Source: an uncultured Actinomycetota bacterium (GTDB lineage Bacteria; Actinomycetota; UBA4738; HRBIN12). Taken from it: a stretch of 64,000 nucleotides of DNA. A program made the position numbers and the translations under genes. The notes under the pieces were generated by a model. That model saw only the letters and a list, made by a program, of their open reading frames with translations, ran no database searches and had not been told where the DNA came from. Positions within the stretch are counted from its first letter, which is position 1. The number at the start of each line of letters is the position of its first letter. The stretch is taken from contig CAVXMB010000002.1 in NCBI GenBank assembly GCA_963762745.1, forward strand, positions 104,554 through 168,553. Reading direction: 5' to 3'. Positions 1 through 64,000 of the stretch are shown here, piece after piece.

Positions 1-647
1 TCGGCAAGATCCGTCGCAACGCGAAGCGTCTGGACGAAGGGAGACCGCTCGACGATCCGGACTCGTCGCAGGATGAGTTGGGATCGCTCTCCCGAGCGCT
101 CGTCCGGACGGGATCCCATCTCTCCCAGCTCCAGGAGGAGCTCCGTCACCTCGCTACCGTCGACGAGCTGACCCGACTCGCCAATCGGCGCGGCTTCTTC
201 TCGCTCGGCGAGCACCAGCTCCTGGTCGCGGCACGGACCCGGGCGGCCGTCGCCCTGTTGTTCGTGGACGTGGACGGTCTCAAGAACGTGAACGACCTGC
301 TCGGCCATGCGACAGGCGACCTGCTTCTGAAGGAAGCGGCCGACGTGATCCGCGAGACCATCCGCGTCTCGGACCTCGCTGGACGAATCGGCGGCGACGA
401 GTTCTGCGTGCTCCTCATGGGAGACCCGGACCTCGATCCGGCGCGAGCGGTCGATCGACTCCGTCACACGATCGACGAACACAACTCGCGTCCCGGCCGG
501 CAGTTCCGCGTCTCACTCTCCATCGGTCTCTCCGCATTGGCCCCCGGGAGGTCTGTCACCCTCGAAGAGCTGATCGACGCCGCCGACGAGGGGATGTACG
601 AAGACAAGCGGGGCAAGCGCGAATCCCAGTCCGTCTCGTCCATCTGA
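1..647 (+). CDS. GGDEF-domain diguanylate cyclase (5' end outside the window)
   Basis: The frame is open from nt 3 to the stop at 645-647. Contains the RIGGDEFCVLL (GGDEF) active-site motif and the typical LTRLANRRGF segment upstream of it. Confidence 0.85.
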   Translation, partial: GKIRRNAKRLDEGRPLDDPDSSQDELGSLSRALVRTGSHLSQLQEELRHLATVDELTRLANRRGFFSLGEHQLLVAARTRAAVALLFVDVDGLKNVNDLLGHATGDLLLKEAADVIRETIRVSDLAGRIGGDEFCVLLMGDPDLDPARAVDRLRHTIDEHNSRPGRQFRVSLSIGLSALAPGRSVTLEELIDAADEGMYEDKRGKRESQSVSSI

Positions 648-833
648 CGCGCGACTCCGCGAACTCCGACCTGCCTTCCATCTGCATCTCAGTGAGTGCC
701 GCCCGAGAGGCCGACGCCGCGAACCACGGTAGCCCGGGATAAGCACGCAATCTGGACTAGACCGATCAAGAAATGTTTGCGGCAGAGCCGATAGAGGGGG
801 ACGGCCACACGAGGGACTGGAGAAACGAAGGTC

Positions 834-1382
834 ATGAAGATCCCGCGGTTCACCTTGGCTCTGATACTCGCAACGGGAGTCATCGCGCTCAATCTGCAGG
901 GGGCAAGCTCCACTTCTACGCTCGTTGTCCCCGAGCTGTCGGGATCCGCAACGACCGATGGGACCCTTCTCGAGTGGACCGACGCCGGGGCAGAGAGCTC
1001 GTATCGCGTGCTGCGCACACTCGCCGGTAGCAAGCTGCGATGGAAGTCGCTCGCCGTGCTCCCCGCGGACACTCTGCGATACAAGGATGTCGGGCTCCCT
1101 CCCTCGACCACGTACATCTACTCCGTGGCCGCGAGGCGTGGGAAACTCACGCTCTCCTCTCTTACCCTCTCGGTGACGACCGACTCCGCGCCGAGCCCCG
1201 CCCCGAGCCCCGCACCGTCGCCGTCCCCGAGCCCCGAACCCTCGCCGAGCGTTGCGCCGTCGCCGAGCGTTGCGCCGTCCCCGAGCCCCGAACCCTCACC
1301 GAGCCCCGAACCCTCGCCGGAGCGTTGCGCCGTCGCCGAGCGTTGCGCCGTCGCCGAGCGTGGCGCCCTCACCGACCCCTGA
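834..1382 (+). CDS. Secreted protein with a signal peptide, an FN3-like domain and a Pro/Ser-rich linker; probably the N-terminal part of a frame-disrupted fusion with the next ORF
   Basis: N-terminal hydrophobic signal (MKIPRFTLALILATGVIALNL). FN3-like pattern (YRVLR...LRYKDVGLPPSTTYIYSVAA). A long PSPAPSPAPSPSPSPEPSPS linker that turns into out-of-frame AERCAVAERCAVAERGA just before the stop. Confidence 0.6.
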   Translation: MKIPRFTLALILATGVIALNLQGASSTSTLVVPELSGSATTDGTLLEWTDAGAESSYRVLRTLAGSKLRWKSLAVLPADTLRYKDVGLPPSTTYIYSVAARRGKLTLSSLTLSVTTDSAPSPAPSPAPSPSPSPEPSPSVAPSPSVAPSPSPEPSPSPEPSPERCAVAERCAVAERGALTDP

Positions 1383-1403
1383 GCCGGAGCCGAGCCCAGA
1401 GCC
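1186..1403 (+). repeat. Tandem short coding repeats encoding the Pro/Ser/Val/Ala/Glu linker
   Basis: Repeated units agcgttgcgccgtcgccg and ccgagccccgaaccctc are visible several times. Reading the same repeat in two frames gives SVAPSP and ERCAVA. Confidence 0.8.
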
Positions 1404-2540
1404 GTGCTGGCCCTCTTGCACCGGCGTGAACGTGCTTCCGACCAAAGCGACGTGCAAGCCGTGTTCGATCGCTACCCGCCGGGACGACGTTCTGCTTCCA
1501 GCCCGGGTACCCACGTTCTGCGGAGCTTCGTCGTTCCCAAGAGCTACGACTCGCTCATCGGATCTGCCGGGCACGACCTGACCGGACTGGATACCTACCA
1601 GGGAGGCATCAGAGGATACGGAGGTTCGACAGGTCAGCATCACGTCACGGTTCGAGGTTTCGTGATCGAACACTTCCTCAATGACTGGGCAGTCGGCCCC
1701 CGCGCGCCGGTTCATCCAGGGTGGAACTGGACGGTCGCAAGCAACGAGATCCGGCGCAACGAGCGGGCCGGTCTCGTCCTGGGCAACGGGATGATCGCTC
1801 GAGACAACTACATCCATCACAACGGCCAGCTCGGGATCAACGGCGGGCCGGTGAGCGGTGTCCTGATCGAAGGGAACCAGATCGCGTACAACAACACCGG
1901 TTCGTACTCCACAGGTATCCACGCCGGTGGCGCGAAGATCATCGGCAGCTCCGCGGGATCCACGAACCTCGTGTGGCGCGGGAACTGGGTGCATCACAAC
2001 ACCGGTCACGGGCTCTGGATGGACTACAACGTCCGGAACGTGACCTTCGAGGACAATCTGATCGAGGACAACACGGGCATCGGGATCTTCCACGAGGTCT
2101 CCTGGGACGCGATCATCCGGCACAACGTGGTCCGGAACAACGCCGCGATGTACGTGGGCAAGTCGTGCTATCACGGCGCACAGATCCAGGTGCTCAACTC
2201 CCAGAACGTCGAGATCTACGGCAACACCGTGCGCTCCACGGATGGTAGCAACGGCATCTGCGCGGTCGACATCGACAGGCCCGCGACCGCGCCTGCCTCA
2301 ACGAAGGTGGCCAACCTCTTCGTGTACGACAACGAAGTTCGGATGCGCCTATCCGGTTCGACCGGCATGGTCGGTCGCGCCGCCGCCTTCGGCACCGCCG
2401 CCAACAACCGATTCGTGCACAACACCTACTACGTGGCGACGATGACGAGCAGGCAGTGGGCATGGAGCACGTACCCGGTTGCCTGGAACCCCTGGAACGA
2501 CTTCGGCAACGACGTCCAGGGAACCATGGTGCCATGGTAG
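1404..2540 (+). CDS. Right-handed parallel beta-helix repeat protein (pectate-lyase / NosD-like fold), copy 1; true N-terminus probably lies upstream in other frames
   Basis: Repeated NN.I..N / HHN / GN.I..NN beta-helix turns (IRRNERAG, NYIHHNGQLGI, IEGNQIAYNNTG, RGNWVHHNTGHGLWMDYN, FEDNLIEDNTGIGIF, IRHNVVRNN). Close paralog of 2902-4056. Confidence 0.8.
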   Translation: MLALLHRRERASDQSDVQAVFDRYPPGRRSASSPGTHVLRSFVVPKSYDSLIGSAGHDLTGLDTYQGGIRGYGGSTGQHHVTVRGFVIEHFLNDWAVGPRAPVHPGWNWTVASNEIRRNERAGLVLGNGMIARDNYIHHNGQLGINGGPVSGVLIEGNQIAYNNTGSYSTGIHAGGAKIIGSSAGSTNLVWRGNWVHHNTGHGLWMDYNVRNVTFEDNLIEDNTGIGIFHEVSWDAIIRHNVVRNNAAMYVGKSCYHGAQIQVLNSQNVEIYGNTVRSTDGSNGICAVDIDRPATAPASTKVANLFVYDNEVRMRLSGSTGMVGRAAAFGTAANNRFVHNTYYVATMTSRQWAWSTYPVAWNPWNDFGNDVQGTMVPW

Positions 2541-2901
2541 TGCCATCAGACGGTCTTATGCATCGATCTAGGACGGCTGTTGATCTCGCAACCTCAAGAC
2601 CGGCGTCAGATCTCACGATGAACACTGATGGAGAGGAGATCCATCCGTGGCTCAGATACCTGTCGCGTCAGCGATCCGCCTTCCACTCGGATCCAGGTTG
2701 CCGCGACGGCAGAGGCGGGTAGACTCGGCGCCGCTGCACTCGAGCAGGCATTCCCCCGGAGGATCGAGAGGTCGGTCATGCACGCCTCCAGGATGATCCG
2801 GATCTTGGTCGAGCATCTGAGAGGGGCCTTCGAGCACCCTCGACGGAACACCGCGACCCGAACGTCACCCGACCGTCCGCACGCTCGTCATCGGTTGTTC
2901 G

Positions 2902-4056
2902 ATGATCTTGTTCAGCGTCGGTCTGTTCGCCACACCTGCATCCGCGGGAGCGTGCACGGGTGTCCGCGTCCGACCGGGCGACAGCCTCCAACGGAAGATC
3001 GACTCCCGACCGCAGGGCACCACGTTCTGTCTCGCGAAGGGAACGTATCGGCTCAAGAAGGGCGTGCACGTCAAGAGCTACGATCGGATCATCGGGGCGC
3101 CGGGCGCGATACTCGATGGGCAGCACATCGCCGTTCGCGGCCTCTGGGGCTACGGAGGTTCCTCCGGACAGAAGAACGTGGTCGTCATGGGCGTCGGCTT
3201 GACGCACTTCCGCGGGGAGGCCATCAGCGCCGGATGGAATTGGCTCGTCAAGGGGAACAACATCCGGAACAACAAGACCGGGGTCGTGATCAGCAACGGG
3301 ATCACTCTGCAAGGCAACCACATCCACCATAACCGGCGGATCGGAGTCACCGGTGGGCCGGTGGCGGGCGCACTGGTCGTGGGGAACAAGATCGCCTATA
3401 ACAACACCGGTCACTACTCCACAGGTGTCCACGCCGGTGGAGTGAAGATCATCGGCGGCTCCGCGGGATCCTCGAACCTCGTGTGGCGCGGGAACTGGGT
3501 GCATCACAACACCGGTCACGGGCTCTGGATGGACTACAACGTCCGGAGCGTGCGCTTCGAGGACAACCTGATCGAGAACAACACGGGGATGGGGATCTTC
3601 TACGAGGTCTCCTGGGACGGGATCATCCGGCACAACGTGGTCCGGAACAACGCCGCGATGTACGCCGGCAAGTCGTGCTTCTGGGGAGCCCAGATCCACG
3701 TGATCAACTCCCGGAACGTCGAGATCGACGGCAACACCGTGCGCTCCACGAACGGCAGCAACGGTATCTGCGCCGTCGACATCGACAGGACCGCGACCGC
3801 GCCCGCCGCCACGAAGGTCGCCGACCTGTTCGTGCACGACAACGTGGTACGCGTGCGTCGCTCATCCATGACGGGCCTCGTCGGTCGCGCGGCCAGCCTT
3901 CGGCACCACCGCCAACAACCGGTTCGTGAACAACACGTACTACGTCACCACTACGTCCGGCAAGCATTGGGCTTGGAGCACGTATCCGGTCGCCTGGAGC
4001 CCCTGGCGCGACTTCGGCAACGACACCGCTGGAACCCGTCTAACCTGGTGACGTAG
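2902..4056 (+). CDS. Right-handed parallel beta-helix repeat protein, copy 2 (secreted; C-terminal ~50 codons are out of frame relative to copy 1)
   Basis: Short signal-like N-terminus (MILFSVGLFATPASAGAC). Same beta-helix repeat series as copy 1, with long identical DNA stretches. After ...LVGRAA the frame diverges, and the +1 frame restores homology (AFGTTANNRFVNNTYYV...WAWSTYPVAWSPW). Confidence 0.8.
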   Translation: MILFSVGLFATPASAGACTGVRVRPGDSLQRKIDSRPQGTTFCLAKGTYRLKKGVHVKSYDRIIGAPGAILDGQHIAVRGLWGYGGSSGQKNVVVMGVGLTHFRGEAISAGWNWLVKGNNIRNNKTGVVISNGITLQGNHIHHNRRIGVTGGPVAGALVVGNKIAYNNTGHYSTGVHAGGVKIIGGSAGSSNLVWRGNWVHHNTGHGLWMDYNVRSVRFEDNLIENNTGMGIFYEVSWDGIIRHNVVRNNAAMYAGKSCFWGAQIHVINSRNVEIDGNTVRSTNGSNGICAVDIDRTATAPAATKVADLFVHDNVVRVRRSSMTGLVGRAASLRHHRQQPVREQHVLRHHYVRQALGLEHVSGRLEPLARLRQRHRWNPSNLVT

Positions 4057-4735
4057 CCACCGGGGCCCGCCGGGCGACCACGAGCAACGTGCCGCCAAGA
4101 GCCGGCCAGCGTCGGAATGCCCACGCGCCCAAACGGAACATGGTGCTCCCGTGTCGCTCCGCAGCACGGATCTGATGGCAGGTCGCCCACCACTCGGGGA
4201 TCCAGCCGTGCCGCCTGAGCAGGTTCTCGAGGCTGTACCTATTGAACGAAAGGACATGGTCTCCGCCATCGACCACACCACCCCTCAGATAGCGCAGGAA
4301 AGAAGGAAGCCCGAGTGCGTTCGGGGTGGTCAGCGCGAACAACGTCCCAGGGTCGGCGAGTCGGGCAGCATTGCCGAGGAGCTCGCCCGGGTTCGACAGG
4401 TGTTCGACGATGTCGCCGGCGACGATCACGTCGAGCCTGTCGAGCGGGATCTCATCGCGCTCGAGGGTGGTTGCATCGGCGAACATCAGGTTGTCGAAGA
4501 TGCCCGCCTGAGTCAGCGCCTCGACCGCTTCGCGATTCGTGTCGATGCCGACGCAGCGCTCGGCCACTTGCGTCAGCGAAGCGTGGAAGGATCGCGGGGA
4601 ACGATCCAGTACCTGATCGATCGAACTCCCCGTCTCACCGACCGCTCCGAGGTGAAGGACCTGACGCCCGGTCGCCAGTTGTTCGAGAAGTTCGATCTTG
4701 GCCCCGTATCGAGTGATGCCGTGCTGCAGGTCCAT
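4040..4735 (-). CDS. Class I SAM-dependent methyltransferase
   Basis: Only the last 231 aa of the 564-aa ORF look protein-like (MDLQHGITRY...). VLHLGAVGETG (motif I-like), CVGIDTN and LDVIVAGDIVEHL (motif II/III-like). ATG at 4735-4733. Confidence 0.8.
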   Translation of the reverse strand: MDLQHGITRYGAKIELLEQLATGRQVLHLGAVGETGSSIDQVLDRSPRSFHASLTQVAERCVGIDTNREAVEALTQAGIFDNLMFADATTLERDEIPLDRLDVIVAGDIVEHLSNPGELLGNAARLADPGTLFALTTPNALGLPSFLRYLRGGVVDGGDHVLSFNRYSLENLLRRHGWIPEWWATCHQIRAAERHGSTMFRLGAWAFRRWPALGGTLLVVARRAPVATSPG

Positions 4736-4914
4736 GCCGGCCTCCTGACGTCCTTTCTGTCGCGAGAAGCGACCTTCCACGGGTCGACGCAGGATACTGA
4801 GGACTGGGACCACCCTACGTGGGCAGATCACACAGTTCGGTCTGGTAGTGCCGCGGGCCAAGGACCGCAATGTCTCGATGGAGAAGGTCTTGCCTCCGAC
4901 GATGGCAATCGGAT

Positions 4915-6219
4915 CTAGCGACTTACCGCTCGTTCCCTTCCTTCCTCTCCGATCGAAGGATCGCGAGCCCATCCCCGGACCGAGAAGGCCACGATGGCAA
5001 TGCTGGCGAGTCCACCCGCCACCGCCATGCCCCAGGCTGCCCCGGTGACTCCGTTCGTGCCGGCGAGCACGAGTGCGAGGATCAGACTCGACACCGATCC
5101 GATAACCCGAGCGACAAGAAGCGCCTTCCCTCTTGCCCGTGCCATCAACAGAAGCGCGAAGCCCATCGTTGCGGCGACGAAGATCTGGCTGACGCCCACA
5201 GGCATGATGAGCGCTTCGAACCCCCTGAACGACCGGCCGAATACCCATTCGAGGAGGTGGCCGCTGAAGGCAGCTGCAACCGCCAGGTAGGAACTCGCGA
5301 GCAGGAGCGCGAAGCCACTGATGAGAAGGGCGAGGCGGACCGCCCGATCGGCCGACACCGTAGACGCACGGGCGAGAGCTGGCAGCCCGGGAAGAGCCAG
5401 GGCGGGGGCGAGCAGGGAAAGCGGTCCGAATATCGTCTGGACCGCCCGTAGACCCCCCAGATCGTGAGTTCCCAAGATGCCAGCCAAGGTGAACACGAGG
5501 AGTTGAGAACCGACCGTGTAGGCGGCGGACTCCGCTGTGAGCCACCGACCGAGCCTCCACGCATGTGTCTTCCACCATCGAACGCTGGACTTGACCCCGG
5601 CCCACCTCACTCGACATTGGAGGGATCCGGCGATCGCGGCGACAAGGGCCCCGACTCCCCAGTTGGCCACCACGACCCACTCGGTTCGAACGACCAAGAC
5701 GAGCGGAAGGGTCAAGACCATCCCACCGAGCCACAGGGCATCATTGAGAGCCGCTGCCGCACCCCTCCTATCCCGGAAAAGTACGCCTCGCCAGAAGTCC
5801 TGAAGGAGTGCCGGCGCGAGCCAGGGGACGAACAGAGCCAAACCGTCCCCCACATCACCCGGCAAGGCGATCGACGATGCGATCAGCAGAACGGTGGCCG
5901 CGATGGACCCGAGGACGACCAACGTGAAAGCGCGATGCGTTGCAGCGCGCCGGGCATCTTCGTCAAGAGCCGACGTGCCCACCCGAAGCGGATCGCTGAT
6001 CAGCGATCGCTGGAAGCCCATCGCGAGGAGGAAGAAGGAGAGTCCTACGAAGATCGAGCCCAGTTCGTTCGGTCCGAGAAGCCGGCCTGCCAGGATCGAG
6101 AGGCCGAGGTTCGTCGCTGAGGAGGCTCCCTGGGAAGCGAACCCCCACGCGAAGTCTCGCCCGGTGGCCCCGCGAAGCCGACCGAAGACCCCCTTGAAGG
6201 GATCAAGTGTTCTGGTCAC
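4915..6219 (-). CDS. Polysaccharide flippase (Wzx/MOP-superfamily-like membrane protein)
   Basis: Polytopic hydrophobic protein of about 434 aa, starting at GTG 6219 (VTRTLDPFKGVFGRLRG...), a typical Wzx N-terminus. The upstream part of the 511-aa ORF is Arg/Ala-rich and not protein-like. Confidence 0.75.
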   Translation of the reverse strand: MTRTLDPFKGVFGRLRGATGRDFAWGFASQGASSATNLGLSILAGRLLGPNELGSIFVGLSFFLLAMGFQRSLISDPLRVGTSALDEDARRAATHRAFTLVVLGSIAATVLLIASSIALPGDVGDGLALFVPWLAPALLQDFWRGVLFRDRRGAAAALNDALWLGGMVLTLPLVLVVRTEWVVVANWGVGALVAAIAGSLQCRVRWAGVKSSVRWWKTHAWRLGRWLTAESAAYTVGSQLLVFTLAGILGTHDLGGLRAVQTIFGPLSLLAPALALPGLPALARASTVSADRAVRLALLISGFALLLASSYLAVAAAFSGHLLEWVFGRSFRGFEALIMPVGVSQIFVAATMGFALLLMARARGKALLVARVIGSVSSLILALVLAGTNGVTGAAWGMAVAGGLASIAIVAFSVRGWARDPSIGEEGRERAVSR

Positions 6220-6410
6220 CCCGCTTGCGCTCCCACTCGCGTTTCCTCTTTCGAGACATAAGGCCCGACCCAACCCTGGGCGCCCGGCAGACGCGGCCCC
6301 TCCATCCACACGTCCTGTTCTGACCTCCTCGCCGGCAGCCCGTAGGCTACTGTCGCCGATCCGGAAGCACGACTGTGGGTCGGCGCAGGCTCTCGAACGA
6401 GATCGGGAAC

Positions 6411-7461
6411 ATGAGCACTCAACCGCGGCAACAACCCATTCGGCTCGCACTCGTCGTTCGCTCTCTCAGGGCGGGGGTGCGGTATTGGGCAGACTTGACA
6501 GATTCGATGCAGCTCGCGGGTTTCTCCGTTCGAGTGTTCACGGCCCATCCCCCACCGTCCTCGCGGATCCCCGTACAGGTGGTGCGAGGACGCTTCATCC
6601 GACCCATCGCGCAAGCTCGATACATGAATTCGTCCTCTGTGATATCCCCCTCATTGATCACGGAGTTGAGACGGTTCCAACCTGACGCGATCCTGAGCGT
6701 GGAGTACAGCATGGCGACGGTCTGGTCCTTGGTTGCAGCGCGACTCGAGAGAGTGCCCCTCTTCATCTACCAGGAGCACAGGCAGCCCGAGAATGCTCCT
6801 CTTCCACGCTGGAGACTGATCTACAGACGAGGGCTCGCCCGTCTCGCGGATCTGATGTTCGCCAATACGGCTGCGGCGGAGCACGAGATCCGACAAGACT
6901 TGCGAGTACCCGGCCGAAAGGTTCGACGCGATCCAGCTTCTCAACCCTCCCTCCAGGGAAGAGCTGATGCGATCGCTGTTGGAGTTGAACGATCCATCGA
7001 GCCGCCCCCTCTTCCTCTGCGTGGCGGAACTCATCCCCCGCAAGAACGTGAGCACGCTCCTCCAAGCCGCCAGCCTCGTCAAGGCGAAGGGAGAGAGGTT
7101 CTCACTGTGGATAGTGGGAGAGGGCGCTGAGGGAGCAGCTCTACGATCATCCGTCTCGACATCGGGTCTTGACGACACCGTCTCGTTCCTCGGAGCGATC
7201 GAATACGACCGGATCGGCTGGGTCTACGACAAGGCCGACGTCTTCGTGATGCCGAGCCTGATCGACTATCTATCGGTTGCAGTGCTGGAGGCCATGCGAT
7301 TCGGCAAACCCATCGTTGACTCGATGTTCGACGGAGCCGTCGGCGATGCTGTGCTTCCCGGCAAGAACGGGCTGGCATTCGACCCTCGTAGTCCGAAAGA
7401 ACTCTCCGAGTGCATGATCCGACTGATCCGACGACGGCGCCCTCTTGACAAGGATGGGTGA
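6411..7461 (+). pseudogene. GT4-family (GT-B) glycosyltransferase interrupted by a +1 frameshift near 6909-6913
   Basis: The N-terminal half is in the frame of ORF 6375-7130 (MSTQPRQQPIRLALVVRSL...AAEHEIRQDLRV). The C-terminal half is in the frame of ORF 6967-7461 (PAERFDAIQLLNPP...LFLCVAELIPRKNV...EGLSVAVLEAM-like ...GKPIV). The switch occurs at the run gtacccggcc. Confidence 0.75.
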
Positions 7462-7606
7462 AGCGTCTGCGAACATGATGAGGAACCAGACGACGCAACG
7501 TGCCGCGGCTCAGGTCTACCAGATCGTGCAGGAGGCGAAGAGAAGAGCTCGACGCGACGGTCGCCGCAGGATATGGAGAGCCGAGCGGAGGCCGATCCGG
7601 CTCCGA

Positions 7607-8788
7607 CTAGCGAGCCGACAGGAACCCCCTGCGTACGAACGTGTCGCGGAGCAACTCGGATCTGACGTCCAGGTCGAAGTCGTGATCGGCGTGCCGCTCC
7701 GTTGACACCGCGGACTTCACCGCCGCTGCGAGCCGCTCAACCGTTTCGCGTACGGTTCCCGGCTCGACCACGTGGGCACCCAGGACAGGAGGTCCCCCTC
7801 GATCGAGCGCAACCACAGGGAGGCCGACGGAACCGGCCTCGGCGACCACCCAACCGGCGTCCTCGTGTGTGCTGGGGAACAGGAGAACGTCCGCCGTCTC
7901 ACGCATCAAGCCCAACAGCTGCTCTCGAGGCACCTGCCCCAGGAACTCGATCCGGCTTGCCACGTCGTGACGTGAGGCAAGCTCTCGCATCCTGGCGGCG
8001 TCGGGTCCCGAGCCCACCAGGATGAGTCTCCATCCGGGCAGCTGAGCGATGACCTGGAGAGCGAGACTCGTCCCTTTCCACGGCAACAGCCTCGCCGCGA
8101 AGAGCGCGACGTTCTCGGCGCTCCGAGGAGCAGCCAGTCTCTCCGACGGCTCCAGCACGATGTTGGGGAACACCTCCGCTTTCCGGCGGTGTCGCCTTGG
8201 CAGCCAATCGCGCGTCTCCGGATTCTGTACGAGGATCAAGTCGGCACGGCGCCACGCGAGCCTCGCCAGAGGATTGCCGTATCGAGCGGCACCTCGCGCC
8301 CCGATGCGGAGCAACTCCCGCAACGACCCCTGCAAACCAAGGGCGGGGAACAGCATCAAGGGCGTCTTGACTCCCCCGCCAACCGGTCCGTACACGAACC
8401 GCTTCCCCAGAAGGGCAGCGGTCGAGCCGAACCAGGCGTTGGCGAAGGTCAAGTGCCAGGCGAGATCGAAACTCGCGGTCGCATCGAGGACGCGAGCACG
8501 CCTCAGAGCCGCAACCTGCCACAACAGGTAGTAGGCGTGGACACCCCGCGGCCCGCGCTTCCAGAAGCGGGCCCACTCCGGCAGGTCTACGTACTCGAAG
8601 TGGAGGCGGTCTGCCTCCGCGATGGTCGGGAGCGCAGCTTCGATGGAGGAACGGTTGTTCTCTCTCGTGACCACCCACGTCTCGCCGAGGGTCGCGAGCA
8701 TCCGAGCCCACATCCATCCCGCGCCCGGCTCCGACCCCTTCTCCGGTTCGCAGGCGTAGGCGAACGCAACGATCCGCACCCCCTTCAC
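7607..8788 (-). CDS. GT4-family glycosyltransferase
   Basis: N-terminal IVAFAYACEPEKGSEPGAGWMW motif, typical of a GT-B subgroup. C-terminal LLFPSTHEDAGWVVAEAGSVGLPVVA (E-x7-E-like region). Confidence 0.85.
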   Translation of the reverse strand: MKGVRIVAFAYACEPEKGSEPGAGWMWARMLATLGETWVVTRENNRSSIEAALPTIAEADRLHFEYVDLPEWARFWKRGPRGVHAYYLLWQVAALRRARVLDATASFDLAWHLTFANAWFGSTAALLGKRFVYGPVGGGVKTPLMLFPALGLQGSLRELLRIGARGAARYGNPLARLAWRRADLILVQNPETRDWLPRRHRRKAEVFPNIVLEPSERLAAPRSAENVALFAARLLPWKGTSLALQVIAQLPGWRLILVGSGPDAARMRELASRHDVASRIEFLGQVPREQLLGLMRETADVLLFPSTHEDAGWVVAEAGSVGLPVVALDRGGPPVLGAHVVEPGTVRETVERLAAAVKSAVSTERHADHDFDLDVRSELLRDTFVRRGFLSAR

Positions 8789-11019
8789 CCGGTCAGCCGA
8801 GCGAGCAACGTCCGGCGTGCCGTAAGCGCTTTGCCCTTACGGCGCGGACCCTCGGTCGATCGGAGGTACGAGATGAGGGAGGCCTCCCCATCGGCCGGCT
8901 GCAGATCGGCCTCCGTGGCATACGCGCGGAGAGCGCTTCCCACCCAGGCATCACCGTGTCGGAAGCCTCGAACGAGCTCCGAGCGCGTCGGATGCCCCAG
9001 CAACGCATGGGACTGGACCATGTGATGACAGAGATCGAAGAACGGTGGGGCGGTGTCCGATGCGTCCTCCCAATCGATCAGGAACCAGCCGTCATCCGTC
9101 CACAGCATGTTCCACGGTGTCCAGTCGCCGTGGGCCGCTCCCGCCACACCCGGACCATCGGGTTGCACCTGTGAGCTTCGGAAGAAGGCACCCATGGCTC
9201 CGGCCACAACCTCGTCCAGTTGCCAGGCTCGCCGTCGGGGCCGCCACGGGATGGGTTCGAAGAGGAGGAGGCCCGGTGCCTTCTCCAGGATGGTAGGAGC
9301 CGCGACCGGAGGACGGAGGTGCTCCCGGAACCTCTCGATCGATACTGCTTCACGGTCGAGCGCGGAAGCCCCCTCATCATCCGTGGCCACCTTCGCCACC
9401 GCCGAGCAACGTCCCTCTCCGTCCAGGATCATCGCGATGAATCGGCCCTCATGGTTCGCCTTGGCCACCGCGAGCGTGCCTCGCTGCGGGATGTGCGAGG
9501 CAAGCAGCTCCCGGACCGATCGTGGAGGCGGTTCTGTCTTCGGGAGGAATCGGAGGCCACCCACGGCGGCCGCCAGACGGGCGGTCTCCCACGCGAGCCG
9601 CCCTCTCGTGGTCACCGGATGGTAGATCTGCAGGCCGGACACGGCGGTGTCCTTCGGGCCTCGTGGGACGACCCATCTGGTCGAAGAGCGACTCGAGATC
9701 TTGGACCAGCCGGCCCCAAGACGGGAGACCGCCCTTCGTTCCAGCATCCGGAGGACGTGCTCTCGAGCCTCAACCGCCACCTCGGCGGGGGGTCGCGACG
9801 CGTCGACGCGGACGAACGGCACGTGGGCCGGAAGGACGGACTCCCACGTGGACGTCTGCCTCTCGATCTCGTCTTTGGAGATCTCCGACTTGCGCCGCAG
9901 GATCGTCTCTGGAGGCGCGTCGAGGAGCAGCACGAGATCCGGTTGGACCAGCCAGAACCCCAGCGCACGAACCAGCCAGCGTGGAGCCCTGAGCCGGTAG
10001 CGTCGAGGATCCACGGCCATGTCCCACCATCCTCGTTCGGCGACGACCATGCCGGTTCGTGCCCGGAATGGCCAGACGCGGAACCATCCGCCGACGAGGA
10101 AGTCCAGCCAGTAGTAGCCGAGCAAGGCACTCGACAGGACAGGTCCGTACGGGGGACGTGCATGAGGTGTCAGGGGGTCACTGCCTTCTCGGCCGATCAG
10201 ACGACCCGGGCGAGGGAGAAGACCCGGACGCCAATGGAAGGACAGCCACCGTCGGAACGCCCCTCCGAGGAGATCGGGCAGCGCCTCGCTCAGCGTGGAT
10301 TTCCCGGTCCCATCGGGCCCGACGACCAGGATGAAGAGACCGGTTGGCGCCAGGAGCCGATGGAGCACCCTGCCGAGGCCGATCGCGGATGCTGCGGCGG
10401 CTCGAGCGGGCGAGCCGAATCGGCGCGCGTACTGCTCTCGCCGGGCACGAGAGGCCGTCTTCTCCCCAGGCTGACGTCCCGCGAGCACAGCATCCACCAA
10501 CGCCGGACCCGATCGCGGTCCCACGACCTCCCGAACGAGTTCCGCGTATCCCTCCGGATCCTGCCGTGCAAGCATGCTGATCCTCGTCCATTCCTCGGCC
10601 GTCGTGATCCCCTTTCGGAGTCGCTTGGCGGTGAGGTATGCGGCCCGCAACGCAGGAGATGCCTGAAGCTCCTGTCCGCGCAGCAACGTCGTGCGGAAGG
10701 CGTCCCGACCCAGCCCGCGAGGGTCGTCGAGCGTGTCGAGATTGACCACCTGCCCTTCGCGCTCGATGGACCAGAACCATCCCTGCAGGTCATATCGCAG
10801 GAATTGACACAGCCTCCACCCCCCTCGCATCCGAAGAGGCCACTGTTGATCGAGCGCGATCACACCGCAGTCGATGTCGCTGCCGCTCAGATCTGGCTCC
10901 TCGGGAGAGGGGCCGTGCAAGATGGTGACCTTCTCACCGAGCAACGGGAAGATCTCTGAGAGGAAGTCGGGGTCGGTCGCTGGCCCCTCAGAGGTGTGTT
11001 TCGAACCCGGCTGGGTCAT
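8785..11019 (-). CDS. Three-module protein: Pol-beta-type nucleotidyltransferase-like N-terminus + P-loop (dTMP-kinase-like) module + aminoglycoside/choline-kinase-fold (APH-like) C-terminus
   Basis: LSGSDIDCGV (GS-x-D-x-D NTase-like). LVVGPDGTGKSTLSEAL (Walker A). C-terminal HGDWTPWNMLW...FLIDWEDA (APH/ChoK Brenner and DxE motifs). The stop overlaps the start of the next gene (8785-8788). Confidence 0.7.
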   Translation of the reverse strand: MTQPGSKHTSEGPATDPDFLSEIFPLLGEKVTILHGPSPEEPDLSGSDIDCGVIALDQQWPLRMRGGWRLCQFLRYDLQGWFWSIEREGQVVNLDTLDDPRGLGRDAFRTTLLRGQELQASPALRAAYLTAKRLRKGITTAEEWTRISMLARQDPEGYAELVREVVGPRSGPALVDAVLAGRQPGEKTASRARREQYARRFGSPARAAAASAIGLGRVLHRLLAPTGLFILVVGPDGTGKSTLSEALPDLLGGAFRRWLSFHWRPGLLPRPGRLIGREGSDPLTPHARPPYGPVLSSALLGYYWLDFLVGGWFRVWPFRARTGMVVAERGWWDMAVDPRRYRLRAPRWLVRALGFWLVQPDLVLLLDAPPETILRRKSEISKDEIERQTSTWESVLPAHVPFVRVDASRPPAEVAVEAREHVLRMLERRAVSRLGAGWSKISSRSSTRWVVPRGPKDTAVSGLQIYHPVTTRGRLAWETARLAAAVGGLRFLPKTEPPPRSVRELLASHIPQRGTLAVAKANHEGRFIAMILDGEGRCSAVAKVATDDEGASALDREAVSIERFREHLRPPVAAPTILEKAPGLLLFEPIPWRPRRRAWQLDEVVAGAMGAFFRSSQVQPDGPGVAGAAHGDWTPWNMLWTDDGWFLIDWEDASDTAPPFFDLCHHMVQSHALLGHPTRSELVRGFRHGDAWVGSALRAYATEADLQPADGEASLISYLRSTEGPRRKGKALTARRTLLARLTG

Positions 11020-11067
11020 GCGACAGACCTTCCGATCGTGCGGCTCAGTGGTCGGAACCGAGTGTCA

Positions 11068-11883
11068 TCAGCCACTTCTCTTGGTGAGGAGCTCCCGCGC
11101 CACTCCCCACACGAAACGCGGGTTGCCGACGAGATACCGACGGCCCAGTCGGCCCGGCTCCGAGCCGAGCCTGTGAAGCCACTCGAGCCCCGCCCGCTGC
11201 ATCCACTCGGGAGCACGCTCCTTGGTTCCCGCCAGGAAATCGAACGCGGCACCGACGCACAGGATAACCGGAGCAGCACCAGAGGCTCGGAGCGAGTCGG
11301 CCACCAGATCCTGCTTCGGGGTCCCGAGCCCCAGCCACAACAGCTGTGTGTCCATCGCGCGGATACGTCCGGCAGCGTCCTCCAGCTCGTGTTGCTCCAG
11401 CGCCCGGAAGGGCGGAGACTCAGCCCCGACGAGTGCGATCCTGGGGTACTGCAGCTCGAGGCGCGCCTGTAACGACGTCAGAGTCGATGGTGCACCGCCG
11501 AAGAGGTAATGGCGAAGACCATCCCTCTCGCCGCGCCGAGCCAAGAGATCCATCGCATCGCTCCCCGTCAGGCGCTCCGACGCTTCACCCTTGAGCCGAA
11601 GCGCCCACACGATCGACTTCCCGTCCGGAACGTTCAGCTCACCCCTGTTGAGTGTGTCTCGGTACGCCTGATCGTCCATCGCACGAACCGTCGGGTCGGC
11701 GGGCAGGAATCGGACGATGTGGCTGCGGCCACACGAGATGAACGACTCCACCGTCTCCGTGAATCGCTCGCCGTCCACGGAGTCGATCCGCACACCGTTC
11801 ACCGTCGTGCTCTGGCTGGGACGGACACAGGTGTGCGCCCCCTCGGGGCGCGCGCGAGCTGAAGGGACGCCGGCCGCCGGCAT
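11068..11883 (-). CDS. WecB/TagA/CpsF-family (GT26) glycosyltransferase
   Basis: NVPDGKSIVWALRLKG, YLFGGAP, ESPPF and LLWLGLGTPKQDL motifs characteristic of TagA/WecG. Confidence 0.85.
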   Translation of the reverse strand: MPAAGVPSARARPEGAHTCVRPSQSTTVNGVRIDSVDGERFTETVESFISCGRSHIVRFLPADPTVRAMDDQAYRDTLNRGELNVPDGKSIVWALRLKGEASERLTGSDAMDLLARRGERDGLRHYLFGGAPSTLTSLQARLELQYPRIALVGAESPPFRALEQHELEDAAGRIRAMDTQLLWLGLGTPKQDLVADSLRASGAAPVILCVGAAFDFLAGTKERAPEWMQRAGLEWLHRLGSEPGRLGRRYLVGNPRFVWGVARELLTKRSG

Positions 11884-11886
11884 GGC

Positions 11887-13377
11887 TTAGTAGGCGCCCT
11901 TCCCCCGCAGTATCACGCCGACCGTCTTCAGGAGGATGTAGAGATCCAGGCTGAGAGACCAGTTGTCGATGTAGAACAGATCCAACCGGACGGCATCCTC
12001 CAGGTTCACGTCGCTCCGCCCGTTGATCTGCCACCAGCCCGTCATCCCCGACTTCACTTCATGCCTGGGCTCGAGCAGTTCCGGATCGGCCTCGATCTGT
12101 TCGATCGTGAGCGGTCTCGGTCCCACGAGACTCATCTCTCCCCGCAGCACGTTCCACAATTGTGGGAGCTCATCCAGACTGAACTTCCGGAGGACGTAAC
12201 CGATCTTTGTCAGGCGGGGATCGTCGCGCAGCTTGAAGAAGGGCTCCGTCACGTCTGGCACCTTCGCCGGCGGAGAGTGCTCGGCATCGGCCACCATCGT
12301 CCTGAACTTCAGCATGGTGAACACGCGACCGTTCTTCGTCATCCGCCGCTGCCGGAAAACGACGGGTCCCGGTGAGGTCACTCGCACGGAGGCGGCGATC
12401 ACCGCGATCAAGGGCAACAGGGCGATCAGCGCGACAGGCGCGATGAAGAGGTCGAAGCATCGCTTCAGAACCGCCTGGGTCGCCGTGAAGCGAACCGGCT
12501 TCAGGTAAAGAGCCATGACCTCGTCGATCGGCTGGATCGAGAGCCTGGATGTAAGGATCTCCGGGAGGTTGGCCGAGACCCGCATCTCCACCTCGGTCCG
12601 ACGACAGGCCCTCGAGATCCCGATCATGTCTTCCGGCGACACCGAGGAAGACGCGACGAACACGCACTCGACCTGCTCCCGGCGGATGATCTCCTCCAAC
12701 TCATCGAATGCGCCGATCCACGCAAGGCCCGGTTCCGCATCGGATGCGTCGGACGTCGACACATACCCGATCGGGGCGAAGCCGCGAACAGCAGGCTGGA
12801 GGACCCGCGCCAACCTGGCCGCCTCCTCGTTCGTGCCGACAAGCAGCGTCCGCAGCGTGAGCGTTCCGTCCCGCTTCAACTGACGGATCCACCAGCGGAA
12901 CGACCGCCTGGTCAGCAGTTCGAAGCCGAGCGCGAAGAGCCAGGTCCATGCCAGGAACGGACGTGAGAGTGATGGCTGCCACCAGAAGGTCGAGACCATG
13001 ATGACGCCGACCCCCACCGTCGTCGCGCTGAGGATGCCCCGGAACTCATCCCATGCAGAGAGGTGCTCGACGCGATAGAGACCGAACGCGTGGAACACCG
13101 CGATCCAGAGGAGAGGCGCGACGACGAGCACGAGCACGAACGGGCTGTGGAACCCCTCGCGAGGGGACGTTACGTAGTGGAGAGCCAGGAGAGCGGCAAC
13201 GATCGAAGCTGCGTCGGCGACGGCGAGGGCGATGCTGAGACGACGGAATGCGAGCCGCACGGATCGCCGCGACGCTGGTCTCGGCGCAACGTCAACTGCG
13301 CCCCTCCCACGAGATACGGGAGAAGCGACAGTGGTTGCCATCTCGGACCGATCGAGCGCCACTGACTCGTCGGGCAA
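11887..13377 (-). CDS. Polyprenyl-phosphate sugar-phosphate transferase (WbaP/EpsB-type priming enzyme)
   Basis: N-terminal TM segments plus the C-terminal bacterial sugar transferase domain (KRCFDL, GPVVFRQRRMTKNGRVFTMLKFRTM, LDELPQLWNVLRGEMSLVGPRP). Confidence 0.9.
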   Translation of the reverse strand: MPDESVALDRSEMATTVASPVSRGRGAVDVAPRPASRRSVRLAFRRLSIALAVADAASIVAALLALHYVTSPREGFHSPFVLVLVVAPLLWIAVFHAFGLYRVEHLSAWDEFRGILSATTVGVGVIMVSTFWWQPSLSRPFLAWTWLFALGFELLTRRSFRWWIRQLKRDGTLTLRTLLVGTNEEAARLARVLQPAVRGFAPIGYVSTSDASDAEPGLAWIGAFDELEEIIRREQVECVFVASSSVSPEDMIGISRACRRTEVEMRVSANLPEILTSRLSIQPIDEVMALYLKPVRFTATQAVLKRCFDLFIAPVALIALLPLIAVIAASVRVTSPGPVVFRQRRMTKNGRVFTMLKFRTMVADAEHSPPAKVPDVTEPFFKLRDDPRLTKIGYVLRKFSLDELPQLWNVLRGEMSLVGPRPLTIEQIEADPELLEPRHEVKSGMTGWWQINGRSDVNLEDAVRLDLFYIDNWSLSLDLYILLKTVGVILRGKGAY

Positions 13378-13595
13378 CTCGGTCTTCCTCGTGCCGATCG
13401 GGGGGCCTCCTCAGTTGACGCCTCGCCTAGCTTCGGCCAGGACCGGGCTGGCCCCGACACGCAGGAAGAGCGCGCTTCCACCAAGCTTCGTTGCGTACTT
13501 TACCTACATCGATAGGCGGGAAACATCGGGCGAAGGACTCGTCCGATGTACGGCTATCGGCGGGGGCACTGAGCGGTCCGTGAATGACTGGGAGC

Positions 13596-14741
13596 TCAGG
13601 CCGACGAGAGCGCCAGGTGGTACGCCTCCTCCAGATCCTGGATAGCCCGTTCAGGCGAGTATCGCTCACGCCAGAGCTTCCAGGCCCCGTGCCCCAGCCG
13701 CTCGCTCTCTCGGTCGTCGATGAGCCGGTCGAGGGAGTCGGCCCATGCGTCGGCGTCATCCGGCGGGACCAGGAGCCCGGCGTCGCTCGGCACCGCCTCG
13801 GGCAACGCGCCGATGTCGCTCGCGACCACGGGGACGCCCGCCGCGTAGGCCTCGAGGATCGTGCGAGGCTGCCCTTCATAGCATCTGGAGGGCAACAGCA
13901 CCGCCCGCGCCTGTTGGATCAGCGCAGGCACCTCCGCGGCTGCGACCGCCGATCGGAAATCGACGTTCGACGGCGCTTCCCGCCGGAGTGCTCGAGCGGT
14001 GGGCCCATCGCCGACGATGAGGAGAGGGGCCGACGAGCGCCTCCACGCCCTCAACAGGGTCGAGACTCCCTTCTCGGGCGAAAGCCTCCCCAGGTAGAGG
14101 AAGTACCCGCCCGGTCCCTCACGCCGCTCGCTCGTCCAGGCGAAGTTCGGCTTCACTACGATCCGATCACCCGGCCAGCCTCCTTCCACGTGCTTGTCTC
14201 GGACGAATCGGCTCACGGCGAGGAAGGTCGTCACCTGATCGAAGGAACGGATCGTCTTATGGAGGGTGAGCGACGTCGCGAGTGTGGCGCTGCCCAGCCC
14301 CGATCCTCGATAGCACGCATGCATGACGCCGGGCCACGGCGCCCGCCCGAGACAGTCCTCGCACACGCGGCCGTCTCGGACGAACGTGGCCGGCAGACAC
14401 AGGAGTCGGTAGTTGTGCAATGTCATCACCACGGCGGCACCTTCGCCGCGCGCGACCCGCAGCACCGCGGGCGACAGGATCGGGAAGAGGTTGTGGCAGT
14501 GAACGATCTCCGCCCCCAAGCCTCGGATCAGATCACGAACGTGGTTCATCGCCTTCGTGGACCAGATCGCTCGTGCCGCCGTGCCGACGAGACGAGGCCC
14601 GCTGGCGTCGCTCGGGAGAGGATCCCATACCTCCACGTGGTGACCGGCCTCGGTCAGGAGCCGGGCCTCGTCATCGACGACCCGATTCTCTCCCGAGCTC
14701 GTCCCCGAGAGATAGCGCGAGTGGAGGATGAGGACGCGCAT
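13596..14741 (-). CDS. GT4-family glycosyltransferase
   Basis: MRVLILHSRYLSGTSSGENRVV... N-terminus. C-terminal LLPSRCYEGQPRTILEAYAAGVPVVASDIGALPE (E-x7-E). Confidence 0.85.
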   Translation of the reverse strand: MRVLILHSRYLSGTSSGENRVVDDEARLLTEAGHHVEVWDPLPSDASGPRLVGTAARAIWSTKAMNHVRDLIRGLGAEIVHCHNLFPILSPAVLRVARGEGAAVVMTLHNYRLLCLPATFVRDGRVCEDCLGRAPWPGVMHACYRGSGLGSATLATSLTLHKTIRSFDQVTTFLAVSRFVRDKHVEGGWPGDRIVVKPNFAWTSERREGPGGYFLYLGRLSPEKGVSTLLRAWRRSSAPLLIVGDGPTARALRREAPSNVDFRSAVAAAEVPALIQQARAVLLPSRCYEGQPRTILEAYAAGVPVVASDIGALPEAVPSDAGLLVPPDDADAWADSLDRLIDDRESERLGHGAWKLWRERYSPERAIQDLEEAYHLALSSA

Positions 14742-16334
14742 CTACCGTTCGCCGGGTCTGGGAGCCACCACCATCTCATGCCCATGCGTGCGTTGATCCG
14801 AAAGATCGAGGGCGAGCCAGAGGAAGATGAGCCCCTGAAAGCTGAAGGTCTCGAACGTGTTCCCCGTGAGGCTCCGGACACCCAGGACGGTCAACAGCAG
14901 CACCGGAACCAGGTCGGTGCTTCGCAGGGCCCTGAGGTACGCGCGCTTATAGGCGATGAGGAACGACGAGAACAACAGGACGAGGCCGATCACGCCTGTT
15001 CCCACGAGAGCTTCGACCCAGGTGCTGTGGATGCCTGATGTGTACGTGTACCCGAGGGGAGCCAAGACCTCGAAGCGCGTCCCCGTCAACAGCCCTTTGC
15101 CGATGAGCGGGGACTCCTCCCACACCGGGACGGCCGCCGTCCAGAAATCGATCCGGCTCGACAACGTGGAGGCCTGTTCTGTCGTTTGACCACGGAGCAA
15201 GAAGGGCTCGGCCTGCTCGAGGAACGTAGACGGGCTCTTCGCGATGACCGCGACCAAGACCAGAAGGACGCCGGTCGCCAGGAGCCACCTGCGCCCCAAC
15301 AGGAGATAGACGAGCAGCCCGACGATGAAGGCACCGTACCCGGTCCGGTACTGGGCGAGCACGAGGCTGAAAAGTCCGAGGGCGGCGACCGCGTAGCCAA
15401 GCACCTGCTGAGAACGTCTGGGAGATGCGATCCTCCGGAGGCGGCCGAGCGACCAGAACGTGAGGAGCACCCCCAACGTCCCGACGCCGTTGGCCGAGTA
15501 CGACGGGAAGAGCCCACGGATCTGGAAGGGGATCGGAGACTCCTGGTTGCTGAGGTAGACGATGGCTTGATCCGGCGCGACCAGGTATCCGATCCACACG
15601 GAGAGGAGCAGTCCAACGGTGAACCAGTACAAGACGGCTCCGAGCCTGTCCGCCGCCTCGTCTCCCACCAGGTGCCTGGCCCCGACGATGACCATGACGC
15701 CCGCAAGGAGTTCGATCCCACGGTAGCCGGTCAGGGCCAGGCTGAAAGATTGCGGAGCTCCCAGGAACACGACCACGACGTACAGGAAGAACACTCGGAT
15801 CGGAAGAGAGGTTGCACGACCGTTCGACGGGACGGCGAGGGGTCGCGAGATGAGCGCCAATGCGGCGAGGATCATGGCAAGGGCCACGCACAGGACCCTG
15901 AACTGCGCGGCAGGATCGAGCGGGCTGTAGGCGAGCTCGTCCGCGGAGCGCCCTCTGAAGACCAACGTGCTCACCGCCATCAGGAGCAGAGGGATCTCCA
16001 CGCTGATGAACCCGGCGCGGATGCGCCCTCCGAAGATCGCCCTCAGTGTGGGCACGCCGACCGCGAGCGCCGCGACGCTGATGGCCAACGTCTGGCGAGT
16101 TCCCCCCGCCGCCACCGCCGACCCAGCCCACCACGCCAGCAACAAGCCCAAGGGAGCGAGGAGCCACCAGCTCGGGAGGTTCCGGATCGTGCCGAGAAGA
16201 TCTCGCGCGCGCTCCCCGATCTCGGAGGAAGACCGGATCAGACGCCCTCCCGACTTTCCGTCGGGCTCATCCATCGCGACACCAGATCGCTCATCGCTCG
16301 GCGGCAGCGTCTTCATCAGAAGCGAGCTTCCCAC
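14742..16334 (-). CDS. O-antigen ligase/polymerase-like (Wzy-type) polytopic membrane protein
   Basis: 530-aa, strongly hydrophobic multi-TM protein. Its stop abuts the downstream GT4 start (14741/14742). Sits within the glycan operon. Confidence 0.7.
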   Translation of the reverse strand: MGSSLLMKTLPPSDERSGVAMDEPDGKSGGRLIRSSSEIGERARDLLGTIRNLPSWWLLAPLGLLLAWWAGSAVAAGGTRQTLAISVAALAVGVPTLRAIFGGRIRAGFISVEIPLLLMAVSTLVFRGRSADELAYSPLDPAAQFRVLCVALAMILAALALISRPLAVPSNGRATSLPIRVFFLYVVVVFLGAPQSFSLALTGYRGIELLAGVMVIVGARHLVGDEAADRLGAVLYWFTVGLLLSVWIGYLVAPDQAIVYLSNQESPIPFQIRGLFPSYSANGVGTLGVLLTFWSLGRLRRIASPRRSQQVLGYAVAALGLFSLVLAQYRTGYGAFIVGLLVYLLLGRRWLLATGVLLVLVAVIAKSPSTFLEQAEPFLLRGQTTEQASTLSSRIDFWTAAVPVWEESPLIGKGLLTGTRFEVLAPLGYTYTSGIHSTWVEALVGTGVIGLVLLFSSFLIAYKRAYLRALRSTDLVPVLLLTVLGVRSLTGNTFETFSFQGLIFLWLALDLSDQRTHGHEMVVAPRPGER

Positions 16335-16500
16335 GAACGTCCGGCGGCGAACGGCTCCACCACAACTTCATCGCAGCTTCTCGCTGGTCGGACCGGGTGG
16401 CCGCCTCGTCCGGTTCGCACCGTCGTGGTATCCGTGCGGCTGGCTGATCGGTTGCTCCCATGCGTTGCGATGACGGCGACCTGTCAGCGACACTTGCCTG

Positions 16501-17484
16501 GTGGGCCCCCCTCCAGTCGATCTGAATGAGCGTTCCGGCACACTCCAGGTCACCGTGGTGATCCCATGCTTCAACCCGGTCGATGAGCACCTGCGCGAGT
16601 GCCTGGAGAGCGTCCGTGCGCAGACATCCAGTCAGTGGGAAGCGATCGTCGTGGACGACGGATCCACCAACCACGACGCCGTGGCAGGCGTCGTTGCCGG
16701 CTTGGACGACGCGCGCATCCGGACGGTGAGGCATCCTGTCAACCGAGGTCTGGGTGCCGCCCGCAACTCGGGCTACCGGTCGGCGCTCGGCGAGGTCGTG
16801 GCGCTCCTGGATTCGGACGATCGCCTCGCCCCCACGTTCCTCGAGGAGACGTATCGAGCACTGCAGGATGCTCCAGAGGCCGGCTGGGCGTTCACCGATT
16901 GGCAGTGCTTCGGGGCGAGCCCGGATCTCTGGGCCTTCCCCAACCCACTCCCTCCCCCGTGCCCACAACACCTGGTCCACGTCGGCCCCGGGGCGCTGGT
17001 CCGTCCGCGGGTATGGCGAACCGTGGGTGGCTACACGGAGGATCCCCGGATGAGCGGAGCCGCGGATTGGGACTTCTGGATCACCGCGAGCGAACTGGGA
17101 TCGAGAGGGGTCCATCTCACGAGCCCCCTGTACCTGCATCGGAGATGGCCCGGCACGATGAGCATGACCACGTCGGTCGCGAACGACGCGACGAATCGGG
17201 AGCTTCTGTATCTCAGACACAAGGTCACGTTCGATTCGTTCGACGAACCGTGTCCCCGGTGCCCTCCGCGGCATCGGGTGCCACATTTCCGCGCGACGGG
17301 CTACGTGAACAGTTCGGCCGCGGCGCTCGCGCGCGGAGAACGGTTGCGGAGCCTCCGCCTCGCCGCTCGCGCGGCCACGATCCTGCCCTCACGTGGGACG
17401 TTCCGCCAACTCGCTCGCGCGATGCTCCCACGCGTCCGACTCCGAGCCGGAAGAGATCGGGTCGGGGATCGAAGTCGCCCGTGA
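16501..17484 (+). CDS. GT2-family glycosyltransferase with a C-terminal CPRC-containing extension
   Basis: VTVVIPCFN...VVDDGSTN...LDSDD (GT-A DxD region). Full-length paralog of 29381-30394. Confidence 0.85.
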   Translation: MGPPPVDLNERSGTLQVTVVIPCFNPVDEHLRECLESVRAQTSSQWEAIVVDDGSTNHDAVAGVVAGLDDARIRTVRHPVNRGLGAARNSGYRSALGEVVALLDSDDRLAPTFLEETYRALQDAPEAGWAFTDWQCFGASPDLWAFPNPLPPPCPQHLVHVGPGALVRPRVWRTVGGYTEDPRMSGAADWDFWITASELGSRGVHLTSPLYLHRRWPGTMSMTTSVANDATNRELLYLRHKVTFDSFDEPCPRCPPRHRVPHFRATGYVNSSAAALARGERLRSLRLAARAATILPSRGTFRQLARAMLPRVRLRAGRDRVGDRSRP

Positions 17485-17497
17485 GGCATCGAACGCC

Positions 17498-18889
17498 TCA
17501 GCGCCAGCACCAGCCCTCCGGTGCGAGGGTCCCAGGTGGTGCACGACAGTCATCGAACCACTGTCGTGCTTCCAACGCCTCCCGAGAGAGGGGCGCGGCG
17601 GTCAAGACGGGGTAGAAGAAGACGAAGAAGGTGAACGCCAGCACGCCGAGGAGCGTCAAGGCCGCACGGCCCGTGAACGACCGCACCCACGGCGTCGCCA
17701 CGATCGCGACGGCGAGGCACATGAACGGCACTGCCGGCAGCAGGTAGAACAGGAACGTGAAGGAACGCCCGGTGCTCATTGCGAGCCAGGGCAGGTACAT
17801 CACGGCGAACCCGCCGACCGCCACGACCGCGGCATCCGTCGGCTTCCGCCTACGGGCCATCCGTATCGCGAGATACGCGAGGGCGATGAGAGCGGCCCAC
17901 CACACCACGGGGCTGCCGATGGCGAGGATCTCTCGATACGTGCCCCCGGAAGCGTCGGAGAAGTACACGACCGGGCGCTTGATCAAAGGCCAAGACCAAG
18001 CGGGTGACGAATACGGACTCACGTCCTGGATCCCGAGATGGAACCGCAACATCTCTCGCTGCACGCCGAGGAAGTTCCTCGCCCACGACCCGTGCGCCCA
18101 CGGCAACGACAAGACAGAGCCTTCGATCCTTCCGACGAACGAGGCGATGTAGACGACCAGCGGAACCACGATCATCGAGAGGGCGAGGGGAAGACCTTCA
18201 CCCCGCGCCACACCTCGGATCCTTGCCCACGAACCGCTCGTGGTCACTCGGCCGGCGGCCCAGAGGGCAGCGATCCCGGCGACGCCGACCAGAGCCAGGA
18301 ACCCCACCCATTTGGTGGCCGTCGCCGCACCCGCGACGGACCCGGCCGCAAGCAGCCATCGACGGACGACGAGCGGTCGTTCAGCACCGGCTGACTCGAC
18401 GAGATCCCGGTCGATCACCAGGAACAGGAAGCTCGCCACGACGAACAAGGTGACGAAGATGTCGAGCATCGCGACGCGGGATTGCACGAAGTGCAGCGGG
18501 TCGATCGCGAGGAGGCCAGCTGCCACGCCTGCACCGATCGCGGTGCCGAGTAGCCTGCGCCCGAGCAGATACAGGAGCGACACGGTGAGGATCCCGGCGA
18601 TCAACGCCGCGATCCTCCACCCCAGCGGGCTGTAGCCGAACACGCGGATCCCCAGGCTGATCAGCCATTTCCCGAGAGGGGGATGGGGACTGATCGCACG
18701 TTCTCCGATGCCGCAGATCTGCTGCGATCCCTGGACGAGGAAGCACGCCTCCCTGGCGTAGAAGAACTCGTCGAACACGATCGTGTTCGGCCGAGTGAGA
18801 TGGATGCTCCGCGATACGGTCGCGATCGCCGTCACGAGCGTGACCGTGACGGTATCCGCCCTCGTCCAGCGGAGTCGCTCCGACGTCAC
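17498..18889 (-). CDS. Dolichyl/polyprenyl-phosphate-mannose protein mannosyltransferase-like (PMT/GT39, GT-C fold)
   Basis: Polytopic membrane protein with the early loop motif VFDEFFYAREA (the DE motif of PMT-type enzymes). About 463 aa. Confidence 0.75.
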   Translation of the reverse strand: MTSERLRWTRADTVTVTLVTAIATVSRSIHLTRPNTIVFDEFFYAREACFLVQGSQQICGIGERAISPHPPLGKWLISLGIRVFGYSPLGWRIAALIAGILTVSLLYLLGRRLLGTAIGAGVAAGLLAIDPLHFVQSRVAMLDIFVTLFVVASFLFLVIDRDLVESAGAERPLVVRRWLLAAGSVAGAATATKWVGFLALVGVAGIAALWAAGRVTTSGSWARIRGVARGEGLPLALSMIVVPLVVYIASFVGRIEGSVLSLPWAHGSWARNFLGVQREMLRFHLGIQDVSPYSSPAWSWPLIKRPVVYFSDASGGTYREILAIGSPVVWWAALIALAYLAIRMARRRKPTDAAVVAVGGFAVMYLPWLAMSTGRSFTFLFYLLPAVPFMCLAVAIVATPWVRSFTGRAALTLLGVLAFTFFVFFYPVLTAAPLSREALEARQWFDDCRAPPGTLAPEGWCWR

Positions 18890-18909
18890 GGGCCTGGACG
18901 ATACAGGTA

Positions 18910-20259
18910 GTGCGGCGAGGATCTCGGCGTGATAATCGCCGAGTGCGACAACCCCCGAGCAGGTTCACCGGTGCGGGATGGTTGCTGCTCGCCCTCGCGC
19001 TGAACCTGGGTGTCGGACTGCTCATCAAGAGCCAGCCCACGATCGACGACGGACGCCTCCGAGCACCCTGCGCCGAGGGCGACTGGACGGACGGACGACA
19101 GTTCACTCGACTCTGCTACTCCGACATCGTCCTGCTCTCTCGCACCGAGCATCTGGCGGACGGTCGTCTTCCATACCTGGACCCCTGCCCTCCCGACCCC
19201 GCCCGACCTACCGCAGAGCCCGTCTGCGACGAGTACCCGGTCCTCACCATGTACACGATGTGGCTGACCTCCCGCGCATCGACCGGAACCGGCAGCTTCC
19301 TCCTGTGGAACGCAGCGTTGCTGAGCATCGGAGCTGCCGTCGTCGCGCTGAGCCTCCACGCGCTCTCTCGCGAGCGTGCGTTCTGGTTCGCTCTGGCTCC
19401 GACCCTGCTGGTGTACGCCTTCATGAACTGGGATCTGATCGCCGTGGCGTTCGCGACCGCCGGGACGCTCGCGTTCCTCCGCGAGCGTGATCGCGTGTCC
19501 GGCACGTTGCTCGGGCTGGGTGCGGCCGCGAAGCTCTATCCGGCTCTCCTGGTCGTTGCGTTCGCGGCGGATCGGATCCGCCGGGGTGACCGGAAGGGTG
19601 CGGCGCGAGTGGTGTTCTGGGGGGGTGGCACCTGGCTCGTCCTCAACCTCCCCTTCGCACTCACCGGATACGAGGGATGGAGCCGGTTCTTCCGACTGAG
19701 CGCGAACCGGCCTCCCGACCTGGACAGTCTCTGGTTCATCGGATGCCGCTGGGTCGCCGGGGAGTTCCCGTGCCTTCACTCTCCATTCGGACTGCTGTCA
19801 CCCCTGCAGCTCTTCAGCTTCATGTCTGGAGCTGCCTTCGTGGGGACCGTCGCTCTCGTGTGGTGGCTTCGAGCACGCCGCGACCCGGCCTTCCCCGTCT
19901 GGACCGTCGGACTCCCCCTTCTCATCGTGTTCGTGCTGACGAGCAAGGTGTATTCGCCCCAGTTCAGCCTCTGGCTGCTCCCCTGGTTCGCCCTGGCCCT
20001 TCCGGGCTTGAAGCGGGTCCCGGCCCTCGGCCTCTTCGCAGCGTTCGAGGCGACGGACATCCTCGTCTTCGTCACCCGCTTCACGTGGTTCGGGATCGGC
20101 GGTCCGGATCAATGGGTATTCGAAGCTGCGGTCGTCCTACGGGCCATCGTCCTCGTGGTGTGCCTCGCTGCGTGGGTCCTGGGGCCGAGCCCCACCTTGG
20201 AAGCAGAAGAACCGGCACCGGATCCGCGCCGCCTGGACAGCGGCATCGTCAGAGCGTGA
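18910..20259 (+). CDS. GT-C type membrane glycosyltransferase (DUF2029/GT87-like); start uncertain
   Basis: Polytopic membrane protein, with the LCYSDIVLL... loop after TM1 typical of DUF2029-type mannosyltransferases. Only about 20 nt separate it from the divergent PMT start, so one of the two starts is probably internal. Confidence 0.6.
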   Translation: MRRGSRRDNRRVRQPPSRFTGAGWLLLALALNLGVGLLIKSQPTIDDGRLRAPCAEGDWTDGRQFTRLCYSDIVLLSRTEHLADGRLPYLDPCPPDPARPTAEPVCDEYPVLTMYTMWLTSRASTGTGSFLLWNAALLSIGAAVVALSLHALSRERAFWFALAPTLLVYAFMNWDLIAVAFATAGTLAFLRERDRVSGTLLGLGAAAKLYPALLVVAFAADRIRRGDRKGAARVVFWGGGTWLVLNLPFALTGYEGWSRFFRLSANRPPDLDSLWFIGCRWVAGEFPCLHSPFGLLSPLQLFSFMSGAAFVGTVALVWWLRARRDPAFPVWTVGLPLLIVFVLTSKVYSPQFSLWLLPWFALALPGLKRVPALGLFAAFEATDILVFVTRFTWFGIGGPDQWVFEAAVVLRAIVLVVCLAAWVLGPSPTLEAEEPAPDPRRLDSGIVRA

Positions 20260-20456
20260 GGACGAACCGAGGAGCTCATCCTGATGCAGTCGATAAGCTG
20301 TCCTCAACTTCCGCGATCCCTTCCATCAGGAACGAGACTCGAGTGGACCCGAAACCCGCCAGCGATGAAACACGCACGGCCATCGACTCGGTAGGTGCGC
20401 AACCTCAGTCTGACGTCGGGACCTGTTTCGGGTACGCGGTGCGTGCGCCGTTCCCC

Positions 20457-21305
20457 ATGATGGCGATGCGATCCGGCGGCGGAGTTCCACTCGATGTGCT
20501 CGAAGCGGGGGATCCGCCCGAGAACATCGGGGAGCCGCTTCTTCAGTGGGTCGAGGGTGACAGGTCGATCGTGCGGCTGTACCAGGAGGCGACCGAGTAC
20601 CTCATGTGGGTCGATGGAGACGATTGGTTCCGCATCAACCCGGATGCCCCGTCCATCACGTGCATCGGCAGCGTCGGGGGTCCCCGCCGTGAGGCGAGGA
20701 TCTTCGGTCTTCCGGCCGCCCTGTGCTTCATGGCCCGCGGCCATGTGGCCGTGCACGCGGCAGCCGTGGACGTCGACGGTTCCGCACTGCTCCTCGCCGC
20801 TCCCGGGAGGTTCGGGAAGACGACGTTGGCGGCGGCGTTCGCCGGCCTCGGGTATCGGCTTCTCGCCGAGGACACCACGTGCTATCGCCCTGCCCCCGAC
20901 CCCGCGGTGCTGCCGGGCTTGGCCATGCTGCGGATCCGTCCCGACGTGTACGAACACGTCAGTCTCCCCGGCACCACGGTGGCGGCGGTCGACCCGGAAC
21001 GCGTCTTCGTCGTCCTCGATGAGCGGGGGCGGGGGGACAGCGAACCGGTACCTCTCCGGGGCGTGGTGTTCCTCCGCGTGTGGGATCAAGACGAGATCGT
21101 GCTCGAGCGGGTCGCGGCGGATCGGGTGATCTCGGATCTCTGGACGCTGACCTTCAATCTGCCGAACGACCGCTCACGGACGGAATGCTTCCAGGCGGTC
21201 GTCGGTCTGGCGACGGCGGTGCCGATCTGGAACCTCCACCGTCGTCTGTCCTTCGAACAGCTCCCCACCGTGATCGATCGGATCGTGTCGACGTGTCTCG
21301 CGTGA
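20457..21305 (+). CDS. HPr-kinase-related serine kinase (HprK C-terminal-domain-like), lasso-peptide-associated type
   Basis: VHAAAVDVDGSALLLAAPGRFGKTTLAAAFAGLGYRLLAEDTT matches the HprK-like P-loop core. The stop overlaps the B2 gene start (TGATG at 21303-21307). The portion of ORF 19677-21305 upstream of 20457 overlaps the previous gene and is discounted. Confidence 0.75.
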   Translation: MMAMRSGGGVPLDVLEAGDPPENIGEPLLQWVEGDRSIVRLYQEATEYLMWVDGDDWFRINPDAPSITCIGSVGGPRREARIFGLPAALCFMARGHVAVHAAAVDVDGSALLLAAPGRFGKTTLAAAFAGLGYRLLAEDTTCYRPAPDPAVLPGLAMLRIRPDVYEHVSLPGTTVAAVDPERVFVVLDERGRGDSEPVPLRGVVFLRVWDQDEIVLERVAADRVISDLWTLTFNLPNDRSRTECFQAVVGLATAVPIWNLHRRLSFEQLPTVIDRIVSTCLA

Positions 21306-21715
21306 TGCGTCCGGCGCCACCTCATCTGGGGCTTCCCGCCAGTGGGCGGTTGTTCGTTCGCATCTGGATCACCTTCGTTCGAGTGCGGTGGACGACGACT
21401 CGCCATCCGCTCCCGGCTGCGGTCGCCCGCTTGGGCGTGCCCGGCCCGGCCCCCCGCTACCGCCTGGAACCCCGCAGGCTCGGCGGCATCGTCGCCCGGG
21501 TATTGAGGTTCGGTCCGTGGCGGGCGAGATGTTTGTGGACGGCTCTCGTCCTGTATGTCCTGTTGCGCGACCAGCGCGATGCTGCCGACCTGGTGATCGG
21601 CCTTCCCTTGGAACCGAAGGACACCATCGCCCACGCGTGGGTAGAGATCGACGGGAAGGACGTCGGCCCGCCACCGGGACAGGGGCGGCACGAGGAGCTC
21701 GCCAGGTACTCCTGA
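21305..21715 (+). CDS. Lasso peptide biosynthesis B2 protein (transglutaminase-like leader peptidase)
   Basis: RCLWTALVLYVLLRDQ...DLVIGL...AHAWVEIDGKDVG gives the Cys...His...Asp arrangement and the HAWVE signature of McjB-C-terminal/B2 proteins. Confidence 0.8.
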   Translation: MRPAPPHLGLPASGRLFVRIWITFVRVRWTTTRHPLPAAVARLGVPGPAPRYRLEPRRLGGIVARVLRFGPWRARCLWTALVLYVLLRDQRDAADLVIGLPLEPKDTIAHAWVEIDGKDVGPPPGQGRHEELARYS

Positions 21716-21737
21716 TCCGGATCTCAGGTTCTCCCCG

Positions 21738-23516
21738 TCACCACCTGGAGAGGAAGGCGTGAACGGATGCGAGATCCTTGGCCCATCCGTACTCCGCGAG
21801 GTCGAGGTTCTCGGCCTCAAGGCTCTCGTGGAGGAGGTCGTATCGGACACCGCTCAGCCGATGCTGCGGGTCCATGAGCCAGCGCCGAAGCTCCGGATAG
21901 TCGATACCGGCCCGCACGGAGTCGTCGAAGTACGTCTTGTCCCGCCGATCCAGGATCGCATCGGGGACTCGCCCGCGCAGCAGCCCTCGGACGAGTGTCT
22001 TCCCTCTGACGTCGGGGAACTTGACCTCCGCCGGCAGGCTCAGGAAGAACTCCCACAGGTCGACGTCTCCCCACGGACGTCTGCACGCGATGTCGCAGAG
22101 CTGCTGACAGGTGTCGTCGGCTTCCGTCGTGAGGCCGACGCCTGAGAAGGGGCTGAGCTGTACCTTCGCCCATCGATCCCGGGCCGGCACGATGCTCCTC
22201 ACCGCGGCCTCGTTCACGCGGGCGACATCGAGCCACGCTGGAACGTTCGTCCGCAACCGTGCCCACTTGTAGGCCGTGACGCGGGTAGGAACGAAAGGGT
22301 TGGCCAGGCTCTTCAGCGATGCCGTCAATGAGCCTCCCCGCGCGCGGCGATCCCCCAGCAGACGCGCGACCGCCCCCCACCGTCCGTGCCAGACGAGGTG
22401 AGGGATCAAGTACGTGGAGATGTCGAAGACGAATTCCGCCAACTCCCCGCTCAGCACGGTGCGGTAGCCGAGGCCCCGCACGTGCCGGTAATGCTCTTCG
22501 TACTGGGGCAGCGAGATCGTGGGCACGGGTCCATCCGCGAGTCGAGTCCACTCGGCGAGGCGATCCATGGGCCGGGCGTGCTGCTGGTAGAGATCAAGGG
22601 GCATCTGGAGTTGGTCCGCGACCAGGCGGGTGTACGTCGACTCGTCGACGGCCGGGTGATCGGGGTAGATGACCGATACGCCTCCCAGAGGACGGCCCTC
22701 GATCTCCAGGTGTCGAGATGCCCCGTACGCGGCGATCGCAGGGGAGTCCACGCCCCCGCTCAGCGACACGGCGTCCCGTCCGGTGAGGGTTCTCGCGACC
22801 GCCTGGGTCATCAGATGATCGAAGCGCTCCTTGATCTCCTCCGGCCCATAGCGCCCGGTTTCGAATCGATCGGTCGGATCCCAGTACCGCCTCAGCCGGG
22901 CGGCGCCCGAACGGTCCGCCACCAGGAGGGAGGCCTTCGGGAGTCGCTCTACGCCTCGGAGCGCGCTGGGGGTGTGCTCGTCGTACGTCCGGAAGTAGAT
23001 CGCCTCACAGACGTCCAGGTCCGGCTCTTCGGCGATGCCGGCGCCCGCGACGACTTGCTTCGCCTCAGAGGCGACGTAGACCGCGCGAGCGTCTCGACGG
23101 TAGAAGACAGGGCCGAACCCCAGATGATCCCGGAACGCCATGATGCGGTCCCGGTCGCTGATGACACCCGCGAAGACGCCGCGGAGCCGGGCGGGGAGAT
23201 CGAGCCCGAAGGCTCGGTATCCTGCGACCAGAACGTCGGCTACATCCCCGGACGACGATGGATGGCCCGCCTGCTCCGCCGCTCGCGCCAATCCCGCCAC
23301 GTTGTCGATGGTTCCCGCCAGTGCCACAGCGACCTCTGCATCAACGCCCAGATGAGCGTCATCGCGGCCCTCTGACGTCCCCACCGCGAGCGCGACGGCG
23401 CCATGCTGGACGAGCTTGGTCCGTCCACCTCGATGGGGCGCAGCCCGGATCATGTCCTCGACGACGGTCTCGTCGGGAACACCGGTGTGGAACAGGGCTA
23501 CGGAGATCGATCCCAT
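21738..23516 (-). CDS. Lasso peptide cyclase (asparagine synthetase B homolog)
   Basis: SLSGGVDSPAIAAY PP-loop. The N-terminal domain starts MGSIS, so the Cys nucleophile of true glutamine-dependent AsnB is absent. Convergent with B2 and immediately downstream of the small precursor ORF. Confidence 0.85.
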   Translation of the reverse strand: MGSISVALFHTGVPDETVVEDMIRAAPHRGGRTKLVQHGAVALAVGTSEGRDDAHLGVDAEVAVALAGTIDNVAGLARAAEQAGHPSSSGDVADVLVAGYRAFGLDLPARLRGVFAGVISDRDRIMAFRDHLGFGPVFYRRDARAVYVASEAKQVVAGAGIAEEPDLDVCEAIYFRTYDEHTPSALRGVERLPKASLLVADRSGAARLRRYWDPTDRFETGRYGPEEIKERFDHLMTQAVARTLTGRDAVSLSGGVDSPAIAAYGASRHLEIEGRPLGGVSVIYPDHPAVDESTYTRLVADQLQMPLDLYQQHARPMDRLAEWTRLADGPVPTISLPQYEEHYRHVRGLGYRTVLSGELAEFVFDISTYLIPHLVWHGRWGAVARLLGDRRARGGSLTASLKSLANPFVPTRVTAYKWARLRTNVPAWLDVARVNEAAVRSIVPARDRWAKVQLSPFSGVGLTTEADDTCQQLCDIACRRPWGDVDLWEFFLSLPAEVKFPDVRGKTLVRGLLRGRVPDAILDRRDKTYFDDSVRAGIDYPELRRWLMDPQHRLSGVRYDLLHESLEAENLDLAEYGWAKDLASVHAFLSRW

Positions 23517-23601
23517 GGGTGGCGTCGCAGTCTAGAAGAGCCACCTCCTGCGAAAGCGGGTTCGGCTCGGTGGCCTCCTCGCCCCCCTGGCAAGAAGGGG
23601 C

Positions 23602-23639
23602 AAGAAAAAGATCGACCGCACCTCTCGGTGCGGTCGATC
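23602..23639 (-). terminator. Intrinsic terminator/attenuator hairpin between the precursor gene and the cyclase gene
   Basis: On the minus strand there is a perfect 13-bp stem, gatcgaccgcacc-gaga-ggtgcggtcgatc, followed by tttttcttg. It starts 27 nt after the precursor stop. Confidence 0.7.
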
Positions 23640-23665
23640 GGTGGTTCGGATCGTGTTCTGAAGAG

Positions 23666-23812
23666 CTACGGAGTCGCTGCCAGCGCCGACTGCTCGCCGA
23701 AGTTATCCAGGTGGCAGCCCGTGAGGCAACCCTTCGTCTGACCGTGTGGCGTCGTGAACGTGTGGTCGGCGATCGACCCCAGGTCCATGACGACCGGCGT
23801 TTCGTACACCAT
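23666..23812 (-). CDS. Candidate lasso peptide precursor (48 aa): MVYETPVVMDLGSIADHTFTTPHGQTKGCLTGCHLDNFGEQSALAATP
   Basis: AGGAGG lies 5-6 nt upstream of the ATG at 23812. 41 of 48 codons end in G/C, as in the surrounding genes. The leader fits Y-x-x-P-x-(L/V)-x3-G-x5-T. Directly upstream of the cyclase on the same strand. Confidence 0.65.
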   Translation of the reverse strand: MVYETPVVMDLGSIADHTFTTPHGQTKGCLTGCHLDNFGEQSALAATP

Positions 23813-23990
23813 GTCGCCTCCTCTTCCCCTTGGGATCCCATTTGTCGGGGGGTCCCCCATCATAGGGACATCGCGTCTGCAATGCCCTACTACCTTTGGC
23901 GTATCTTTGCTAGTGATACACCCCTACCCAGCATCCCCCATCCTGACGGGGGGTTCCTGCTTGGCCTACTTCTTCGGCCGTATCTTTCCC

Positions 23991-25304
23991 ATGATACGCA
24001 GAGGCAAACCCCGAGGGATGGGCCGGGAGCCCACAGGTCGCTATCCTCTCCCGGTGGCGCATTGGCGCGTGCCCCCCACGATTGGTGCCCGGCTTCCTCA
24101 TGTGGAAGGGGCTCGAGCGCTCGCAGCCAGCAGCATCGTCGTTTTCCACGTGTGGAAGTACGGCTCTTCCAGCGGGCCGGCCAGCCTCGGTCCGACCGGA
24201 CGTCTTCTGCCCCACCTGGCATTGGGGGTGACGCTTTTCTTCGCACTCTCCGGTTTCCTGCTCTACCGGCCTTTCGCGGCCGCCCTGATGCGCGGGACTC
24301 CTCGTCCGGATCTGGCCGCCTACTTCCGGAACCGAGCTCTTCGGATCCTGCCCGCCTACTGGGTGATCCTCTTGGTCACCGGCGTGGTGATGGGAGCCAC
24401 GCTCGTCAGCTACGACCTCCAACGCGGATCGCTCGCCACCCGACCAGGTCTCTTGGTGCGGGATGCCCTCCTCGTGCAGAACTACGCCCCAGGAACGATC
24501 CTCACCGGGATCGGACCGGCATGGTCACTCGCCATCGAGGTGGTGTTCTATCTCGTGCTTCCGCTCTTGGGCTTGATCGCGTTCGCGCTCGCTCGACGGG
24601 CCTCGAACGACTCGCGACGTCGGAGGCTCGCATCGCTCCCACCGATCCTGGTGCTCCTGATCGGGGTCTCGGGGAAGCTGGTTGCCACGTATCTCGTACC
24701 TGGATGGGGCCCGGGATTCGGATGGGTCAACGACTGGCACTCCGTGCTCGAGCGCAGCTTCTGGGCACAGGCCGACCTGTTCGCGTACGGGATGCTCCTG
24801 GCGGTCGTGTCCATCGCGGTCGAGGACGGACGTATCCAGCTGCCGCGTGGATGGTGGCCCGTGACCGCCTCGGCGTTCGTCGGCCTCGCTGCCGCGACGG
24901 CGGTCGGCTTCGACGAGGGAGCGATCAACCAGTACGTCTACGACTCGTTGATGGCCCTCGCATGCGCCCTGTTCCTCGCTCTCGTCGTGCTCGCGGGGCG
25001 CGACGGCGAGCGGCGACCCTTCCTTCTGAGCTGGCTCGAGGCCCGGCCGATCGTCTGGGTGGGGGTGGTTTCCTACAGCCTCTTCCTTTGGCACGAGCCG
25101 ATCATCTGGTGGCTTCGGGACCGGGGCTTGCTGGTCGCGGGAAATGCCGCCGGAGACTTCCTGTTGAACCTCGCCATCGTGGGGACGGTTTCGCTGGCGC
25201 TGTCTGCTCTCACCTATCGGGTCGTGGAATTGCCCGCCCTCCGACGGAAGGCACGGACCCCGACACGAGACGAGGCGGTGGCGGTCGTCGCGGCGGCGCC
25301 CTGA
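23991..25304 (+). CDS. Acyltransferase family 3 (membrane O-acyltransferase)
   Basis: RLPHVEGARALAASSIVVFHV... N-terminus followed by about 10 hydrophobic segments, typical of the PF01757-type. The start is chosen at ATG 23991 because upstream ORF residues overlap the precursor gene. Confidence 0.8.
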   Translation: MIRRGKPRGMGREPTGRYPLPVAHWRVPPTIGARLPHVEGARALAASSIVVFHVWKYGSSSGPASLGPTGRLLPHLALGVTLFFALSGFLLYRPFAAALMRGTPRPDLAAYFRNRALRILPAYWVILLVTGVVMGATLVSYDLQRGSLATRPGLLVRDALLVQNYAPGTILTGIGPAWSLAIEVVFYLVLPLLGLIAFALARRASNDSRRRRLASLPPILVLLIGVSGKLVATYLVPGWGPGFGWVNDWHSVLERSFWAQADLFAYGMLLAVVSIAVEDGRIQLPRGWWPVTASAFVGLAAATAVGFDEGAINQYVYDSLMALACALFLALVVLAGRDGERRPFLLSWLEARPIVWVGVVSYSLFLWHEPIIWWLRDRGLLVAGNAAGDFLLNLAIVGTVSLALSALTYRVVELPALRRKARTPTRDEAVAVVAAAP

Positions 25305-25320
25305 GGCGACCGTTCGTTGG

Positions 25321-26490
25321 TCAGAAGAACCAGAGCCACCGGGTGAAGGTGATGACGCCGAGGGTGGCGAGCGGCGCGAAGACCGCCAACACGAGGTCGT
25401 GAGCGCGATCCCGCTCCTTCGTGAACGAGGCGATGAGCAGGACGATCGGGAACAACGAGAGGAGCGCACGAGGAACGCTGAAGTAGTGGGTGCTCACCAG
25501 GAGCGTGGCGAGCGTCGAACCCATGAAGGCGGCATATCCCCACAGACGCCTGGAGATGGCCCAGGCGGTGAACGCGATACCGACCGCGGCGGCAGCGATC
25601 TCCCCGGCATACGCGATCCTGAAATTCGCATCGAGTGACGGATCTCCGACGAACCGGAGCGTGGTGAGGAGCGCGGAGATCGGGCCTTTGAACTCCCGAA
25701 GCCAGCCCACGCGCTCGTCGGTGAGGAATGCGAAGGGATCGCCCCTGATGACCCAGAGGTAGGTGAGGTATGCCAGGAGCGGGAGCACCGCGAGAGACAA
25801 GGCCGCACCGGCTCTCACCAGGGATCTTCGTGAGAAGTCGCGTTGGGCGACGAACTCGACGACGAGACCGATCAGGAGGAACACTCCCGCCGGCCGGGCC
25901 GCCACGGCAACGAACGCCGCCGGGCCGACGGCGAGCCATCGACGTTGGCGAGCGTAGAAGAAGGCCGGGATGGCTCCGGCGAGGAAGAGCGGCTCACTGT
26001 ACGGTGCGATCAGGAACACCGCCGTGGGGAACAGGAGGAGGTACAGCACGGCCTTGCGACCGGCGCCCTCTCCGACCTCGGTCTCGGCGAGCTGGTACAG
26101 GAATCTGGTCGCCACCAGGGTGGCTGCCGCCGAGATCGTCAGACCCGCCGCGATCGGGGACAGGCCGATCCCGGACAACCCCCGCACCAGCACGGGCAGG
26201 AGAGGCCAGAACGCGGTGACGTAGCCGACGGTGCCGGGACCCCGGTATCCGTGCTCGGAGATCGCGAGGTAGTGAACCGCGTCCCACCGGTGCCAGATGG
26301 CAAGAGATCCCTCGCGGGGCATGTCCATCGAGGAAGCGAAGATCCATGTCGCGGCGTACGCGACGACCATGAAGACGATCCGAGTGACCACGACGAGGGT
26401 CGCCGCTTCCGCCCACGCAGGGTTCAACTCACGGAACCATCGTGCCCCGGATGCGATGGGCCGCCACGTCATGGGGGCCAAGCATCTCAT
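25321..26490 (-). CDS. PIG-V/Mannosyl_trans2-like GT-C membrane mannosyltransferase
   Basis: Polytopic membrane protein with HRWDAVHYLAISEHGY in the first loop (the WD..YL.IA..GY signature). Confidence 0.7.
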   Translation of the reverse strand: MRCLAPMTWRPIASGARWFRELNPAWAEAATLVVVTRIVFMVVAYAATWIFASSMDMPREGSLAIWHRWDAVHYLAISEHGYRGPGTVGYVTAFWPLLPVLVRGLSGIGLSPIAAGLTISAAATLVATRFLYQLAETEVGEGAGRKAVLYLLLFPTAVFLIAPYSEPLFLAGAIPAFFYARQRRWLAVGPAAFVAVAARPAGVFLLIGLVVEFVAQRDFSRRSLVRAGAALSLAVLPLLAYLTYLWVIRGDPFAFLTDERVGWLREFKGPISALLTTLRFVGDPSLDANFRIAYAGEIAAAAVGIAFTAWAISRRLWGYAAFMGSTLATLLVSTHYFSVPRALLSLFPIVLLIASFTKERDRAHDLVLAVFAPLATLGVITFTRWLWFF

Positions 26491-26574
26491 CGACCAACCG
26501 CTGCGGGGGTCGGTGCCCCAGGGAGGCGCTCTCGCCGGTCGGTATCATCGCGAGAACGTCGAGATCGGAGAACG

Positions 26575-27303
26575 ATGGTTGACACGGCGAAGCTCGGGAA
26601 GTGGATCAAGCCCCAACATCTGACCGAAGAGAACCTCGCCCGATATCGTGCTTCGTTCGCCGGCCACCCCGCTCAGCTGGTCGTGGTCGAGGACTTCTTG
26701 CTCGACGACGTCGCCGAGCGGATCAGCAGGTTCCTCGAAGGCGAGGCGCTCTTCGAGGAAGAGCACGGGCTGTACTCGATCGATGGAGCAGTGCCGCAGG
26801 CGGACTGGGAGTCCGCCGAGGACGACGACCGGCTCTTCCGTCTCTCCCGGCTGAAGGGGATCTCTCCCGAACACATGATGAGCCCGAACGCGGTCACCTA
26901 TCTCCGCCTGCGTCAAGCGTTGCAGCAGCCGGAGTTCAGGGAGCTCTTCGAAGCCCTCACCGGATTGGAGCTGGGGTCGAGCGACGACTTCGGGGTGCAC
27001 TCGATGAGCGTGGGAGATTTCCTTCGTCCGCACTCCGATGACGTTCGGGACCGCAGCATCGCCCTCGTGATGTACCTCTCGCCCGGTTGGAGCCCGTCCT
27101 TCGGTGGAGCCCTCCACATGGCCGACGAGACGGGAGGCGACACTCGGGTCGAGGCCACGTACAACAGCATCGTGGTCTTCGACGTCCAGGCGGAGAACTC
27201 TCACCTGGTCGCGCCCATCGAAGCCGCGGCCGGAGAGACCCGCAGGCTCACGATCGGAGGCTGGTACCCGAAGCCGACGGGTGCCGATAGCGCCGCGTCG
27301 TAA
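26575..27303 (+). CDS. 2OG-Fe(II) oxygenase (prolyl-4-hydroxylase-like)
   Basis: GGAG RBS at 26567-26570. FLRPHSDD (HxD) plus downstream SHLV and RLTIGGWY (distal His / Arg region). The upstream part of the 486-aa ORF is antisense shadow. Confidence 0.8.
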   Translation: MVDTAKLGKWIKPQHLTEENLARYRASFAGHPAQLVVVEDFLLDDVAERISRFLEGEALFEEEHGLYSIDGAVPQADWESAEDDDRLFRLSRLKGISPEHMMSPNAVTYLRLRQALQQPEFRELFEALTGLELGSSDDFGVHSMSVGDFLRPHSDDVRDRSIALVMYLSPGWSPSFGGALHMADETGGDTRVEATYNSIVVFDVQAENSHLVAPIEAAAGETRRLTIGGWYPKPTGADSAAS

Positions 27304-27306
27304 GGC

Positions 27307-28362
27307 ATGCCTTCCGAGGTCGGCGTCAGCGTCATCATCTCTACGCGCAACCGGGCCTCGTACCTCGAGGACTGCCTGCGGTCGCTCGCAGCGCAACTGG
27401 ACGCTCGGGTCGGACACGAGGTCGTGGTCGTGGACAACGGATCGGACGATGCCACTCCCGACCTGCTCGCTCGATGGTGTGCTGACCGCCCCGAGTTCCG
27501 CACGGTCAGGGAAGAGCGAGTGGGGCTCAGCCGAGGGAAGAACGCCGGGATCCGGTCGGCGAGGGGCTCATTGCTCCTCTTCACGGACGACGACGTCATC
27601 CTCCCGCCGGGCTGGATCCGTTCGTATGCGGAGTTCTTCGCTCGGCACTCGCCGGAAACCGTCGTCGCGGGTGGTCCGATCGTCCCGGTGCCCGAGGATC
27701 TCGGCGAGTGGCCGGCATGGCTCGAGGATGGCGCGCTCATCGATGTCGGGAGGCTGGACCACGGGGTGGAGCGTGAGTTGCAGCCTCCCGACTACGTGTT
27801 CGGCGGCAACATGGCCGTCCCCGCCGCCATCTTCTCGAGGCTGGGCTTGTGGCGCGAAGATCTCGGCAACACTCCGGAGGATCGGACCACCTTCGAAGAC
27901 ACGGAACTGCAAGACCGGCTCAGAGAGGGAGGAGGAACGGTCTGGTTCTGCCCCGAGACTCCGATCCGGCATCGCGTTCCGCGAGAACGTTCATCGCCTG
28001 CAGCGATCCTGCAGAACGCGTTCGGACGGGGTCGCAATGACTTCTGGAAGGAGGTCACCGCGGCGGATGCTGATCTCTCCTCCGCTCCGCGCGTCGGCGT
28101 TGTTCCAGGCCTGACCTCCCTCGTGGGGAACCTCGTGACCGAAGGCCTCGCGCTCGGTTGGTTCCGCCTCCGACGCCGAGCACCCGCCCTCGAGCGAGCC
28201 CGGCGAGCGGCATGGCGATCCGGCCGATCCTTCGAGATCCTGCGGCCGGGCAGGGACCGAACCCGCCTGTACGGCAGGATCGGCCGGGCCACCTTCCTGA
28301 TGCGTGGCGCGTTGAAGAGACTGGCCCCGCAGATCGGTGGAGACGACCGTCCCGGTCCCTAG
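27307..28362 (+). CDS. GT2-family glycosyltransferase
   Basis: VSVIISTRNRASYLEDCLRSLAAQ...VVVVDNGSDDATPDLL...LLLFTDDDV (GT-A fold, DxD). Confidence 0.85.
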   Translation: MPSEVGVSVIISTRNRASYLEDCLRSLAAQLDARVGHEVVVVDNGSDDATPDLLARWCADRPEFRTVREERVGLSRGKNAGIRSARGSLLLFTDDDVILPPGWIRSYAEFFARHSPETVVAGGPIVPVPEDLGEWPAWLEDGALIDVGRLDHGVERELQPPDYVFGGNMAVPAAIFSRLGLWREDLGNTPEDRTTFEDTELQDRLREGGGTVWFCPETPIRHRVPRERSSPAAILQNAFGRGRNDFWKEVTAADADLSSAPRVGVVPGLTSLVGNLVTEGLALGWFRLRRRAPALERARRAAWRSGRSFEILRPGRDRTRLYGRIGRATFLMRGALKRLAPQIGGDDRPGP

Positions 28363-29372
28363 GGATGGCGTCCCGTTCTCTTGCGGGCGCGAGCCAGTGC
28401 CCACACGGCGGGCCCCGCGCGCCACAGCACCCAGACCGGGCGATACACGTACGCCACCATCAAGCCGAGACGTCCGCGCTCGGCCAGCGGAGACCACGCT
28501 CGCATGAACGATGCCGGAGGGAAGATCTTCCGAAGCACCAGCCGCCCCTTGCCCCGCACCCCGGGACTCGAGACGAGCCAGTCGATGCCCAGAGCGAGCG
28601 CCGGAGCGCCGCCGCCCGAGCGGATCGCGATGTCCAATGGGGCGTCCGCCGGAAGCCCGAGCCGGTCAGCAAGCTCCACTCCCGACGGGGCCACGAGGCG
28701 AAGGCCCGCGGCAAGGCTGCCGAGCGCCCCCAGGCGTTCCGCGAGCCGCACCGTCTCGATCCACAGCTCAGGTGGGAGCCGGTCGATCGCGTGACCGAGG
28801 TCGTGTCGCGCTTTCGCGATGCGCGGCCCGTCTTTGGCCGTATGCAGCGCAAGCGCAAGAGCTCGAGCCGGAGGAGCGAGCACGTCGACGTCCACCCCGG
28901 CCACCGTCATCTGTTCGAGTCCTTCGGTCAGCGTTCTCCACACCGTCTCGGGAGGCACTCCGACTCCTGCAAGCGTCTGGTGCAGGTCGACGTCGACCGA
29001 ATCGCTCCGAACCCAGTTCCTCGAATAGCGGGGCCAGTCTCCTTCGATGGTCTCGAGTCCGTGTCGCTCGAATCCGAGCGCCTTCAGCACCTCCTCCGAG
29101 GCTTCCACTTCCGGATCCGGAACGAGCAGGTCGATGTCCGCATACCCGCGCATCTCGTTCTCCCGGTAGAGCCAGCGGGTGAGGGCAGGTCCCTTCAACA
29201 GAACACTTCGGACCCCGGCGCTGCGCCATGCGGTGACGATCTCAGCGGTTGCCCGATCGAGGACGAGCGTTCGCATCGCGTGTTGCATCTGGGGAGAGAT
29301 AGGAGGGTCCGCAGACTGCATGACTCCGGGGATCTTGGGATCCGGTTCGGAAGTAGGAGCCATCGAGACCAA
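28359..29372 (-). CDS. Nucleotidyltransferase family protein (PF14907 / NTP_transf_5-like)
   Basis: SAGVRSVLLKGPALTRWLYRENEMRGYADIDLLVPDPE...LKALGF pattern typical of the uncharacterised nucleotidyltransferase family seen in kinase-associated lasso clusters. The plus-strand 430-aa ORF here is Arg/Pro-rich shadow. Confidence 0.75.
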   Translation of the reverse strand: MVSMAPTSEPDPKIPGVMQSADPPISPQMQHAMRTLVLDRATAEIVTAWRSAGVRSVLLKGPALTRWLYRENEMRGYADIDLLVPDPEVEASEEVLKALGFERHGLETIEGDWPRYSRNWVRSDSVDVDLHQTLAGVGVPPETVWRTLTEGLEQMTVAGVDVDVLAPPARALALALHTAKDGPRIAKARHDLGHAIDRLPPELWIETVRLAERLGALGSLAAGLRLVAPSGVELADRLGLPADAPLDIAIRSGGGAPALALGIDWLVSSPGVRGKGRLVLRKIFPPASFMRAWSPLAERGRLGLMVAYVYRPVWVLWRAGPAVWALARARKRTGRHP

Positions 29373-29380
29373 CCTATCCT

Positions 29381-30394
29381 GTGCCCGTGCTCGAGGACCA
29401 GCATGCCCGTCTGCCGAACGGCCCTGAGACCCCTCTGTCGTCGATCGTGATCCCTTGTTACGACACGCCTGAGCAGTTCCTTCGAGAGTGCCTCGAGAGT
29501 GTCATCGCCCAGACCGAGGGCAGCTGGGAGGCGATCGTCGTCGACGACGGCTCCACGCGACTCGACGTCGATGCGCTGATCGAACGAACAGGTGACCCCA
29601 GGATCCTCGCCGTTCACCACCCCCAGAACCGGGGTGAGGCGGCGTCGAGGAACTCAGGGATCCGTGTCGCTCGCGGAGAGCTGATCGCCGCACTCGATGC
29701 CGACGATCGTTTGGCGCCCGATTTCCTCCGGGCGACTCGGGCCGTGCTCGACGCCTCCCCCGAGGTCGAGTGGGTCCTGACCGACCGGCAGTTGTTCGGC
29801 AAGGGGGTGGACATCCTTCGGTATCCCGACCCTCTCCCACTCCCTTGCCCCGTGCACTTCAACGCGCAGACCCCGGGGATGATCCGAAGGAGTCTCTGGG
29901 AAGCGATCGGCGGCTACTCGGAGGAGGAGGTGTTCCAGAGCGGAGGGGCGGACCTGGACTTCTGGATGTCCGCGGTGGAGCGAGGCGTCGTGACCGGACA
30001 CGTCACCGACCCGGTCTACCTCTGGCGGATCCATGAAGGGTCGCTCAGTCAGACCAGCTTCCGGTACAACAACCACCTCATCCATCGGGCCCTCTATCGG
30101 CGCCATCGCGGGTTGTTCCGCTCATTCGCGAAGCGGTGTCCCCGATGTCGTGGGCGACGAAGTCCGAGGCACTACGTGGGGAGCGGTTATTCGGTCGCGG
30201 CCGACACCTCGCTCCGCAGAGGAGAGCGAGGCCGAGCGGTGCATCTGGCCGTTCGAGGTCTGACGGTCGATCCGGGTCGCGGGAACCTGAGGCTTCTCGC
30301 GAGAACGCTCATCCCTTCCTCGGCGGCAGGGGCGAGCCGGATGTTCCTCGACAGACTGTCACGCTCCCCCCGCAAGGATCAGAAGGGGCGCTGA
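29381..30394 (+). CDS. GT2-family glycosyltransferase with a C-terminal CPRC-containing extension (paralog of 16501-17484)
   Basis: SSIVIPCYD...FLRECLESVIAQ...AIVVDDGSTR...LDADDRLAP. Collinear similarity to 16501-17484, including KRCPRC vs EPCPRC. Confidence 0.85.
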   Translation: MPVLEDQHARLPNGPETPLSSIVIPCYDTPEQFLRECLESVIAQTEGSWEAIVVDDGSTRLDVDALIERTGDPRILAVHHPQNRGEAASRNSGIRVARGELIAALDADDRLAPDFLRATRAVLDASPEVEWVLTDRQLFGKGVDILRYPDPLPLPCPVHFNAQTPGMIRRSLWEAIGGYSEEEVFQSGGADLDFWMSAVERGVVTGHVTDPVYLWRIHEGSLSQTSFRYNNHLIHRALYRRHRGLFRSFAKRCPRCRGRRSPRHYVGSGYSVAADTSLRRGERGRAVHLAVRGLTVDPGRGNLRLLARTLIPSSAAGASRMFLDRLSRSPRKDQKGR

Positions 30395-30403
30395 CCCGAA
30401 CCC

Positions 30404-30697
30404 TCAAGATGGGGCCGGCTCGGTGAGGATCAGGTCGCGCTCGGCGAGATCGGCCAGGAACTGCCGGATCTCCTCCTCGAAGTCGGGAGGCACATCCTGG
30501 AGCTGTGCTCTCAGCTCATGAAGGAGCACATCGACAGGCTTCTGCTCCTCCAGCAGGCTCCAGATCAAGACTCCGACTTCGTTCAGCCCGTGGTACGCGG
30601 CGGTGTCAAGGTGGAGGAGGACACCTCCTTCACCTTCCCCCATGCTCCTGGATTCGACACGGGGGTTCCTCCGGAGAAGGGTCGTCGTATCGATCAT
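30404..30697 (-). CDS. PqqD-family protein (stand-alone RiPP recognition element; candidate lasso B1)
   Basis: 97 aa. GGVLLHLDTAAYHGLNEVGVLIWSLLEEQKPVDVLLHELRAQL...EEEIRQFLADLAERDLI is a typical PqqD/RRE winged-helix pattern. GAAGGAAAGG RBS upstream of ATG 30697. Confidence 0.8.
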   Translation of the reverse strand: MIDTTTLLRRNPRVESRSMGEGEGGVLLHLDTAAYHGLNEVGVLIWSLLEEQKPVDVLLHELRAQLQDVPPDFEEEIRQFLADLAERDLILTEPAPS

Positions 30698-30782
30698 CTT
30701 GGGGCCTTTCCTTCGCTCACGATCCCTTGGACTGACGCGGACCGTAAGTGAATCACGTGGTGCCCGGACATGCCCGTCGCCA

Positions 30783-31331
30783 TCAGGGGAGCGGCTCTGC
30801 GTGACCTTGCCGACGCACCCGCTGACTTGCCTGCCAGACGAGCCAAGCAACAGCGAGCAGGACGAGGCCCGACAACAACCAGAGCGTTGCGTCCGAGCCG
30901 CCGAGGTCGAGACCTTCGCCCGGGGATGGCCGTCCGGACGACAGGACCACCGCTGCGAGGGCGCCCAGGCCGACGTTCCTGGCCAACATCAGCCGATAGT
31001 CGAAGATCCGACTCCCACCGAAGCATCCACACCCGAGCTTGTTCGTCCCGAGCACGATCCGGGTCCGGACGATCGCGACACAGAACACCGCGAGCAGTCC
31101 GATCGCCATCACGGCGCCCGATCTCTCAGCTCCCGTGATCAGAAGGCCGGCGATCCCCAACTCGATCCACGGAAGCACCAAGAAGACCGCCACTCGGACG
31201 GGACGACTCAGTCGGTATGAGACGAGATCCATCCGCCAACGTTCAGCTCGGATGACCTTCATCGATCCCGCCCATGCGAACGCCCCGGCAAGGAGGATCG
31301 ATGCGAGCGTCACCCAGCCATCTGACATCAA
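30783..31331 (-). CDS. MauE/DoxX-family redox-associated membrane protein
   Basis: Four hydrophobic segments and the conserved CGCFG motif (NKLGCGCFGGS). Confidence 0.8.
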   Translation of the reverse strand: MMSDGWVTLASILLAGAFAWAGSMKVIRAERWRMDLVSYRLSRPVRVAVFLVLPWIELGIAGLLITGAERSGAVMAIGLLAVFCVAIVRTRIVLGTNKLGCGCFGGSRIFDYRLMLARNVGLGALAAVVLSSGRPSPGEGLDLGGSDATLWLLSGLVLLAVAWLVWQASQRVRRQGHAEPLP

Positions 31332-31403
31332 GTCAGATAGTACGAGAAGCCATATTTCCGGCCAGACCGAAAGACGAACTCGTTCAGTGGGATCGTACGG
31401 AAC

Positions 31404-33011
31404 TCAATACTTGGCGTAGTACGGATGTGTCAGATGATCCGAGTTCGTGAGAACGGAGCCGATCACGGGAGTCCCGATCCGTTCTAGGAGACGCCTGACC
31501 TCCTCGAGCGCCGATTGATCGGTCGTTCGAGCGTCCGCCACGACGAGGATCGCCTCGCTGGCGATGGCGAGCGCGATCGGATCGGATCTGCCGAGTAGCG
31601 GCGCAGAGTCGATGAGGATGAGATCCGCATGGCCTTCGAACTCGGCCAGCAACGCCGCGATCGAACCCGGGTTGAGCAGGGGGTCCTTGCTTTCAGGCGC
31701 CGGGCCTCTCCGTACCACGTGAAGGTTCTCGACGGATCCCACCCACATCGCTTCCTCGATCTTCTTCTTGCCCATGAGGACGTCCGTCAGGCCGGGGCCG
31801 GGTTCCGCGTCGAAGTACGCTTCCAACTCCGCTCTCTGGAGGTCGGCGGAGACCAGCACAACCCGCATCCCCGTCCGAGCGAGTGTCACCCCGAGATTGG
31901 CCACGGTGAGCGTCTTGCCTTCGGCTTCCATGGCGCTGGTCACCAAGATGTTCTTCGCTCCGAGCTCGGCAGCCGATTTCACGAGCCGGGTTCCGAGGAC
32001 CCGGAAGGCTTCGCTCACGGCCGAGTCGGGGTCCGTCATGGTCAGCAGCGTCGGGGAGGTCGGGATGAACAGCGGATCCCGTGGGATGACCCCCAGGGTC
32101 GGCACACCGACGCGTTCTTCCAGATCCTCTCTTCCCCGGACCCGAGCGTCGAGATGGTCCCGCAGGAACGCGATACCCACGCCGAGGGCGAGGCCGACGA
32201 ATATCGCGAAGGTCAGCGTCCTTCCATGATCGGGGCTGAACGGACCGAACGGGATCTGCGCGTCCTGGATGACCTCGCCGACGTTGATGTTCTCCGGCAG
32301 CACCAGGTCGTTGAGCCGCTCCTCGAGGAATCCTCGTTGTGAGAGCAACGAGTTGAACTGGATCTGCAGGGACGTACGGTCGGCATCCGACAGGTTCTCC
32401 TCCAGCAGCTGGTTCTGGACGTCCTGGAGCTGCAAGTCGATCTCGGCGATGCGTTCCTGGATCGGCCGGGACGCTGCCTCGAGGTCGGTCAGGACCTCGT
32501 CCCGCCGGAACTGCAGGTATGCCTCCGCGAAGGCCTGGGCCGTTCCCTGAGCCTCCTCCGGGCTTTGAGAGACGGCCCGGAACACGAGGGACTGCGTTCC
32601 TTCGACGGGGGTCACGTCGATGCTCGCCTGGATGGGACCCCCGAGACTGTCGGATGCGATCTCGGCCACGGCGGTGGAACTCCCCACGCGTTCTTCGGTC
32701 AGCATGTTGATGAATCCACCGGCGCTGGCCGGTTGCGTCGGATCGAAGTTCACGGGTCGCACCAACACCTCAGAACTCGCCTCGTAGAGCGGCGTCTGCC
32801 CGAACGAGTAGAAGAGGGCGGTGGGCACGACGACACCCAGCACTCCGAGGACCCACCACCTCCGCCGCCAGAGCGTCGTGAGATAGGTTCGGAGGTCGGG
32901 GGCGGCCTGGCCGGCCGGCGAGGGACTCCTCTTCTCGATCCGCTCCATCAAGTCGCCCACCCTGTCTCCATCCCGAAGCCCGTCGCCGTGCGGCCTACCC
33001 GCACGGCTCAT
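31404..33011 (-). CDS. Polysaccharide co-polymerase (Wzz) fused to a BY-type tyrosine autokinase; start uncertain (33011 or 32948)
   Basis: TM + chain-length-determinant region + coiled-coil + second TM, then VTSAMEAEGKTLTVANLG (Walker A), VVLVSADL, LILIDSAPLL (Walker B). The first about 60 residues of the 598-aa ORF are not protein-like. Confidence 0.85.
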   Translation of the reverse strand: MSRAGRPHGDGLRDGDRVGDLMERIEKRSPSPAGQAAPDLRTYLTTLWRRRWWVLGVLGVVVPTALFYSFGQTPLYEASSEVLVRPVNFDPTQPASAGGFINMLTEERVGSSTAVAEIASDSLGGPIQASIDVTPVEGTQSLVFRAVSQSPEEAQGTAQAFAEAYLQFRRDEVLTDLEAASRPIQERIAEIDLQLQDVQNQLLEENLSDADRTSLQIQFNSLLSQRGFLEERLNDLVLPENINVGEVIQDAQIPFGPFSPDHGRTLTFAIFVGLALGVGIAFLRDHLDARVRGREDLEERVGVPTLGVIPRDPLFIPTSPTLLTMTDPDSAVSEAFRVLGTRLVKSAAELGAKNILVTSAMEAEGKTLTVANLGVTLARTGMRVVLVSADLQRAELEAYFDAEPGPGLTDVLMGKKKIEEAMWVGSVENLHVVRRGPAPESKDPLLNPGSIAALLAEFEGHADLILIDSAPLLGRSDPIALAIASEAILVVADARTTDQSALEEVRRLLERIGTPVIGSVLTNSDHLTHPYYAKY

Positions 33012-33305
33012 CCATCCCGGCCACCCCTCCGCGACCGAGAAGCCGACGGCGCAAGCCTGAGTCCCTGCGATCTCTCTGTTGAGACCCTCGGATGAGGGAC
33101 AGAGAAACCTGATCACGGTAAGGGTACCGCTGTCCCCGGCCCGACAGCCAAAGCACCATCGGAAGAACATGTCCTTCCAAGAGCTTTTCAGCGCCCTCAC
33201 TCTCGGCTATCTGGCAGATTGGATACTGATCCCCGATATCCAACCCGGCAGCTTCGCTAGGGTGTTTGCTGCTGAAGGCCCCCATCACCGACTTCTGGAG
33301 CACGC

Positions 33306-34325
33306 GTGGCGGAAGTACTCACCAGATCACCTGGGAAGGACTCCGAGCAGCAACGTCCCCTGGCGGCGGAAGCTCTTGATGTCGTACGTCATTTCGGCGC
33401 GACGCGAGCCCTGGACGGGGTGTCGCTGCAGGTTCGCCAGGGCGAGATCCATGCGCTCCTCGGGCCCAACGGTGCAGGGAAGACCACGCTCCTCCGATCG
33501 TTCACAGGCCTCGTCCAGCCGAGCGGCGGAACGATCCGACTTCGCGGGATCCCGTCGGAGGAACTGGGCTACCGCGGGTACAGGAAGCTGTTCGGATACG
33601 TCCCGTCGGGTGATCGCTCCTTCTACCTACGGATCTCCGGACTCGAGAACCTCGTCTTCTTCGGCAGGCTGTACGGGCTGAAGAAGCGGAAAGCCTTCGA
33701 GAGAGCGTGGGAATGTCTTCGTGCCGTCGGCTTGGAGGAGGCTGCTCGCATCCGATCGGGCCTCTACTCCCATGGCATGCAGAAGCGCCTCTCGGTCGCT
33801 CGTGGCTTGCTGAGCGACCCGGTCGTCCTCTTCGTGGACGAAGCGACCCACGACCTGGACCCGGAGGGTGCACGGCGAGTCCAGGACCTGGTGTCGGAGG
33901 CTGCTTCGCGTGGGACGGCCGTGGTGTGGGCGACCCAGCGACTCGAAGAGATCCGTGGATTCGCCGACCAGGTGACGGTCCTCGATCGCGGGACCGTCCG
34001 GTTCCTGGGAACTGTTCCCGAACTGATGGCGATCTCGGAAGTTCGACGGTACGTGCTCCAGCTCGATGGCGGGACGTCGGACGCTCCGATGATCGCCTCT
34101 GCTGCGAACGACGTGCTCTCGTCCATCGCCACGGTCACGCTGGTGGAAGATTCTCAAGGCAGAGATTGTCTGCTCGACCTCGCGGATGGCGCGGTTCTCG
34201 GCGATGCGATCTCCGCGCTGACGGCAGCGGGCATCCACGTGCTCGCGTGCCGGGAGGATCGATCAGGTATCGAGACGGCGTTCCTGAATCTCACCAGGAA
34301 GACGGAGCAGGAGATCGACCCATGA
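33306..34325 (+). CDS. ABC transporter ATP-binding protein
   Basis: LLGPNGAGKTTLL (Walker A), YSHGMQKRLSVA (signature-like), VLFVDEATHDLD (Walker B). Confidence 0.9.
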   Translation: MAEVLTRSPGKDSEQQRPLAAEALDVVRHFGATRALDGVSLQVRQGEIHALLGPNGAGKTTLLRSFTGLVQPSGGTIRLRGIPSEELGYRGYRKLFGYVPSGDRSFYLRISGLENLVFFGRLYGLKKRKAFERAWECLRAVGLEEAARIRSGLYSHGMQKRLSVARGLLSDPVVLFVDEATHDLDPEGARRVQDLVSEAASRGTAVVWATQRLEEIRGFADQVTVLDRGTVRFLGTVPELMAISEVRRYVLQLDGGTSDAPMIASAANDVLSSIATVTLVEDSQGRDCLLDLADGAVLGDAISALTAAGIHVLACREDRSGIETAFLNLTRKTEQEIDP

Positions 34326-35176
34326 GCCTTGTGCCCGCCTCGAGCGGCAGGTTGAGCGCCTTGAGCGAGGACCTCGCCAAGATCCCTGCATTCTTCCGCC
34401 GGGACCTTCTGATCCTGTGGAGCTATCGGACGGCCTTCTTCTCCGATTGGATCAACATGCTGGTTCAGGTGATGGTCTTCTACTTCCTCAGCCGGATCAT
34501 CCCGAGCGAGAGCCTCCCGGAGTTCGGTGGTCAACCCACCACATACATCCAATTCGTGACGGTCGCGATCGCACTGACGGCGTTCGTCTCCATCAGCATC
34601 GGTCGCGTGACCAGTGCAGTGAACACGGAACAGAATCAGGGCACGCTGGAAGCACTGCTGATGACGCCTACGGCATCATCCACGATCCAACTGGGATGGG
34701 TCGTTTACGACCTCTTGTATGTCCCGCTCCGAACGACCGTGTTCCTGCTGTTGATGAGCGGGCTGCTGGGCGTGACGCTCTCTCCCGCCGGGATCCTCCC
34801 GACGGTGGTGATGTTCATCCCGTTCATCCCGTTCGTGTGGGGCATCGGGGTCATGAGCGCGGCGGCGATCCTGACGTTCCGTCGGGGTCATGGCCTCGTG
34901 GGTCTGTGGGCTGCGCTCCTCACGCTGACCTCCGGCGCCTACTTCCCCATCGAGAACTTCCCGGGATGGCTCCAGAAGATCGCGGAGCTCAACCCGATGA
35001 CGGGGGTCCTCAATGGTGCCCGCGAGGCGTTGCTCGGCGATCCCGACTGGTCGCTCGTCTGGGAGGTGGTCATCCCCCTCGTGCCGCTCGCAGCCATCAC
35101 CCTCACGCTGGGTGTATTCGCCTTCCGGTTGTCGCTCGCGAGAGAACGCCGGCGCGGCACACTCGGCCTCTACTGA
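34322..35176 (+). CDS. ABC-2 type transporter permease
   Basis: The start overlaps the ATPase stop (ATGA at 34322-34325). Six hydrophobic segments in an ABC-2 (Wzm-like) layout. Confidence 0.85.
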   Translation: MSLVPASSGRLSALSEDLAKIPAFFRRDLLILWSYRTAFFSDWINMLVQVMVFYFLSRIIPSESLPEFGGQPTTYIQFVTVAIALTAFVSISIGRVTSAVNTEQNQGTLEALLMTPTASSTIQLGWVVYDLLYVPLRTTVFLLLMSGLLGVTLSPAGILPTVVMFIPFIPFVWGIGVMSAAAILTFRRGHGLVGLWAALLTLTSGAYFPIENFPGWLQKIAELNPMTGVLNGAREALLGDPDWSLVWEVVIPLVPLAAITLTLGVFAFRLSLARERRRGTLGLY

Positions 35177-35320
35177 CAGGAGACGTCAGGGCCCCAGCAT
35201 CACGATGGCCAACCTCCCCTCTCAAGTTCTCTGCCCTGCAGGTCGATACCCGAAAGCAGGTAGATAACCGGCTGTTCGGCGCTCCGGATCCGTTCGGGCG
35301 CGGAAGGGGATGAGGGCTTC

Positions 35321-35746
35321 ATGAGGAAGATATTCATCGCGATCGCGCTCGTAGCGCTCGTTGCGCTGGTCGCAGGACCCGCGACCGCAGGCGGCAAGGG
35401 CAACGGCCGCGGCGGCAAGGGCGGCGGCGGCAAGCCGAACGGAGGCACTGGCACCATCAGCCTCGTGCTTCTCGAGTCCACGGACGGCTACGCGCATTAC
35501 GGTCAGCTGATCAGATTCAACGTCGCGACCTCGGCCACGAGCGAGCCGCGAGTCCACCTCATGTGCTATCAGGGAGGAGCGCTGGTTGCGCAGGGGTGGG
35601 AAGGGTATTTCGAGCGGTCCCTGTCGGACGGCGACTTCCGCCTCAACTCCCCCTCGTGGACCGGCGGAGAGGCTGACTGCACTGCCCTCCTCGAAACGCC
35701 ACAGGGAGCGCAGCTCGGCTCGACGAACTTCCACGTGTACGCGTAG
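35321..35746 (+). CDS. Small secreted protein with a Gly/Lys-rich segment after the signal peptide (function unknown)
   Basis: MRKIFIAIALVALVALVAGPATA signal, then GGKGNGRGGKGGGGKPNGG. Followed by a terminator hairpin. Confidence 0.6.
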   Translation: MRKIFIAIALVALVALVAGPATAGGKGNGRGGKGGGGKPNGGTGTISLVLLESTDGYAHYGQLIRFNVATSATSEPRVHLMCYQGGALVAQGWEGYFERSLSDGDFRLNSPSWTGGEADCTALLETPQGAQLGSTNFHVYA

Positions 35747-35768
35747 TCGAGCCTTCAGGAAACAGAGA

Positions 35769-35794
35769 GAGGCCCCGGCTTTCGCCGGGGCCTC
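35769..35794. terminator. Bidirectional intrinsic terminator between convergent genes
   Basis: gaggccccggc-tttc-gccggggcctc: a perfect 11-bp GC-rich stem followed by ttcccgttct. Confidence 0.6.
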
Positions 35795-35821
35795 TTCCCG
35801 TTCTGCGACTACGCCGAGCGC

Positions 35822-37939
35822 CTACGGGATGGAAATGGTCCCGTCGTTGCCGGCGTAAGTTACTGCGGTGTTCTCCGAACACACGCTCGAGCTTCCGAGC
35901 TGTGCCGGGGTGTTCGAGGTGTAGGTCACCCTCCAATACACCGTCGTATCGGTGGTGATCCGCACCGTCGTGTTGTTCGTCGTTGCGGACTGAGGCGCCA
36001 CACCGCTGATGGAGATCGGGCCTTGGCTGTACAGCAGGCCGGTTGCTCCATTTGCCGTGCAGTTCGCCAATGTGTCGTACAGCTTGAACGACACATTTCC
36101 GGAGAGCGTAAGGCCCGCCGGGGTAGTGGTGATGGTCGCCTTATCCTGCGGGAAGACGAACTGCCGTGTCGCGATCGACGTCGGCGCCTGGTTGACCACC
36201 ACGCGTTCGTTCGTGTCGAGGCAGTCGGTGTTGTGGGTGTCTCCGAGCGTGTTGGGCAAGTCGCCCGTGTAGGAGGCGACCCAGTGGTACGTGCCCGGAG
36301 CGTCCGGCGTGAACGACACCGGACCGTAGGAGCCGTTACCGGTCACGTTGACGCTCTGCGGGTTCGTGCCCGTTCCCGTCGCCAGGGTCGTGCAGTCCGC
36401 CTTGAAGAGGGTGAACGTGATGGATCCGGTTGCGTCCCCTCCCAGCGTTGTCGGGTTGATCGACCCATTGGTGCTTCCCGCCGGGCCACCCGTGCCGGGC
36501 TTGTGAGCCGTGTTCGTGAGTGTCGCCGTGTCCGTGACCGGCTGACCGAGGTCAACAGGCGTGGTCCCAGCCTGGGTCGCGAGGACCGATTGCCGTGGGT
36601 TCACGGTGAAGCACTCGCTGGCCCTGCTGTCGTCTGAGCCGGGCACGCCAACGGTCGCATCACCCGAGAAGACGGCTCGCCAGCAGTACCTACCTGCTTG
36701 CGTGACCGTCGCCGCAGAGGACGTGTACGTACCATCTGCGGTGATGTTCTGGGTTTGCACCGGCACGCCGCCCGTGGTGCACAGCGTCGATGAACCTGCT
36801 GCGAATGGGCCACAGAGGTTGAACGACAGCGTCGCCGTGAAGGTATCGGCGCCACCCACATCCACGACCGCCCGGTCCTTGACCAGGATCGCGGCGTCCG
36901 CAGGGTCGGCTGGGATGTCGAGCCCGCCGGCCGGGATTGCGACTCCGGCGTTATCGACCGGTGTCGTCGTTGTCGTGGAGGTGCATCCACCGATCGATCC
37001 GCGCGAGAAGTCGAAGATCGTCGCGGTGAGCGACGTCGACGAACGCGTGTCCCCGATGAAGACGTTGAAGCACTTCCCTCCCAGACCGGAGTCCGTCAGG
37101 TTGATGCCGCCCTCGAAGAACTCGGACACGCGCAGAGAATGCCCGACGCCATCCTGCTTGTTCGCAGTCAGCCACGGGATGTCGTTGAGCGTGCCACTGT
37201 TGACCTGCGCGCAGATGTCGTCGTCACCCGATGATGTCGAGCAAGCGGCTCCATCGGCGATCGAGTCCGGGTTCAACGTGCCGTTGGGGCCGCCCTCCCA
37301 GGCGTAGGCGTTGATGGTGGACACGCTCCCGCCCTGTGTGAACTCCGAGACGACGAGCACGTCACCGTTGGCGTGAGCTCCGGTGAACGCGGTCGACCCG
37401 CCACCAGACTCGCAGTTCACGGTGCCGTCCTGGAGGAACCAGAAGCCGACGTTGCCGGTTCCTGTGTTCGCGTTGCGCTCCAGAGCGAAGTACATGATCT
37501 CGTCGTTGGTAGCGGGATCGACGTACGACGCGGCGTACGCGTTCATCACATCGCTCTTGCTGAGGACGTTGTTGTCGGTGTTGCACTGCCAACCGGGTGT
37601 GATCGGCAGCGTGTCCTTGCTACCGGTGGCGAACGTCGTCGAGTCGCTCGTGCTGAAGGACCCGTTCGTGTTGGTGTTGAAGTCCCTATCGAAGCCCGAC
37701 GCATCGAAACCGGCGGGTCGGGGCGAGATCAAGGCCCCCGCTGAGTTGATGAAGTTCGCCCAGTCGAAGTCCTGCGTCGAAGCTGCATCGTCGCGGGTAT
37801 TGCCGTCGAGCTGGAACTCGAGATCGTGCACCGCGAACGCCGGCACCGCCATCAACATGACCAGTGCCGTACACGCTGCGAGCGCGGTACCGATGCGAAG
37901 CCGGCGGCCCCGCGTCAGTGAACTGAAGATACGTACCAT
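35822..37939 (-). CDS. Large secreted protein (705 aa) with Thr/Gly/Ser-rich, probably Ig-like/beta-sandwich repeats; function unknown
   Basis: AAGGAGG RBS. Signal peptide ...LMAVPAFA|VHD. Cys pairs and repeated ...T.T.T...G.Y.W.A.Y.GD... segments. No LPXTG motif seen. Confidence 0.7.
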   Translation of the reverse strand: MVRIFSSLTRGRRLRIGTALAACTALVMLMAVPAFAVHDLEFQLDGNTRDDAASTQDFDWANFINSAGALISPRPAGFDASGFDRDFNTNTNGSFSTSDSTTFATGSKDTLPITPGWQCNTDNNVLSKSDVMNAYAASYVDPATNDEIMYFALERNANTGTGNVGFWFLQDGTVNCESGGGSTAFTGAHANGDVLVVSEFTQGGSVSTINAYAWEGGPNGTLNPDSIADGAACSTSSGDDDICAQVNSGTLNDIPWLTANKQDGVGHSLRVSEFFEGGINLTDSGLGGKCFNVFIGDTRSSTSLTATIFDFSRGSIGGCTSTTTTTPVDNAGVAIPAGGLDIPADPADAAILVKDRAVVDVGGADTFTATLSFNLCGPFAAGSSTLCTTGGVPVQTQNITADGTYTSSAATVTQAGRYCWRAVFSGDATVGVPGSDDSRASECFTVNPRQSVLATQAGTTPVDLGQPVTDTATLTNTAHKPGTGGPAGSTNGSINPTTLGGDATGSITFTLFKADCTTLATGTGTNPQSVNVTGNGSYGPVSFTPDAPGTYHWVASYTGDLPNTLGDTHNTDCLDTNERVVVNQAPTSIATRQFVFPQDKATITTTPAGLTLSGNVSFKLYDTLANCTANGATGLLYSQGPISISGVAPQSATTNNTTVRITTDTTVYWRVTYTSNTPAQLGSSSVCSENTAVTYAGNDGTISIP

Positions 37940-38190
37940 TCGAGATTGCCTCCTTGGTTGGAGTTGCCTGCTGGTGCCGCTGCTTGTCCGAGTGCCGTTC
38001 GGCGCACCTCCGGCGGACTAGCTCGGATCTCTCAGAACCGGGGGAGTCCTCCTTTCGGATCGTGAGCGGGCGGCAGCCGCTCCGTCGTGCGTCGGGTCGA
38101 ACGAGGAGGAGGAACCTGCCGAACGTCGATCGGGCACGGTTACCCAGACGGGTCGTCCCACGGTCCTTCCACCCCACTTCGCGGGAATAC

Positions 38191-38232
38191 AAAAAAGGAC
38201 CCGTCTGATCACCGATCGTGATCGAAGGGTCC
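38191..38232 (-). terminator. Strong intrinsic terminator about 250 nt downstream of asd
   Basis: On the minus strand: gggaccc-ttc-gatcac-gatcg-gtgatc-agac-gggtcc followed by tttttt. Confidence 0.65.
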
Positions 38233-38481
38233 CTCCACCCCCACTTGGGGGATTCCCGGGGCCCCCAAACGGACGACGGCATAAGCCGTAGCGAGGCGGA
38301 CGATAGCAGGAAGTGCTCGGATAGGAAGTGGGTCGTTTGACCGACACGAAAGCGAAACCCCCGATGTTTGGGTAGCAGTTCATCTGAGCGTCACGCGCCC
38401 TTATCCACATGACGTGTGAGGCAACGCGCAGGCCTGGGGTCCCTGCGGATGACCTACTGCGGACGCAGGAGCCTCAGCGAC

Positions 38482-39525
38482 TCATGCAGTGGAGAACAAG
38501 CGTTCCGCGATCTGGATCCCGTTCAACGCGGCGCCTTTCCGGAGATTGTCCCCGCACGCGAAGAGAAGCAGTGAGTCGTCGTGGCCCGGTGCCTGCCGGA
38601 TGCGTCCGACCAGCACCTCGTCACGGCCCGCGGCCTCCAACGGTGACGGGTACACACCCCTGGCCGGATCATCGCGCACCTCGACCCCCGGAGCCTCCAG
38701 GAGCAGGTCGCGCGCTTCCTGAGGCGTGATCGCACGCGAGAAGCGAGCCAGCAGCGACACGGAATGGCCCACCGGCACGGGGACGCGGACGCAGGTCGCC
38801 GCCACATCGAGATCGGCGATGCCGAGGATCTTCCTCGATTCCTCGATCGTCTTGGCCTCTTCGCGGGTGGAGCCGTCGTCGTCGAACGCGTCGATCTTCG
38901 GGAGCACGTTGAACGCCATGGTCTTTCCGAACACGTCGCCGGTCGGGAGCGCGTCGAGATCCGGATGGCCGAGCTCCTCGACCTGGTCGTGGAGCTTCCC
39001 GATCTGTTCGGCGAGCTCCCGCGTTCCGTCGCGCCCCGCGCCGGACACCGCCTGATAGGAGGAGAGCACCAGCGATCGAAGTCCGGCTGCGCGATGGAGC
39101 GGCGCGAGGGCCATCATCGCGACGATCGTCGTGCAGTTGGGCACCGCGATGATCCGTGGTGACCCGTCCAGCGCTTCCGGGTTGACCTCGGGGACGACGA
39201 GCGGCACATCCGGCTCCATACGGAACGCGGATGACTTGTCGATACACACGACCCCCGTGGCCGCAGCCTCCCGCACGAACCCGCGAGCGACCGACGCGCC
39301 GGCGGCCGAGAGGGAGAGATCTGCTCCTCGGAGCGCGTCGAGGGACAGCTCCCGCACGGTGACGTCATGGCCCGCGAACGAGATCGTCCGTCCGGCGGAT
39401 CGCGCCGACGACATCGGCACGAGCTCATCGACCGGGAACGCGCGGGACTCGAGGATGCGCAGCATCTCGGTCCCCACCGCGCCGGTGGCGCCCACGACGG
39501 CGACCTTCAATCCCATGGGAGTCAC
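38482..39525 (-). CDS. asd: Aspartate-semialdehyde dehydrogenase
   Basis: VAVVGATGAVG Rossmann motif, IAVPNCTT active-site Cys region, SYQAVSGAG. About 347 aa. Confidence 0.95.
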   Translation of the reverse strand: MTPMGLKVAVVGATGAVGTEMLRILESRAFPVDELVPMSSARSAGRTISFAGHDVTVRELSLDALRGADLSLSAAGASVARGFVREAAATGVVCIDKSSAFRMEPDVPLVVPEVNPEALDGSPRIIAVPNCTTIVAMMALAPLHRAAGLRSLVLSSYQAVSGAGRDGTRELAEQIGKLHDQVEELGHPDLDALPTGDVFGKTMAFNVLPKIDAFDDDGSTREEAKTIEESRKILGIADLDVAATCVRVPVPVGHSVSLLARFSRAITPQEARDLLLEAPGVEVRDDPARGVYPSPLEAAGRDEVLVGRIRQAPGHDDSLLLFACGDNLRKGAALNGIQIAERLFSTA

Positions 39526-39558
39526 CCTACCCGGCAGACCACGTCCGGCAGTCGAGGG

Positions 39559-40176
39559 TTAGCGGAACGTCCAGGTCCCGAGGATGTCTTCGAACTCCTC
39601 GGCACGAAGGTCGAACCCCTCGGAATCGGCTTGGAGCTGTACACGCCACGCCGAGTCGCCCCGGACGAACACGATCTCCCGCACCTGCTGCTCGACCTGC
39701 CCCGCGTCGAGGACGAAGTCCCACTGGGCGGCGGCGACGCCCGCCACGCGCCGGTCGACGACCTCGCCGACCTCCATCCCGTTCTCCGTCGCAACGTCTC
39801 GCGCCGCCTGCACGACCTCGTCAAGCCCCTGTCCGGTCTGCAGCTGGATCGCCATGATCCGCACGGTCGACGCATCGGCCGGCTTGATGAGCTCGTCGTA
39901 CGGCAGGCTCGACTCCGCGGCATCGTTCGTGAACTGCCAACCGGGGGCCGCGACGCAGTAGCCGAACCGAGGCGACTCCACGGTGCTGGCGTCGCACACG
40001 CCCGGTCCGCCGAGCCACCAGAAGCCGGCTGCGACCACGCCGGCGAGCGCGATGAGGAGCCCCGCGACGATCGCGACCGCCTTGCCCGCGGAACGGGTCG
40101 GTGCGGGCGGAGCGGCCTCCTCGACGTCGACGTCGCGACCCGGAGGCGGGGGCGGAAGGGAAGGGTACGGATCCAT
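39559..40176 (-). CDS. Membrane-anchored hypothetical protein (Pro-rich N-terminus, single TM)
   Basis: MDPYPSLPPPPPGRD... then the AVAIVAGLLIALAGVVAAGFWWL TM. Coding-like codon bias. Sits between lysC and asd. Confidence 0.6.
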   Translation of the reverse strand: MDPYPSLPPPPPGRDVDVEEAAPPAPTRSAGKAVAIVAGLLIALAGVVAAGFWWLGGPGVCDASTVESPRFGYCVAAPGWQFTNDAAESSLPYDELIKPADASTVRIMAIQLQTGQGLDEVVQAARDVATENGMEVGEVVDRRVAGVAAAQWDFVLDAGQVEQQVREIVFVRGDSAWRVQLQADSEGFDLRAEEFEDILGTWTFR

Positions 40177-40181
40177 ACCCT

Positions 40182-41420
40182 CTAGTTATCGGCCATCTCG
40201 GCCGGAACGTCCAGTCCGAAGCGCGCATGCACCACGCGAAGCGCCCGCTCAGCGTCCGACTTCCTTACGACGCAAGAGATCCGGATCGGCGACGTCGAGA
40301 TCATCTCGATGTTGATCCCTTCGGCTGCGAGGGCATCGAACATGTCGGCCGCGACACCGGGCTGACTCTTCATCCCGGCCCCCACGAGCGACACCTTCGC
40401 GACGCCGTCGTCGACGGACCAGTTCCGCGCGCCCACCTCCTGCGCGATCCCGCCGATCGCGGCCTCGAGGCTCGCGACGTCGGCGATCGGCGCGGTGAAC
40501 GAGAGGTCGGTGGCGCCCTCGTGCGACACGTTCTGCACGATCATGTCGACGCTCACCCCCGCGTCCGCCACCGCCCGGAACAACATGGCGGCGACGCCGG
40601 GCTTGTCGGGAACGCCGTCGAAGGTCACCTTCGCCTCGTCGGTCTCCAAGGCGACCCCCGAGATCAGGACGTCTTCCATCTGCTCGTCCACCTCCTGCAC
40701 CCAGGTGCCGGGTGCCTCGTCGTCGAATGAGGATCGGACATGTAGCCGAAGGCCGTTCCGCCGGGCGAGCTCGACGGAACGCGACTGGAGCACCTTGGCA
40801 CCGGTCGCCGCGAGCTCCAGCATGTCGTCGTATCCGATCCGCTCGATCAAGCGTGCCTCCGGCACGAGCCGTGGATCCGCGGTCATCACACCTCCCACGT
40901 CGGTGTAGATCTCGCAGACCTCCGCACCGACGGCCGCTGCCATCGCGACGGCCGTGAGGTCCGACCCGCCGCGCCCCAGGGTGGTGATCTCGTACGCGGA
41001 GGAAAGACCCTGGAAGCCCGCGATGATCACGACGTTGCCGGCGTCGAGCGCCTCGAGGATGCGCTTGGGCCGGATCTCGATGATCTTCGCTTGGCCGTGT
41101 GCGGTGTCGGTGATGATGCCGGCCTGCGAGCCCGTGTAACTGGCCGCGCGAACACCACGTTCGTTGATCGCGATCCCGAGCAGCGCCATGGCGATCCGCT
41201 CTCCCGCCGTGAGCAGCATGTCCATCTCACGAGGGTCCGGCGCCGGGGCGATGTCCTTGGCCATCCGCGTGAGGTCGTCCGTCGTCTGCCCCATCGCCGA
41301 CACCACGACGATCACGTCGTTGCCGGCCTCGCGCGCGCGCACCACGCGGTCGGCGACGACGCGGAGCCGATCGACGCCGTCGACGGAGGTGCCGCCGTAT
41401 TTCTGCACGATGATGGGCAT
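40182..41420 (-). CDS. lysC: Aspartate kinase
   Basis: IVQKYGGTSV N-terminus, VVVVSAMG, and two C-terminal ACT domains. Followed downstream by asd, as in the actinobacterial ask-asd arrangement. Confidence 0.95.
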   Translation of the reverse strand: MPIIVQKYGGTSVDGVDRLRVVADRVVRAREAGNDVIVVVSAMGQTTDDLTRMAKDIAPAPDPREMDMLLTAGERIAMALLGIAINERGVRAASYTGSQAGIITDTAHGQAKIIEIRPKRILEALDAGNVVIIAGFQGLSSAYEITTLGRGGSDLTAVAMAAAVGAEVCEIYTDVGGVMTADPRLVPEARLIERIGYDDMLELAATGAKVLQSRSVELARRNGLRLHVRSSFDDEAPGTWVQEVDEQMEDVLISGVALETDEAKVTFDGVPDKPGVAAMLFRAVADAGVSVDMIVQNVSHEGATDLSFTAPIADVASLEAAIGGIAQEVGARNWSVDDGVAKVSLVGAGMKSQPGVAADMFDALAAEGINIEMISTSPIRISCVVRKSDAERALRVVHARFGLDVPAEMADN

Positions 41421-41454
41421 GCCGAGCCGAGCGTAGCGGCTCGGATGGGCCGGG

Positions 41455-43566
41455 TCAGCCGTCGAAGGGATCGCCGAGGCCGAGGGCCTGCTTGAGGAAC
41501 CGCACCTGGAGCAGCAGCAGGTTCTCCGCCACGGATTCCTGCGTCGTCATGTGCGTGACACCCGAGAGCGGCACGACCGAGTGGAGACGGCCTGCCTCGG
41601 TGAGCGCGCGCGAGAGCCGGAGCGTGTTCCCCACGAAGACGTTGTCATCGGCGAGGCCGTGGATCAGGAGGAGCGGTCTCACGAGGTTGGGCGCGTCACC
41701 GATCAGCGAGTTCGTCCGATACACCTCCGGCTCCTCCTGTGGGTGCCCGAGGTATCGCTCGGTGTAGGCCGTGTCGTACAGGACCTGCTCCGCATCCGGC
41801 GCGCCCGCCACCGCGGCATGGAAGACGTCCGGTCGTCTGAGGACCGCCAACGCCGCGAGGTAGCCGCCGAAGGACCACCCTCGGATCCCGACCTTGTCCA
41901 GGTCGAGGAACCCGAAGCGATCGGCCGCCGCGTGAAGCGCGTCGACCTGATCCTCGAGCACCGGGCCGGCGAGATCACGGTAGACAGCGTGCTCCCATGC
42001 GATGCCACGCCCCGGAGTGCCACGGCCGTCGGCGACGACAACGGCGAACCCCTGGTCCGCGAGCCACTGCGGCTCCAAGACGGACCGATACGACTTGACC
42101 ACGCGGGAGAAGTGAGGGCCGCCGTACGGATCCATGATCACGGGCAGCGCCGCGTCCGGCTCGGCGCCCCCGGGTGTGCACACCGCGACGCGGATGTCTC
42201 GATCGCCGACGACCGCGAACGTCGGCCGCGCCTCGATCACCGGCGTTTCGGCGAGTGAGCGGATCTCCGCGACCGGTTCGCCGGCGCGGAGCACGCGCAC
42301 TCGCCGCATCGACGGATCCAGCAGGTCCGAGACGATCACGGTGACGTCGGCGGCGCGGGCGGCGAGGTGCATGCCCGGCTCGGTCGTGAGGCGCTCGGGC
42401 GCGTCCGTCAACTCGCCGCCCGCGCCGCGCCACACGTGGAGCTCCGTCGGATCCTCCTGCGCGCTGAAGAGCACGTCCTCACCCACGTCGAGCACGGTCG
42501 AGACCTGGAGTCCCGGCGGGGTCGCGGGCTCGCCGTCGAGCGTGATGCGGCGGGTGTCCTCCGACTCGTCGACGAACACGAGCCGGCCGTCGTGCAATCG
42601 GTCCGGCACGCCGGTGACGACCGTCTGCCAGTGCTCGGCGGCGTCCTCGAAAACGGTCTGCGTCTTCCCGGAACCGGGATCGGCCTCGAGCACGAGCCAG
42701 CGTTTCTGGTCGCGTGACAGCACCAGCAGGGTGAGCGGGCACCGATCGTTCCACGTCACGTTGATCAGGTACGGGAAGGCCTCGCGATCCCAGTCGATGT
42801 CGACGCGCGATCCGTCGAGGCCGAGGACCGAGAGCGACACGTCCGCGTTGTCGGTCCCCGCCTGCGGGTAGCGAACGGCGCGCGGAGGCGAGTCCGGATC
42901 GACGGGTGACGAGATGTACCAGGTGCGCACCGCGCGCTCGTCGACGCGGGCCGCAACGATCCACTCACCGCCGGGTGACCACCAGTACCCGCGATGCCGC
43001 TCCAGCTCTTCGGAGGCGACGAACTCCGCGACCCCCCAGTGGATGTCGGGGTCGTCGTCGTGCGCGAGGACGCGGCCCGGCGCTCCGGTCGCGCCTTCAG
43101 AGAGATCCTGTACGTGCAATGCGCCATCGACGACATACGCGACGCGACGGCCGGTCGGGTCGAGCCTCGCATCGAACGCACCCTCGACCGACCCCTCCAA
43201 CGGCTCGGCACCGCCCTCGACGAGATCCGCCACGTGGACACGCCCGCCGACGACGAACGTCGCCTGGGTGAGCCCTGGATCGGCGTCATAGGTCGTGACC
43301 CCGGTGAGCTGCTCGCGCATGCGCTCGCGCCGATCCCGCTCCTCCTGCGTGAGGTGCGCCTCGTCGGCAGAAGTCGGGTCGAAGATCGCACGCTCCTCCC
43401 CCGAGGCGAGATCGAGGATCCACAGGGAGCCCTCGGGATCGTCGCCGGCTCGCGAACGGATGAAGGCGACGCGCGAGCCGTCATCGGCGATGCGGAAGCT
43501 CCGAGGCGCGCCGAGCGTGAACCTTCGCGTCCGGGCCATCTGTCGTGGGAACGAGTCCTTCGTCAA
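41455..43566 (-). CDS. S9-family serine peptidase (DPP-IV N-terminal propeller + prolyl oligopeptidase catalytic domain)
   Basis: GIRGWSFGGYLA (GxSxGG nucleophile elbow). C-terminal LLIHGLADDNV and ...GVTHM (Asp/His region). Confidence 0.9.
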   Translation of the reverse strand: MTKDSFPRQMARTRRFTLGAPRSFRIADDGSRVAFIRSRAGDDPEGSLWILDLASGEERAIFDPTSADEAHLTQEERDRRERMREQLTGVTTYDADPGLTQATFVVGGRVHVADLVEGGAEPLEGSVEGAFDARLDPTGRRVAYVVDGALHVQDLSEGATGAPGRVLAHDDDPDIHWGVAEFVASEELERHRGYWWSPGGEWIVAARVDERAVRTWYISSPVDPDSPPRAVRYPQAGTDNADVSLSVLGLDGSRVDIDWDREAFPYLINVTWNDRCPLTLLVLSRDQKRWLVLEADPGSGKTQTVFEDAAEHWQTVVTGVPDRLHDGRLVFVDESEDTRRITLDGEPATPPGLQVSTVLDVGEDVLFSAQEDPTELHVWRGAGGELTDAPERLTTEPGMHLAARAADVTVIVSDLLDPSMRRVRVLRAGEPVAEIRSLAETPVIEARPTFAVVGDRDIRVAVCTPGGAEPDAALPVIMDPYGGPHFSRVVKSYRSVLEPQWLADQGFAVVVADGRGTPGRGIAWEHAVYRDLAGPVLEDQVDALHAAADRFGFLDLDKVGIRGWSFGGYLAALAVLRRPDVFHAAVAGAPDAEQVLYDTAYTERYLGHPQEEPEVYRTNSLIGDAPNLVRPLLLIHGLADDNVFVGNTLRLSRALTEAGRLHSVVPLSGVTHMTTQESVAENLLLLQVRFLKQALGLGDPFDG

Positions 43567-43651
43567 GCGCGTCTACCCCCTGTCACACCAGCTCGGTTCC
43601 GAGGCATGGTACGGGTGAAAGACCACATCGGAGCCAGGAAGTCGGTCACGA

Positions 43652-44239
43652 GTGGAGGACCAGCGCAGCGATAGCGAGCTCCTCACGGCGTCGGCGGCAG
43701 AGCCCGGCGTGTTCAGCGAGCTGTACCGCCGCCACGCGGAGGATCTCCTCCGCTACTTCGCCCGGCGAACGCTCGACCCCGAAGCCGCGGCCGAGCTCAC
43801 CGCCGAGACGTTCGCGCAGGCCTTCGCGTCGAGGATGACCTATCGAGACACGGGAGCGAACGGCGTGGCGTGGATCTACGGAGTGGCGAGGCACCAGCTG
43901 GGCCGATTCTTCCGATCGGGTCGCGTGGACCGAGCGGCGCGGCGTCGGCTCGGCATGCCGGAGCGCGATCTCCCGCCTGCCGACTACGAGCGCATCGAGG
44001 ACCTGGTGGACTTCGTGCCCATCAGAGGAGCGATCGCGGAGGCGATGGAGACGCTCCGCGAAGATCAACGTGAAGCCCTGCGATTCCGTGTGATCGAGGA
44101 GCTCCCGTATCCGGAGGTCGCGCGGCGCCTCGCGTGCAGTGAGGCGAACGCCCGGCAACGGGTGAGCCGCGGACTCCGACGCCTCGCGTTGGTGCTGCAG
44201 GAACGCGGGTTGCACCCCGCCGTGGAGAAGGAGCCATGA
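43652..44239 (+). CDS. ECF-type RNA polymerase sigma-70 family factor
   Basis: Region 2 (FSELYRRHAEDLLRYFARR...AEETFAQAF-like) and region 4 HTH (REALRFRVIEELPYPEVARRLACSEANARQRVSRGLRRL). Confidence 0.85.
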   Translation: MEDQRSDSELLTASAAEPGVFSELYRRHAEDLLRYFARRTLDPEAAAELTAETFAQAFASRMTYRDTGANGVAWIYGVARHQLGRFFRSGRVDRAARRRLGMPERDLPPADYERIEDLVDFVPIRGAIAEAMETLREDQREALRFRVIEELPYPEVARRLACSEANARQRVSRGLRRLALVLQERGLHPAVEKEP

Positions 44240-45327
44240 ACACGGACATCGAGTACCTGCGGCAGCTGGAGACCGACCTCGACGGCGCGGCCGCCCGCGA
44301 GGAAGCGCGGCGCGAGGAAGCCCGTTCGGCGACACCGGCTCGGCGCCGCACGGGCCAGGTGTGGATGAAGGTCGCCGGCGTCGCCGCCGCCTTCATCGTC
44401 GTGGCGGGGGCGATCGGCTTCGTCGCAGGTGGGAGCAGTGACGACGCGGAACCGGCCAGTCTTGACGGTCCACAGTTCGGGATCGGTGACGCCCCAAACT
44501 CCGACGATTCCGGCGACGGAGGAGCCTTCCGCGCGCCGGCGGTGCCGTCGGCATCTCCCATCCCCACGGACGGGGATGGAGAGACGTCCGGCTACCTCGA
44601 TGATCTGGGCAACGATCGGGCCGAGCGCTCCTCCGACTTCGGGCGCCAGCAACAAGACCTTTCCAAGATCGTTCGGGACGGGCGCATCGGGATCGTTGTC
44701 CCCGATGGGGGCTTCGGCGACGCCGTCGGCGACCTCACCTTCATCGCGGAGCAGCACGGCGGGTTCATCCTGTCGTCGGCGACACAGAACGACCGGTCGG
44801 GCACGTTCGTCCTCCGGATCCCCGCCAGGCGATTCGACCGGGCCATGGGCGACGTGCGCGAGCTCGGTACCCGGGTGCGGTTCCAGGAGATCCGCGGGGA
44901 CGACGTCACCGCGGAGTTCATCGATTCACAGGCTCGTCTCCGCATCCTCCTGGCACGGAGAGCCCTGCTGTTCGACCTGTTCCAGCAGGCCGACACCACC
45001 GAGGAGATCCTCCGGATGTCGGGGCAGTTGGACGACGTCCAGCTCCGCATCGAGCAGATCCAGGGCCAGCTGCGGTTCATCAACGACCAGGTATCCGAGT
45101 CCACCCTTCGGGTCGCGATCCAAGAGCGCAACGCACCCGAGACGGTCACCGAGACCGACGTGGACAACCCGGACCTCGGTTCCTCGGTCGACCTGGCCGT
45201 CCAAGGGTTCCTGCGGATCGTCGGCGCGGTGATCGTCGGGCTCGGCTACCTGATCCCGCTCACGGTGCTCGGCGCGCTCGTGTGGATGGCCGTCTGGTTC
45301 CTCCGGCGCCGGCGCGCCGCGGCCTGA
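44236..45327 (+). CDS. DUF4349-domain membrane protein (candidate anti-sigma partner)
   Basis: The start overlaps the sigma stop (ATGA). TM after about 50 aa, a coiled-coil-rich DUF4349-like core (RIPARRFDRAMGDVRELG...IDSQARLRILLARRALL...) and a C-terminal TM. Confidence 0.7.
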   Translation: MNTDIEYLRQLETDLDGAAAREEARREEARSATPARRRTGQVWMKVAGVAAAFIVVAGAIGFVAGGSSDDAEPASLDGPQFGIGDAPNSDDSGDGGAFRAPAVPSASPIPTDGDGETSGYLDDLGNDRAERSSDFGRQQQDLSKIVRDGRIGIVVPDGGFGDAVGDLTFIAEQHGGFILSSATQNDRSGTFVLRIPARRFDRAMGDVRELGTRVRFQEIRGDDVTAEFIDSQARLRILLARRALLFDLFQQADTTEEILRMSGQLDDVQLRIEQIQGQLRFINDQVSESTLRVAIQERNAPETVTETDVDNPDLGSSVDLAVQGFLRIVGAVIVGLGYLIPLTVLGALVWMAVWFLRRRRAAA

Positions 45328-45921
45328 TCAGACCTCGCGGCGGCCCTCGATGGCTTGGGAGAGCGTGACCTCGTCCGCGTACTCGAGGTCGCCACCGACC
45401 GGGAGGCCGCTCGCGAGTCTCGTCACCCGGATCCCGATCGGCTTCAGCAGCGCGGCCACGTACATCGCGGTGGCGTTCCCCTCGAGGTTGGGGTTGGTCG
45501 CGAGGATCACCTCGGTCACGTGATCGCGCTCGACACGTTCGAGGAGCTCTTGGACGCGGAGATCGTCGGGACCGATGCCGTCCAACGGGCTGATCGCGCC
45601 ACCGAGGATGTGATATCGACCCTTGTGCAACGCCGCCTTCTCGATCGTCGCGGCGTCCTTCGGTTCCTCCACGACGCAGAGCAACGTGCGGTCACGCGAC
45701 TCGTCTCGACAGATCCGACAGAGGTCTCCCTCGGCGACGTTCCCGCACTCCCGACAGAACGCGATCCGATCCTTCACCTGCACGATCGCCGCGGCCAGGC
45801 GCTTCGCGTCCTCCGACGTCGCCTTCACGAGCCAGAACGCCAGGCGCTGTGCGGATTTGGGACCGACGCCGGGCAGTCGGGCCAGCTCGTCGATCAGCTC
45901 CTGGATCGGACCCTCGTACAC
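45328..45921 (-). CDS. recR: Recombination protein RecR
   Basis: [18 protein letters not shown] (HhH), CRECGN...CRIC zinc finger, and a Toprim region. Confidence 0.95.
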
Positions 45922-45925
45922 CGCG

Positions 45926-47731
45926 TCAGTCCTCGGGGGCGTCGGGGTCGTCGGTGGGGGTAGCCCCCAGGACGTCCTTCAGGCGTTTCAGAGCTTCTTC
46001 CTCACTGGGTTCCTCGACCTCCTCGACGTAGGCGACCGCAGCGGGTTCGGTGCCGCCGGCATGCGCCTCACGCGTCACGCTCTCGATCCTGGGACGGATC
46101 CCGAAGAGGTCTCCGAGGGCAGCCTGAAGCTTGTCGGCGCGGCTCGCCACTTGCCGCAGGTTGTTGCGGAACGACGGAGGGAACGCGAGCTCCAGGGTCT
46201 CACCGTCGAACGTCGCCGGGGTCGCGCTCTCCAGGAGCGCCCGGAGCACCGGCTGCCCGATCTGGCTGAGATGATCCAGCAACGACGGCCATGAACGGCG
46301 CAGCATCGTGACGTCGACGCTGTCCGCGCTGGCCGCATGCGGCGCATCCGCTGCCACCGGAGCAGCGGCGGGAGCCGCCTCCAAGGCCGCCGGGGCCGCC
46401 TCGGCGGGGACCTCGACGCCGGTGGGCGGCTCGACCAAGGACGAAGGTGTCACTGAGGGTTCGCTTGCCGGCGTTGGGTCCCCGACGCGGGCGGCCTCGG
46501 CGGCCGGCGTTGGGTCCCCAATGCGGGCGGCGCCGGCGGCCTCAGCCGAAGGGACCACACTCGCTGGATCCACGTTCGCCAGCCGCTCGAGCCGCTCCAG
46601 CCGTGCCAGCGTGCCCGCCGGCGACGGATCGGTCTCCGGGATGGTCGCCCGCACCAGGGCGAGCTCGAGCGACAGGCGCGGCGACGTCGTCCACCGCATG
46701 TCGCTCTGCGCGGCCAGCAGCAGCTCGATCACACGGGCGAGCTCGGCGGAGGAGAACTTCTCGGCCTGCATCCGGAGCCCTTCATAGGCGTCCGCGGGGA
46801 TGTCGAGGAGATCCTCCTGGCCCGGCGCCGTCTTCACGAGCAACAGGTCGCGGAAGTGGGCGAGCGTCTCGTTAGTCACGTTGCGAAGATCCTGCCCGTC
46901 CTGGACGAGGCGATTGACGATCTCGAACGCGCTCCGCGCATCGCCGACGGCGACGCCGTCCGCGAGCTCGACCTGCACCTGGCTCCGCGGCGCCCCCAGC
47001 AACGCCTGGATGGCCGCATCATCCACCTTCTGTCCGCCGAGCACACCCGCTTGATCCAGCAGAGACAGGGCGTCTCGCGCAGACCCCTCCGCATGCCGGG
47101 CGATCGCATGGGCCGCGGAGTCGTCCAGCGTCACACCCTCGGACGCGGCGACCTTCTGCAAGAGCTCCGAGAGTCCCTCCATCGTGTGTCTGCGGAAGTC
47201 GAACCGCTGACACCGGCCGACGATCGTGGCCGGCATCTTGTGCGGCTCCGTCGTCGCGAGTACGAAGCGGACGCCGGGCGGTGGTTCCTCGAACACCTTG
47301 AGGAGCGCGTCGAACGCCTCGCGGGAAAGCCGTTGCGCTTCGTCGATGATGTAGACCTTCTCGCGACCCTGGACCGGCGCCGTCGGCGCCTTCTCCCGGA
47401 GCTCGCGCGCGTCCTCCACCCCGCCGTGGGATGCCGCGTCGATCTCCACGACGTCCAGATGGGTGCCCTCGCGGATCGCCACGCACTGGTCGCAACCGCC
47501 GCACGGCTCCGCGGTCGGGCCGGTGGCGCAGTTGACCATCTTGGCCAGGATCCGGGCGGTGGACGTCTTGCCGGTCCCGCGAGGACCGCAGAACAGGAAG
47601 GCGTGATGGAGGCGGCCGTCGCGGATGGCGCCGGTGAGCGCCCTGACGACGTGATCCTGACCGAGGACCTCCGCCGGCGTCTGGGGCCGGTATCGCCGAT
47701 AGAGCGCTTGGTGCTGCCTGTCCTCCGCCAT
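45926..47731 (-). CDS. dnaX: DNA polymerase III subunit gamma/tau
   Basis: [22 protein letters not shown] (Walker A), [11 protein letters not shown] (Walker B), CGGCDQC zinc module. Confidence 0.95.
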
Positions 47732-47764
47732 CTACCTCGCTCCTCGGCTCTCCGACGAAAAAGT

Positions 47765-48036
47765 GTGACCGTGCACCCACCGTCGACGCCGCGAGACTCG
47801 GCCGCTACCCGACAGCGGAGCTCCAGCCGGGCTTGCCCACGGCACCCGCCGGTTCACGCTTAGGGCTGCTTCCTTCCGGACCTGACCCGGTTCGCGTTCC
47901 GGCGTCGCGTGGGACCCGACCTTCGACGCTCCGTGACGAGGCGCTCCGGACCTCACGGGCCTCGGGCGGGGATTCAGCCCCGCTGAAGCGGATCGCGGGT
48001 ACAGGGCACCGCTAGCTCCCCGCCTAGCACGGTCAC
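47765..48036 (-). ncRNA. ffs: Signal recognition particle RNA, large (Bacillus-type, Alu-domain-containing) form
   Basis: The minus strand contains the universal domain IV core GGUCAGGUCCGGAAGGAAGCAGC (plus-strand 47865-47887). A 5' segment GUGCUAGGCGGGGAGCUAGCGGUGCCCUGUACCCGCGAUCCGC resembles the B. subtilis scRNA Alu domain. The terminal helix GUGACCGUGC...GCACGGUCAC closes the molecule. Lies immediately upstream of dnaX. Confidence 0.85.
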
Positions 48037-48077
48037 GAAGCCGAGTATACGAGGGCCCTCCGACGTGCCATCCGGGA

Positions 48078-48476
48078 CTACCCCGGCCCGTCGACGTTGG
48101 TGAGCGGCTCTCCCTGCCCCGCGCGCACCACCACCACGGTGCCCTGCTCGGTCGAAGGGTTGCTCTCGCGGTGCACGACGCCCTTCCCGACGAAGACGAA
48201 GTCGCCCGGCTCTGCATCGAAGGTCTCCTCGCCGGCCGGCCCGAACTCCATCCGAAGCGATCCTGTGAGGACGTAGATCGCGCTCTCGTACTCGCCGTGG
48301 TGATGCCACCCGGAGACCATCCCGGCGTCCGTCCGCGCGAGGCCCGCCCACATCCCCGCGGTCTCCACGGCCTGCTCGCGAACGATCCCCGAGGTCGGCT
48401 GGCCCTCCTCCCGCTGTTCGGGCGTAACCCGATAGATCGTGCTCATCCGGCTCCTCCCCCAGCCCCACCGCCCCAT
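48078..48476 (-). CDS. Cupin-domain protein
   Basis: 132 aa. GWHHHGEYESAIYVLTG...GDFVFVGKGVVHRE matches the two cupin motifs. Confidence 0.75.
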   Translation of the reverse strand: MGRWGWGRSRMSTIYRVTPEQREEGQPTSGIVREQAVETAGMWAGLARTDAGMVSGWHHHGEYESAIYVLTGSLRMEFGPAGEETFDAEPGDFVFVGKGVVHRESNPSTEQGTVVVVRAGQGEPLTNVDGPG

Positions 48477-48584
48477 GATGCCTCGGGAGCGGGAACCGCG
48501 CTCGCCCGGTGGTCGTCCAACCCCCGTTCAGCCGGACGGGTGCGGCATCGCCGCCCCGCTCCCTTCCCCTACCAGGAGGACCTG

Positions 48585-49250
48585 ATGGCGATCACCACAC
48601 GGGCTCGGTTGGCCTTGCTCCTTTCGCTCGCGGTCGTGCTGGTCGCCGGGATCGCCGGCGCGCAGTACGTGGGTGCCAGCTCCGAGCCGGTGGCCGGATC
48701 CGAGCCCGGATCCGGCGGCGGCTCGGACGGCGTGGCGGGCATCTGCGTGGCGCCGGAGGAGGCGGACGCGGACGGTGCGAGCGGGATCCCCGGATCGGAC
48801 GACTGCAACGACACGATCGACAACCCGGTCGTGGTCGATCCCGGCGACTGCGGTGAGAAGGTGAACGGCACCGGACCGGATGCGACCGTCAGCTACACGC
48901 CGTGCCCGGGTGACGACGACCCGGTCGTGACCGACCCCTCTCAGGGCGCCCAGAAGGTGGAGCCCACACCGGGGATGTCCGACGTCTACCCGCGGGCGTT
49001 CGACAAGGCGGTCGTCGGCGACGACGGGAGGACGCTCACGATCTTCTTCTGGAGCGGCGTCGAACCCTGCTACGTCCTCGACCACGTCGACGTGGACTAC
49101 GGTCCGGGCGCGATCACCGTCACGCTCTTCGAAGGACACGACGCGAGCGCGGGCGACGTCGCGTGCATCGAGATCGCGCTCCTCAAGAAGGTCGTCGTGC
49201 AGCTGGACGAACCGGTCGGGGATCGGCGCATCGTGGACGGCGCCGCGTAA
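48585..49250 (+). CDS. Secreted/membrane-anchored hypothetical protein (acidic, Cys-containing)
   Basis: AGGAGGA RBS at 48574-48580. N-terminal TM/signal LALLLSLAVVLVAGIAGA. Terminator downstream. Confidence 0.6.
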   Translation: MAITTRARLALLLSLAVVLVAGIAGAQYVGASSEPVAGSEPGSGGGSDGVAGICVAPEEADADGASGIPGSDDCNDTIDNPVVVDPGDCGEKVNGTGPDATVSYTPCPGDDDPVVTDPSQGAQKVEPTPGMSDVYPRAFDKAVVGDDGRTLTIFFWSGVEPCYVLDHVDVDYGPGAITVTLFEGHDASAGDVACIEIALLKKVVVQLDEPVGDRRIVDGAA

Positions 49251-49268
49251 GCCGACACGCGGTGCGGA

Positions 49269-49300
49269 AAGGGCGGGCGACCTGATGGTCGCCCGCCCTT
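49269..49300. terminator. Bidirectional intrinsic terminator
   Basis: aagggcgggcgacc-tgat-ggtcgcccgccctt: a 14-bp stem followed by ttcacc. Lies between convergent genes. Confidence 0.65.
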
Positions 49301-49301
49301 T

Positions 49302-50066
49302 TCACCTCTTGGCGGCCCACACCTCCCACTGGGAGACGGGCAGGAACCCGAGGCCTTCGTACATCCGCTGCGCCATGTCCGACGGTTGCAGCCACGCGAG
49401 GTCCGTCCGATCGTCGAACGCACGAGCCGCGCGGATCGTGAGCGCGGCGCCGATGCCCCGGCGACGAGCAGACTCCACGACACCGACGCCGAAGATCCCG
49501 ACGGTGTCGTGGAGCAGATACGCAGACGCCTCGCCGACCGGCTCACCGTCGATCCACGCGGTGTACATCCGAACGCGTTCGTCCGAAAGCATCTTCCGTC
49601 CGACGAACCCCTCAGCGATCGCCGGCGGCGTGCCGAACGTCGCGACCTCGACGGCGCGCACGGCCTCCAGATCGGGCTCCTCCCGCACCTCGCGGATCTC
49701 GACGTCCATCGGGACGACCTCGGCGGGGAGGAGCCCGATCGTTGCCGCCATCGTGGGCCAGGCATCGACCCGGTGCAGCCCCGCCGCTCGGATCGCGGCC
49801 TCCATGCGCGGATGCCGGCCCACCTCGATCTCGATGCCGAAGAAGGGGTGACCCCGGGACCGGAACACCGCACGGGCCTCCTCGAGCGCGGCCGCCGGAT
49901 CGTCCGGCTCCCGGATCACGCGCGTCCCGTTCAGCTCGGGTGTGGGGAGGTTGGAGAAGGCGACGAGGAGGCCCGCGACCTCGACGACCTCGCCTCCTTC
50001 GACGACTTCCGCGCGGACGCGCTCACCCTCCAGGCCGGCTGCGACGATCCGGTCGGCGAGGTCCAC
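49302..50066 (-). CDS. GNAT-family N-acetyltransferase (start uncertain; the ORF extends to 50153)
   Basis: VGVVESARRRGIGAALT acetyl-CoA-binding motif (Q/RxxGxG/A). GTG 50066 avoids overlap with the divergent HAD gene. Confidence 0.7.
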   Translation of the reverse strand: MDLADRIVAAGLEGERVRAEVVEGGEVVEVAGLLVAFSNLPTPELNGTRVIREPDDPAAALEEARAVFRSRGHPFFGIEIEVGRHPRMEAAIRAAGLHRVDAWPTMAATIGLLPAEVVPMDVEIREVREEPDLEAVRAVEVATFGTPPAIAEGFVGRKMLSDERVRMYTAWIDGEPVGEASAYLLHDTVGIFGVGVVESARRRGIGAALTIRAARAFDDRTDLAWLQPSDMAQRMYEGLGFLPVSQWEVWAAKR

Positions 50067-50099
50067 CCGGGGATGCTCCCACGCGGCTACCCTGCCGCG

Positions 50100-50795
50100 A
50101 TGCTGCCGATCGGTGCCGTGATCGTCGACTTCGACGGAACCGCGTGCCTGCACGACGTCGGCGTGGATCTGTTGGAGAGGTTCGGGGCGCGCAGCGACTC
50201 ACTCGCCGAGGTCGATCGCGCCTTCGACGCCGGGGAGGTCGGTCTCCGCGACGTGCTCGTCGCGGAGGCCGCCTCGCTCCGCGGCAACGATCGAGCGCTG
50301 ATCGCGTTCGCCCTCGACCACTGTCCACTCGACCCCACGTTCGCTCCGTTCGCGACCTGGGTGGCGACCGAGGGTCTGCCGCTCACCGTGGTCTCCGACG
50401 GTTTCGGACTCCACGTCCGGCCGCTGCTCGCAGCGGCAGGACTTGGCCATCTCCCCGTCATCACGAACGATTGGGACGGCGGGCGCCTCGTGTTCGGCGC
50501 GGCGCATCCGACCTGCGTCGGCTGCGGGACGTGCAAGAAGCAGGCGGTGGAGCGAGCGCGCGAGGCGCACGGGACGGTGGCGTTCGTGGGAGACGGCGTG
50601 AGCGACCGGTTCGGCGCTCGATACGCAGACGTCACGTTCGCGAAGGACGCCCTCGCGGAGCACTGCCGCCGGGAATCGATCCCGTTCTTCCCCTACGAGA
50701 ACTTCGACGACGTTCGACGCGGTCTCGAGGAGCTCGGGGTTCCCTCCCCGCCGGTCGACGGGGAGCCGTGCCCCGGATGGCGTGATCCGGTGTGA
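50100..50795 (+). CDS. HAD-superfamily (subfamily IB, MtnX/PSPase-like) phosphatase
   Basis: VIVDFDGTAC (DxDGT motif I), VVSDG (motif II), FVGDGVSD (motif IV). Confidence 0.75.
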   Translation: MLPIGAVIVDFDGTACLHDVGVDLLERFGARSDSLAEVDRAFDAGEVGLRDVLVAEAASLRGNDRALIAFALDHCPLDPTFAPFATWVATEGLPLTVVSDGFGLHVRPLLAAAGLGHLPVITNDWDGGRLVFGAAHPTCVGCGTCKKQAVERAREAHGTVAFVGDGVSDRFGARYADVTFAKDALAEHCRRESIPFFPYENFDDVRRGLEELGVPSPPVDGEPCPGWRDPV

Positions 50796-51685
50796 TGCTC
50801 CCCGACGGGTTTCGCGCTCGCCCGCTCACGACCGAGGACCTCGACGACACCGTGGCGATGGTGAACGCCTGCGAGCGCTTCGACTCCGGCGAGGTGATGC
50901 TCGAACGGGCCGACCTCCTCGCCGACTCGAGGACCGTGGGCTTCGATCTCGATCGTGACTGGATCGGCGTGTTCGAAGGGGAGCGGATCGTCGGTCGAGG
51001 GCTGTTCGTCCATCGCCGCAGCGCGTGGATCGACGTGCACCCGACCGCTCGCGGCCGGGACATCGGAACCTGGCTCCGACGATGGAGCGAGCAACGGGCA
51101 CGGGAGGTCGGTGCCGACCGGATCGGCCAGACGATCGAGGATCGGCGGACCGACGCGACCGACCTGCTCCGGCACGCGGGCTACGCGCCCCGGAGGACGT
51201 CCTGGATCCTGCGCATGGATCATCCGACGCGACCTCCCACACCCGCGCGTCCGGAGGGCATCCAGCTCCGCTCTTCCGAGCCCGACGACGACGACGAGGC
51301 CCTCGCGTTGTTCGAGCGAGCCTTCAGCGAGTGGGAGGATCGCGTCGCGAACGCGCCCGGCACGTGGCGGGCGATGGTGACGGAGCGTGAGGGGTTCCGA
51401 CGCGACGATCTCGTCCTGGCCCTCGCCGGCGACCGGATCGTCGGCGGCGCGTTCCTCATCGACGCGGACGAGATCTGGGTCGACAAGCTGGCGGTCGAGC
51501 GGGAGTTCCGGCATCGAGGGATCGCTCGTGCGCTGCTGCAGACGGCCTTCGCGCGCTCGTTCGAGCGCGGCTACCGCTGGACGAGCCTGTCCACCGACTC
51601 GGACACGGGAGCGTTGTCGCTCTACGAGCGAGTGGGCATGCGGATCCACCGCTCGTTCACGCATCTCTCGGTCGATCTGCGGTGA
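50792..51685 (+). CDS. Tandem-GNAT N-acetyltransferase (mycothiol-synthase-like architecture)
   Basis: Two GNAT halves, each with an R-x-x-G-x-A/G motif (ARGRDIGTWL and HRGIARALL). The start overlaps the previous stop. Confidence 0.75.
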   Translation: MMLPDGFRARPLTTEDLDDTVAMVNACERFDSGEVMLERADLLADSRTVGFDLDRDWIGVFEGERIVGRGLFVHRRSAWIDVHPTARGRDIGTWLRRWSEQRAREVGADRIGQTIEDRRTDATDLLRHAGYAPRRTSWILRMDHPTRPPTPARPEGIQLRSSEPDDDDEALALFERAFSEWEDRVANAPGTWRAMVTEREGFRRDDLVLALAGDRIVGGAFLIDADEIWVDKLAVEREFRHRGIARALLQTAFARSFERGYRWTSLSTDSDTGALSLYERVGMRIHRSFTHLSVDLR

Positions 51686-51696
51686 CGCATCCGGCG

Positions 51697-51784
51697 CGGT
51701 GGCCGAGGGATTCGAACCCTCGAGGGAGTCAACCCCCCTACACGCTTTCCAGGCGTGTCCCTTCGGCCGCTCGGGCAGGCCACC
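51697..51784 (-). tRNA. tRNA-Ser (anticodon GGA)
   Basis: Hand-folded cloverleaf: acceptor GGTGGCC/GGCCACC, anticodon stem CACGC/GCGTG with loop CTGGAAA, long variable arm, T-arm GAGGG-TTCGAAT-CCCTC, discriminator G. CCA is not encoded. Confidence 0.9.
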
Positions 51785-51818
51785 GGGACGAGTCTACCGA
51801 GGCGTCCCGGCGAGCCGA

Positions 51819-52361
51819 TCAGGCCGTTCTCGTCGCGATCAAGGCGGCGAATTTCGACTGACCGATGGACGTGAGGTGGTAGCCGTCGGCCGCGAACCAC
51901 GCGGGATGATCCCGGCTGTAGCCGAACCAGTCGATCAACACGGTGTTGGCGCGCCGTTGCGCGCACGCGGCCAGTCGCTCGTTCTGGATCCTCCGGTAGG
52001 AACGCGGGATCTTCAGGTTCACGAGGAACACCGTCCGGTTCGCTCCGGCGATCTGGGAGATCCGGTCGCAGTCGGCAGCCTCGATGAGGATCCCGTTGTT
52101 CCCGAGGTGGATGATGACCTTCTTCCGAAGCCTGCCTGCATCCTTCAGCTGCCCGACGAGGGGAACGGCATCGCGGAACTGACGGGACACGACCGCGTTC
52201 ACCTTGATCCCGCGTGCGGTGAGCTCCTCCCGGGCGCCGAGCATCACCGAGTCGCCGATCGCGTACCGGCCGGGTGGGATGACTGCGGTCGCGGGGCCGA
52301 TCGGCTCGAGCGCCATCGCGCCGAAGAGGAGAACCGAGACGAAGCGACGGGCCATCCGCAT
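51819..52361 (-). CDS. SGNH/GDSL-like hydrolase domain protein (resembles the C-terminal domain of OafA-type acyltransferases)
   Basis: N-terminal signal/TM, AIGDSVMLGA (block I Ser) and HLGNNG (block III-like). The longer ORF start (52436) would overlap the tRNA gene. Confidence 0.6.
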   Translation of the reverse strand: MRMARRFVSVLLFGAMALEPIGPATAVIPPGRYAIGDSVMLGAREELTARGIKVNAVVSRQFRDAVPLVGQLKDAGRLRKKVIIHLGNNGILIEAADCDRISQIAGANRTVFLVNLKIPRSYRRIQNERLAACAQRRANTVLIDWFGYSRDHPAWFAADGYHLTSIGQSKFAALIATRTA

Positions 52362-52413
52362 ACACCGAGGGTATCGATGGGGGCGGGCCCCCGAACGGGC
52401 CCGCCCGGGGTGG

Positions 52414-52503
52414 CGGAGGCGGCGTGATTCGAACACGCGAGGGGCGGATTAGGCCCCTAACCGCTTTCGAGGCGGTCCCGTTCGTCCACTCCGGCACGCC
52501 TCC
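52414..52503 (-). tRNA. tRNA-Ser (anticodon CGA)
   Basis: Acceptor GGAGGCG/CGCCTCC, anticodon stem ACCGC/GCGGT with loop CTCGAAA, long variable arm, T-arm GCGTG-TTCGAAT-CACGC. 3' CCA is encoded (plus-strand tgg at 52411-52413). Confidence 0.9.
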
Positions 52504-52564
52504 GCCCACGAGTCTAGCGGGCCCGGATTGGCTTCGCGGATCGATCGTGCGAGGATCCACGCAC

Positions 52565-52954
52565 GTGGACGCCAAGAGCCTGGAACGCGTGCCGCTGTTC
52601 GCCGGCCTCTCGCACAAGGAGCGCGAGAAGGTGGCCCGTTGGGCCGACACGGTCGATCTGCCGGCGGGCAAGCATCTGCTCGACGAGGGACGGCTGCCAC
52701 ACGAGTTCTTCGTGATCGTCGACGGCGAGGTCGAGGTGCTCCACGGTGGGGAACGGCTCACGACGCTCGGTCCCGGTGACTTCTTCGGCGAGATCGCGCT
52801 GATCGAGCACGGGCGCCGCACCGCGTCGGTCGTGACCACGACGCCGACGACCCTGGCGGTGATGAGCCCGGCTTCGTTCGCCGCGATGCGGCGTGAGATG
52901 GCAGAGGTCGCCCTCAGGATCGACGATGCGATCCGCGCGCGGATGGCGCGCTAG
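52565..52954 (+). CDS. Stand-alone cyclic-nucleotide-binding domain protein
   Basis: LFAGLS...FFVIVDGEVEV...LGPGDFFGEIALI...RTASVV is the canonical cNMP-binding (FGE...RTA) signature. GTG start at 52565, because upstream ORF codons overlap the tRNA. Confidence 0.75.
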   Translation: MDAKSLERVPLFAGLSHKEREKVARWADTVDLPAGKHLLDEGRLPHEFFVIVDGEVEVLHGGERLTTLGPGDFFGEIALIEHGRRTASVVTTTPTTLAVMSPASFAAMRREMAEVALRIDDAIRARMAR

Positions 52955-53433
52955 CGCCGCTCCCGGAAGAACGCCCGCAACAGGTCGCCGCACTCTTCGG
53001 CGAGCACTCCGTCGGTCACAGCGACGGCGTGATTCAACCTCGGGTCCTGCACGAGGTTCCCGAGCGAGCCTGCGAACCCGGCTTTCGGATCCGCGGCGCC
53101 GAACACGATCCGGTCCACCCTCGAGAGCACCACGGCACCGGCGCACATCGCGCAGGGCTCCAGCGTCACGGTGAGCGTGCACCCCTCGAGACGCCAGGAG
53201 CCGACCGCGGCAGCGGCGGCCCGGAGCGCGAGGATCTCCGCGTGTGCGGTCGGATCGGCCGCCAGCTCCCGCTCGTTGCCCGCCGCCGCCAGGAGCTCGC
53301 CCCCTCGCGCCACGACCGCGCCGATCGGGACGTCGCCGTGGTCGAGACACCGCCGTGCTTCCTCCAGCGCGAGCCGCATGAACCGCTCGTCCTCGGTCTG
53401 TTCACTCGCCTCGCCGCTCGGCGTCAGTCCCAT
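52951..53433 (-). CDS. tadA: tRNA adenosine(34) deaminase
   Basis: HAEILALR and TLEPCAMCAGA zinc-binding motifs. About 160 aa. Confidence 0.9.
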   Translation of the reverse strand: MGLTPSGEASEQTEDERFMRLALEEARRCLDHGDVPIGAVVARGGELLAAAGNERELAADPTAHAEILALRAAAAAVGSWRLEGCTLTVTLEPCAMCAGAVVLSRVDRIVFGAADPKAGFAGSLGNLVQDPRLNHAVAVTDGVLAEECGDLLRAFFRERR

Positions 53434-53774
53434 CCCAGTCCCTCGAGACGTTCGTCCGAGATCCCGAAGTGATGAGCCACCTCGTGCACCACCGTCTCGG
53501 CGATCACGGCGCGGAGCTCCTCGTCGTCGTCGCCCGCCTCGCTCTCGATCGTGGCGCGGAAGAGCGTGATCCGATCCGGGAGTGCGCCGGCGTAGTTCTC
53601 ACGCTCCGTCTGGGCGATCCCCTCATAGAGACCGAGGAGATCGGGCTCTTCCGGGGGTGGGCGATCCTCGACCACGACCGCCACGTTGTCCATCGACTCC
53701 TGCACCCAGCCGGGAAGCTCGTCCAGCGCGTCGGCCACGAGCGATTCGAACCGGCGTCGGGAGCGGCGCGACAT
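53424..53774 (-). CDS. Zincin-like metallopeptidase family protein (DUF1025/Zincin_1-like)
   Basis: FESLVADALDELP...NVAVVVED...HEVAHHFG (HExxH). Start taken at the internal Met (53774) to avoid overlap with pncB. Confidence 0.8.
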   Translation of the reverse strand: MSRRSRRRFESLVADALDELPGWVQESMDNVAVVVEDRPPPEEPDLLGLYEGIAQTERENYAGALPDRITLFRATIESEAGDDDEELRAVIAETVVHEVAHHFGISDERLEGLGWD

Positions 53775-53793
53775 CGCTTGTAGCCTACGTCGC

Positions 53794-55128
53794 ATGCCCG
53801 GCGGGCTGCGCACGGATCTCTACGAACTCAACATGGCGGCGAGCTATCTGCGCCGCGGCATGGACGGTCCGGCGACGTTCAGTTTGTACGTGCGGGACAT
53901 GCCGAAGCAGCGAGGGTTCCTGGTGGCGGCCGGCCTCGACGACTGCCTGCGGTTCCTCGAGACGTTCTCCTTCGAGGAGGACGACCTCGAGTCTTTGCGG
54001 CGCATCGGCTTCGACCAGCGGGCGATCGACGACTTCACGAACGTGCGTTTCACCGGCGAGGTCTGGGCCGTCCCGGAAGGCCGCATCGTGCACGCGAGAG
54101 AGCCGATCCTGGAGGTGACGGCGCCCATCGCGGAAGCCCAGCTCGTGGAAACCGTCCTGCTGAACCAGGTGACGCTCCACACGACGCTCACCTCGAAGGC
54201 GGCGCGCTACATGATCGCGGCGGAAGGACGCGGGTTGGTCGACTTCGCGTTCCGCCGTGCCCACGGTGTCGAGGCGGCGCGAGCCGCAGCGCGCGGCAGC
54301 GCGCTCGTCGGCTTCCGGGCCACGTCCAACGTCGAGGCGGCGCGCGAGTACCGTCTGGCGGTCTCCGGCACGATGGCACACTCGTTCATCACCGCGTTCG
54401 AGGACGAGCGCGAGGCCTTCCGTGCGTTCGCGGAGGACCATCCGAGCCGCACGACGTTCCTCGTCGACACCTATGACTCACTGGCGGGCGTGCGGAACGC
54501 GATCGAGGTGATCAAGGAGCTGAGCCCTCGGGGAGAGGTGGGCGTCCGGCTCGACTCCGGAGACCTGGATCGACTCTCGCGGGAGGCGCGGCGGCTGCTC
54601 GATCACGCCGGGCTCGGGCGAGCGAAGATCTTCGCGAGCGGCGGGCTCGACGAGCACGAGGTGGCGGAGCTGGTTCGTGCCGGCGCGCCGGTCGATGCGT
54701 TCGGGATCGGGACCCAGCTGGGGGTTTCGGCCGACGCCCCGTACATCGACGCGGTCTACAAGCTCGTGGAGTTCGAGGGCCGGCCGGTGCTGAAGCTCTC
54801 TCCCGCCAAGGCGAGCGCGCCGGGACGGAAACAGGTGTGGCGCGGGCCGTCGGAGGACGTGCTCGGGCTACGGGACGAGGCGGCGCCCGGCCCGAACCAC
54901 GAGCCGCTCCTGGAGCCGGTGATGCGGGCCGGGCGCCGCCTCGCGGCCGCCCCGCCCATCGAGGAGATGCGGGGGCGCTTCGAACGAGACATGAAGGCGC
55001 TGCCGATCAAAGCGGCGAGGCTCAACCATCCCGAACACGTAGTGGTGCACCGGACCCCCGCGCTCGCCGACCTCACGACGGAGGCGACCGAAGACGCACG
55101 GCGCCGGGGCCGCCACGACGGGCCCTAG
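53794..55128 (+). CDS. pncB: Nicotinate phosphoribosyltransferase
   Basis: TDLYELNMA N-terminus, GTMAHSF, FLVDTYD motifs. Confidence 0.9.
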   Translation: MPGGLRTDLYELNMAASYLRRGMDGPATFSLYVRDMPKQRGFLVAAGLDDCLRFLETFSFEEDDLESLRRIGFDQRAIDDFTNVRFTGEVWAVPEGRIVHAREPILEVTAPIAEAQLVETVLLNQVTLHTTLTSKAARYMIAAEGRGLVDFAFRRAHGVEAARAAARGSALVGFRATSNVEAAREYRLAVSGTMAHSFITAFEDEREAFRAFAEDHPSRTTFLVDTYDSLAGVRNAIEVIKELSPRGEVGVRLDSGDLDRLSREARRLLDHAGLGRAKIFASGGLDEHEVAELVRAGAPVDAFGIGTQLGVSADAPYIDAVYKLVEFEGRPVLKLSPAKASAPGRKQVWRGPSEDVLGLRDEAAPGPNHEPLLEPVMRAGRRLAAAPPIEEMRGRFERDMKALPIKAARLNHPEHVVVHRTPALADLTTEATEDARRRGRHDGP

Positions 55129-55709
55129 GCGGTCGGCAACCAGGTGGGCCGGCCGGCCTCGTACGAGGCGATCTCCTCCGTGTGCCGCAACGTCAGATCG
55201 ATGTCGTCGTAGCCCTCGAGGAGACACCAGCGGCGGAAGTCGTCGAACGCGAATGCCTCCTGCACCGAGGGAGCGCTGACCATCAAGGACTCCAGATCGA
55301 CCTCGATCCGCGTCGTGGGGTCGTCGAGGACCGAATCCATGAGCGCCCGGACCGACTCCTGGGGCAGCTCGACGGGGAGGAGACCGATCTTGCAGCAGTT
55401 GTTCCGGAAGATGTCGGCGAAGCTCGGGGCGATCACCGCTCGGAAGCCGTGGTCCTCCAGTGCCCAGGGCGCGTGCTCCCGGCTTGAGCCGCTGCCGAAG
55501 TTGGCACCCGCGAGCAGGATCGTGGCGCCCGCGTAGCGCTCGTCGTTCAGGACGAAGGAGGGGTCCTTCCGCCACTCGTGGAAGAGGAACGGACCGAACC
55601 CGGTCCGCTCGATCCGCTTCAGGAACTGTGCCGGGACGATCTGGTCGGTGTCCACGTCCGATCGATCCAACGGGACGGCGGTGCCTTCGATACGTCGGAT
55701 CGGCTCCAT
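55125..55709 (-). CDS. leuD: 3-isopropylmalate dehydratase small subunit
   Basis: NFGSGSSREHAPWAL motif. Immediately downstream of leuC. Confidence 0.95.
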   Translation of the reverse strand: MEPIRRIEGTAVPLDRSDVDTDQIVPAQFLKRIERTGFGPFLFHEWRKDPSFVLNDERYAGATILLAGANFGSGSSREHAPWALEDHGFRAVIAPSFADIFRNNCCKIGLLPVELPQESVRALMDSVLDDPTTRIEVDLESLMVSAPSVQEAFAFDDFRRWCLLEGYDDIDLTLRHTEEIASYEAGRPTWLPTA

Positions 55710-57137
<1,428 letters not shown>

Positions 57138-57197
57138 CTCCTGGCGCTGGCTCCTCGGGTTGTTCCACTATGTGGACGCCGGTACCATTATCTGGAC

Positions 57198-57968
57198 GTG
57201 ACCTTACCACCGGAGACCGACCAGGCACGCCGGAAGACGCCGGTGGGCGTGCTCGACCGCGCCATGGCCATCCTGGCGGTGATCGAGGGTGGAGCACACA
57301 CGCACACCGAGGTGGCTCGACTGACCGGCCTCGCCCGGCCCACCGCTCACCGATTGCTGAAGTCGATGGAATCGCACGGCCTCGTGACGTTCTTGGGTGG
57401 ACAGGGTTTCCGTCTGGGGCCGAGGCTGCTCGGCCTCGCTGCGACGGCGATGCGCGAGCTGCCCATCAGAGACCTCGCGCAACCCGTCCTCGAACGACTG
57501 GCCCGCACGACCGGCGAGAGCGCGCAGCTCTTCGTCCGGGACCACCATCGGCGCGTCTGCATCGCAGCGGCGGAGTCACGAAGCGAGCTGCGAACGATCG
57601 TCGAGATCGGCGCCCGGCTCCCGCTCACCGCCGGCTCGGCCGGCAAGATCTTCCTCGCGTTCGGTCCTCCGGCCCTCACCGCCGAGCTCCTCTCGACCGC
57701 CGATCCGCTCACGCCGGTGACGCCGGTCGGCGAGCGATTGGAACGCCAGCTCGCGACCGCGCGACGGCTGGGCTGGGCGTCGAGTGCGGGCGAGCGCGAG
57801 CCCGGCGTGGGATCCGTCAGCGCGCCCGTCCACGAGCCGTACGGAGCGCTCCTTGCCGTCGTCTCTCTGTCGGGACCTGAGCAGCGAGTGGGTCGGATCT
57901 CCGCGAAGCGATATGCGCCCGCCGTCCTCGAGGCGGCGAAGGAGATCGAGGGCGCCCTCGGCGCGTAG
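57198..57968 (+). CDS. IclR-family transcriptional regulator (LtbR-like, divergent from leuCD)
   Basis: N-terminal wHTH (VLDRAMAILAVIEGGAHTHTEVARLTGLARPTAHRLLKSM) plus an IclR effector domain. GTG start at 57198. Confidence 0.85.
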   Translation: MTLPPETDQARRKTPVGVLDRAMAILAVIEGGAHTHTEVARLTGLARPTAHRLLKSMESHGLVTFLGGQGFRLGPRLLGLAATAMRELPIRDLAQPVLERLARTTGESAQLFVRDHHRRVCIAAAESRSELRTIVEIGARLPLTAGSAGKIFLAFGPPALTAELLSTADPLTPVTPVGERLERQLATARRLGWASSAGEREPGVGSVSAPVHEPYGALLAVVSLSGPEQRVGRISAKRYAPAVLEAAKEIEGALGA

Positions 57969-57989
57969 CCGAGAGGCGCCGCGACCCTC

Positions 57990-58961
57990 CTACCAGGCGT
58001 AGGCCTCGGGGGCCGCGCCGCCGGGACCGGGGAAGATCTCGTCGAGCCGCCGGAGTACTTCCTCGTCGAGGTGGACCTCGAACGCGCGGAACGAGCCTTC
58101 GAGCTGCTCCTCGGTCCGGGGGCCGATGATCGGCGCCGTCACCGCCGGCTGATGCAGCAGCCACGCGAGCGCGACATCCGCCGGCCGCGCGCCGAGGTCG
58201 GCGCAGACCTTCTCGTAGCGCTCCAGCCGATCGCGATCCTTGTCGATCTCGTCCTGCAGGTACTCCGAGGAGCGGCGACCCTCGTCGACCTTCCTCAGCG
58301 CCCCCGCGAGCAAGCCACCGGCCAGCGGGCTCCAGGCGATCAGGCCCATCCCGTACTCCTGGACCGCCGGGATCACCTCGAGCTCGAGCGTGCGTTCGGT
58401 GAGGTTGTAGAGGGACTGCTCGGTCGCGAGCCCGACGGTGTGCCACTTGCTGGCGATCTCGTTCGCGCGCGCGATGTGCCAGCCGGCGAAGTTGGACGAC
58501 CCGACGTAGAGGATCTTGCCCTCGCTCTTCAGCTGGTCCATCGCCTCCCAGATCTCGTTCCACCACGCGTTCCGATCGATGTGGTGCATCTGGTAGAGGT
58601 CGATGTAGTCGGTCTGGAGACGCCTGAGCGAGCCCTCGCACGCACGACGGATCGCGAGCTTCGACAGCCGTGACTCGTTCGGCCATTCGGCCATCTGCCC
58701 GTAGACCTTGGTCGCCAGGACGACCTTCTCCCGGCGGCCCCCGCCCTTCGCGAACCAATCACCGATGATCCGCTCTGTCGAGCCGACACCGAGATGGCGC
58801 CCGTAGACGTTGGCCGTGTCGAAGAAGTTGATGCCCTCCGCGATCGCGGCATCCATGATCCTGTGCGACTCGTCTTCGGGGGTATGAGGACCGAAGTTCA
58901 TCGTGCCGAGGCAGAGGCGCGAGACCACCAGTCCGAGCCGGCCGACGTGCGTGTACTCCAC
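57990..58961 (-). CDS. Aldo/keto reductase
   Basis: LGTMNFG, FFDTANVYG, DLYQMHHID, VGSSNF motifs. Confidence 0.9.
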   Translation of the reverse strand: MEYTHVGRLGLVVSRLCLGTMNFGPHTPEDESHRIMDAAIAEGINFFDTANVYGRHLGVGSTERIIGDWFAKGGGRREKVVLATKVYGQMAEWPNESRLSKLAIRRACEGSLRRLQTDYIDLYQMHHIDRNAWWNEIWEAMDQLKSEGKILYVGSSNFAGWHIARANEIASKWHTVGLATEQSLYNLTERTLELEVIPAVQEYGMGLIAWSPLAGGLLAGALRKVDEGRRSSEYLQDEIDKDRDRLERYEKVCADLGARPADVALAWLLHQPAVTAPIIGPRTEEQLEGSFRAFEVHLDEEVLRRLDEIFPGPGGAAPEAYAW

Positions 58962-58971
58962 GGTGGGGAGT

Positions 58972-60270
58972 CTACGCAGCCTCGACCGAAGGCTCCGCGG
59001 TCGCGAGAGACCCGTCCTGTTCCGGCCCCCGGGCTCCTTGCACGAACATGAACGCGAGGGTGATGCTGCCGCCGATCGCCCCCGCCCAGATCAGGGTGGC
59101 GTCGTGACCGATCTTTTCGGCCGTCGGCCCCGTGATCGCGAACGAGAGCGGAACCCCCAGCGTCGAGATCATCCAATCCAACGAGAACACCCGGCCGAGG
59201 AGCCGGTCAGGAACGAGGCGCTGGACCAATGTGACCCAGACGACGACGAGATAGGTGATCGACGCCTCCGTGATGAACGCGACGGCCATCGCCTGCCACA
59301 CCGAGGTGACGAACCCGAAGCCGGCCGTCCCGAACATGCCCAAGGACCACGCGAGGTACATCGCGGTGACGGGCTTGCGCGGGAGGCTCCCCCGCTGGCC
59401 GAACACGGCCGCCGCGATCACCGCGCCGACCCCGCCGGCGCCGAAGACGAACCCGAGGGACGACGCCTCCCCACCGAGGTCGTTCTTCACCACCACCGGC
59501 ACCAACGTCTCCCACGGTCCCCAGACGGCGAGCAAACTGACCGTCGCCCCGAACATGGCGATCAACAGCCATCGCTGCTGCCGCACGTACCGGAACCCCT
59601 CCGCGACGTCACCGAAGAACGAGGTCTGGTCGTGCTCGTCCTTCGACGTTCGACGCGTCCGCATCGCGAGGATCATCACGGCGGAGAACGCGAAGGTCGC
59701 CGCGTCCGCGAGGAAGGCGAACCCGACGCCGAACCAGGTGATGAGGACTCCGCCCACGAGCGGACCGATCAACGTCATCGCGAACGGCCGCACGAGCTGC
59801 GCGAGGGAGTTGGCCTGCACGAGCAGGTCCGCGGGCACGATCGTCGGCGTGATCGAGGTGAAGGCGGGCTGGAAGACGGCTTGGCCGGCCCCGTAGACGA
59901 CGACCAGTCCGAGGATGACGGGGATGCTGCCTGGCCTGAGCTGATCGGTGATGGACAACACACCGAGCGTCCCGATCGCCGCGAAGCGGATCGCATCACC
60001 CGCGATCATCAGGTGCCGCCGCTCCAACCGATCGGACAGGGCTCCGCTCGCGATCACGAGGAGCACCTGCGGCAACGACCAGGCGATGCCTACCAACGCC
60101 AGCGCGCCCGGACGGTTCTCGATCGAGAGCACCTGCCACGCGATCGAGACCAGATAGATCCCGTCGCCGATCATCGAGACCGTCATCCCGGTCCACAGGA
60201 ACGCGAAATCGCGGACCGCGAGCGGCCTGAGGATCGCGATGCGGTCGCGGAAGGAGGCGGGCTCCGACAT
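58972..60270 (-). CDS. MFS transporter
   Basis: 12 predicted hydrophobic segments. GALSDRLERR (the MFS loop 2-3 motif). Confidence 0.85.
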   Translation of the reverse strand: MSEPASFRDRIAILRPLAVRDFAFLWTGMTVSMIGDGIYLVSIAWQVLSIENRPGALALVGIAWSLPQVLLVIASGALSDRLERRHLMIAGDAIRFAAIGTLGVLSITDQLRPGSIPVILGLVVVYGAGQAVFQPAFTSITPTIVPADLLVQANSLAQLVRPFAMTLIGPLVGGVLITWFGVGFAFLADAATFAFSAVMILAMRTRRTSKDEHDQTSFFGDVAEGFRYVRQQRWLLIAMFGATVSLLAVWGPWETLVPVVVKNDLGGEASSLGFVFGAGGVGAVIAAAVFGQRGSLPRKPVTAMYLAWSLGMFGTAGFGFVTSVWQAMAVAFITEASITYLVVVWVTLVQRLVPDRLLGRVFSLDWMISTLGVPLSFAITGPTAEKIGHDATLIWAGAIGGSITLAFMFVQGARGPEQDGSLATAEPSVEAA

Positions 60271-60306
60271 CCGACCCAGGATAGGGGCGGGCGCCGACCC
60301 CGGGCG

Positions 60307-61038
60307 CTACCGCCAGTCGACGGTGACGACCTCGATCGGATCGGAGATCCCCTTGACCGTCACCGTCCGCGGATCCCTGGTGGGGAACTGCGCGCCCGCG
60401 GCCGTGTCGGCGCTCGCGACGATCTGCCCGCCCTCGGCGAGGGCCCCGATCCGCGCTGCCTCGTGCACGCCCTTCCCGGTGAAGTTCCGGCCGACCATCG
60501 TCGCGTCCGATGCGTGTATCCCGATCCGGACCTGGGGCGCGAACGCGGCGGACGCTCGATGCGCGGCGAGATCCCGCTGGATCGCGACCGCGCACGCGAG
60601 CGCGTCATCGGGCGACTCGAACGCGACGAAGAATCCGTCGCCGGTCGCCGTAACCTCCTCGCCTCGGTTCGCGCCGAACAGCGAACGCAGGGTCTTGTCG
60701 TGCCACGACAGGAGCGATTGCCAGGCTTCGTCTCCCATCGCCTCGAGGAGATTGGTCGACCCCGCGATGTCGGTGAACATGAACGTCCGCTGGACGCGCT
60801 GCGTCGGCGAGCGGCTGCGGAGCTGCCATGGGAGCAGTTCCGCGACCTCCTCGAGCACGACCGCCTGTGTCGGGCAGGCGAGCGCTGCCTCCCGGAGCTT
60901 CTCCTCGTCGACGCTCGCGGCATCGACGACGGCTGCCTTGCCGAAGTCTCCGCGGTGCCAGTCGAACGCCGTGGGGGCGATGGTGATGCAGTTGCCGGCG
61001 CCGATGCACCGGGGCCGATCGACCCTCGCACGGAGCAT
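60307..61038 (-). CDS. Ferredoxin-domain / class III adenylate(guanylate) cyclase fusion protein
   Basis: N-terminal CIGAGNC...ACP (single-cluster 3Fe-4S/4Fe-4S ferredoxin pattern), then FMFTDIAGST, GDGFFVAF, VRIGIHAS (class III cyclase catalytic motifs). Confidence 0.8.
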   Translation of the reverse strand: MLRARVDRPRCIGAGNCITIAPTAFDWHRGDFGKAAVVDAASVDEEKLREAALACPTQAVVLEEVAELLPWQLRSRSPTQRVQRTFMFTDIAGSTNLLEAMGDEAWQSLLSWHDKTLRSLFGANRGEEVTATGDGFFVAFESPDDALACAVAIQRDLAAHRASAAFAPQVRIGIHASDATMVGRNFTGKGVHEAARIGALAEGGQIVASADTAAGAQFPTRDPRTVTVKGISDPIEVVTVDWR

Positions 61039-61052
61039 CTAGGTACGTCCCT

Positions 61053-64000
61053 TCATAGCATCCTCGACTGGAACGCGAAGGCGGTGGCATCCGCACGTGA
61101 GGAGGCACCGATCTTCGCGTACGTCGAGACGAGACGGCGCGCCACCTCGCCGGTGTCGACGCCGAGACGATCGGCCATCTCCTCGTTCGAGAGCCCCTCG
61201 ACGACGAGCTTGAGGAGCTGCGAGTCCTCATCGTCCAGCCCCTCGACGAACGCCTCCTGCATGTGGCGCGTCAGCGGCAGGTCCGGGTCGGCAGCGAGGC
61301 TCGCGAGCCCGCTTCCGATCGGGCCCCGGAACCACCGGGTCCGCACATCTTCGTCGACGATCCGGTTCGCGATGACGGCCATCTGGAGCCGCAGGTACGA
61401 AAGTATCTCGCTCCGCTCTTCGTCGGTGCCCGCGGCCGTGATCGTCGCGGCGAGCGGCAGGAGCACCTCGAGATCCAGGTCCTCGTGCCGGGCTGCGGTG
61501 AGCGCATCGACCGCCGATCGGGCTGCGGTCGCGGCTCGTTCGGGATCTTCCCGCGCGAGGGCGACGATCGCGACCGCCGCGTCGGCCTTGGCGCCCCAAG
61601 GAGCGTGCCCGGGCAGGAGACGGAGCAGTTCCTTCGCCTCGGATGCCGACCGTTCACCCAACGCGAGCAACTCCTCGTCTCCCTGCTCCCTCCCGAGGGT
61701 CGCCGCCGCGAGCGCGAGCGCCGCGAGCACCTCGCAGCGCACTGCGGGAAGCCCTTGCTCACCTGCCATCTGCAGCGCGCGCTCGAGGTGCTCGCGCATC
61801 CCGTCGGCATGTCCTCTGGCTGCGTGCATCAGCCCTCGCCACTGCTCGAGCTGCCGAGCGCGGGCGGTTGTGGGGCTCTCCGTCGCCACGGATGCCGCTC
61901 GATCGAGCCAGATCGACGCCTCGTCGGGATCGCCGAGCTCGAGGAACGAGAGCGCGGTGCCGCCCGCCGCGAGGAACTCCAGCTGGCGATCGCCGATCGC
62001 GCGAGCTCGCTCGTAGGCCTCGGCGCCGCGTGAGAGCGCGAGGTCGGGGATGACCTTCGCGCGCGCGAACACGTGCACCCCGTAGAGCATCTGCACTTCC
62101 GCGAAGGCCCGCTGGCTCTCGCTGGTGAAGGACGAGAGTTGTGTCGCGAGCCGACGGATCTCCTCGATGTGACGGGCCGCGTCGGAACCGATGTGGATGT
62201 CGGGAGCCCAGCTCAGGTACGCCATCGCGATGATCGATGCCATCGAACCCTGCCGGTCGCCGAGCTCCTCGTAGAGCGCGAGCGACCGATGGAGTCGCTC
62301 GCCCGCCGATCGCACGAAGGGTGCGATCGGCAGCTCTTCCACGAGATCTTCGAGGGATTCGCCCGCGGCAACCCGTTGCATCACCGGGATGTGCCCACCG
62401 AGCGCCATCTGATCGACGAACCAGCCGCGGATCCGACCCATGTCGATCACGCCCAGCTCTCGGGTCGAGGCGGCCACCATCGAGGTGTCACCGAGTTCCT
62501 CCGCGAGAGCGGCGGCGCGAAGGAAGATCTGCTCGGCGGCGTCGAGGTCGACCTCGGCGGCCGACGGCGAGAACCCTTCGCCGAGCCCGGCATGGACGAG
62601 TGCCTGCCCAAGCTCCACGCACGCAGCGAGCTCGGCGGGGCGGTCGCCTCGCTCGACCGCGAGTGCTCGGACCCGCTCGGCGAGCTCCGCCGCGCGGTCC
62701 TCCTGCTGGGAGAGCCGGAGCGCCGCCGCGCGTCGGAGCGTGACATCCAGGTCGACATGAGGATCGCCGAGGGCCTCGGCGAGTGCGGCGAGCTCGGAGA
62801 GTCCCTCCAGGCGGTCGCCGGGGCGGCGGAGCATCTCCAGCGCGTCGTCCCTGGCGGTCAGCAGTCCCAGCCGCTCCTGGGGGGTGGCAGCCTGCGGCAG
62901 CGCGATCTCCACGACGCGCAGGACCTCCTCCGGTGCGTGAGCCGCGAGCGCGGCCGCGGCGGCATCCGTCGAGAAGCGGACGCACACTTCCGCGTCACCG
63001 GCGGCGCGCGCGTGATGCGCGAGGAGCGGGAGTGTCTCGGGCGCCGGCTCACCGCTCAGCAGCAGCTGGACGATCGCGCCGTGGATCTCGCGACGGCGAG
63101 CCGGCGCCAACGTGTCGGCCGCGAACTCGCGAACCTGCTCGTGAGGGAAGCTGTAGTCCGCCGGCGCGGCCTCGGGCTGCTCGACGAGCAGCCCGGCCGA
63201 GACGGCGGGCGCCATCAAGTCGCCGAGTGCCACCACGCCGTCATCCCGTTCACCTTCCCCGACCCGGAGGCGTACCTCGCGGAGGTCCTTCAAGCTGAAA
63301 TGGCGACCGAGCAGTGCCGCCTCCGCGAGCGCGGTCTTGGTTTCGGGTGGGAGATGAGCGGCCCGGCGCTGGATCAAGGTGCGCACCGCCGAGGGCGCGA
63401 GCCGCTCCGCGTTGCGAGTCAGGGTCCAGGAATCGGCGATCTGTTGGAGCATCCCGGCTTCGCGGTACGCCTGGCCGATCTCCTCCACGATGAACGGCAC
63501 GCCCTCGGCCTGACCGTGGATCGTCGAAGCGGTCGCCGCCTCCACCTGTCCGCCGAGCACCTGGCGGAGGAACTCCGCCGTTTCGAGCACCGAGAATCGT
63601 GCGACCTTCAGCCGCCGGATCACGCGCATCCGCTCCATGTCGGCGAGCAACGTCACCGCCTCGGTGAGGGCGGCGGCCTCCTCGGGGCGGATCGAGAACA
63701 TCAGGAAGATCGGGCTCGCTCCTTCGGTCCGGATGACGTAGCGGAGGAGTCGGAGGCTGTCTTCGTCGGACCATTGCATATCGTCGATCAGCAGCGCCAG
63801 CGGCCGCTCCGCGGTGAGCGCCCGCACCGCCATCGTCGCGAGGTCGAACGAACGGAGGAGCCTCTGGTCGGAGGACAACCCGGCGAACGCGGGATCGTCC
63901 CGGCCGCCGAGGGCTTCGCTCGCCGCCACGATCGCAGGCTCCGACGCCGTGCCGGCGACGGCCTCGGCCACCTCGGGAGCCCCGACGATCGATCGTGCAA
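61053..64000 (-). CDS. Large ATP-binding LuxR-family regulator (LAL/MalT-like: NTPase + TPR-like repeats + C-terminal LuxR HTH); N-terminus outside the window
   Basis: LLIDDMQWSDEDSL (Walker B of STAND/AAA LAL proteins) near the window edge. Long helical repeat region. C-terminal LSNEEMADRLGVDTGEVARRLVSTYAKIG (LuxR HTH). Confidence 0.85.
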   Translation of the reverse strand, partial: ARSIVGAPEVAEAVAGTASEPAIVAASEALGGRDDPAFAGLSSDQRLLRSFDLATMAVRALTAERPLALLIDDMQWSDEDSLRLLRYVIRTEGASPIFLMFSIRPEEAAALTEAVTLLADMERMRVIRRLKVARFSVLETAEFLRQVLGGQVEAATASTIHGQAEGVPFIVEEIGQAYREAGMLQQIADSWTLTRNAERLAPSAVRTLIQRRAAHLPPETKTALAEAALLGRHFSLKDLREVRLRVGEGERDDGVVALGDLMAPAVSAGLLVEQPEAAPADYSFPHEQVREFAADTLAPARRREIHGAIVQLLLSGEPAPETLPLLAHHARAAGDAEVCVRFSTDAAAAALAAHAPEEVLRVVEIALPQAATPQERLGLLTARDDALEMLRRPGDRLEGLSELAALAEALGDPHVDLDVTLRRAAALRLSQQEDRAAELAERVRALAVERGDRPAELAACVELGQALVHAGLGEGFSPSAAEVDLDAAEQIFLRAAALAEELGDTSMVAASTRELGVIDMGRIRGWFVDQMALGGHIPVMQRVAAGESLEDLVEELPIAPFVRSAGERLHRSLALYEELGDRQGSMASIIAMAYLSWAPDIHIGSDAARHIEEIRRLATQLSSFTSESQRAFAEVQMLYGVHVFARAKVIPDLALSRGAEAYERARAIGDRQLEFLAAGGTALSFLELGDPDEASIWLDRAASVATESPTTARARQLEQWRGLMHAARGHADGMREHLERALQMAGEQGLPAVRCEVLAALALAAATLGREQGDEELLALGERSASEAKELLRLLPGHAPWGAKADAAVAIVALAREDPERAATAARSAVDALTAARHEDLDLEVLLPLAATITAAGTDEERSEILSYLRLQMAVIANRIVDEDVRTRWFRGPIGSGLASLAADPDLPLTRHMQEAFVEGLDDEDSQLLKLVVEGLSNEEMADRLGVDTGEVARRLVSTYAKIGASSRADATAFAFQSRML

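Follow-up and report, generated by a model that had tools for sequence, protein, structure and literature searches.

The window, as we call the whole 64,000-nucleotide stretch of DNA analysed here, quite likely encodes a functional, vertically conserved RiPP pathway that is lasso-derived and belongs to the kinase-plus-nucleotidyltransferase branch, with genes that, judged from sequence comparison, are dispersed among and co-inherited with genes for glycan assembly. The product is probably a phospho-/glyco-modified, exported peptide, and a tie between the peptide pathway and the envelope glycan is plausible. The lasso-peptide-type gene set is complete and intact within the window and is spread across a polysaccharide locus. 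The family to which it belongs is large and unnamed, is found in soil bacteria, and has unusually conserved peptides that recur beside sugar-assembly genes. The pathway is a variant of the lasso-derived kinase/nucleotidyltransferase (NTase) branch and not a single-genome oddity. Features listed in a sequence-only reading of the window all exist at or near the positions where they had been placed, and HMM matches and sequence motifs assign them to the predicted families. The kinase and B2 genes and the cyclase and precursor genes form two convergent pairs, with a gap of ~6.6 kb to the PqqD gene, so that reading also had the layout right. Family HMM matches above cutoff for B2, PqqD, NTP_transf_5, ABC2_membrane, and the glycosyltransferases (GTs) were counted in favor of a lasso-derived pathway.

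Core enzymes, tailoring pair, and exporter

B2, a lasso-type cysteine protease with a transglutaminase-like core (21305-21715, + strand), matches PF13471 with 62 bits (cutoff 26) and the model "lasso peptide biosynthesis B2" (NF033537) with 48.9 bits, above the cutoff of 33. Every family member compared (66/66) has the catalytic Cys, and 64/66 have the His of the AHAWVE motif. The stand-alone PqqD-type RRE (B1; 30404-30697, - strand) matches PF05402 with 50 bits, likewise above threshold, with weak matches to the ScmD, lasso PqqD, and HPr-rel-A PqqD models. Both assignments had been proposed earlier and hold. The putative macrolactam cyclase "C" (21738-23516, - strand) is an Asn-synthetase-like, ATP-dependent amide-forming enzyme (PF00733 and GATase_7) with at least 985 homologues. 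It begins with MGSIS, without the Cys2 nucleophile, and retains the PP-loop SLSGGVDS, in agreement with its earlier description as a cyclase lacking the glutaminase Cys. HMM assignment had been suggested as a check on this enzyme; its NCBIfam scores fall below the cutoffs for both AsnB (134 < 267) and lasso cyclase (115 < 525), slightly higher on the generic AsnB model than on the lasso-specific one.

The tailoring pair consists of an HprK/ScmC-like P-loop serine kinase (20343-21305, + strand) and a PF14907 nucleotidyltransferase of the PsmN-type family (28359-29372, - strand; NTP_transf_5, 92.5 bits). The kinase was identified correctly by the sequence-only reading, which started it at 20457; that start would leave out a GxCxG[YF] motif conserved further upstream, and GTG 20343 is the most likely start. 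The kinase matches TIGR04352 (HprK_rel_A) partially, over the P-loop (44 bits, E 1.5e-11), and falls in no curated HprK-related equivalog (44 < 200). Walker A GKT and His/Asp residues are invariant in 69 homologues; homologues bear the precomputed annotation PF27840 (ScmC). An AF2 model (pLDDT 91.7) has a PEPCK-like P-loop fold, with PEP carboxykinase, not HprK itself, as the best PDB folds. In the NTase, a DxD motif and His/His/Asp residues are invariant in 52 homologues. By family, these two enzymes match the tailoring pair of paeninodin- and pseudomycoidin-type clusters, as had been claimed; PadeK, PsmK, and PsmN are precedents for such tailoring (PMC8498205, PMC6993621). Glycosylated lasso peptides have also been described (PMC11912497).

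An ABC-2-type exporter (33306-35176), typical of the family, belongs to the lasso-type set. Its ATPase (33306-34325, + strand; PF00005; TIGR01188, drrA-type) has orthologues with 50-58% identity beside most family clusters. The permease (34322-35176, + strand; PF01061, 55 bits) has five TM-like segments and a GC3 of 0.84, and its gene shares an ATGA overlap with the ATPase gene.

Glycan genes and their probable co-inheritance with the core

Between the core genes lie an acyltransferase, a PIG-V-like GT, a 2OG oxygenase, and two GT2 genes flanking the NTase, the same succession described before. The Acyl_transf_3 membrane acyltransferase (24018-25304, + strand; PF01757, 104 bits) has an uncertain start, and the ORF at its longest starts at 23754 and shares sequence with the precursor gene; orthologues with 47-53% identity occur in loci L084, L065, L074, and L024. 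The PIG-V-like GT-C glycosyltransferase (25321-26490, - strand; PF04188, 31 bits) is limited to close relatives of the window and L074. A prolyl-hydroxylase-like 2OG-Fe(II) oxygenase (26596-27303 in the true frame, + strand; Ofd1_CTDD/2OG-FeII_Oxy_3/4) has orthologues in 7 of 11 compared loci, at 84% identity in the close relative L001 and 50-54% in the other six. It is present in 35% of complete loci, and in mapped loci a GT2 gene adjoins it or is one gene away. Its partner here, GT2a (27307-28362, + strand; PF00535, 90.6 bits), has orthologues with 39-49% identity near or adjoining the oxygenase or NTase in L084, L083, L003, L065, L074, and L024; for GT2b (29381-30394, + strand; PF00535, 95.5 bits), no clear orthologue was found among the distant loci compared.

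Further glycan genes surround this block. A Wzz-domain/BY-kinase (Wzz-BYK), a polysaccharide co-polymerase tyrosine autokinase (31404-33200, - strand; PF02706, AAA_31, TIGR01007), has orthologues in L084 and L085 (41-44% identity). A protein O-mannosyltransferase-like GT-C of the PMT family (17498-18889, - strand; PF02366 and PF16192) is shared with L084 and L033 (44-45% identity) and is found in 28% of complete loci, and a GT87-family GT-C (18910-20259, + strand; PF09594, 35 bits) is confined to close relatives. The locus also encodes a Wzy_C-domain protein of the polymerase/O-antigen-ligase/O-oligosaccharyltransferase family (14742-16334, - strand; PF04932, 60 bits; 11 TM-like segments; very weak TfpM match, E 0.008) and a priming phosphoglycosyl transferase (Bac_transf; 11887-13377, - strand; PF02397, 224 bits), homologues of which occur in 33% of complete family loci. 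HMM searches detected no Wzx, which leaves the first half of the earlier term Wzx/Wzy locus unsupported.

Actinomycetota, Chloroflexota, Gemmatimonadota, and Acidobacteriota all have loci with the same gene set, 81 non-redundant ones in total. Among the 43 that are complete and non-redundant, the kinase and B2 are each present in 98%, PqqD in 95%, the ABC ATPase in 93%, and the NTase in 86%. At least one glyco gene is present in 36 of the 43, and Wzy, Wzz-BYK, a priming GT, or WecG in 22; these are raw locus counts, uncorrected for phylogeny or background frequency. Family clusters are mostly compact, and the window is one member with a dispersed arrangement. L084 has a precursor of the window type and similarly interleaved glycan genes. 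Identities between the window and L084 are 53% (cyclase), 52% (B2), and 55% (PqqD) for the core and 44-54% for the oxygenase, GT2a, acyltransferase, PMT, and Wzz-BYK. Because the two sets have diverged equally, sequence comparison indicates that the 2OG, GT2, acyltransferase, PMT-like GT-C, and Wzz/BY-kinase genes are recurrent accessories co-diverging with the RiPP core and not bystanders. The interleaving of RiPP and glycan genes reported earlier is real, being kept in L084 at 53% cyclase identity.

A precursor that departs from the lasso ring rule

The precursor (23666-23812, - strand) is a 48-aa peptide, MVYETPVVMDLGSIADHTFTTPHGQTKGCLTGCHLDNFGEQSALAATP, preceded by a GGAGG RBS. The predicted junction divides it into MVYETPVVMDLGSIADHTF and TTPHGQTK GCLTGCHLD NFGEQS ALAATP. 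The gene has a terminator of its own as well as the RBS: in the gap before the cyclase gene is an intrinsic-terminator-like hairpin (23610-23639, - strand) with a 13-bp stem, 9 GC pairs, and a following T-run. Conservation of the small ORF beside the cyclase had been proposed as a check, and it adjoins the cyclase in 62 of 83 scanned sequences (82 fetched loci and the window), indicating that the pairing is not due to chance. A profile search with the precursor returned 641 related peptide clusters, all "hypothetical" where named.

The precursor scores 13.7 bits against the lasso leader model NF033521, under the cutoff of 19. Its leader has the textbook lasso register (Y-17, P-14, V-12, T-2), and Y-17, P-14, I/V/L-12, and T-2 are invariant in 52/52 precursors, matching the published register (PMC10368454). 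This places cleavage after T18-F19, giving a core that begins TTPHGQTKG. No Asp or Glu occurs at core positions 7-9 of the window peptide, and of the 120 database peptides with the best scores, 72 likewise lack both there; conserved in the family instead are a single Lys, Asp, Glu, and Ser. The family thus breaks the standard lasso ring rule, and the earlier statement that all core lasso functions are present is too strong: B1, B2, C, and the precursor do form a genuine, conserved set with its catalytic equipment intact, but a canonical lasso ring can be called no more than putative. The number of Cys residues in the post-HTF peptide is even in 177 of 178 cases, and in 11 peptides one of two Cys precedes the conserved Lys, which speaks for retention of the entire post-HTF peptide.

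Competing readings and a proposed pathway

A canonical lasso would be restored by a 27-residue leader cut after T26-K27, with a nine-residue Gly28-Asp36 ring, a mature peptide GCLTGCHLD-NFGEQSALAATP with a 12-residue tail, and glycan genes that are mere neighbors in a variable island; both this scheme and its mature peptide are doubtful. Around the K27 junction of the window peptide, positions -2, +1, and +9 are T, G, and D, a layout resembling paeninodin (A1-D9 ring, roughly 14-residue tail). Across 171 peptides the residue following the Lys is small (S in 103, G in 46), and the spacing to the conserved Asp comes to 8 or 9 in 39/52 MAG and 115/120 database peptides. By contrast with the invariant HTF, the residue preceding the Lys varies (Thr in 66/171, Asp in 55/171), and cutting there would shift the Y/P/L motif to -25/-22/-20, and to varying distances as far as about -37 in other lineages, contradicting the fixed -17/-14/-12 register (PMC10368454). 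The 11 peptides with a Cys before the Lys also oppose this junction, as does the finding that no second protease is conserved across clusters. GC content over 1-38 kb, below that of the remainder of the window, was counted for the variable island, against which stands the co-divergence of glycan accessories with the core.

The same GC dip was counted for an improbable alternative in which the RiPP set and glycan locus are functionally independent and co-located as accessory genes gathering in one flexible region. A transporter is all that accompanies the RiPP genes in many compact, self-sufficient family clusters (L009, L012, L013), and PIG-V, GT87, and GT2b lack orthologues in distant loci. 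Against independence, the acyltransferase, oxygenase, GT2a, PMT, Wzz-BYK, and MauE genes are interleaved with the core in L084 too, at ~50% identity; the 2OG-GT2 pairing is repeated in several phyla; and the oxygenase occurs solely where peptide position 3 is Pro (Fisher p = 3e-4, uncorrected). It is very hard to credit that the Asn-synthetase homologue, kinase, and NTase act on polysaccharide, like EPS-associated amidotransferases, with the small ORF, PqqD, and B2 irrelevant or regulatory. Glycan genes are constantly nearby and the cyclase resembles AsnB and the XrtA/PEP-CTERM amidotransferase TIGR03108 weakly, but its 88 bits are far under the latter's cutoff of 817, it lacks the Cys2 glutaminase nucleophile, and B2, PqqD, and a conserved precursor accompany it in 95-98% of complete loci, including the compact, glycan-poor L002 and L009.

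For the favored lasso-derived pathway, the sequence itself indicates that an excess of precursor is produced from a dedicated RBS, with the hairpin limiting read-through into the cyclase gene. Because the register is exactly canonical, we infer that PqqD binds the leader at Y3, P6, and V8 and that B2 cleaves after T18-F19. The Cys-less Asn-synthetase homologue would adenylate the conserved Asp36 or Glu40 carboxylate and close a macrolactam on the side chain of the invariant Lys27, or on the new N-terminus with a very large ring; alternatively, a second cleavage after Lys27 could give the canonical nine-residue Gly28-Asp36 ring. The HprK-like kinase would then phosphorylate a serine, for which the invariant Ser42 is the likeliest candidate. 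Paeninodin-type kinases (PadeK/PsmK) use a C-terminal Ser, whereas the window peptide ends in ATP; phosphorylation of an internal Ser is known for BsfK (PMC10368454). By analogy with PsmK/PsmN, the PF14907 enzyme may add a sugar or nucleotide to the phosphate, and the co-inherited 2OG oxygenase/GT2 pair and acyltransferase could decorate the peptide further before putative export by the ABC-2 transporter. Outside the cell, the tail, rich in Ala, Ser, Thr, and Pro, may be a substrate for glycosylation by GT-C enzymes, and a MauE/DoxX-like membrane protein (30783-31331, - strand; PF07291, 62 bits; 4 TM-like segments), a candidate disulfide-forming helper, may aid formation of a Cys29-Cys33 disulfide. 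MauE is found solely alongside GCxxxCH-type precursors (the window, L001, L006, and L084), and in L084 it is fused to AhpC/TSA.

Gene content of the window

Genes in the window were separated from shadow ORFs by third-position GC, which was used because the window is GC-rich, and the candidates were then scanned against Pfam and NCBIfam. The sequence-only reading had proposed a dispersed lasso-peptide gene set inside an exopolysaccharide locus, and every element that it listed is present. Its observation was confirmed and its interpretation was borne out in part: the set is a lasso-derived RiPP pathway of the kinase/nucleotidyltransferase (NTase) branch, and not a proven lasso peptide. The cysteine protease B2 (21305–21715) matches PF13471 (62 bits) and NF033537 (48.9 bits, cutoff 33), the PqqD-type RRE B1 (30404–30697) matches PF05402 (50 bits, cutoff 23.4), and the NTase (28359–29372) matches PF14907 (92.5 bits, cutoff 31.2). 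The Asn-synthetase-like protein C (21738–23516, − strand) carries PF00733 and GATase_7 domains. Its N-terminus, MGSIS, leaves it without the Cys2 glutaminase nucleophile, and the SGGVDS PP-loop is retained. This architecture and the loss of Cys2 fit an Asn-synthetase-homologous lasso cyclase lacking the glutaminase Cys. NCBIfam scores for the cyclase are 115 bits with NF033535 (cutoff 525), 62 bits with NF033561 (cutoff 300) and, slightly higher, 134 bits with the generic AsnB model (cutoff 267). Catalytic residues are conserved in B2 (Cys in 66/66 family members, His in 64/66) and in the NTase (DxD, His, His, and Asp, with D122xD124 invariant in 52 homologues).

The kinase gene abuts B2, and its GKT, His, and Asp residues are invariant in homologues. 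The gene probably begins at a GTG at 20343 and not at the ATG assigned in the sequence-only reading, since that ATG would leave out a conserved GxCxG[YF] motif encoded farther upstream. The protein gives a partial TIGR04352 (HprK_rel_A-type P-loop) match of 44 bits and no match in the Pfam copy scanned, even with the longer start. Its scores are below both equivalog cutoffs (44 versus 200 bits for TIGR04352 and 24 versus 125 bits for TIGR04249), as are those of PqqD (21.9 versus 35 and 41.6 versus 100 bits for TIGR04353 and TIGR04248). The AF2 model of the kinase (pLDDT 91.7) has PEP carboxykinase as its best solved fold, and the 50 best fold matches do not include HprK itself. The catalytic (C-terminal) domain of HprK belongs to the same P-loop fold superfamily as PEP carboxykinase. 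PDB sequence searches returned only AsnB and hydroxyamidotransferase for the cyclase and nothing for the kinase and NTase; the matches to B2 were spurious polyubiquitin repeats.

The intervening genes had been correctly named as Acyl_transf_3, a PIG-V-like GT-C, a 2OG oxygenase, a GT2 (GT2a, 27307–28362), the NTase, and a second GT2 (GT2b, 29381–30394). The oxygenase (26596–27303, + strand) is prolyl-hydroxylase-like, with 2OG-FeII_Oxy_3/4 and Ofd1_CTDD matches. A MauE-family membrane protein (30783–31331) adjoins PqqD. We add to the set an ABC-2 exporter, with an ATPase at 33306–34325 and a permease at 34322–35176 (+ strand; PF01061, 55 bits). Two ORFs were rejected as shadows. One (26545–27417, − strand), considered as the 2OG oxygenase, is Arg-rich, has no Pfam match, and is antisense to the true gene. 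The other (34417–35313, + strand), considered as the permease, has a GC3 of 0.48 and no TM segments; it seemed conserved in 46 loci only through its overlap with the true ABC-2 permease frame, and those "homologues" are also shadows.

The surrounding polysaccharide locus encodes WecG/TagA (11068–11883), a priming Bac_transf (11887–13377, 224 bits), Wzy_C (14742–16334, 60 bits), a PMT-like GT-C (17498–18889), GT87 (18910–20259), a protein with Wzz and P-loop kinase domains (Wzz/BY-kinase, 31404–33200), and several GT4 and GT2 proteins. The priming phosphoglycosyl transferase, Wzy-type polymerase, and Wzz/BY-kinase co-polymerase of a Wzx/Wzy-dependent locus are therefore present. No Pfam/HMM match to a Wzx (MOP-family) flippase was obtained among the window ORFs scanned; a polytopic membrane ORF (4915–6450, − strand) with about eight TM-like segments was assigned to no family. 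The island spans approximately 1–38 kb with a GC content of 63%–67% and ends at the housekeeping genes asd, ask, and dnaX (GC 68%–71%).

Several smaller features were noted at the margins of the locus. Its left edge carries genes for a diguanylate cyclase (GGDEF) and for two NosD/beta-helix paralogues (78–647, 1404–2540, and 2902–4056), and beta-helix proteins also flank a Wzy gene beside the RiPP set in family locus L085. For a 744-aa protein within the locus (8785–11019, − strand), the sole matches are weak ones to APH-type phosphotransferase and AAA_16. Between the exporter and asd are two ORFs with good GC3 and no Pfam family (35822–37939, − strand, and 35321–35746, + strand); the 705-aa protein may be secreted or anchored, since it has a single N-terminal TM-like segment. 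The asd, aspartokinase, and dnaX genes abut the island at 38482–47731. The same housekeeping neighbourhood lies beside remotely related clusters in L083 (16.7–20.4 kb; asd, ask, recR) and L003 (19.6–21.8 kb; thymidylate kinase, DNA pol III delta'), which hints at a long-conserved chromosomal position. An S9/DPP-IV-family prolyl peptidase in this flank (41455–43566, − strand) is probably unrelated to peptide processing, as it is not conserved near other family clusters.

The core module and its link to glycan genes across loci

At least 985 cyclase homologues were found at an E-value of ≤1e-10. A scan of species-representative genomes yielded 78 loci, and metagenomic contigs added others. The family includes 81 non-redundant genomic loci from several phyla of soil bacteria. 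Carriers are mostly uncultured and include Actinomycetota (Gaiellales, Thermoleophilia, Acidimicrobiia, and others), Chloroflexota, Gemmatimonadota, Vicinamibacterales, and one Steroidobacteraceae MAG; two are cultured, Phytoactinopolyspora alkaliphila (L055) and P. halotolerans (L059). One Actinomycetota MAG (L006) has 95% identity to the window and is syntenic with it. Iterated local HMMs built from the window proteins were searched against six-frame ORFs of the loci. A non-redundant locus was treated as complete if it extended 8 kb or more to both sides of the cyclase, which was true of 43. The kinase and B2 were each found in 98% of these, PqqD in 95%, the ABC ATPase in 93%, the NTase in 86%, and the ABC permease in 79%. 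These shares define a core module of precursor, C, B1, B2, kinase, NTase, and ABC-2 exporter. The module is compact in most genomes (e.g. L002, L009, and L010), and the window, with its dispersed genes, is the exception. In L003/L004 (7619–9646), the NTP_transf_5 protein has 675 aa, twice the usual length, and is presumably a fusion with a further domain.

The link to glycan genes is a trait of the family and not an accident of the window's genome. At least one glyco gene occurs in 36/43 complete loci, and a polysaccharide-assembly hallmark gene in 22/43. By type, GT2 was found in 49% of the complete loci, GT4 in 42%, the P4H-like 2OG oxygenase in 35%, a priming transferase in 33%, a PMT-like GT-C in 28%, Wzz/BY-kinase in 26%, and Wzy_C in 19%. 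The most telling locus is L084, a forest-soil contig with 53% cyclase identity and a precursor of the window's GCxxxCH type. It mixes genes for AcylT3, 2OG, GT2, PMT, GT2, Wzz-BYK, NTase, precursor, cyclase, ABC, kinase, B2, PqqD, Wzz, MauE::AhpC/TSA, a methyltransferase, a deacetylase, and GT4. Identities to the window are 54% for the 2OG oxygenase, 53% for AcylT3, 49% for GT2a, 45% for PMT, and 44% for Wzz-BYK among the accessory proteins, and 55% for PqqD, 53% for the cyclase, 52% for B2, and 45% for the kinase among the core proteins. Accessory divergence equals core divergence, as co-inheritance in one unit would predict. Across the mapped loci, the 2OG oxygenase is usually adjacent to a GT2 or one gene away. 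Among complete loci with a precursor, its presence is confined to those whose peptide carries Pro at position 3 (11/11 versus 10/27; Fisher p = 3e-4, without correction for phylogeny). MauE is found only alongside two-Cys GCxxxCH peptides. No orthologues of PIG-V, GT87, or GT2b were found in the distant loci compared, and these three may belong to the polysaccharide pathway proper.

Precursor peptides and ring chemistry

The small ORF at 23666–23812 (− strand) encodes MVYETPVVMDLGSIADHTFTTPHGQTKGCLTGCHLDNFGEQSALAATP. It is preceded by a GGAGG ribosome-binding site, and a T-tailed hairpin with a 13-bp stem (23639–23610) lies between it and the cyclase gene, a layout that suits an excess of precursor over enzyme. 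A small ORF with the same leader adjoins the cyclase in 62/83 sequences scanned (82 fetched loci and the window), and a profile from 24 peptides identified at least 641 precursor-type peptide clusters at 90% identity in the protein collection, all named "hypothetical protein" where the source gives a name. Among 52 peptides of the E-x-S type (MAGs and the window), the leader shows no variation at Y(−17), P(−14), G(−8), S(−7), or T(−2) and almost none at I/V/L(−12), D(−10), I(−6), H(−3), or F(−1). At −17, −14, −12, and −2 the window has Y3, P6, V8, and T18, with cleavage after F19 in the canonical register. The register Y(−17)/P(−14)/L(−12)/T(−2) is that used by lasso B1 and B2 proteins (PMC10368454), and the family leader matches it exactly. 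Because the registers are the same, cleavage by B2 after H-T-F is the parsimonious prediction. The NF033521 lasso-leader model scored 11.7–16.5 bits in six of seven peptides tested (13.7 in the window; cutoff 19) and did not match the seventh.

The core is conserved at a few positions to a degree unusual for a RiPP. One Lys is kept, at position 8 in 110/120 database peptides. An Asp (50/52 MAG peptides; Glu in 2/52) lies four residues N-terminal to an invariant Glu (five in the DPMFGE variant), and a Ser is invariant at Glu +2 (E-x-S). A typical family peptide reads HTF/QTPGKGTK/SSDTTFETD/KFGE-F-S-HPAAS, and that of the window HTF/TTPHGQTK/GCLTGCHLD/NFGE-Q-S-ALAATP. Family peptides have either no Cys or two; in several lineages one Cys is in the putative ring segment and the other in the tail, and in the window the two are four apart (CLTGC). 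The C-terminus is Ser in 29/52 peptides and [ST]P in 10/52; the window peptide ends in AATP. Positions 1–2 and 7 after HTF covary (QT...T versus DN...D), which could reflect a contact, a shared modification, or merely two clades.

The window has the leader, B1, and B2 of the lasso class and lacks its ring acceptor at the canonical junction (F19/T20), since the core that follows, TTPHGQTKG..., has no Asp or Glu at positions 7–9. Such a residue is present in only 48 of the 120 best database peptides. Candidate rings are a link from the Lys27 side chain to Asp36 or Glu40, a link from the N-terminus to the same residues (a 17- or 21-residue ring), and a link from G28 to D36 after a second cut. If a second cut after the Lys (T26-K27/G28) is assumed, a canonical-looking ring results, G28–D36 (G1–D9 in the new register), with T26 at −2. 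In keeping with this, the residue just after Lys is small (S in 103 and G in 46 of 171 peptides), and its distance to the Asp amounts to 8 or 9 in 39/52 MAG peptides and 115/120 database peptides. However, Thr precedes the Lys in only 66/171 peptides and Asp does so in 55/171, and the spacing from the Y/P/L motif to the Lys varies between lineages (N-to-K distance 7–17). The Cys residues also count against a second cut: their number over everything that follows HTF is even in 177/178 peptides, and 11 peptides, drawn from Acidimicrobiia, Phytoactinopolyspora, and other lineages, have one of their two Cys ahead of the Lys. Cys parity and position suggest that the N-terminal post-HTF segment is retained in the mature molecule.

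Three further arrangements were considered and rejected. An 8-residue ring closed on the invariant Glu with Thr at −2 would leave tails of down to five residues, and a beta-branched −2 residue is found in only ~70% of peptides. Asp7 as acceptor (DNPGKGD type) is at odds with the alternation of position 7 among D, T, N, and G, which indicates that this position is not under acceptor constraint. A transglutaminase-type Gln1–Lys8 crosslink would need the Q at position 1 that only one third of peptides have.

Precursors of other types occur within the family. L016 (12109–12380, − strand) encodes two tandem precursors with the family leader and a canonical-looking core directly after HTF (GKPGHRYDHGVFPASVP; G1...D8). 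In an NJ tree of cyclases, the L016 enzyme is nested within the family and is not an outgroup, so the locus cannot be used to polarise the ring change; the enzyme clade may still make ordinary rings, and L016 could serve as a natural control for ring chemistry. The precursor of L085 (ALAGKPVTIQLDDG...) has no E-x-S motif, and a second Asn-synthetase paralogue and a polysaccharide-deacetylase::sulfotransferase fusion lie next to the core set of this locus (14027–17820).

Relation to known systems and the predicted product

The closest described systems are Bsf and the paeninodin and pseudomycoidin clusters (PadeK/PsmK and PsmN) of Firmicutes and some Proteobacteria (PMC8498205, PMC6993621). Paeninodin and pseudomycoidin clusters share with the family split B1/B2 proteins, an Asn-synthetase-like C, an HprK-like kinase beside B2, a PF14907 NTase, a transporter, and the leader YxxPxL...T(−2), and many family peptides likewise end in Ser. 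Kinase-containing lasso clusters are described in PMC8498205, PMC6993621, PMC9266682, and PMC10368454; in that of paeninodin, PadeK phosphorylates the C-terminal Ser. In pseudomycoidin, PsmK acts with the PF14907 enzyme PsmN, which adds hexoses onto the phosphate and for which D134/D136 are essential (PMC6993621). The window has the HprK-family kinase and a PF14907 protein with DxD, whereas its peptide ends in Thr-Pro and thus lacks the C-terminal Ser phosphorylation site; an internal Ser (E+2) is invariant instead. The family also differs in conserving Lys, Asp, Glu, and Ser in place of a hypervariable core, in the missing 7–9 acceptor at the window's canonical junction, in its two-gene ABC-2 exporter, in its hosts (Actinomycetota, Chloroflexota, and Gemmatimonadota), in its interleaving with Wzy/Wzz/GT-C glycan genes, and in a kinase and cyclase remote from curated models. 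In BsfA/BsfK of Bradymonas sediminis, an internal precursor Ser is phosphorylated with B1 assisting, and Ile is at −2 (PMC10368454); such kinases therefore need not target the C-terminus. Unlike the window, Bsf has a canonical Gly1–Asp8 ring and no glycan context, and its mature product was never observed.

Glycosylated lasso peptides are known from davasins and IgtG (PMC11912497) and from the hexosyl-phosphate of pseudomycoidin (PMC6993621). The likeness is a sugar on Ser or phospho-Ser of a lasso-type peptide, which is predicted for the present family. Davasin and pseudomycoidin use a single dedicated GT or NTase, whereas the window has GT2s, GT-Cs, a P4H-like oxygenase, an acyltransferase, and genes for polysaccharide polymerisation and export. 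Disulfide lasso peptides (classes I, III, and IV) resemble the family in its zero or two Cys, placed in putative ring and tail in several lineages; the window's candidate oxidant is a MauE-type membrane protein and not a DsbA/DoxX pair. Among curated HMMs, those closest to the kinase come from the SynChlorMet (ScmC/ScmD) and HPr-rel-A systems (TIGR04352 and TIGR04249), which also supply some of the closest models for PqqD (TIGR04248 and TIGR04353), and kinase homologues carry PF27840 (ScmC). However, scores are far under the cutoffs, these systems are not defined by a B2 protease and an Asn-synthetase homologue, and a radical-SAM partner is absent from the window set. O-oligosaccharyltransferases of the Wzy_C family include PglL, PilO/TfpO, and TfpM, and the family's peptide tails, rich in Ala/Ser/Thr/Pro and often Ser-terminal, resemble known acceptor sites of these enzymes. 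The window Wzy_C protein is only a very weak TfpM match (E 0.008; 15 bits versus a cutoff of 600) and may simply be a polymerase.

In silico work has pointed out lasso clusters of rumen Butyrivibrio that contain NTase, HPr kinase, GT2, and EpsH (PMC7533575). We found no description of the family, its conserved core, or lasso-type genes with Wzy/Wzz in the searchable literature, which is incomplete and makes this weak evidence; nor was the family described in literature on non-canonical Lys macrolactams and on HprK-related kinases with exosortase. These clusters may already be present, without comment, in data sets from genome mining.

Lasso peptides have a 7–9-residue ring closed on the N-terminus and hypervariable cores, and they are usually viewed as antimicrobials. 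The present family keeps the complete lasso recognition and cleavage apparatus with a core conserved across phyla, and it travels with sugar-handling genes (P4H-like oxygenase, GT2, PMT-like GT-C, acyltransferase, and Wzy/Wzz). The product is most likely an exported, leader-less peptide with one ATP-dependent macrolactam, a disulfide, and a sugar-bearing phosphoserine, the latter probably at the invariant Ser42; hydroxyproline-linked or tail-linked sugars are possibly carried as well. A more specific joint reading, which we consider improbable as a whole, has a macrolactam between the invariant Lys side chain and Asp/Glu with two free tails, a Ser that is phosphorylated and then sugar-phosphorylated, and a peptide that would serve the Wzy/Wzz/GT-C glycan as primer or acceptor, so that the envelope polysaccharide would be RiPP-anchored and the peptide no antibiotic. 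A non-canonical ring, if true, would widen the known scope of lasso cyclases, and peptide–glycan coupling, if true, would mean that lasso-type RiPPs can have a structural or envelope function. Should the product be a canonical G28–D36 lasso, the finding would shrink to a new, heavily tailored subfamily.

The cultured P. alkaliphila and P. halotolerans provide a route to an experimental test. The P. alkaliphila locus (9.7–18.5 kb) has two cyclase genes and two precursors ~6.5 kb apart; one precursor is of the family type (SRCNP...ECS...), and the other, with a canonical-looking core (AQGGRGDGD...), lies beside its own cyclase, B2, and kinase.

Follow-up and report, generated by a model that had tools for sequence, protein, structure and literature searches.

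Lasso peptides are defined by one reaction, in which the new N-terminus is joined to Asp or Glu at position 7-9. Among the described systems, those closest to the locus studied here are the phosphorylated (and glycosylated) lasso peptides of the paeninodin and pseudomycoidin type, found in Bacillota and some Proteobacteria. These combine a split B1/B2, an Asn-synthetase-like C, an HprK-like kinase and a PsmN-like nucleotidyltransferase with a [Y/W]xxPx[L/V] leader carrying T(-2) and a C-terminal Ser/Thr, and some of their clusters lie inside capsular polysaccharide loci (PMC8498205, PMC6993621, PMC13381572). The BsfA system of Bradymonas sediminis has the A, B1, B2, C, K and N gene set, with YxxPxL at -17..-12, a B1 that assists both the kinase and B2, and a kinase that targets an internal residue; its core is a standard Gly1-Asp8 ring directly after the leader, and its -2 residue is Ile (PMC10368454). 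The linear polyphosphorylated peptides (LPP; Popov et al. 2026), on the other hand, use an RRE, an HprK-like kinase and an NTP-transferase on a YxxP leader in polysaccharide loci, with a SipW-like signal peptidase as leader peptidase and no cyclase. Disulfide-containing lasso peptides of classes I, III and IV (e.g. siamycin, BI-32169, LP2006) combine cysteine pairs with a macrolactam, their Cys positions linking the ring region to the tail region, but have Cys/Gly1 to Asp8/9 rings at the N-terminus, and none has both cysteines inside the ring or an N-terminal extension. Finally, graspetides and microviridins carry ω-amide Lys-Asp/Glu macrolactams, which are made by ATP-grasp ligases.

We examined a 48-residue open reading frame in a 64 kb stretch of an uncultured Actinomycetota genome (contig CAVXMB010000002.1, positions 104,554 to 168,553; referred to as the window), which had been singled out from sequence alone as an unusual lasso precursor. 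The observation itself is confirmed. The initial annotation did not state a strand; translation of the minus strand gives exactly MVYETPVVMDLGSIADHTFTTPHGQTKGCLTGCHLDNFGEQSALAATP*, while the plus strand gives a stop-free but unrelated read of the same bases, so the gene is on the minus strand. The strong ribosome-binding site and the 41 of 48 G/C-ending codons cited in support of coding were both recovered, and a hairpin with a U-tract follows the stop codon, for which 0 of 200 shuffled sequences fold as well. As described, Y3, P6, V8, G12 and T18 fit Y-x2-P-x-L-x3-G-x5-T, there is no Asp or Glu at positions 7-9 after T20, G28 to D36 is a 9-residue spacing, and C29 and C33 lie between them. 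The peptide is the only match to the full leader motif in all six frames of the window. Comparison with related loci (denoted by L numbers) shows that the gene differs from its L006 orthologue by 7 synonymous and 0 non-synonymous codons, the counts being 10 and 6 for L005 and 15 and 6 for L043. Although high-G+C genomes contain many spurious ORFs, a chance ORF or non-coding region is thus effectively refuted by these signals together with the homologues and conserved synteny described below. The features of the locus are collected in the table.

Features of the precursor locus in the window (positions count from the first letter of the window)
Coordinates	Strand	Feature	Basis
23666..23812	-	Precursor peptide gene (A), 48 aa plus stop; leader is residues 1-19 (…GSIADHTF), proposed core is residues 20-48 (TTPHGQTKGCLTGCHLDNFGEQSALAATP)	Translation, codon usage, homologues, synonymous changes exceeding non-synonymous, unique leader motif in the window
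23818..23824	-	Ribosome-binding site GAGGAGG, 5 nt upstream of the ATG	Sequence
23600..23639	-	Terminator or attenuator-like hairpin between A and C: 13-bp G+C-rich stem, 4-nt loop, U-tract (hairpin at 23639..23610)	dG -31.1 kcal/mol, z = -3.78
21738..23516	-	C: Asn-synthetase-like, lasso-cyclase-like enzyme, 592 aa; SGGVDS PP-loop; Cys2 replaced by Gly, so no glutaminase nucleophile	Asn_synthase 2.3e-25, GATase_7; lasso cyclase models 115 bits (cut-off 525) and 62 bits (cut-off 300); M-G/A-… N-termini in 16 homologues
21302..21715	+	B2: transglutaminase-fold leader peptidase, 137 aa, convergent with C	Transglut_core3 2.1e-17; NF033537 lasso_biosyn_B2 50.6 bits (cut-off 33)
20415..21305	+	K: HprK-related peptide kinase, about 296 aa; start codon uncertain (20415, 20457 or 20460)	TIGR04352 HprK_rel_A 1.7e-11 (P-loop region only, below cut-off); 34-97% identical homologues in related loci
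30404..30697	-	B1: PqqD-family RiPP recognition element, 97 aa	PqqD 1.3e-13; lasso PqqD models below cut-off; best PDB match TbiB1 5v1u (8.4e-10), then PbaB1 9x90
30783..31331	-	MauE-family membrane protein, directly upstream of B1; candidate disulfide-forming helper for C29-C33	MauE 6.9e-17; same Wzz-MauE-PqqD order in L001, L002 and L006; also present in L035
28359..29372	-	N: PsmN-like uncharacterised nucleotidyltransferase	NTP_transf_5 (PF14907) 4e-26; recurs in related loci
26575..27303	+	2OG-Fe(II) oxygenase, candidate tailoring enzyme; pathway membership inferred only	Domain search; homologues next to the cluster in L001, L002, L004, L006, L043, L009 and L031
31404..33200	-	Wzz-type chain-length determinant fused to a BY-kinase, upstream of MauE and B1; context from the exopolysaccharide locus	Domain search

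The absence of a conserved small ORF in homologous loci had been named in advance as grounds for rejecting the gene, and the searches gave the opposite result. We found 18 close homologues, 486 profile hits (clusters at 90% identity, E ≤ 10) and 271 clusters at 50% identity (E ≤ 0.001), and in every locus long enough to judge the precursor gene is followed directly by a C homologue (38-95% identity), with K, B2 and B1 nearby. In the window, these genes are interleaved with an exopolysaccharide locus that includes glycosyltransferase and Wzy/Wzz genes. B1 at first appeared to be missing, since none lies next to A, C, K or B2, but it was found 7 kb away beside MauE and Wzz. The window cluster has no ABC exporter, although related loci have an ABC-2 pair. 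No S26 peptidase appeared among the ORFs scanned between 7.6 and 41.5 kb, where not every small ORF was included, and no ATP-grasp domain appeared among the scanned neighbours in the window or in related loci; the leader peptidase of LPP and the ligase of graspetides are thus both lacking in the regions scanned, and the adjacent cyclase is a further difference from LPP. The B2 and B1 features expected of a lasso system are present, as are the HprK-like kinase and NTP_transf_5 genes of the paeninodin-like systems, while for C the assignment is less firm: the domains, PP-loop and lack of Cys2, which the C homologues all lack as well, fit a macrolactam synthetase, but the lasso cyclase models score far below their cut-offs and the generic AsnB model scores higher, so that the evidence leaves this assignment open. 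The kinase has no PDB relative detectable by sequence.

The leader is nearly invariant. In 267 distinct sequences, T18 is present in 267, P6 in 266 and G12 in 266, and if the peptide is cut after F19 the leader falls in exact canonical register, with Y-17, P-14, V-12, G-8 and T-2; the YxxPxL motif is reported to span these positions in lasso leaders (PMC10368454). The NCBIfam leader model L3 nevertheless scores only 13.7 bits, below its cut-off of 19, and the family motif YExPxΦxD[FL]GSIADHTF differs from the YxxPxVLxHQxIxFET of LPP. From T20, the first acidic residue is at position 17, and the Asp/Glu at position 7-9 required of a lasso core is therefore absent unless cleavage is moved to K27|G28.

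The initial annotation preferred this latter site, proposing that TTPHGQTK is an 8-residue leader insertion and that Gly1 and Asp9 form a canonical ring, and it asked which of T18, T26, G28 and D36 are conserved among precursors of homologous cyclases. The ambiguity of the cleavage site that it pointed out is real, but the alignments support this interpretation only in part. D36 is essentially invariant (249/250 aligned sequences), G28 is conserved in the window's subfamily and is G or S in most of the family, and K27 is conserved family-wide, but T26 is not conserved (T 78, D 42, V 35, P 24 ... of 257). E40 is present in 242/250 and S42 in 239/248. All 237 cores that carry the D-x-Φ-x-E-x-S motif have a Lys 5-13 residues before the Asp (8-10 residues in 212), and it is never Arg, while the same Lys lies 4-47 residues from the leader; this assignment of the Lys is heuristic. 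C is present where the module is present, including a core with a short linker (P0255), and absent in the two module-less clusters found. The suggestion that C-terminal Thr/Ser could serve the kinase agrees with a family feature, as S/T is the last residue in 136/239 sequences and occupies one of the last two in 206/239; the window peptide, however, ends in A-T-P rather than in the Ser expected of a paeninodin-like phospho-acceptor, which leaves its site of phosphorylation undecided.

Cysteine content bears on whether the segment between F19 and K27 is discarded. Cys counts are even in 256/260 cores. 'x-R-C' immediately after HTF co-occurs with 'E-C-S' in 23/26 cases, against 4/234 otherwise (Fisher 9e-26), an example of such a homologue being TRCGGSGPPKDFRPFGLDKFGECSEGHGLS. 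Of 48 cores scored as having Cys before the Lys, about 4 are mis-splits at an extra ring Lys, and of the remaining ~44 about 41 have one Cys before the Lys and an odd number after it. These parity and covariation statistics are not corrected for shared ancestry. Furthermore, cyclase-less clusters (L046/L047, L049), which follow the logic of LPP, have the same leader and a B2 (fused to N), but no Lys in the core, and no second protease that could trim the linker is conserved in the neighbourhoods. Lys as a P1 determinant for B2 is weakened by these Lys-less substrates, and also by cores in which the conserved ring unit D-W-x2-C-x2-D is preceded by PPK, K-V-G, KKK-G or K-Q-G. A haem or metal role for C-x3-C-H was considered and set aside, since this motif is confined to the window's subfamily and other subfamilies place their Cys pairs elsewhere, making a disulfide the simpler reading.

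We propose that the ORF encodes a RiPP precursor matured by a split-B lasso-type enzyme set of a B1 chaperone, a B2 cysteine protease and the Asn-synthetase-like C, together with the kinase and the nucleotidyltransferase. The gene, its homologues, its neighbours and the conservation patterns are observed directly, whereas every step of the pathway that follows is inferred from sequence comparison, there being no experimental data for any family member. In this view, B1 binds Y3-x-x-P6-x-V8 and B2 cuts at the canonical site T18-F19|T20, so that the Thr/Pro/Gly-rich stretch TTPHGQT stays in the product. C would then act on the module K27-x8-D36-x3-E40-x-S42, adenylating the D36 side chain, which is captured by K27 Nε to give a side-chain-to-side-chain macrolactam instead of the N-terminal lasso ring; this is the kind of cross-link found in graspetides, an analogy of product and not of family. 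C29 and C33 would form a disulfide after export with help from MauE, the kinase would phosphorylate a Ser/Thr (T47 near the C-terminus, or the invariant S42), and N may add sugar to the phosphate, kinase and nucleotidyltransferase having precedents (PMC8498205, PMC6993621, PMC10368454, PMC13381572). The system is probably functionally coupled to the exopolysaccharide locus in which it is embedded. That this is a real precursor is all but certain and that lasso-type machinery acts on it is very likely; cleavage at F19|T20 with retention of the segment is probable, while a link specifically between Lys27 and Asp36 is tentative, and the model as a whole, though preferred to each alternative, falls short of even odds. 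No lasso-cyclase homologue is known to use a Lys ε-amine, and literature searches found nothing either way. Invariant K and D give no covariation signal, and an AlphaFold2 model of the precursor from a 107-sequence alignment (pLDDT 76.5, pTM 0.36), which was not examined at atom level, showed only short β-bridges, a Foldseek search against the PDB giving nothing (best E = 2.8).

The strongest competitor, although unlikely, is the insertion model, in which a 27-residue leader is cut at K27|G28 to release the 21-residue paeninodin-like lasso peptide GCLTGCHLDNFGEQSALAATP. The K→D distance is 8 or 9 in 189/237 cores and the residue after the Lys is S (84), G (80) or A (3) in 167/237, the usual lasso position-1 residues and exactly what a canonical lasso starting after the Lys would show. 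Position -2 would be T, V or I in about half of the sequences, Ile/Val(-2) being documented in phosphorylated lasso peptides (PMC10368454), the product size, ring size and C-terminal Ser/Thr resemble paeninodin (PMC8498205), and the segment is Pro/Gly-rich and variable in length, as a spacer would be. However, this model would leave about 41 divergent homologues with an odd, unpaired number of Cys and a conserved Cys in a discarded segment, and would place YxxPxL at -25..-20. It also has to accommodate a K→D distance of 5, 6, 10, 11 or 13 in 42/237 cores, a non-canonical residue after the Lys (D, P, V, N, Q or another) in about 30%, the activity of homologous B2 with the same leader on Lys-less cores, and the lack of any family member with the ring directly after HTF. 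A C2-C6 disulfide across a 9-residue ring would, by inference, leave sub-rings too small for a threaded tail; threading itself was not measured here. The family data instead favour the fallback offered in the initial annotation, that the ring chemistry is non-canonical.

Two further possibilities accept other bonds. In one, which we consider quite unlikely, cleavage at F19|T20 is followed by joining of the T20 α-amine to D36 (or E40), giving a very large (17-21 residue) head-to-side-chain lariat that disulfides may lock. This uses the known chemistry of lasso cyclases, and the linker Cys of x-R-C types sits at a fixed distance (3 residues) from the new N-terminus and pairs with the Cys next to E40, which fits an N-terminus anchored near the D/E motif. 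On the other hand, ring size would range from about 11 to more than 50 residues across the family, residue 20 is hypervariable (Q, T, D, A, N, M …, and including Trp and Pro), unlike a lasso position 1, and the invariant Lys and its fixed spacing from Asp would have no role. It is likewise unlikely that C makes no Lys-Asp ring but instead a D36-S42 (or E40) ester, a conjugate of D36/E40 to an external amine such as an amino sugar of the neighbouring polysaccharide pathway, or that Lys27 adds to dehydroalanine made from phospho-S42. S42 and E40 are as conserved as K27, the RiPP genes are interleaved with polysaccharide genes, with B1 directly downstream of Wzz and MauE on the same strand, and paeninodin-like clusters in polysaccharide loci are reported to be co-expressed with EPS genes (PMC13381572). 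Yet no lyase or other partner enzyme was recognised, the cyclase-less relatives keep the kinase but lack E-x-S, so that the kinase is not tied to S42, and the fixed K-D spacing suggests an intramolecular pair.

We found no Pfam or NCBIfam model and no paper on this family, literature searches on its leader sequence, on lasso peptides with exopolysaccharide, on Lys-isopeptide lasso cyclases and on the 'HPr-rel-A' or SynChlorMet names having returned nothing on it. The family differs from the paeninodin type in its invariant K…D-x-Φ-x-E-x-S module, in the lack of Asp or Glu 7-9 residues after the canonical cleavage site, in paired cysteines that span the supposed leader/core boundary and in its hosts, which are uncultured Actinomycetota. 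It is possible, though less likely than not, that a lasso-cyclase homologue has been re-purposed to join a Lys ε-amine to an Asp side chain inside a core that keeps an N-terminal extension, and the product would then be a two-tailed, disulfide-stapled macrolactam peptide, a new RiPP topology made by a widespread family. Here a large family uses the lasso enzyme set with a leader in perfect canonical register, yet its core cannot undergo the defining reaction unless the cleavage site is displaced, and cysteine pairing argues against displacement. Either outcome is informative: B2 may cleave far from its recognition motif, which would change the rules used to predict lasso cores by genome mining, or the cyclase may make a different bond, which would be new enzymology and a new scaffold. 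The family is abundant in soil metagenomes and repeatedly sits inside polysaccharide loci, which extends to Actinomycetota a link between phosphorylated RiPPs and capsule or EPS synthesis that was reported in 2026 for Bacilli.

The peptide flagged in the initial annotation is real, and its coordinates are right. The gene lies on the minus strand, the reverse complement translating to MVYETPVVMDLGSIADHTFTTPHGQTKGCLTGCHLDNFGEQSALAATP*, while the plus strand gives an unrelated read. A GAGGAGG sequence lies 5 nt before the ATG, and 41 of the 48 codons end in G or C. A 13-bp hairpin followed by a U-tract (−31 kcal/mol; z = −3.8) lies 27 nt after the stop codon, between this gene and the next one, a common arrangement for RiPP precursors. 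The full lasso-leader pattern [YWF]xxPx[LVIFA]x3Gx5Tx occurs only once in all six frames of the 64 kb window, and that is here. Against the orthologue in a 95%-related MAG (L006), the gene shows 7 synonymous and 0 non-synonymous codon differences; for two other related loci, L005 and L043, the counts are 10 and 6, and 15 and 6, respectively. The ORF is real and under purifying selection.

As the genome is 67% G+C, third-position G+C was used to select the coding frames in the surroundings. Directly downstream, on the same strand, is a 592-aa Asn-synthetase-like protein (C; Asn_synthase 2.3e-25, GATase_7), which has an SGGVDS PP-loop and in which Gly replaces the glutaminase Cys2. Convergent with it are an HprK-related kinase (K) and a B2 leader peptidase, the latter scoring 50.6 bits on NF033537, above the cut-off of 33. 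The B1/PqqD chaperone, on the other hand, is not adjacent but lies just downstream of a MauE-family gene and a Wzz/BY-kinase gene, all on the same strand, an order also seen in the related loci L001, L002 and L006. The best solved relative of B1 is the lasso RRE TbiB1 (8.4e-10), followed by PbaB1 and LppB. A PsmN-like nucleotidyltransferase (N) is also present. Between and around these genes lie other polysaccharide genes, namely three GT2 genes, an Acyl_transf_3 gene, a 2OG-Fe(II) oxygenase, three GT-C enzymes (PMT, GT87 and a PIG-V-like protein), Wzy_C, Bac_transf, WecG and two GT1 genes. The RiPP genes (K, B2, C, precursor, N, B1 and MauE) are therefore interleaved with a complete-looking Wzy-type exopolysaccharide locus. 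A 714-aa plus-strand ORF that runs across the precursor gene and the acyltransferase gene is a high-G+C artefact, the real plus-strand gene being the Acyl_transf_3 protein in another frame. Further along, ORFs of 731 aa and 208 aa have coding-like codon bias but no Pfam match, and the 208-aa ORF sits between the asd and aspartokinase genes.

Coordinates of the features in the window and in related loci (L handles)
Feature	Location	Coordinates	Strand or orientation
Precursor peptide	window	23666-23812	minus
Hairpin with U-tract	window	23639..23610	
C, Asn-synthetase-like	window	23516→21738	minus
K, HprK-related kinase	window	about 20415-21305	convergent with C
B2 leader peptidase	window	21302-21715	convergent with C
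B1/PqqD chaperone	window	30697→30404	same strand as MauE and Wzz/BY-kinase
MauE family	window	31331→30783	same strand as B1 and Wzz/BY-kinase
Wzz/BY-kinase	window	33200→31404	same strand as B1 and MauE
N, PsmN-like nucleotidyltransferase	window	29372→28359	
Exopolysaccharide locus with interleaved RiPP genes	window	7600-33200 (about 7.6-33.2 kb)	
Acyl_transf_3	window	start at about 23991	plus
714-aa ORF (artefact)	window	23258-25402	plus
2OG-Fe(II) oxygenase	window	26575-27303	plus
2OG-Fe(II) oxygenase	L009	4-222	
2OG-Fe(II) oxygenase	L031	4677-5399	
PMT family	window	17498-18889	minus
PMT family	L018	6021-6869	
PMT family	L028	1266-2621	
731-aa ORF	window	35822-38017	minus
asd	window	38482-39558	
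208-aa ORF	window	39559-40185	minus
Aspartokinase	window	40182-41546	
Cyclase-less cluster	L046/L047	1368-1505	
Cyclase-less cluster	L049	4112-4264	
Two cyclase paralogues	L030	10-1503 and 1494-3008	tail to tail

A sequence search with the peptide found 18 homologues, and a DNA-pattern scan of metagenomes for D-[LF]-G-S-I-A-D-H-T-F found 39 contigs and 37 distinct precursors. A profile search found 486 clusters at 90% identity, while an exhaustive HMMER search found 271 clusters at 50% identity with E ≤ 0.001. The latter also returned a large repeat protein of 687 aa (P0232), which matches the leader profile six times through the repeat …NEPVANLG[AS]IADQTFTR…; this is probably a chance resemblance within a repeated domain, and it has no RiPP context that we checked. 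The sequences are metagenomic, and two named genomes carry the locus, both Actinomycetota MAGs. The absence of a conserved small ORF from homologous loci had been set out in advance as grounds for rejecting the peptide; instead, in every related contig that is long enough, the precursor is followed at once by a C homologue (38-95% identical), and K, B2 and B1 lie within a few kb. One contig (L030) carries two cyclase paralogues, about 42-44% identical to the C of the window. Many loci also carry an ABC-2 exporter pair, NTP_transf_5 (sometimes fused to a methyltransferase) and polysaccharide genes. No Pfam or NCBIfam model for the peptide was found, nor any paper containing the leader sequence.

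Profile alignment of 267 distinct sequences shows how the family is built. After residue 20 comes a Thr/Pro/Gly-rich stretch of variable length, followed by a Lys. Every one of the 237 cores with the D-x-Φ-x-E-x-S motif has a Lys 5-13 residues before the Asp, and it is never Arg; the distance is 8 in 50 cores, 9 in 139 and 10 in 23, although our assignment of the Lys and Asp positions is heuristic. The same Lys lies anywhere from 4 to 47 residues after the leader and therefore belongs to the C-terminal module, not to the leader. Ser or Thr is the last residue in 136/239 sequences and lies within the last two residues in 206/239.

Conservation by window position in the profile alignment of the precursor family
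Position	Conservation
Y3	253/267
P6	266/267
V8 (I/V/L)	266/267
D10	244/267
G12	266/267
S13	247/267
I14	260/267
H17	246/267
T18	267/267
F19	254/267
Residue 20	hypervariable (Q 71, T 68, D 30, A 19, N 13, M 10 …)
D36	249/250
F38	F/Y/H/W in 238/250
E40	242/250 (7 are Asp)
S42	239/248

The interpretation offered in the initial annotation, that the leader is cut at K27|G28, is only partly supported. This site yields a textbook product of 21 residues with a Gly1-Asp9 ring, and across the family the residue after the Lys is S (84), G (80) or A (3), and the ring would have 8 or 9 residues in 189/237 cores. However, when conservation at the two candidate Thr residues was compared, as had been suggested beforehand as a means of choosing between them, T18 proved invariant whereas T26 is not conserved. 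The ring would also have 5, 6, 10, 11 or 13 residues in 42/237 cores, and in some lineages the conserved ring unit is separated from the Lys by one or two residues, for example PPK|D-W…, K-V-G-D-W… and K-Q-G-D-[WF]…. The strongest argument against this site is cysteine parity. Cys counts are even in 256 of 260 complete cores (97 have none, 139 have two). About 44 cores carry Cys in the stretch before the Lys, after removal of four cores mis-split at an extra ring Lys, and in about 41 of them it is a single Cys matched by an odd number after the Lys. In the largest such group, ‘x-R-C’ right after HTF co-occurs with ‘E-C-S’ in 23/26 cases, against 4/234 otherwise (Fisher 9e-26), although these statistics are not corrected for phylogeny, while other lineages pair a linker Cys with ‘D-C-F’ or ‘Q-C-D’. 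A discarded leader segment has no reason to keep a Cys that balances the core.

Furthermore, the same leader, GSIADHT[FY], occurs in clusters without a cyclase. One (L046/L047) has N, the precursor, PqqD and K, and its core, THGGVRALQNFPLNLFAGLGLGSAPS, has no Lys, Asp or Glu; another (L049) has an N-B2 fusion, PqqD, the precursor and K, and its core has no Lys. A homologous B2 therefore serves this leader without any Lys. These clusters look like an actinobacterial counterpart of the linear polyphosphorylated peptides described in Bacilli, but with B2 in place of a signal peptidase. No second protease is conserved near the clusters. If the cut is after F19, the leader reads Y-17, P-14, V-12, G-8, T-2, and YxxPxL is reported to span −17 to −12 in lasso leaders (PMC10368454). 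We conclude that cleavage at F19|T20, with TTPHGQT retained, is the better-supported reading and is likely, while cleavage at K27|G28 is unlikely by comparison with canonical cleavage followed by non-canonical cross-linking.

From T20, the first acidic residue is at position 17, and the class-defining ring to position 7-9 is thus impossible. C always accompanies the K…D…E-x-S module, including a core with only a three-residue linker, IGGKFLAGTVDNGVENS…, which is followed by a 47%-identical C, and it is absent from the two module-less clusters found. All C homologues lack the glutaminase Cys, so the amine does not come from glutamine. Of the available amines, the α-amine of residue 20 is poorly conserved in context and would give rings of about 11 to more than 50 residues. 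The Lys, on the other hand, is invariant, is never Arg (even in a high-G+C genome that favours Arg codons) and lies at a nearly fixed distance from the invariant Asp. The most economical mechanism is adenylation of D36 and capture by K27 Nε. All of our evidence is comparative and this mechanism is an inference only; an ester to S42, a link through E40, or conjugation to an external amine are not excluded. An AlphaFold2 model of the precursor (pLDDT 76.5, pTM 0.36), which was not examined at atom level, shows only short β-bridges, and a Foldseek search found no analogue.

In terms of other steps, C29 and C33 are the only cysteines and are conserved in the subfamily, and MauE, which we found only in the loci of this subfamily, fits disulfide formation outside the cytoplasm. 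HprK-like kinases of lasso clusters phosphorylate the C-terminal Ser of the precursor (paeninodin), and PsmN adds hexose to that phosphate (PMC8498205, PMC6993621), while other members target an internal Ser3 with help from B1 (PMC10368454, PMC13381572). In the window peptide, the candidate targets are T47 (…A-T-P) and S42. The cyclase-less relatives keep the kinase and a C-terminal …APS or …SSE but lack E-x-S, which points to the C-terminus. The 2OG-Fe(II) oxygenase (Ofd1/prolyl-hydroxylase-like) recurs beside clusters of several precursor subfamilies, which suggests a hydroxylation step on the peptide, and a PMT-family protein O-mannosyltransferase lies directly beside the precursor gene in two divergent loci (L018 and L028), and in the window's locus. 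The retained Thr-Pro-rich segment could be an O-glycosylation site. The roles of both enzymes are unknown.

The gene set is that of the paeninodin/pseudomycoidin/Bsf-type phosphorylated lasso peptides, and the embedding of such clusters in capsular polysaccharide loci, together with a sister cyclase-less family (LPP), was reported in Bacilli in 2026 (PMC13381572). What differs is the core, with no acidic residue at 7-9, an invariant K/D/E-x-S module, and cysteine pairs that cross the supposed boundary. The defining lasso feature, residue 1 joined to Asp/Glu 7-9, is not found at the canonical site. We thus regard this system as one that works with lasso machinery, not as a demonstrated lasso peptide, and it is possible, although less likely than not, that it represents new ring chemistry.

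Follow-up and report, generated by a model that had tools for sequence, protein, structure and literature searches.

The window, by which we mean the whole 64,000-nucleotide stretch of DNA analysed here, from an uncultured Actinomycetota bacterium, carries at 24018-30394 every enzyme that the first-pass annotation had assigned to a candidate tailoring block, namely an acyltransferase (AT3), a 2OG-Fe(II) oxygenase, two GT2 glycosyltransferases (GT2b and GT2c) and a PF14907 nucleotidyltransferase (NTase), together with a GT-C membrane glycosyltransferase that had been overlooked (Table 1). As claimed, the block sits between genuine lasso-type genes, with the kinase, B2, cyclase and precursor on one side and B1 on the other, the precursor gene lying just outside the block as first drawn. 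The block is also ringed by, and interleaved with, polysaccharide genes (WecG, Bac_transf, GT4, Wzy_C, Wzc and GT2s), and Wzc itself occupies the interval between B1/MauE and the ABC exporter.

The reported gene junctions were borne out as well. Direct reading of the sequence places a 3-nt spacer between the oxygenase TAA (27301-27303) and the GT2b ATG (27307), and we infer that the two genes are translationally coupled. The GT2b TAG (28360-28362) overlaps the NTase stop on the opposite strand (28359-28361), making these a convergent pair, and the NTase diverges from GT2c, the starts lying 8-17 nt apart (NTase ATG 29363, previously TTG 29372; GT2c GTG 29381). The start of AT3 is ambiguous between ATG 23991, as annotated earlier, and the in-frame ATG 24018 of the public gene call; the longest AT3 frame, from 23754, would run into the precursor gene. 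For the oxygenase, a long frame from 25843 was rejected in favour of the 242-aa gene listed. TM-like segments number zero in the oxygenase, GT2b, NTase and GT2c and at least eight in AT3 (about 8-9) and GT-C.

Table 1. Genes and sequence features of the block and its surroundings, in window coordinates
Feature	Position	Strand	Basis or remark
GT2a	16555-17484		adjoins Wzy and PMT; paralog of GT2c
PMT-type GT-C, protein O-mannosyltransferase-like membrane enzyme	17498-18889	-	PF02366/PF16192; outside block
GT87-family GT-C membrane glycosyltransferase	18943-20259	+	PF09594
HprK-like kinase (lasso 'K'), P-loop GRFGKTT	20343-21305	+	TIGR04352
Lasso B2 leader peptidase, transglutaminase-like	21305-21715	+	PF13471 E=2e-17
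Asn-synthetase-like macrolactam synthetase (lasso C)	21738-23516	-	PF00733, PF13537
Intrinsic-terminator-like hairpin and T-run	23610-23639	-	between precursor gene and cyclase
Precursor, 48 aa, MVYETPVVMDLGSIADHTF/TTPHGQTKGCLTGCHLDNFGEQSALAATP	23666-23812	-	public gene call and direct reading; GGAGG ribosome-binding site
AT3 integral-membrane acyltransferase	24018-25304	+	PF01757 Acyl_transf_3 E=9.5e-30
PIG-V-like GT-C membrane glycosyltransferase	25321-26472	-	PF04188 E=2e-7; 8 TM-like segments
2OG-Fe(II) oxygenase, protein prolyl-hydroxylase clade	26575-27303	+	PF13640, PF13661, PF10637
GT2b glycosyltransferase, soluble	27307-28362	+	PF00535 E=1.4e-25
PF14907 NTP_transf_5 nucleotidyltransferase, PsmN-like	28359-29363	-	E=4e-26, 92.5 bits vs cut-off 31.2
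GT2c glycosyltransferase, soluble	29381-30394	+	PF00535 E=4.3e-27
PqqD-like RRE (lasso B1)	30404-30697	-	PF05402 E=3.6e-13
MauE/DoxX-type membrane protein	30783-31328	-	PF07291 E=7e-17
Wzc-type chain-length determinant / tyrosine autokinase	31404-33170	-	PF02706, PF13614; TIGR01007
ABC exporter ATPase, probable lasso 'D'	33306-34325	+	PF00005

Among the flanking genes, B2 scores above the NCBIfam cut-off for NF033537 lasso_biosyn_B2 (50.6 bits vs 33), and the cyclase reaches 115 bits against the NF033535 lasso cyclase model, below the cut-off of 525, and begins with MGSI, hence without an N-terminal catalytic Cys. The kinase matches TIGR04352 (HprK-related kinase A) partially, at E=2e-11 and below cut-off, and all fully covered lineages have a homolog of it (36-97% identity); the public record also lists a faint ScmC match for it. 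Across related loci B1 is 46-92% identical, homologs of the ABC exporter (49-67% identity) are found amid lasso genes in L007, L015, L016, L018, L021 and L023, and in L007, L012, L015 and L021 a MauE-type gene has the NTase or the precursor as its neighbour. The PMT-type gene matches the NCBIfam protein O-mannosyltransferase model at E=5e-40, below cut-off, and its homologs (43-45% identity) adjoin lasso genes in L018 and in a Gemmatimonadaceae locus, L020; PMT-type GT-C enzymes are recurrent partners of lasso genes. GT87 genes stand among lasso genes in L014 and L020 as well.

Downstream of the precursor gene, the hairpin (13-bp stem with 9 GC pairs, 4-nt loop, then TTTTTCTT) is the strongest such site in the 14.5 kb scanned. 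The precursor has the canonical lasso leader spacing (Y-17, P-14, G-8, T-2); its homologs stand in 11 related loci, and it has 17 close relatives and 105 representative clusters. If the core of the window precursor is taken to begin at the canonical junction HTF/T, its positions 7-9 hold neither Asp nor Glu, so that the peptide may depart from the conventional lasso; the 'TTP' segment might also be lost in maturation, in which case its glycosylation would be puzzling. Known lasso kinases (PadeK, PsmK) phosphorylate a C-terminal Ser. The first-pass annotation had invoked this analogy, which holds only in part: the HprK-like kinase gene is present, but the window precursor ends in Pro.

The oxygenase matches PF13640/PF13661 at E about 1e-13, and by sequence and predicted fold its nearest solved relatives are the protein prolyl hydroxylases Tpa1, OGFOD1, Ofd1, PPHD and PHD2. 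PDB sequence matches include OGFOD1 (5e-10), Tpa1 and PPHD, and the AF2 model (pLDDT 93) retrieved Tpa1 as the best Foldseek match (9e-14, TMq 0.76), followed by OGFOD1, PPHD and PHD2. PolD, a small-molecule-pathway enzyme, is also among the PDB relatives and counts against a peptide substrate. Across 21 homologs the HxD...H triad (H153-x-D155, H210) and the 2OG-binding R224 are invariant. Pro stands at core position 3 in all precursors from oxygenase-bearing loci, including the divergent L023 core (DNPG...). The only negative locus for this correlation is L016, whose retrieved region holds neither oxygenase nor GT2b and whose core reads DNS where the others have Pro3. In L015, Pro3 is present and an oxygenase, if any, would lie beyond the retrieved 21 kb.

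GT2b follows the oxygenase directly in 7/8 lineages (43-53% identity beyond the window's own lineage), the exception being L018, where its ortholog adjoins a PMT gene 6 kb from the oxygenase. Precursor, cyclase and kinase lie near the pair in 8/8 adequately covered lineages, six of which were unselected look-ups via oxygenase homologs of 54-60% identity, and only four of the eight have EPS markers in view. Within 10 kb, precursor, cyclase and kinase (with B1/B2 where in view) are found in L007, L018, L019, L020, L021/L022 and L023. Two of these, L019 and L007, are compact lasso clusters free of internal EPS genes, L019 being a same-strand operon, PqqD-B2-C-K-A-2OG-GT2, that also lacks an NTase; no EPS marker occurs in the retrieved region of L023 or of L020, a Gemmatimonadaceae MAG from a different phylum. 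L008 was dropped as a counter-example, as re-centring on its oxygenase (P0151) located lasso genes 1-7 kb upstream. The proposed coupling of a hydroxylase to a glycosyltransferase therefore stands, and because the pair keeps company with the peptide genes in two or more bacterial phyla, the peptide is its probable target.

The NTase had likewise been read as a candidate peptide-tailoring enzyme, and several observations agree with this: most of its relatives are in loci bearing lasso genes, homologs P0071, P0075 and P0079 are fused to B2, a type of fusion that published work describes too (PMC8498205), and its predicted fold is PsmN-like. The D76-x-D78 motif is invariant, and the AF2 model (pLDDT 85) matched MenT1, LnuA, ANT(2'')-Ia (5cfs/4xje) and FKRP in Foldseek; the same ANT(2'')-Ia structures were reported as matches for PsmN, which is tied by experiment to a lasso peptide (PMC6993621). 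However, the most constant direct neighbour of the Actinomycetota NTase is the Wzc tyrosine kinase, which lies directly upstream in six loci (L006, L008/L021, L015, L016, L018 and P0060). P0060, arranged Wzc-NTase-Wzy, shows no lasso gene within the 6.5 kb upstream or the 10 kb downstream; its NTase is the sister of that in L021, where the lasso genes are 10-16 kb away.

Comparison across loci thus divides the block that had been proposed to tailor the lasso peptide: the oxygenase-GT2b pair tracks the lasso genes and, with the NTase, upholds the proposal, but AT3, GT-C and GT2c are not constant partners. AT3 is a frequent accessory, present in about half of the lineages, with orthologs in L002, L005, L013, L014 and L008 and a distant one in L020; what was retrieved of L007, L015, L016, L018, L019 and L023 contains none. 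GT-C homologs (76-89% identity) are confined to L002, L005 and L013, all close relatives, and GT2c, a paralog of GT2a (47% identity over 293 aa) that shares only 33% identity over 89 aa with GT2b, has orthologs only in L002, L003 and L013. Both are restricted to lineages with 67-88% NTase identity, and we regard them, along with AT3, as local additions of uncertain target. Known lasso acetylation targets a Lys amine, and the characterised PF01757 membrane O-acyltransferases acylate sugars. The earlier analogy to lasso acetyltransferases fails as stated, AT3 being a polytopic PF01757 O-acyltransferase of only about half of the lineages. Since AT3 and GT-C are polytopic, the target may be a peptide glycan or the polysaccharide.

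We consider it reasonably probable that the block is a mosaic, in which a peptide-tailoring core and lineage-restricted additions share a lasso-type RiPP cluster nested in a Wzy/Wzc locus. Our best reading is a lasso-like peptide family with hydroxyproline-linked glycosylation, its chemistry and substrates both putative. B1 (PqqD-like) would bind the YxxP leader of the precursor, the oxygenase would hydroxylate the conserved Pro22 (core position 3, in the TTP motif) and GT2b would add a sugar to the new hydroxyl, possibly a HexNAc given the sugar deacetylase genes found beside the pair at sister loci. The HprK-like kinase would phosphorylate a Ser, for which the conserved Ser of the D-x-F-x-E-x-S motif is the candidate because the peptide has no C-terminal Ser, and the PsmN-like NTase may attach a group to the Ser phosphate. 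We infer that tailoring by the oxygenase, GT2b and NTase is cytoplasmic. Processing and cyclisation by B2 and the Asn-synthetase-like enzyme would follow, and then export through the ABC transporter. For AT3, GT-C and GT2c the likeliest role is the assembly or acylation, at the membrane, of a glycan that could sit on the exported peptide or on a Wzy-dependent polymer.

That all six block enzymes instead serve the Wzy/Wzc polysaccharide, with lasso genes as neighbours by historical accident and the peptide unmodified, seems to us very unlikely. WecG, Bac_transf, GT4, Wzy_C and Wzc do flank the block, enzymes of the AT3, GT-C and GT2 families are typical of polysaccharide pathways, and both the Wzc-NTase adjacency and the absence of lasso genes from view in P0060 fit such a role; yet the pair accompanies lasso genes with no EPS marker retrieved in L019, L020, L023 and L007, the oxygenase groups with protein prolyl hydroxylases and not with a sugar-modifying clade, and the NTase-B2 fusions and PsmN point to the peptide. 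We also think it hardly probable that the oxygenase acts on a non-Pro residue (a conserved Lys, Asp or Asn), with GT2b glycosylating there or on Thr/Ser. There is a precedent in CanE, an Fe/2OG enzyme that hydroxylates a lasso precursor (PMC9266682), core residues K27, D36 and S42 are conserved, and Thr precedes Pro3 in most cores, but the prolyl hydroxylases are nearest to the oxygenase, L016 (no oxygenase in the retrieved region) keeps the Lys-Gly and Asp motif but not Pro3, and L023 retains Pro3 after Asn, not Thr.

Unlikely, in our judgement, is that the whole locus forms one system in which a covalent or functional link joins the modified peptide to the polysaccharide pathway, the peptide serving for example as acceptor or primer for a polyprenol-built glycan that a Wzy_C- or GT-C-type enzyme transfers, or as a regulator of Wzc; AT3, the GT-C enzymes and GT2c would in the end also modify the peptide's glycan. 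In the window, L014, L018 and L021/L008, genes for Wzc, Wzy, Bac_transf and glycosyltransferases enclose the lasso genes, and in L015 and L016 the lasso genes occur with at least Wzc, so that the nesting recurs in several independently rearranged Actinomycetota lineages, although shared regulation or sugar supply alone could explain it. The placement of Wzc in the window, the Ser-, Thr-, Pro- and Ala-rich peptide tails and the polytopic proteins with sub-threshold PMT_2 similarity in L014 and L015 are consistent with coupling. L020 carries PMT, GT87 and AT3 amid its lasso genes with neither Wzc nor Wzy, but its AT3 is only 26-27% identical to that of the window, and the compact L019 and L007, which have no such genes, indicate that coupling is not obligatory.

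Several known systems come close to the window locus. Wzx/Wzy loci with Wzc share Bac_transf, WecG, GT4, Wzy_C, Wzc, GT2s and AT3 with the window, but to our knowledge they normally hold no RiPP precursor, B1/B2/C, HprK-like kinase or prolyl-hydroxylase-like oxygenase, and the oxygenase-GT2b pair is also found without Wzx/Wzy-type genes. Glycocin GT2 enzymes such as SunS are soluble, encoded beside a RiPP precursor and glycosylate the peptide; GT2b resembles SunS at the family level, in solubility and in its precursor-adjacent gene, whereas glycocins are not lasso peptides and carry their sugars on Cys, Ser or Thr, with no hydroxylation beforehand. The pseudomycoidin/paeninodin clusters of Firmicutes (PsmK or PadeK, PsmN) share A/B1/B2/C, an HprK-like kinase, an NTase and an ABC exporter with the window; PsmN is like the window NTase in its DxD motif and predicted ANT(2'')-like fold, and NTase-B2 fusions occur in both groups. 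Unlike theirs, the window precursor ends in Pro instead of Ser and lacks acidic residues at core positions 7-9 when cleavage is placed at the canonical site, the Actinomycetota NTase is coupled to Wzc, and window-type clusters add a prolyl-hydroxylase-like oxygenase and GT2, MauE and GT-C enzymes. The canucin cluster is likewise a lasso cluster with a 2OG-Fe(II) oxygenase, CanE, an Asp beta-hydroxylase that acts on the linear precursor, aided by B1 (PMC9266682). The window oxygenase, which we set apart from CanE by description, is of Tpa1/OGFOD1/PHD type and GT2-coupled. With protein prolyl hydroxylases it shares the DSBH fold (as predicted), the HxD...H triad and the 2OG-binding Arg. In the eukaryotic Skp1 pathway a hydroxylase makes the hydroxyproline acceptor for a glycosyltransferase, and the window pair would follow the same logic, but with a bacterial enzyme of 242 aa encoded in a RiPP cluster, a GT2 as partner and a 48-aa precursor as the putative substrate.

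The window corresponds, in reverse orientation, to part of a 760-kb metagenome contig (ENA ERZ25039588, contig_27101). Given that many spurious ORFs overlap real genes in the window (G+C 63-71%; closest named relatives, uncultured Actinomycetota MAGs), the gene map was set by Pfam and NCBIfam scans together with public gene calls. The first-pass annotation had read the block at 23991-30394 as a candidate set of tailoring genes for the lasso peptide, and every gene it listed is present; it had, however, missed the gene for a PIG-V-like membrane glycosyltransferase (GT-C) and had drawn the 2OG oxygenase as a long ORF from 25843. Because the GT-C gene occupies 25321-26472, we assign the oxygenase to 26575-27303 (242 aa). 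The omission of the GT-C probably stems from masking by the long spurious plus-strand ORF at 25843-27303. The oxygenase stop (TAA, 27301-27303) and the start of GT2b (ATG, 27307), the GT2 glycosyltransferase directly after it, lie as first reported, as do the overlapping stops of the convergent GT2b and PF14907 NTase genes. The NTase and the third GT2 gene, GT2c, diverge from starts 8-17 nt apart, set by the choice of NTase start: the start codons at 29363-29381 are separated by 17 nt, or by 8 nt if a TTG start is used. Two promoters cannot fit into this space, which means that the annotation must be wrong about one start or more, or about where the promoter lies.

Several further features were observed during mapping. 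In the public record of the window, the precursor, AT3 (PF01757 acyltransferase) and GT-C rows are offset by 1 nt against the window relative to the other rows, and the public caller cut the GT4 gene (13596-14741) down to 175 aa. A 759-aa protein that matches APH (phosphotransferase) and AAA_16 only weakly (8785-11064, minus strand) is encoded at the margin of the polysaccharide locus, with a GT4 gene on one side and WecG on the other. Just past the ABC transporter genes is a 705-aa ORF (35822-37939, minus strand) with a GC3 of 0.82, unusual GC1/GC2 values of 0.53/0.57 and no Pfam match.

Genes of the lasso and polysaccharide loci in the window
Feature	Position	Strand
WecG	11068-11886	-
Bac_transf	11887-13410	-
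GT4	13596-14741	-
Wzy_C	14742-16334	-
GT2a	16555-17484	+
PMT-type GT-C	17498-18889	-
GT87	18943-20259	+
HprK-like kinase	20343-21305	+
B2	21305-21715	+
Asn-synthetase-like cyclase	21738-23516	-
48-aa precursor	23666-23812	-
AT3 acyltransferase	24018-25304	+
PIG-V-like GT-C	25321-26472	-
2OG-Fe(II) oxygenase	26575-27303	+
GT2b	27307-28362	+
PF14907 NTase	28359-29363	-
GT2c	29381-30394	+
PqqD B1	30404-30697	-
MauE	30783-31328	-
Wzc	31404-33170	-
ABC ATPase	33306-34325	+

The cluster in the window has most of the defining features of a lasso cluster, departing from them in the acidic residue of the core and in a cyclase that scores well under its NCBIfam cut-off. The leader peptidase B2 matches NF033537 (50.6 bits, cut-off 33) and PF13471 (E=2e-17), and the PqqD-like RRE protein B1 matches PF05402 (50.1 bits, cut-off 23.4) and falls below the cut-offs of the lasso-specific NCBIfam models (NF033536, 31 bits vs 80). 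The putative cyclase joins PF00733 to GATase_7, has the N-terminus MGSI without the catalytic Cys, and lies far below the threshold of the lasso cyclase model NF033535 (115 bits, cut-off 525). The same window carries three genes expected of a Wzx/Wzy-dependent polysaccharide locus, namely an initiating phosphoglycosyl transferase (PF02397), Wzy (PF04932) and Wzc (PF02706 and PF13614).

The precursor gene, just outside the block of the first-pass annotation, has a GGAGG ribosome-binding site and encodes MVYETPVVMDLGSIADHTF/TTPHGQTKGCLTGCHLDNFGEQSALAATP (slash, canonical junction), with the leader spacing canonical for lasso precursors (Y-17, P-14, V-12, G-8, T-2). Directly 3' of it, and before the cyclase gene, lies a terminator-like hairpin (13-bp stem and T-run, 23639-23610, minus strand) that is stronger than any other in the region and may be a device that keeps precursor transcript in excess of enzyme transcript. 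No precursor model in NCBIfam or Pfam matched, and homologs are present in every related locus. When 1.84 billion representative proteins were searched with a profile, 105 precursor clusters (P0258-P0362) were returned, and the family, defined at 50% identity, comprises about 100 clusters; the leader ending ...GSIADHTF is common to about 100 representatives, and the YxxP...G...T(-2) motif occurs in 97 of 99 short ones. Seventeen close relatives share the motif T-T-P-x-G-x(1-2)-K-G-C-x3-C-H-x-D-x-F-x-E-x-S, and CxxxCH is conserved in the core of this subfamily.

This family challenges the usual lasso rule of an acid at core positions 7-9: the window peptide has T, K and G there, counted after HTF, and only 13 of 97 family cores carry Asp or Glu at these positions when counted from the canonical junction. 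A conserved Lys instead precedes the D-x-F-x-E-x-S motif and stands 8-10 residues before the conserved Asp (distance 9 in 38 cores, 8 in 14, 10 in 12), and in the window peptide a nine-residue G..D spacing arises only if the N-terminus is Gly28, directly after that Lys. A second cleavage after the Lys could possibly free such an N-terminus, giving a nine-residue ring from GCLTGCHLD; equally among the possibilities, the Lys side chain could act as the nucleophile, or the ring could be unusually large. Thr20, Gly28 and the Lys27 epsilon-amine are the candidate partners of Asp36 in the isopeptide. The choice among these routes matters, as maturation might strip off the TTP segment.

Closer inspection of the oxygenase places its nearest characterised relatives among the protein proline hydroxylases, as judged by both sequence and fold. 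By sequence it matches OGFOD1 (phmmer 5e-10), Tpa1 and the Pseudomonas EF-Tu prolyl hydroxylase; its AF2 model (pLDDT 93) superposes best on Tpa1 (Foldseek E=9e-14, TMq 0.76), followed by OGFOD1, Ofd1, PPHD and PHD2. The iron triad and the basic 2OG-binding residue (H153-x-D155, H210 and R224) are invariant across 21 homologs, so that the predicted protein combines the DSBH fold, metal ligands and cosubstrate residue of the PHD/P4H/OGFOD1-Tpa1 clade. No other protein of the cluster is as well conserved (54-60% identity across phyla vs 43-55% for the cyclase). It may act on a peptidyl proline, for which the signs in the precursors are indirect. Pro occupies core position 3 in 52 of 97 precursor representatives. 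All precursors whose loci hold the oxygenase have it, even that of locus L023, whose core otherwise differs (DNPGKGDKG...), while the precursor of L016, where neither oxygenase nor GT2b is in view, has DNS instead. Because core Pro3 accompanies the oxygenase and is replaced in this single negative case, Pro22 is the proposed hydroxylation site.

To compare gene content, related loci were gathered both through NTase homologs and through oxygenase homologs, and all window proteins were mapped onto them by tblastn. An NTase profile built on an eight-sequence alignment found only two genome and nine metagenome loci, and most context came from the contigs of individual homologs. Eight lineages had adequate coverage: the window group (L002, L005, L013), L014, L007, L018, L019, L020, L021/L022 (the locus type of L008, counted once) and L023. 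The oxygenase, GT2b, precursor, cyclase and kinase are present in all eight, with GT2b directly downstream of the oxygenase in seven (L018 being the exception), whereas only four show any EPS marker (Wzc, Wzy, Bac_transf) within view. The first-pass annotation had held that its proposal would fall if the block tracked EPS genes and not the cyclase; for the oxygenase-GT2b pair, the association runs with the cyclase. In L019 the genes form a compact same-strand operon, PqqD-B2-C-K-A-2OG-GT2, with unrelated genes on both flanks (C, K and A being cyclase, kinase and precursor); L007 is a compact cluster of 10 kb, L020 comes from a Gemmatimonadaceae MAG, and L023, from an unclassified bacterium, is flanked by zinc-uptake genes.

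One set of loci, L008, L009 and L010, had appeared to be a counter-example, with oxygenase, GT2b, NTase, MauE, AT3 and EPS genes and seemingly no lasso genes; re-centring on the L008 oxygenase (P0151) placed lasso genes 1-7 kb to its left, and the candidate was discarded. In L013 and L014 (ERZ25039547, ERZ25039591), the cyclase, oxygenase, AT3, GT-C, Wzc and precursor are split or frameshifted in these sister contigs, which looks like assembly indels and so depresses the apparent identities.

We considered whether GT2b might instead be a polyprenol-phosphate sugar synthase that feeds a PMT, as its position next to a PMT in L018 would allow. GT2b, however, has no TM segment, being soluble by hydropathy scan like the oxygenase, NTase and GT2c, and ArnC/PpgS-type NCBIfam matches were obtained for GT2c only. 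GT2c and GT2a, the latter adjoining Wzy, are paralogs (47%), and GT2c is essentially unrelated to GT2b; together with the GT-C it is restricted to close relatives of the window. A synthase role may still apply to GT2b, though transfer of a sugar to the peptide is the reading we carry forward. Sugar deacetylases (PF01522) adjoin the oxygenase-GT2b pair in L021 (9033-9977) and L023 (8968-10050); L018 has a PIG-L deacetylase close to its precursor gene (8010-8735). These genes hint at a HexNAc donor; the window block itself holds no sugar deacetylase.

The acyltransferase fits less well with what had been argued for it. The first-pass annotation had set it beside the acetylation known for lasso peptides; in albusnodin, acetylation falls on the Lys10 epsilon-amine (PMC9266682). 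AlbT-type enzymes are soluble acetyltransferases acting on a peptide Lys, whereas AT3 is a polytopic PF01757 protein with about 8-9 TM-like segments by hydropathy scan, and the analogy is not supported as first drawn. Clear AT3 orthologs occur in L002, L005, L013, L014 and L008 (55-84% identity) and a 26-27% relative in L020; tblastn found none in the remaining lineages. The GT-C (PF04188, E=2e-7), with 8 TM-like segments, has counterparts at 76-89% identity in three related loci and shows no homology to polytopic proteins that lack annotation in L020, L014 and L015, with sub-threshold PMT_2 matches only. In L020 (GCA_035758925.1, 457-14696), lasso genes stand among those for GT87, PMT, an AT3 acyltransferase and two 11-12-TM proteins without annotation, and neither Wzc nor Wzy is in view. 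Given this arrangement, AT3, GT-C, PMT and GT87 may extend a glycan on the peptide and not the polysaccharide.

For the NTase, evidence points largely toward the lasso peptide. It matches PF14907 at 92.5 bits (cut-off 31.2) with an invariant D76-x-D78, and its model (pLDDT 85) resembles MenT1, LnuA, ANT(2'')-Ia (5cfs, 4xje) and FKRP. The structures 5cfs and 4xje are also the remote relatives given for PsmN (PMC6993621), so that the likeness between the two enzymes, drawn through structures reported for PsmN, lies in the same ANT(2'')-Ia fold. In pseudomycoidin, PsmK phosphorylates the C-terminal Ser, and PsmN is needed for one or two hexoses to be added to that phosphate (PMC6993621). NTase relatives are accompanied by lasso genes in the window group, L014, L007, L012, L015, L016, L018, L021 and L023, and three homologs (P0071, P0075, P0079) are fused to a B2 domain, as in fusions of the same kind known from Firmicutes clusters (PMC8498205). 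In Actinomycetota, Wzc is usually the gene directly upstream of the NTase, often overlapping it, as in L006, L008/L021, L015, L016, L018 and beside the actinomycetotal homolog P0060; in the window the two are split by MauE, PqqD and GT2c (28359-33170). On the P0060 contig (Wzc-NTase-Wzy), no lasso gene lies within 6.5 kb on the upstream side or 10 kb on the downstream side, and in the tree the P0060 NTase pairs with the one from L021, a locus with its lasso genes 10-16 kb away; P0060 is an exception but not a decisive one. The NTase relative of L017 (39% identity) has neither lasso nor EPS neighbours.

Two observations adjoin this gene. The L023 NTase (13768-15795) is a 675-aa protein with two PF14907 stretches, a tandem duplication in one protein. 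The MauE/DoxX-type membrane protein (minus strand in the window) accompanies NTase and precursor genes in L007, L012, L015 and L021, and the conserved CxxxCH of the core may connect it with disulfide formation.

The kinase provides a looser parallel. Only its P-loop region matches TIGR04352 (43 bits, cut-off 200), with a faint ScmC match in the public record. PadeK and PsmK act on a C-terminal Ser, whereas the window precursor ends in Pro (...AATP) and 41 of 97 representatives end in Ser, which renders the analogy imperfect. The conserved Ser of D-x-F-x-E-x-S is a candidate alternative site of phosphorylation.

Collectively, the gene identities, folds, conserved catalytic residues, compartments and co-occurrence suggest a composite pathway. 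B1 would present the precursor, the oxygenase would convert Pro22 to hydroxyproline and GT2b would add a sugar to it; as in pseudomycoidin, the kinase and NTase would put on a phospho-linked group; B2 and the cyclase would mature the peptide, and the ABC transporter would export it, with AT3 and GT-C (and PMT and GT87 outside the block) working on a glycan at the membrane. Assembled by bioinformatics, this explanation seems to us somewhat probable. The proposal that the block tailors the lasso peptide accordingly survives for the oxygenase-GT2b pair and for most of what concerns the NTase, and gives way for the acyltransferase in the form first argued; GT-C and GT2c may serve either the peptide or the polysaccharide.

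A more ambitious joint reading appears unlikely to hold in full: a new cross-phylum lasso-like family in which glycosylated hydroxyproline would arise through a prolyl-hydroxylase-type enzyme and a GT2, in which maturation would be altered through a ring position, second cleavage or Lys-based isopeptide unlike those of canonical lasso peptides, and in which, through Wzy/Wzc integration in Actinomycetota, the modified peptide would be an acceptor, primer or regulator of cell-surface polysaccharide. To our knowledge, glycosylated hydroxyproline has not been reported for bacterial RiPPs, and we know of only a handful of tailoring reactions for lasso peptides, much used as a scaffold. If the reading is true, a conserved hydroxylase-glycosyltransferase module would bring hydroxyproline glycosylation into RiPP chemistry and a protein prolyl hydroxylase would be matched with a small, defined substrate to which it is genetically linked. 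The recurrent Wzy/Wzc nesting and the Wzc-NTase pairing further raise the question of whether a ribosomal peptide helps to build or control a bacterial surface glycan.

In the searchable literature, neither the present family, nor lasso clusters that couple a prolyl-hydroxylase-type oxygenase to a GT2, nor lasso genes nested in Wzy/Wzc loci have been described. The closest characterised systems include the pseudomycoidin and paeninodin clusters, with their kinase and NTase, the canucin cluster, in which an Fe/2OG hydroxylase acts on a lasso precursor, the protein prolyl hydroxylases related to the window oxygenase, and the GT2 glycosyltransferases of glycocins.
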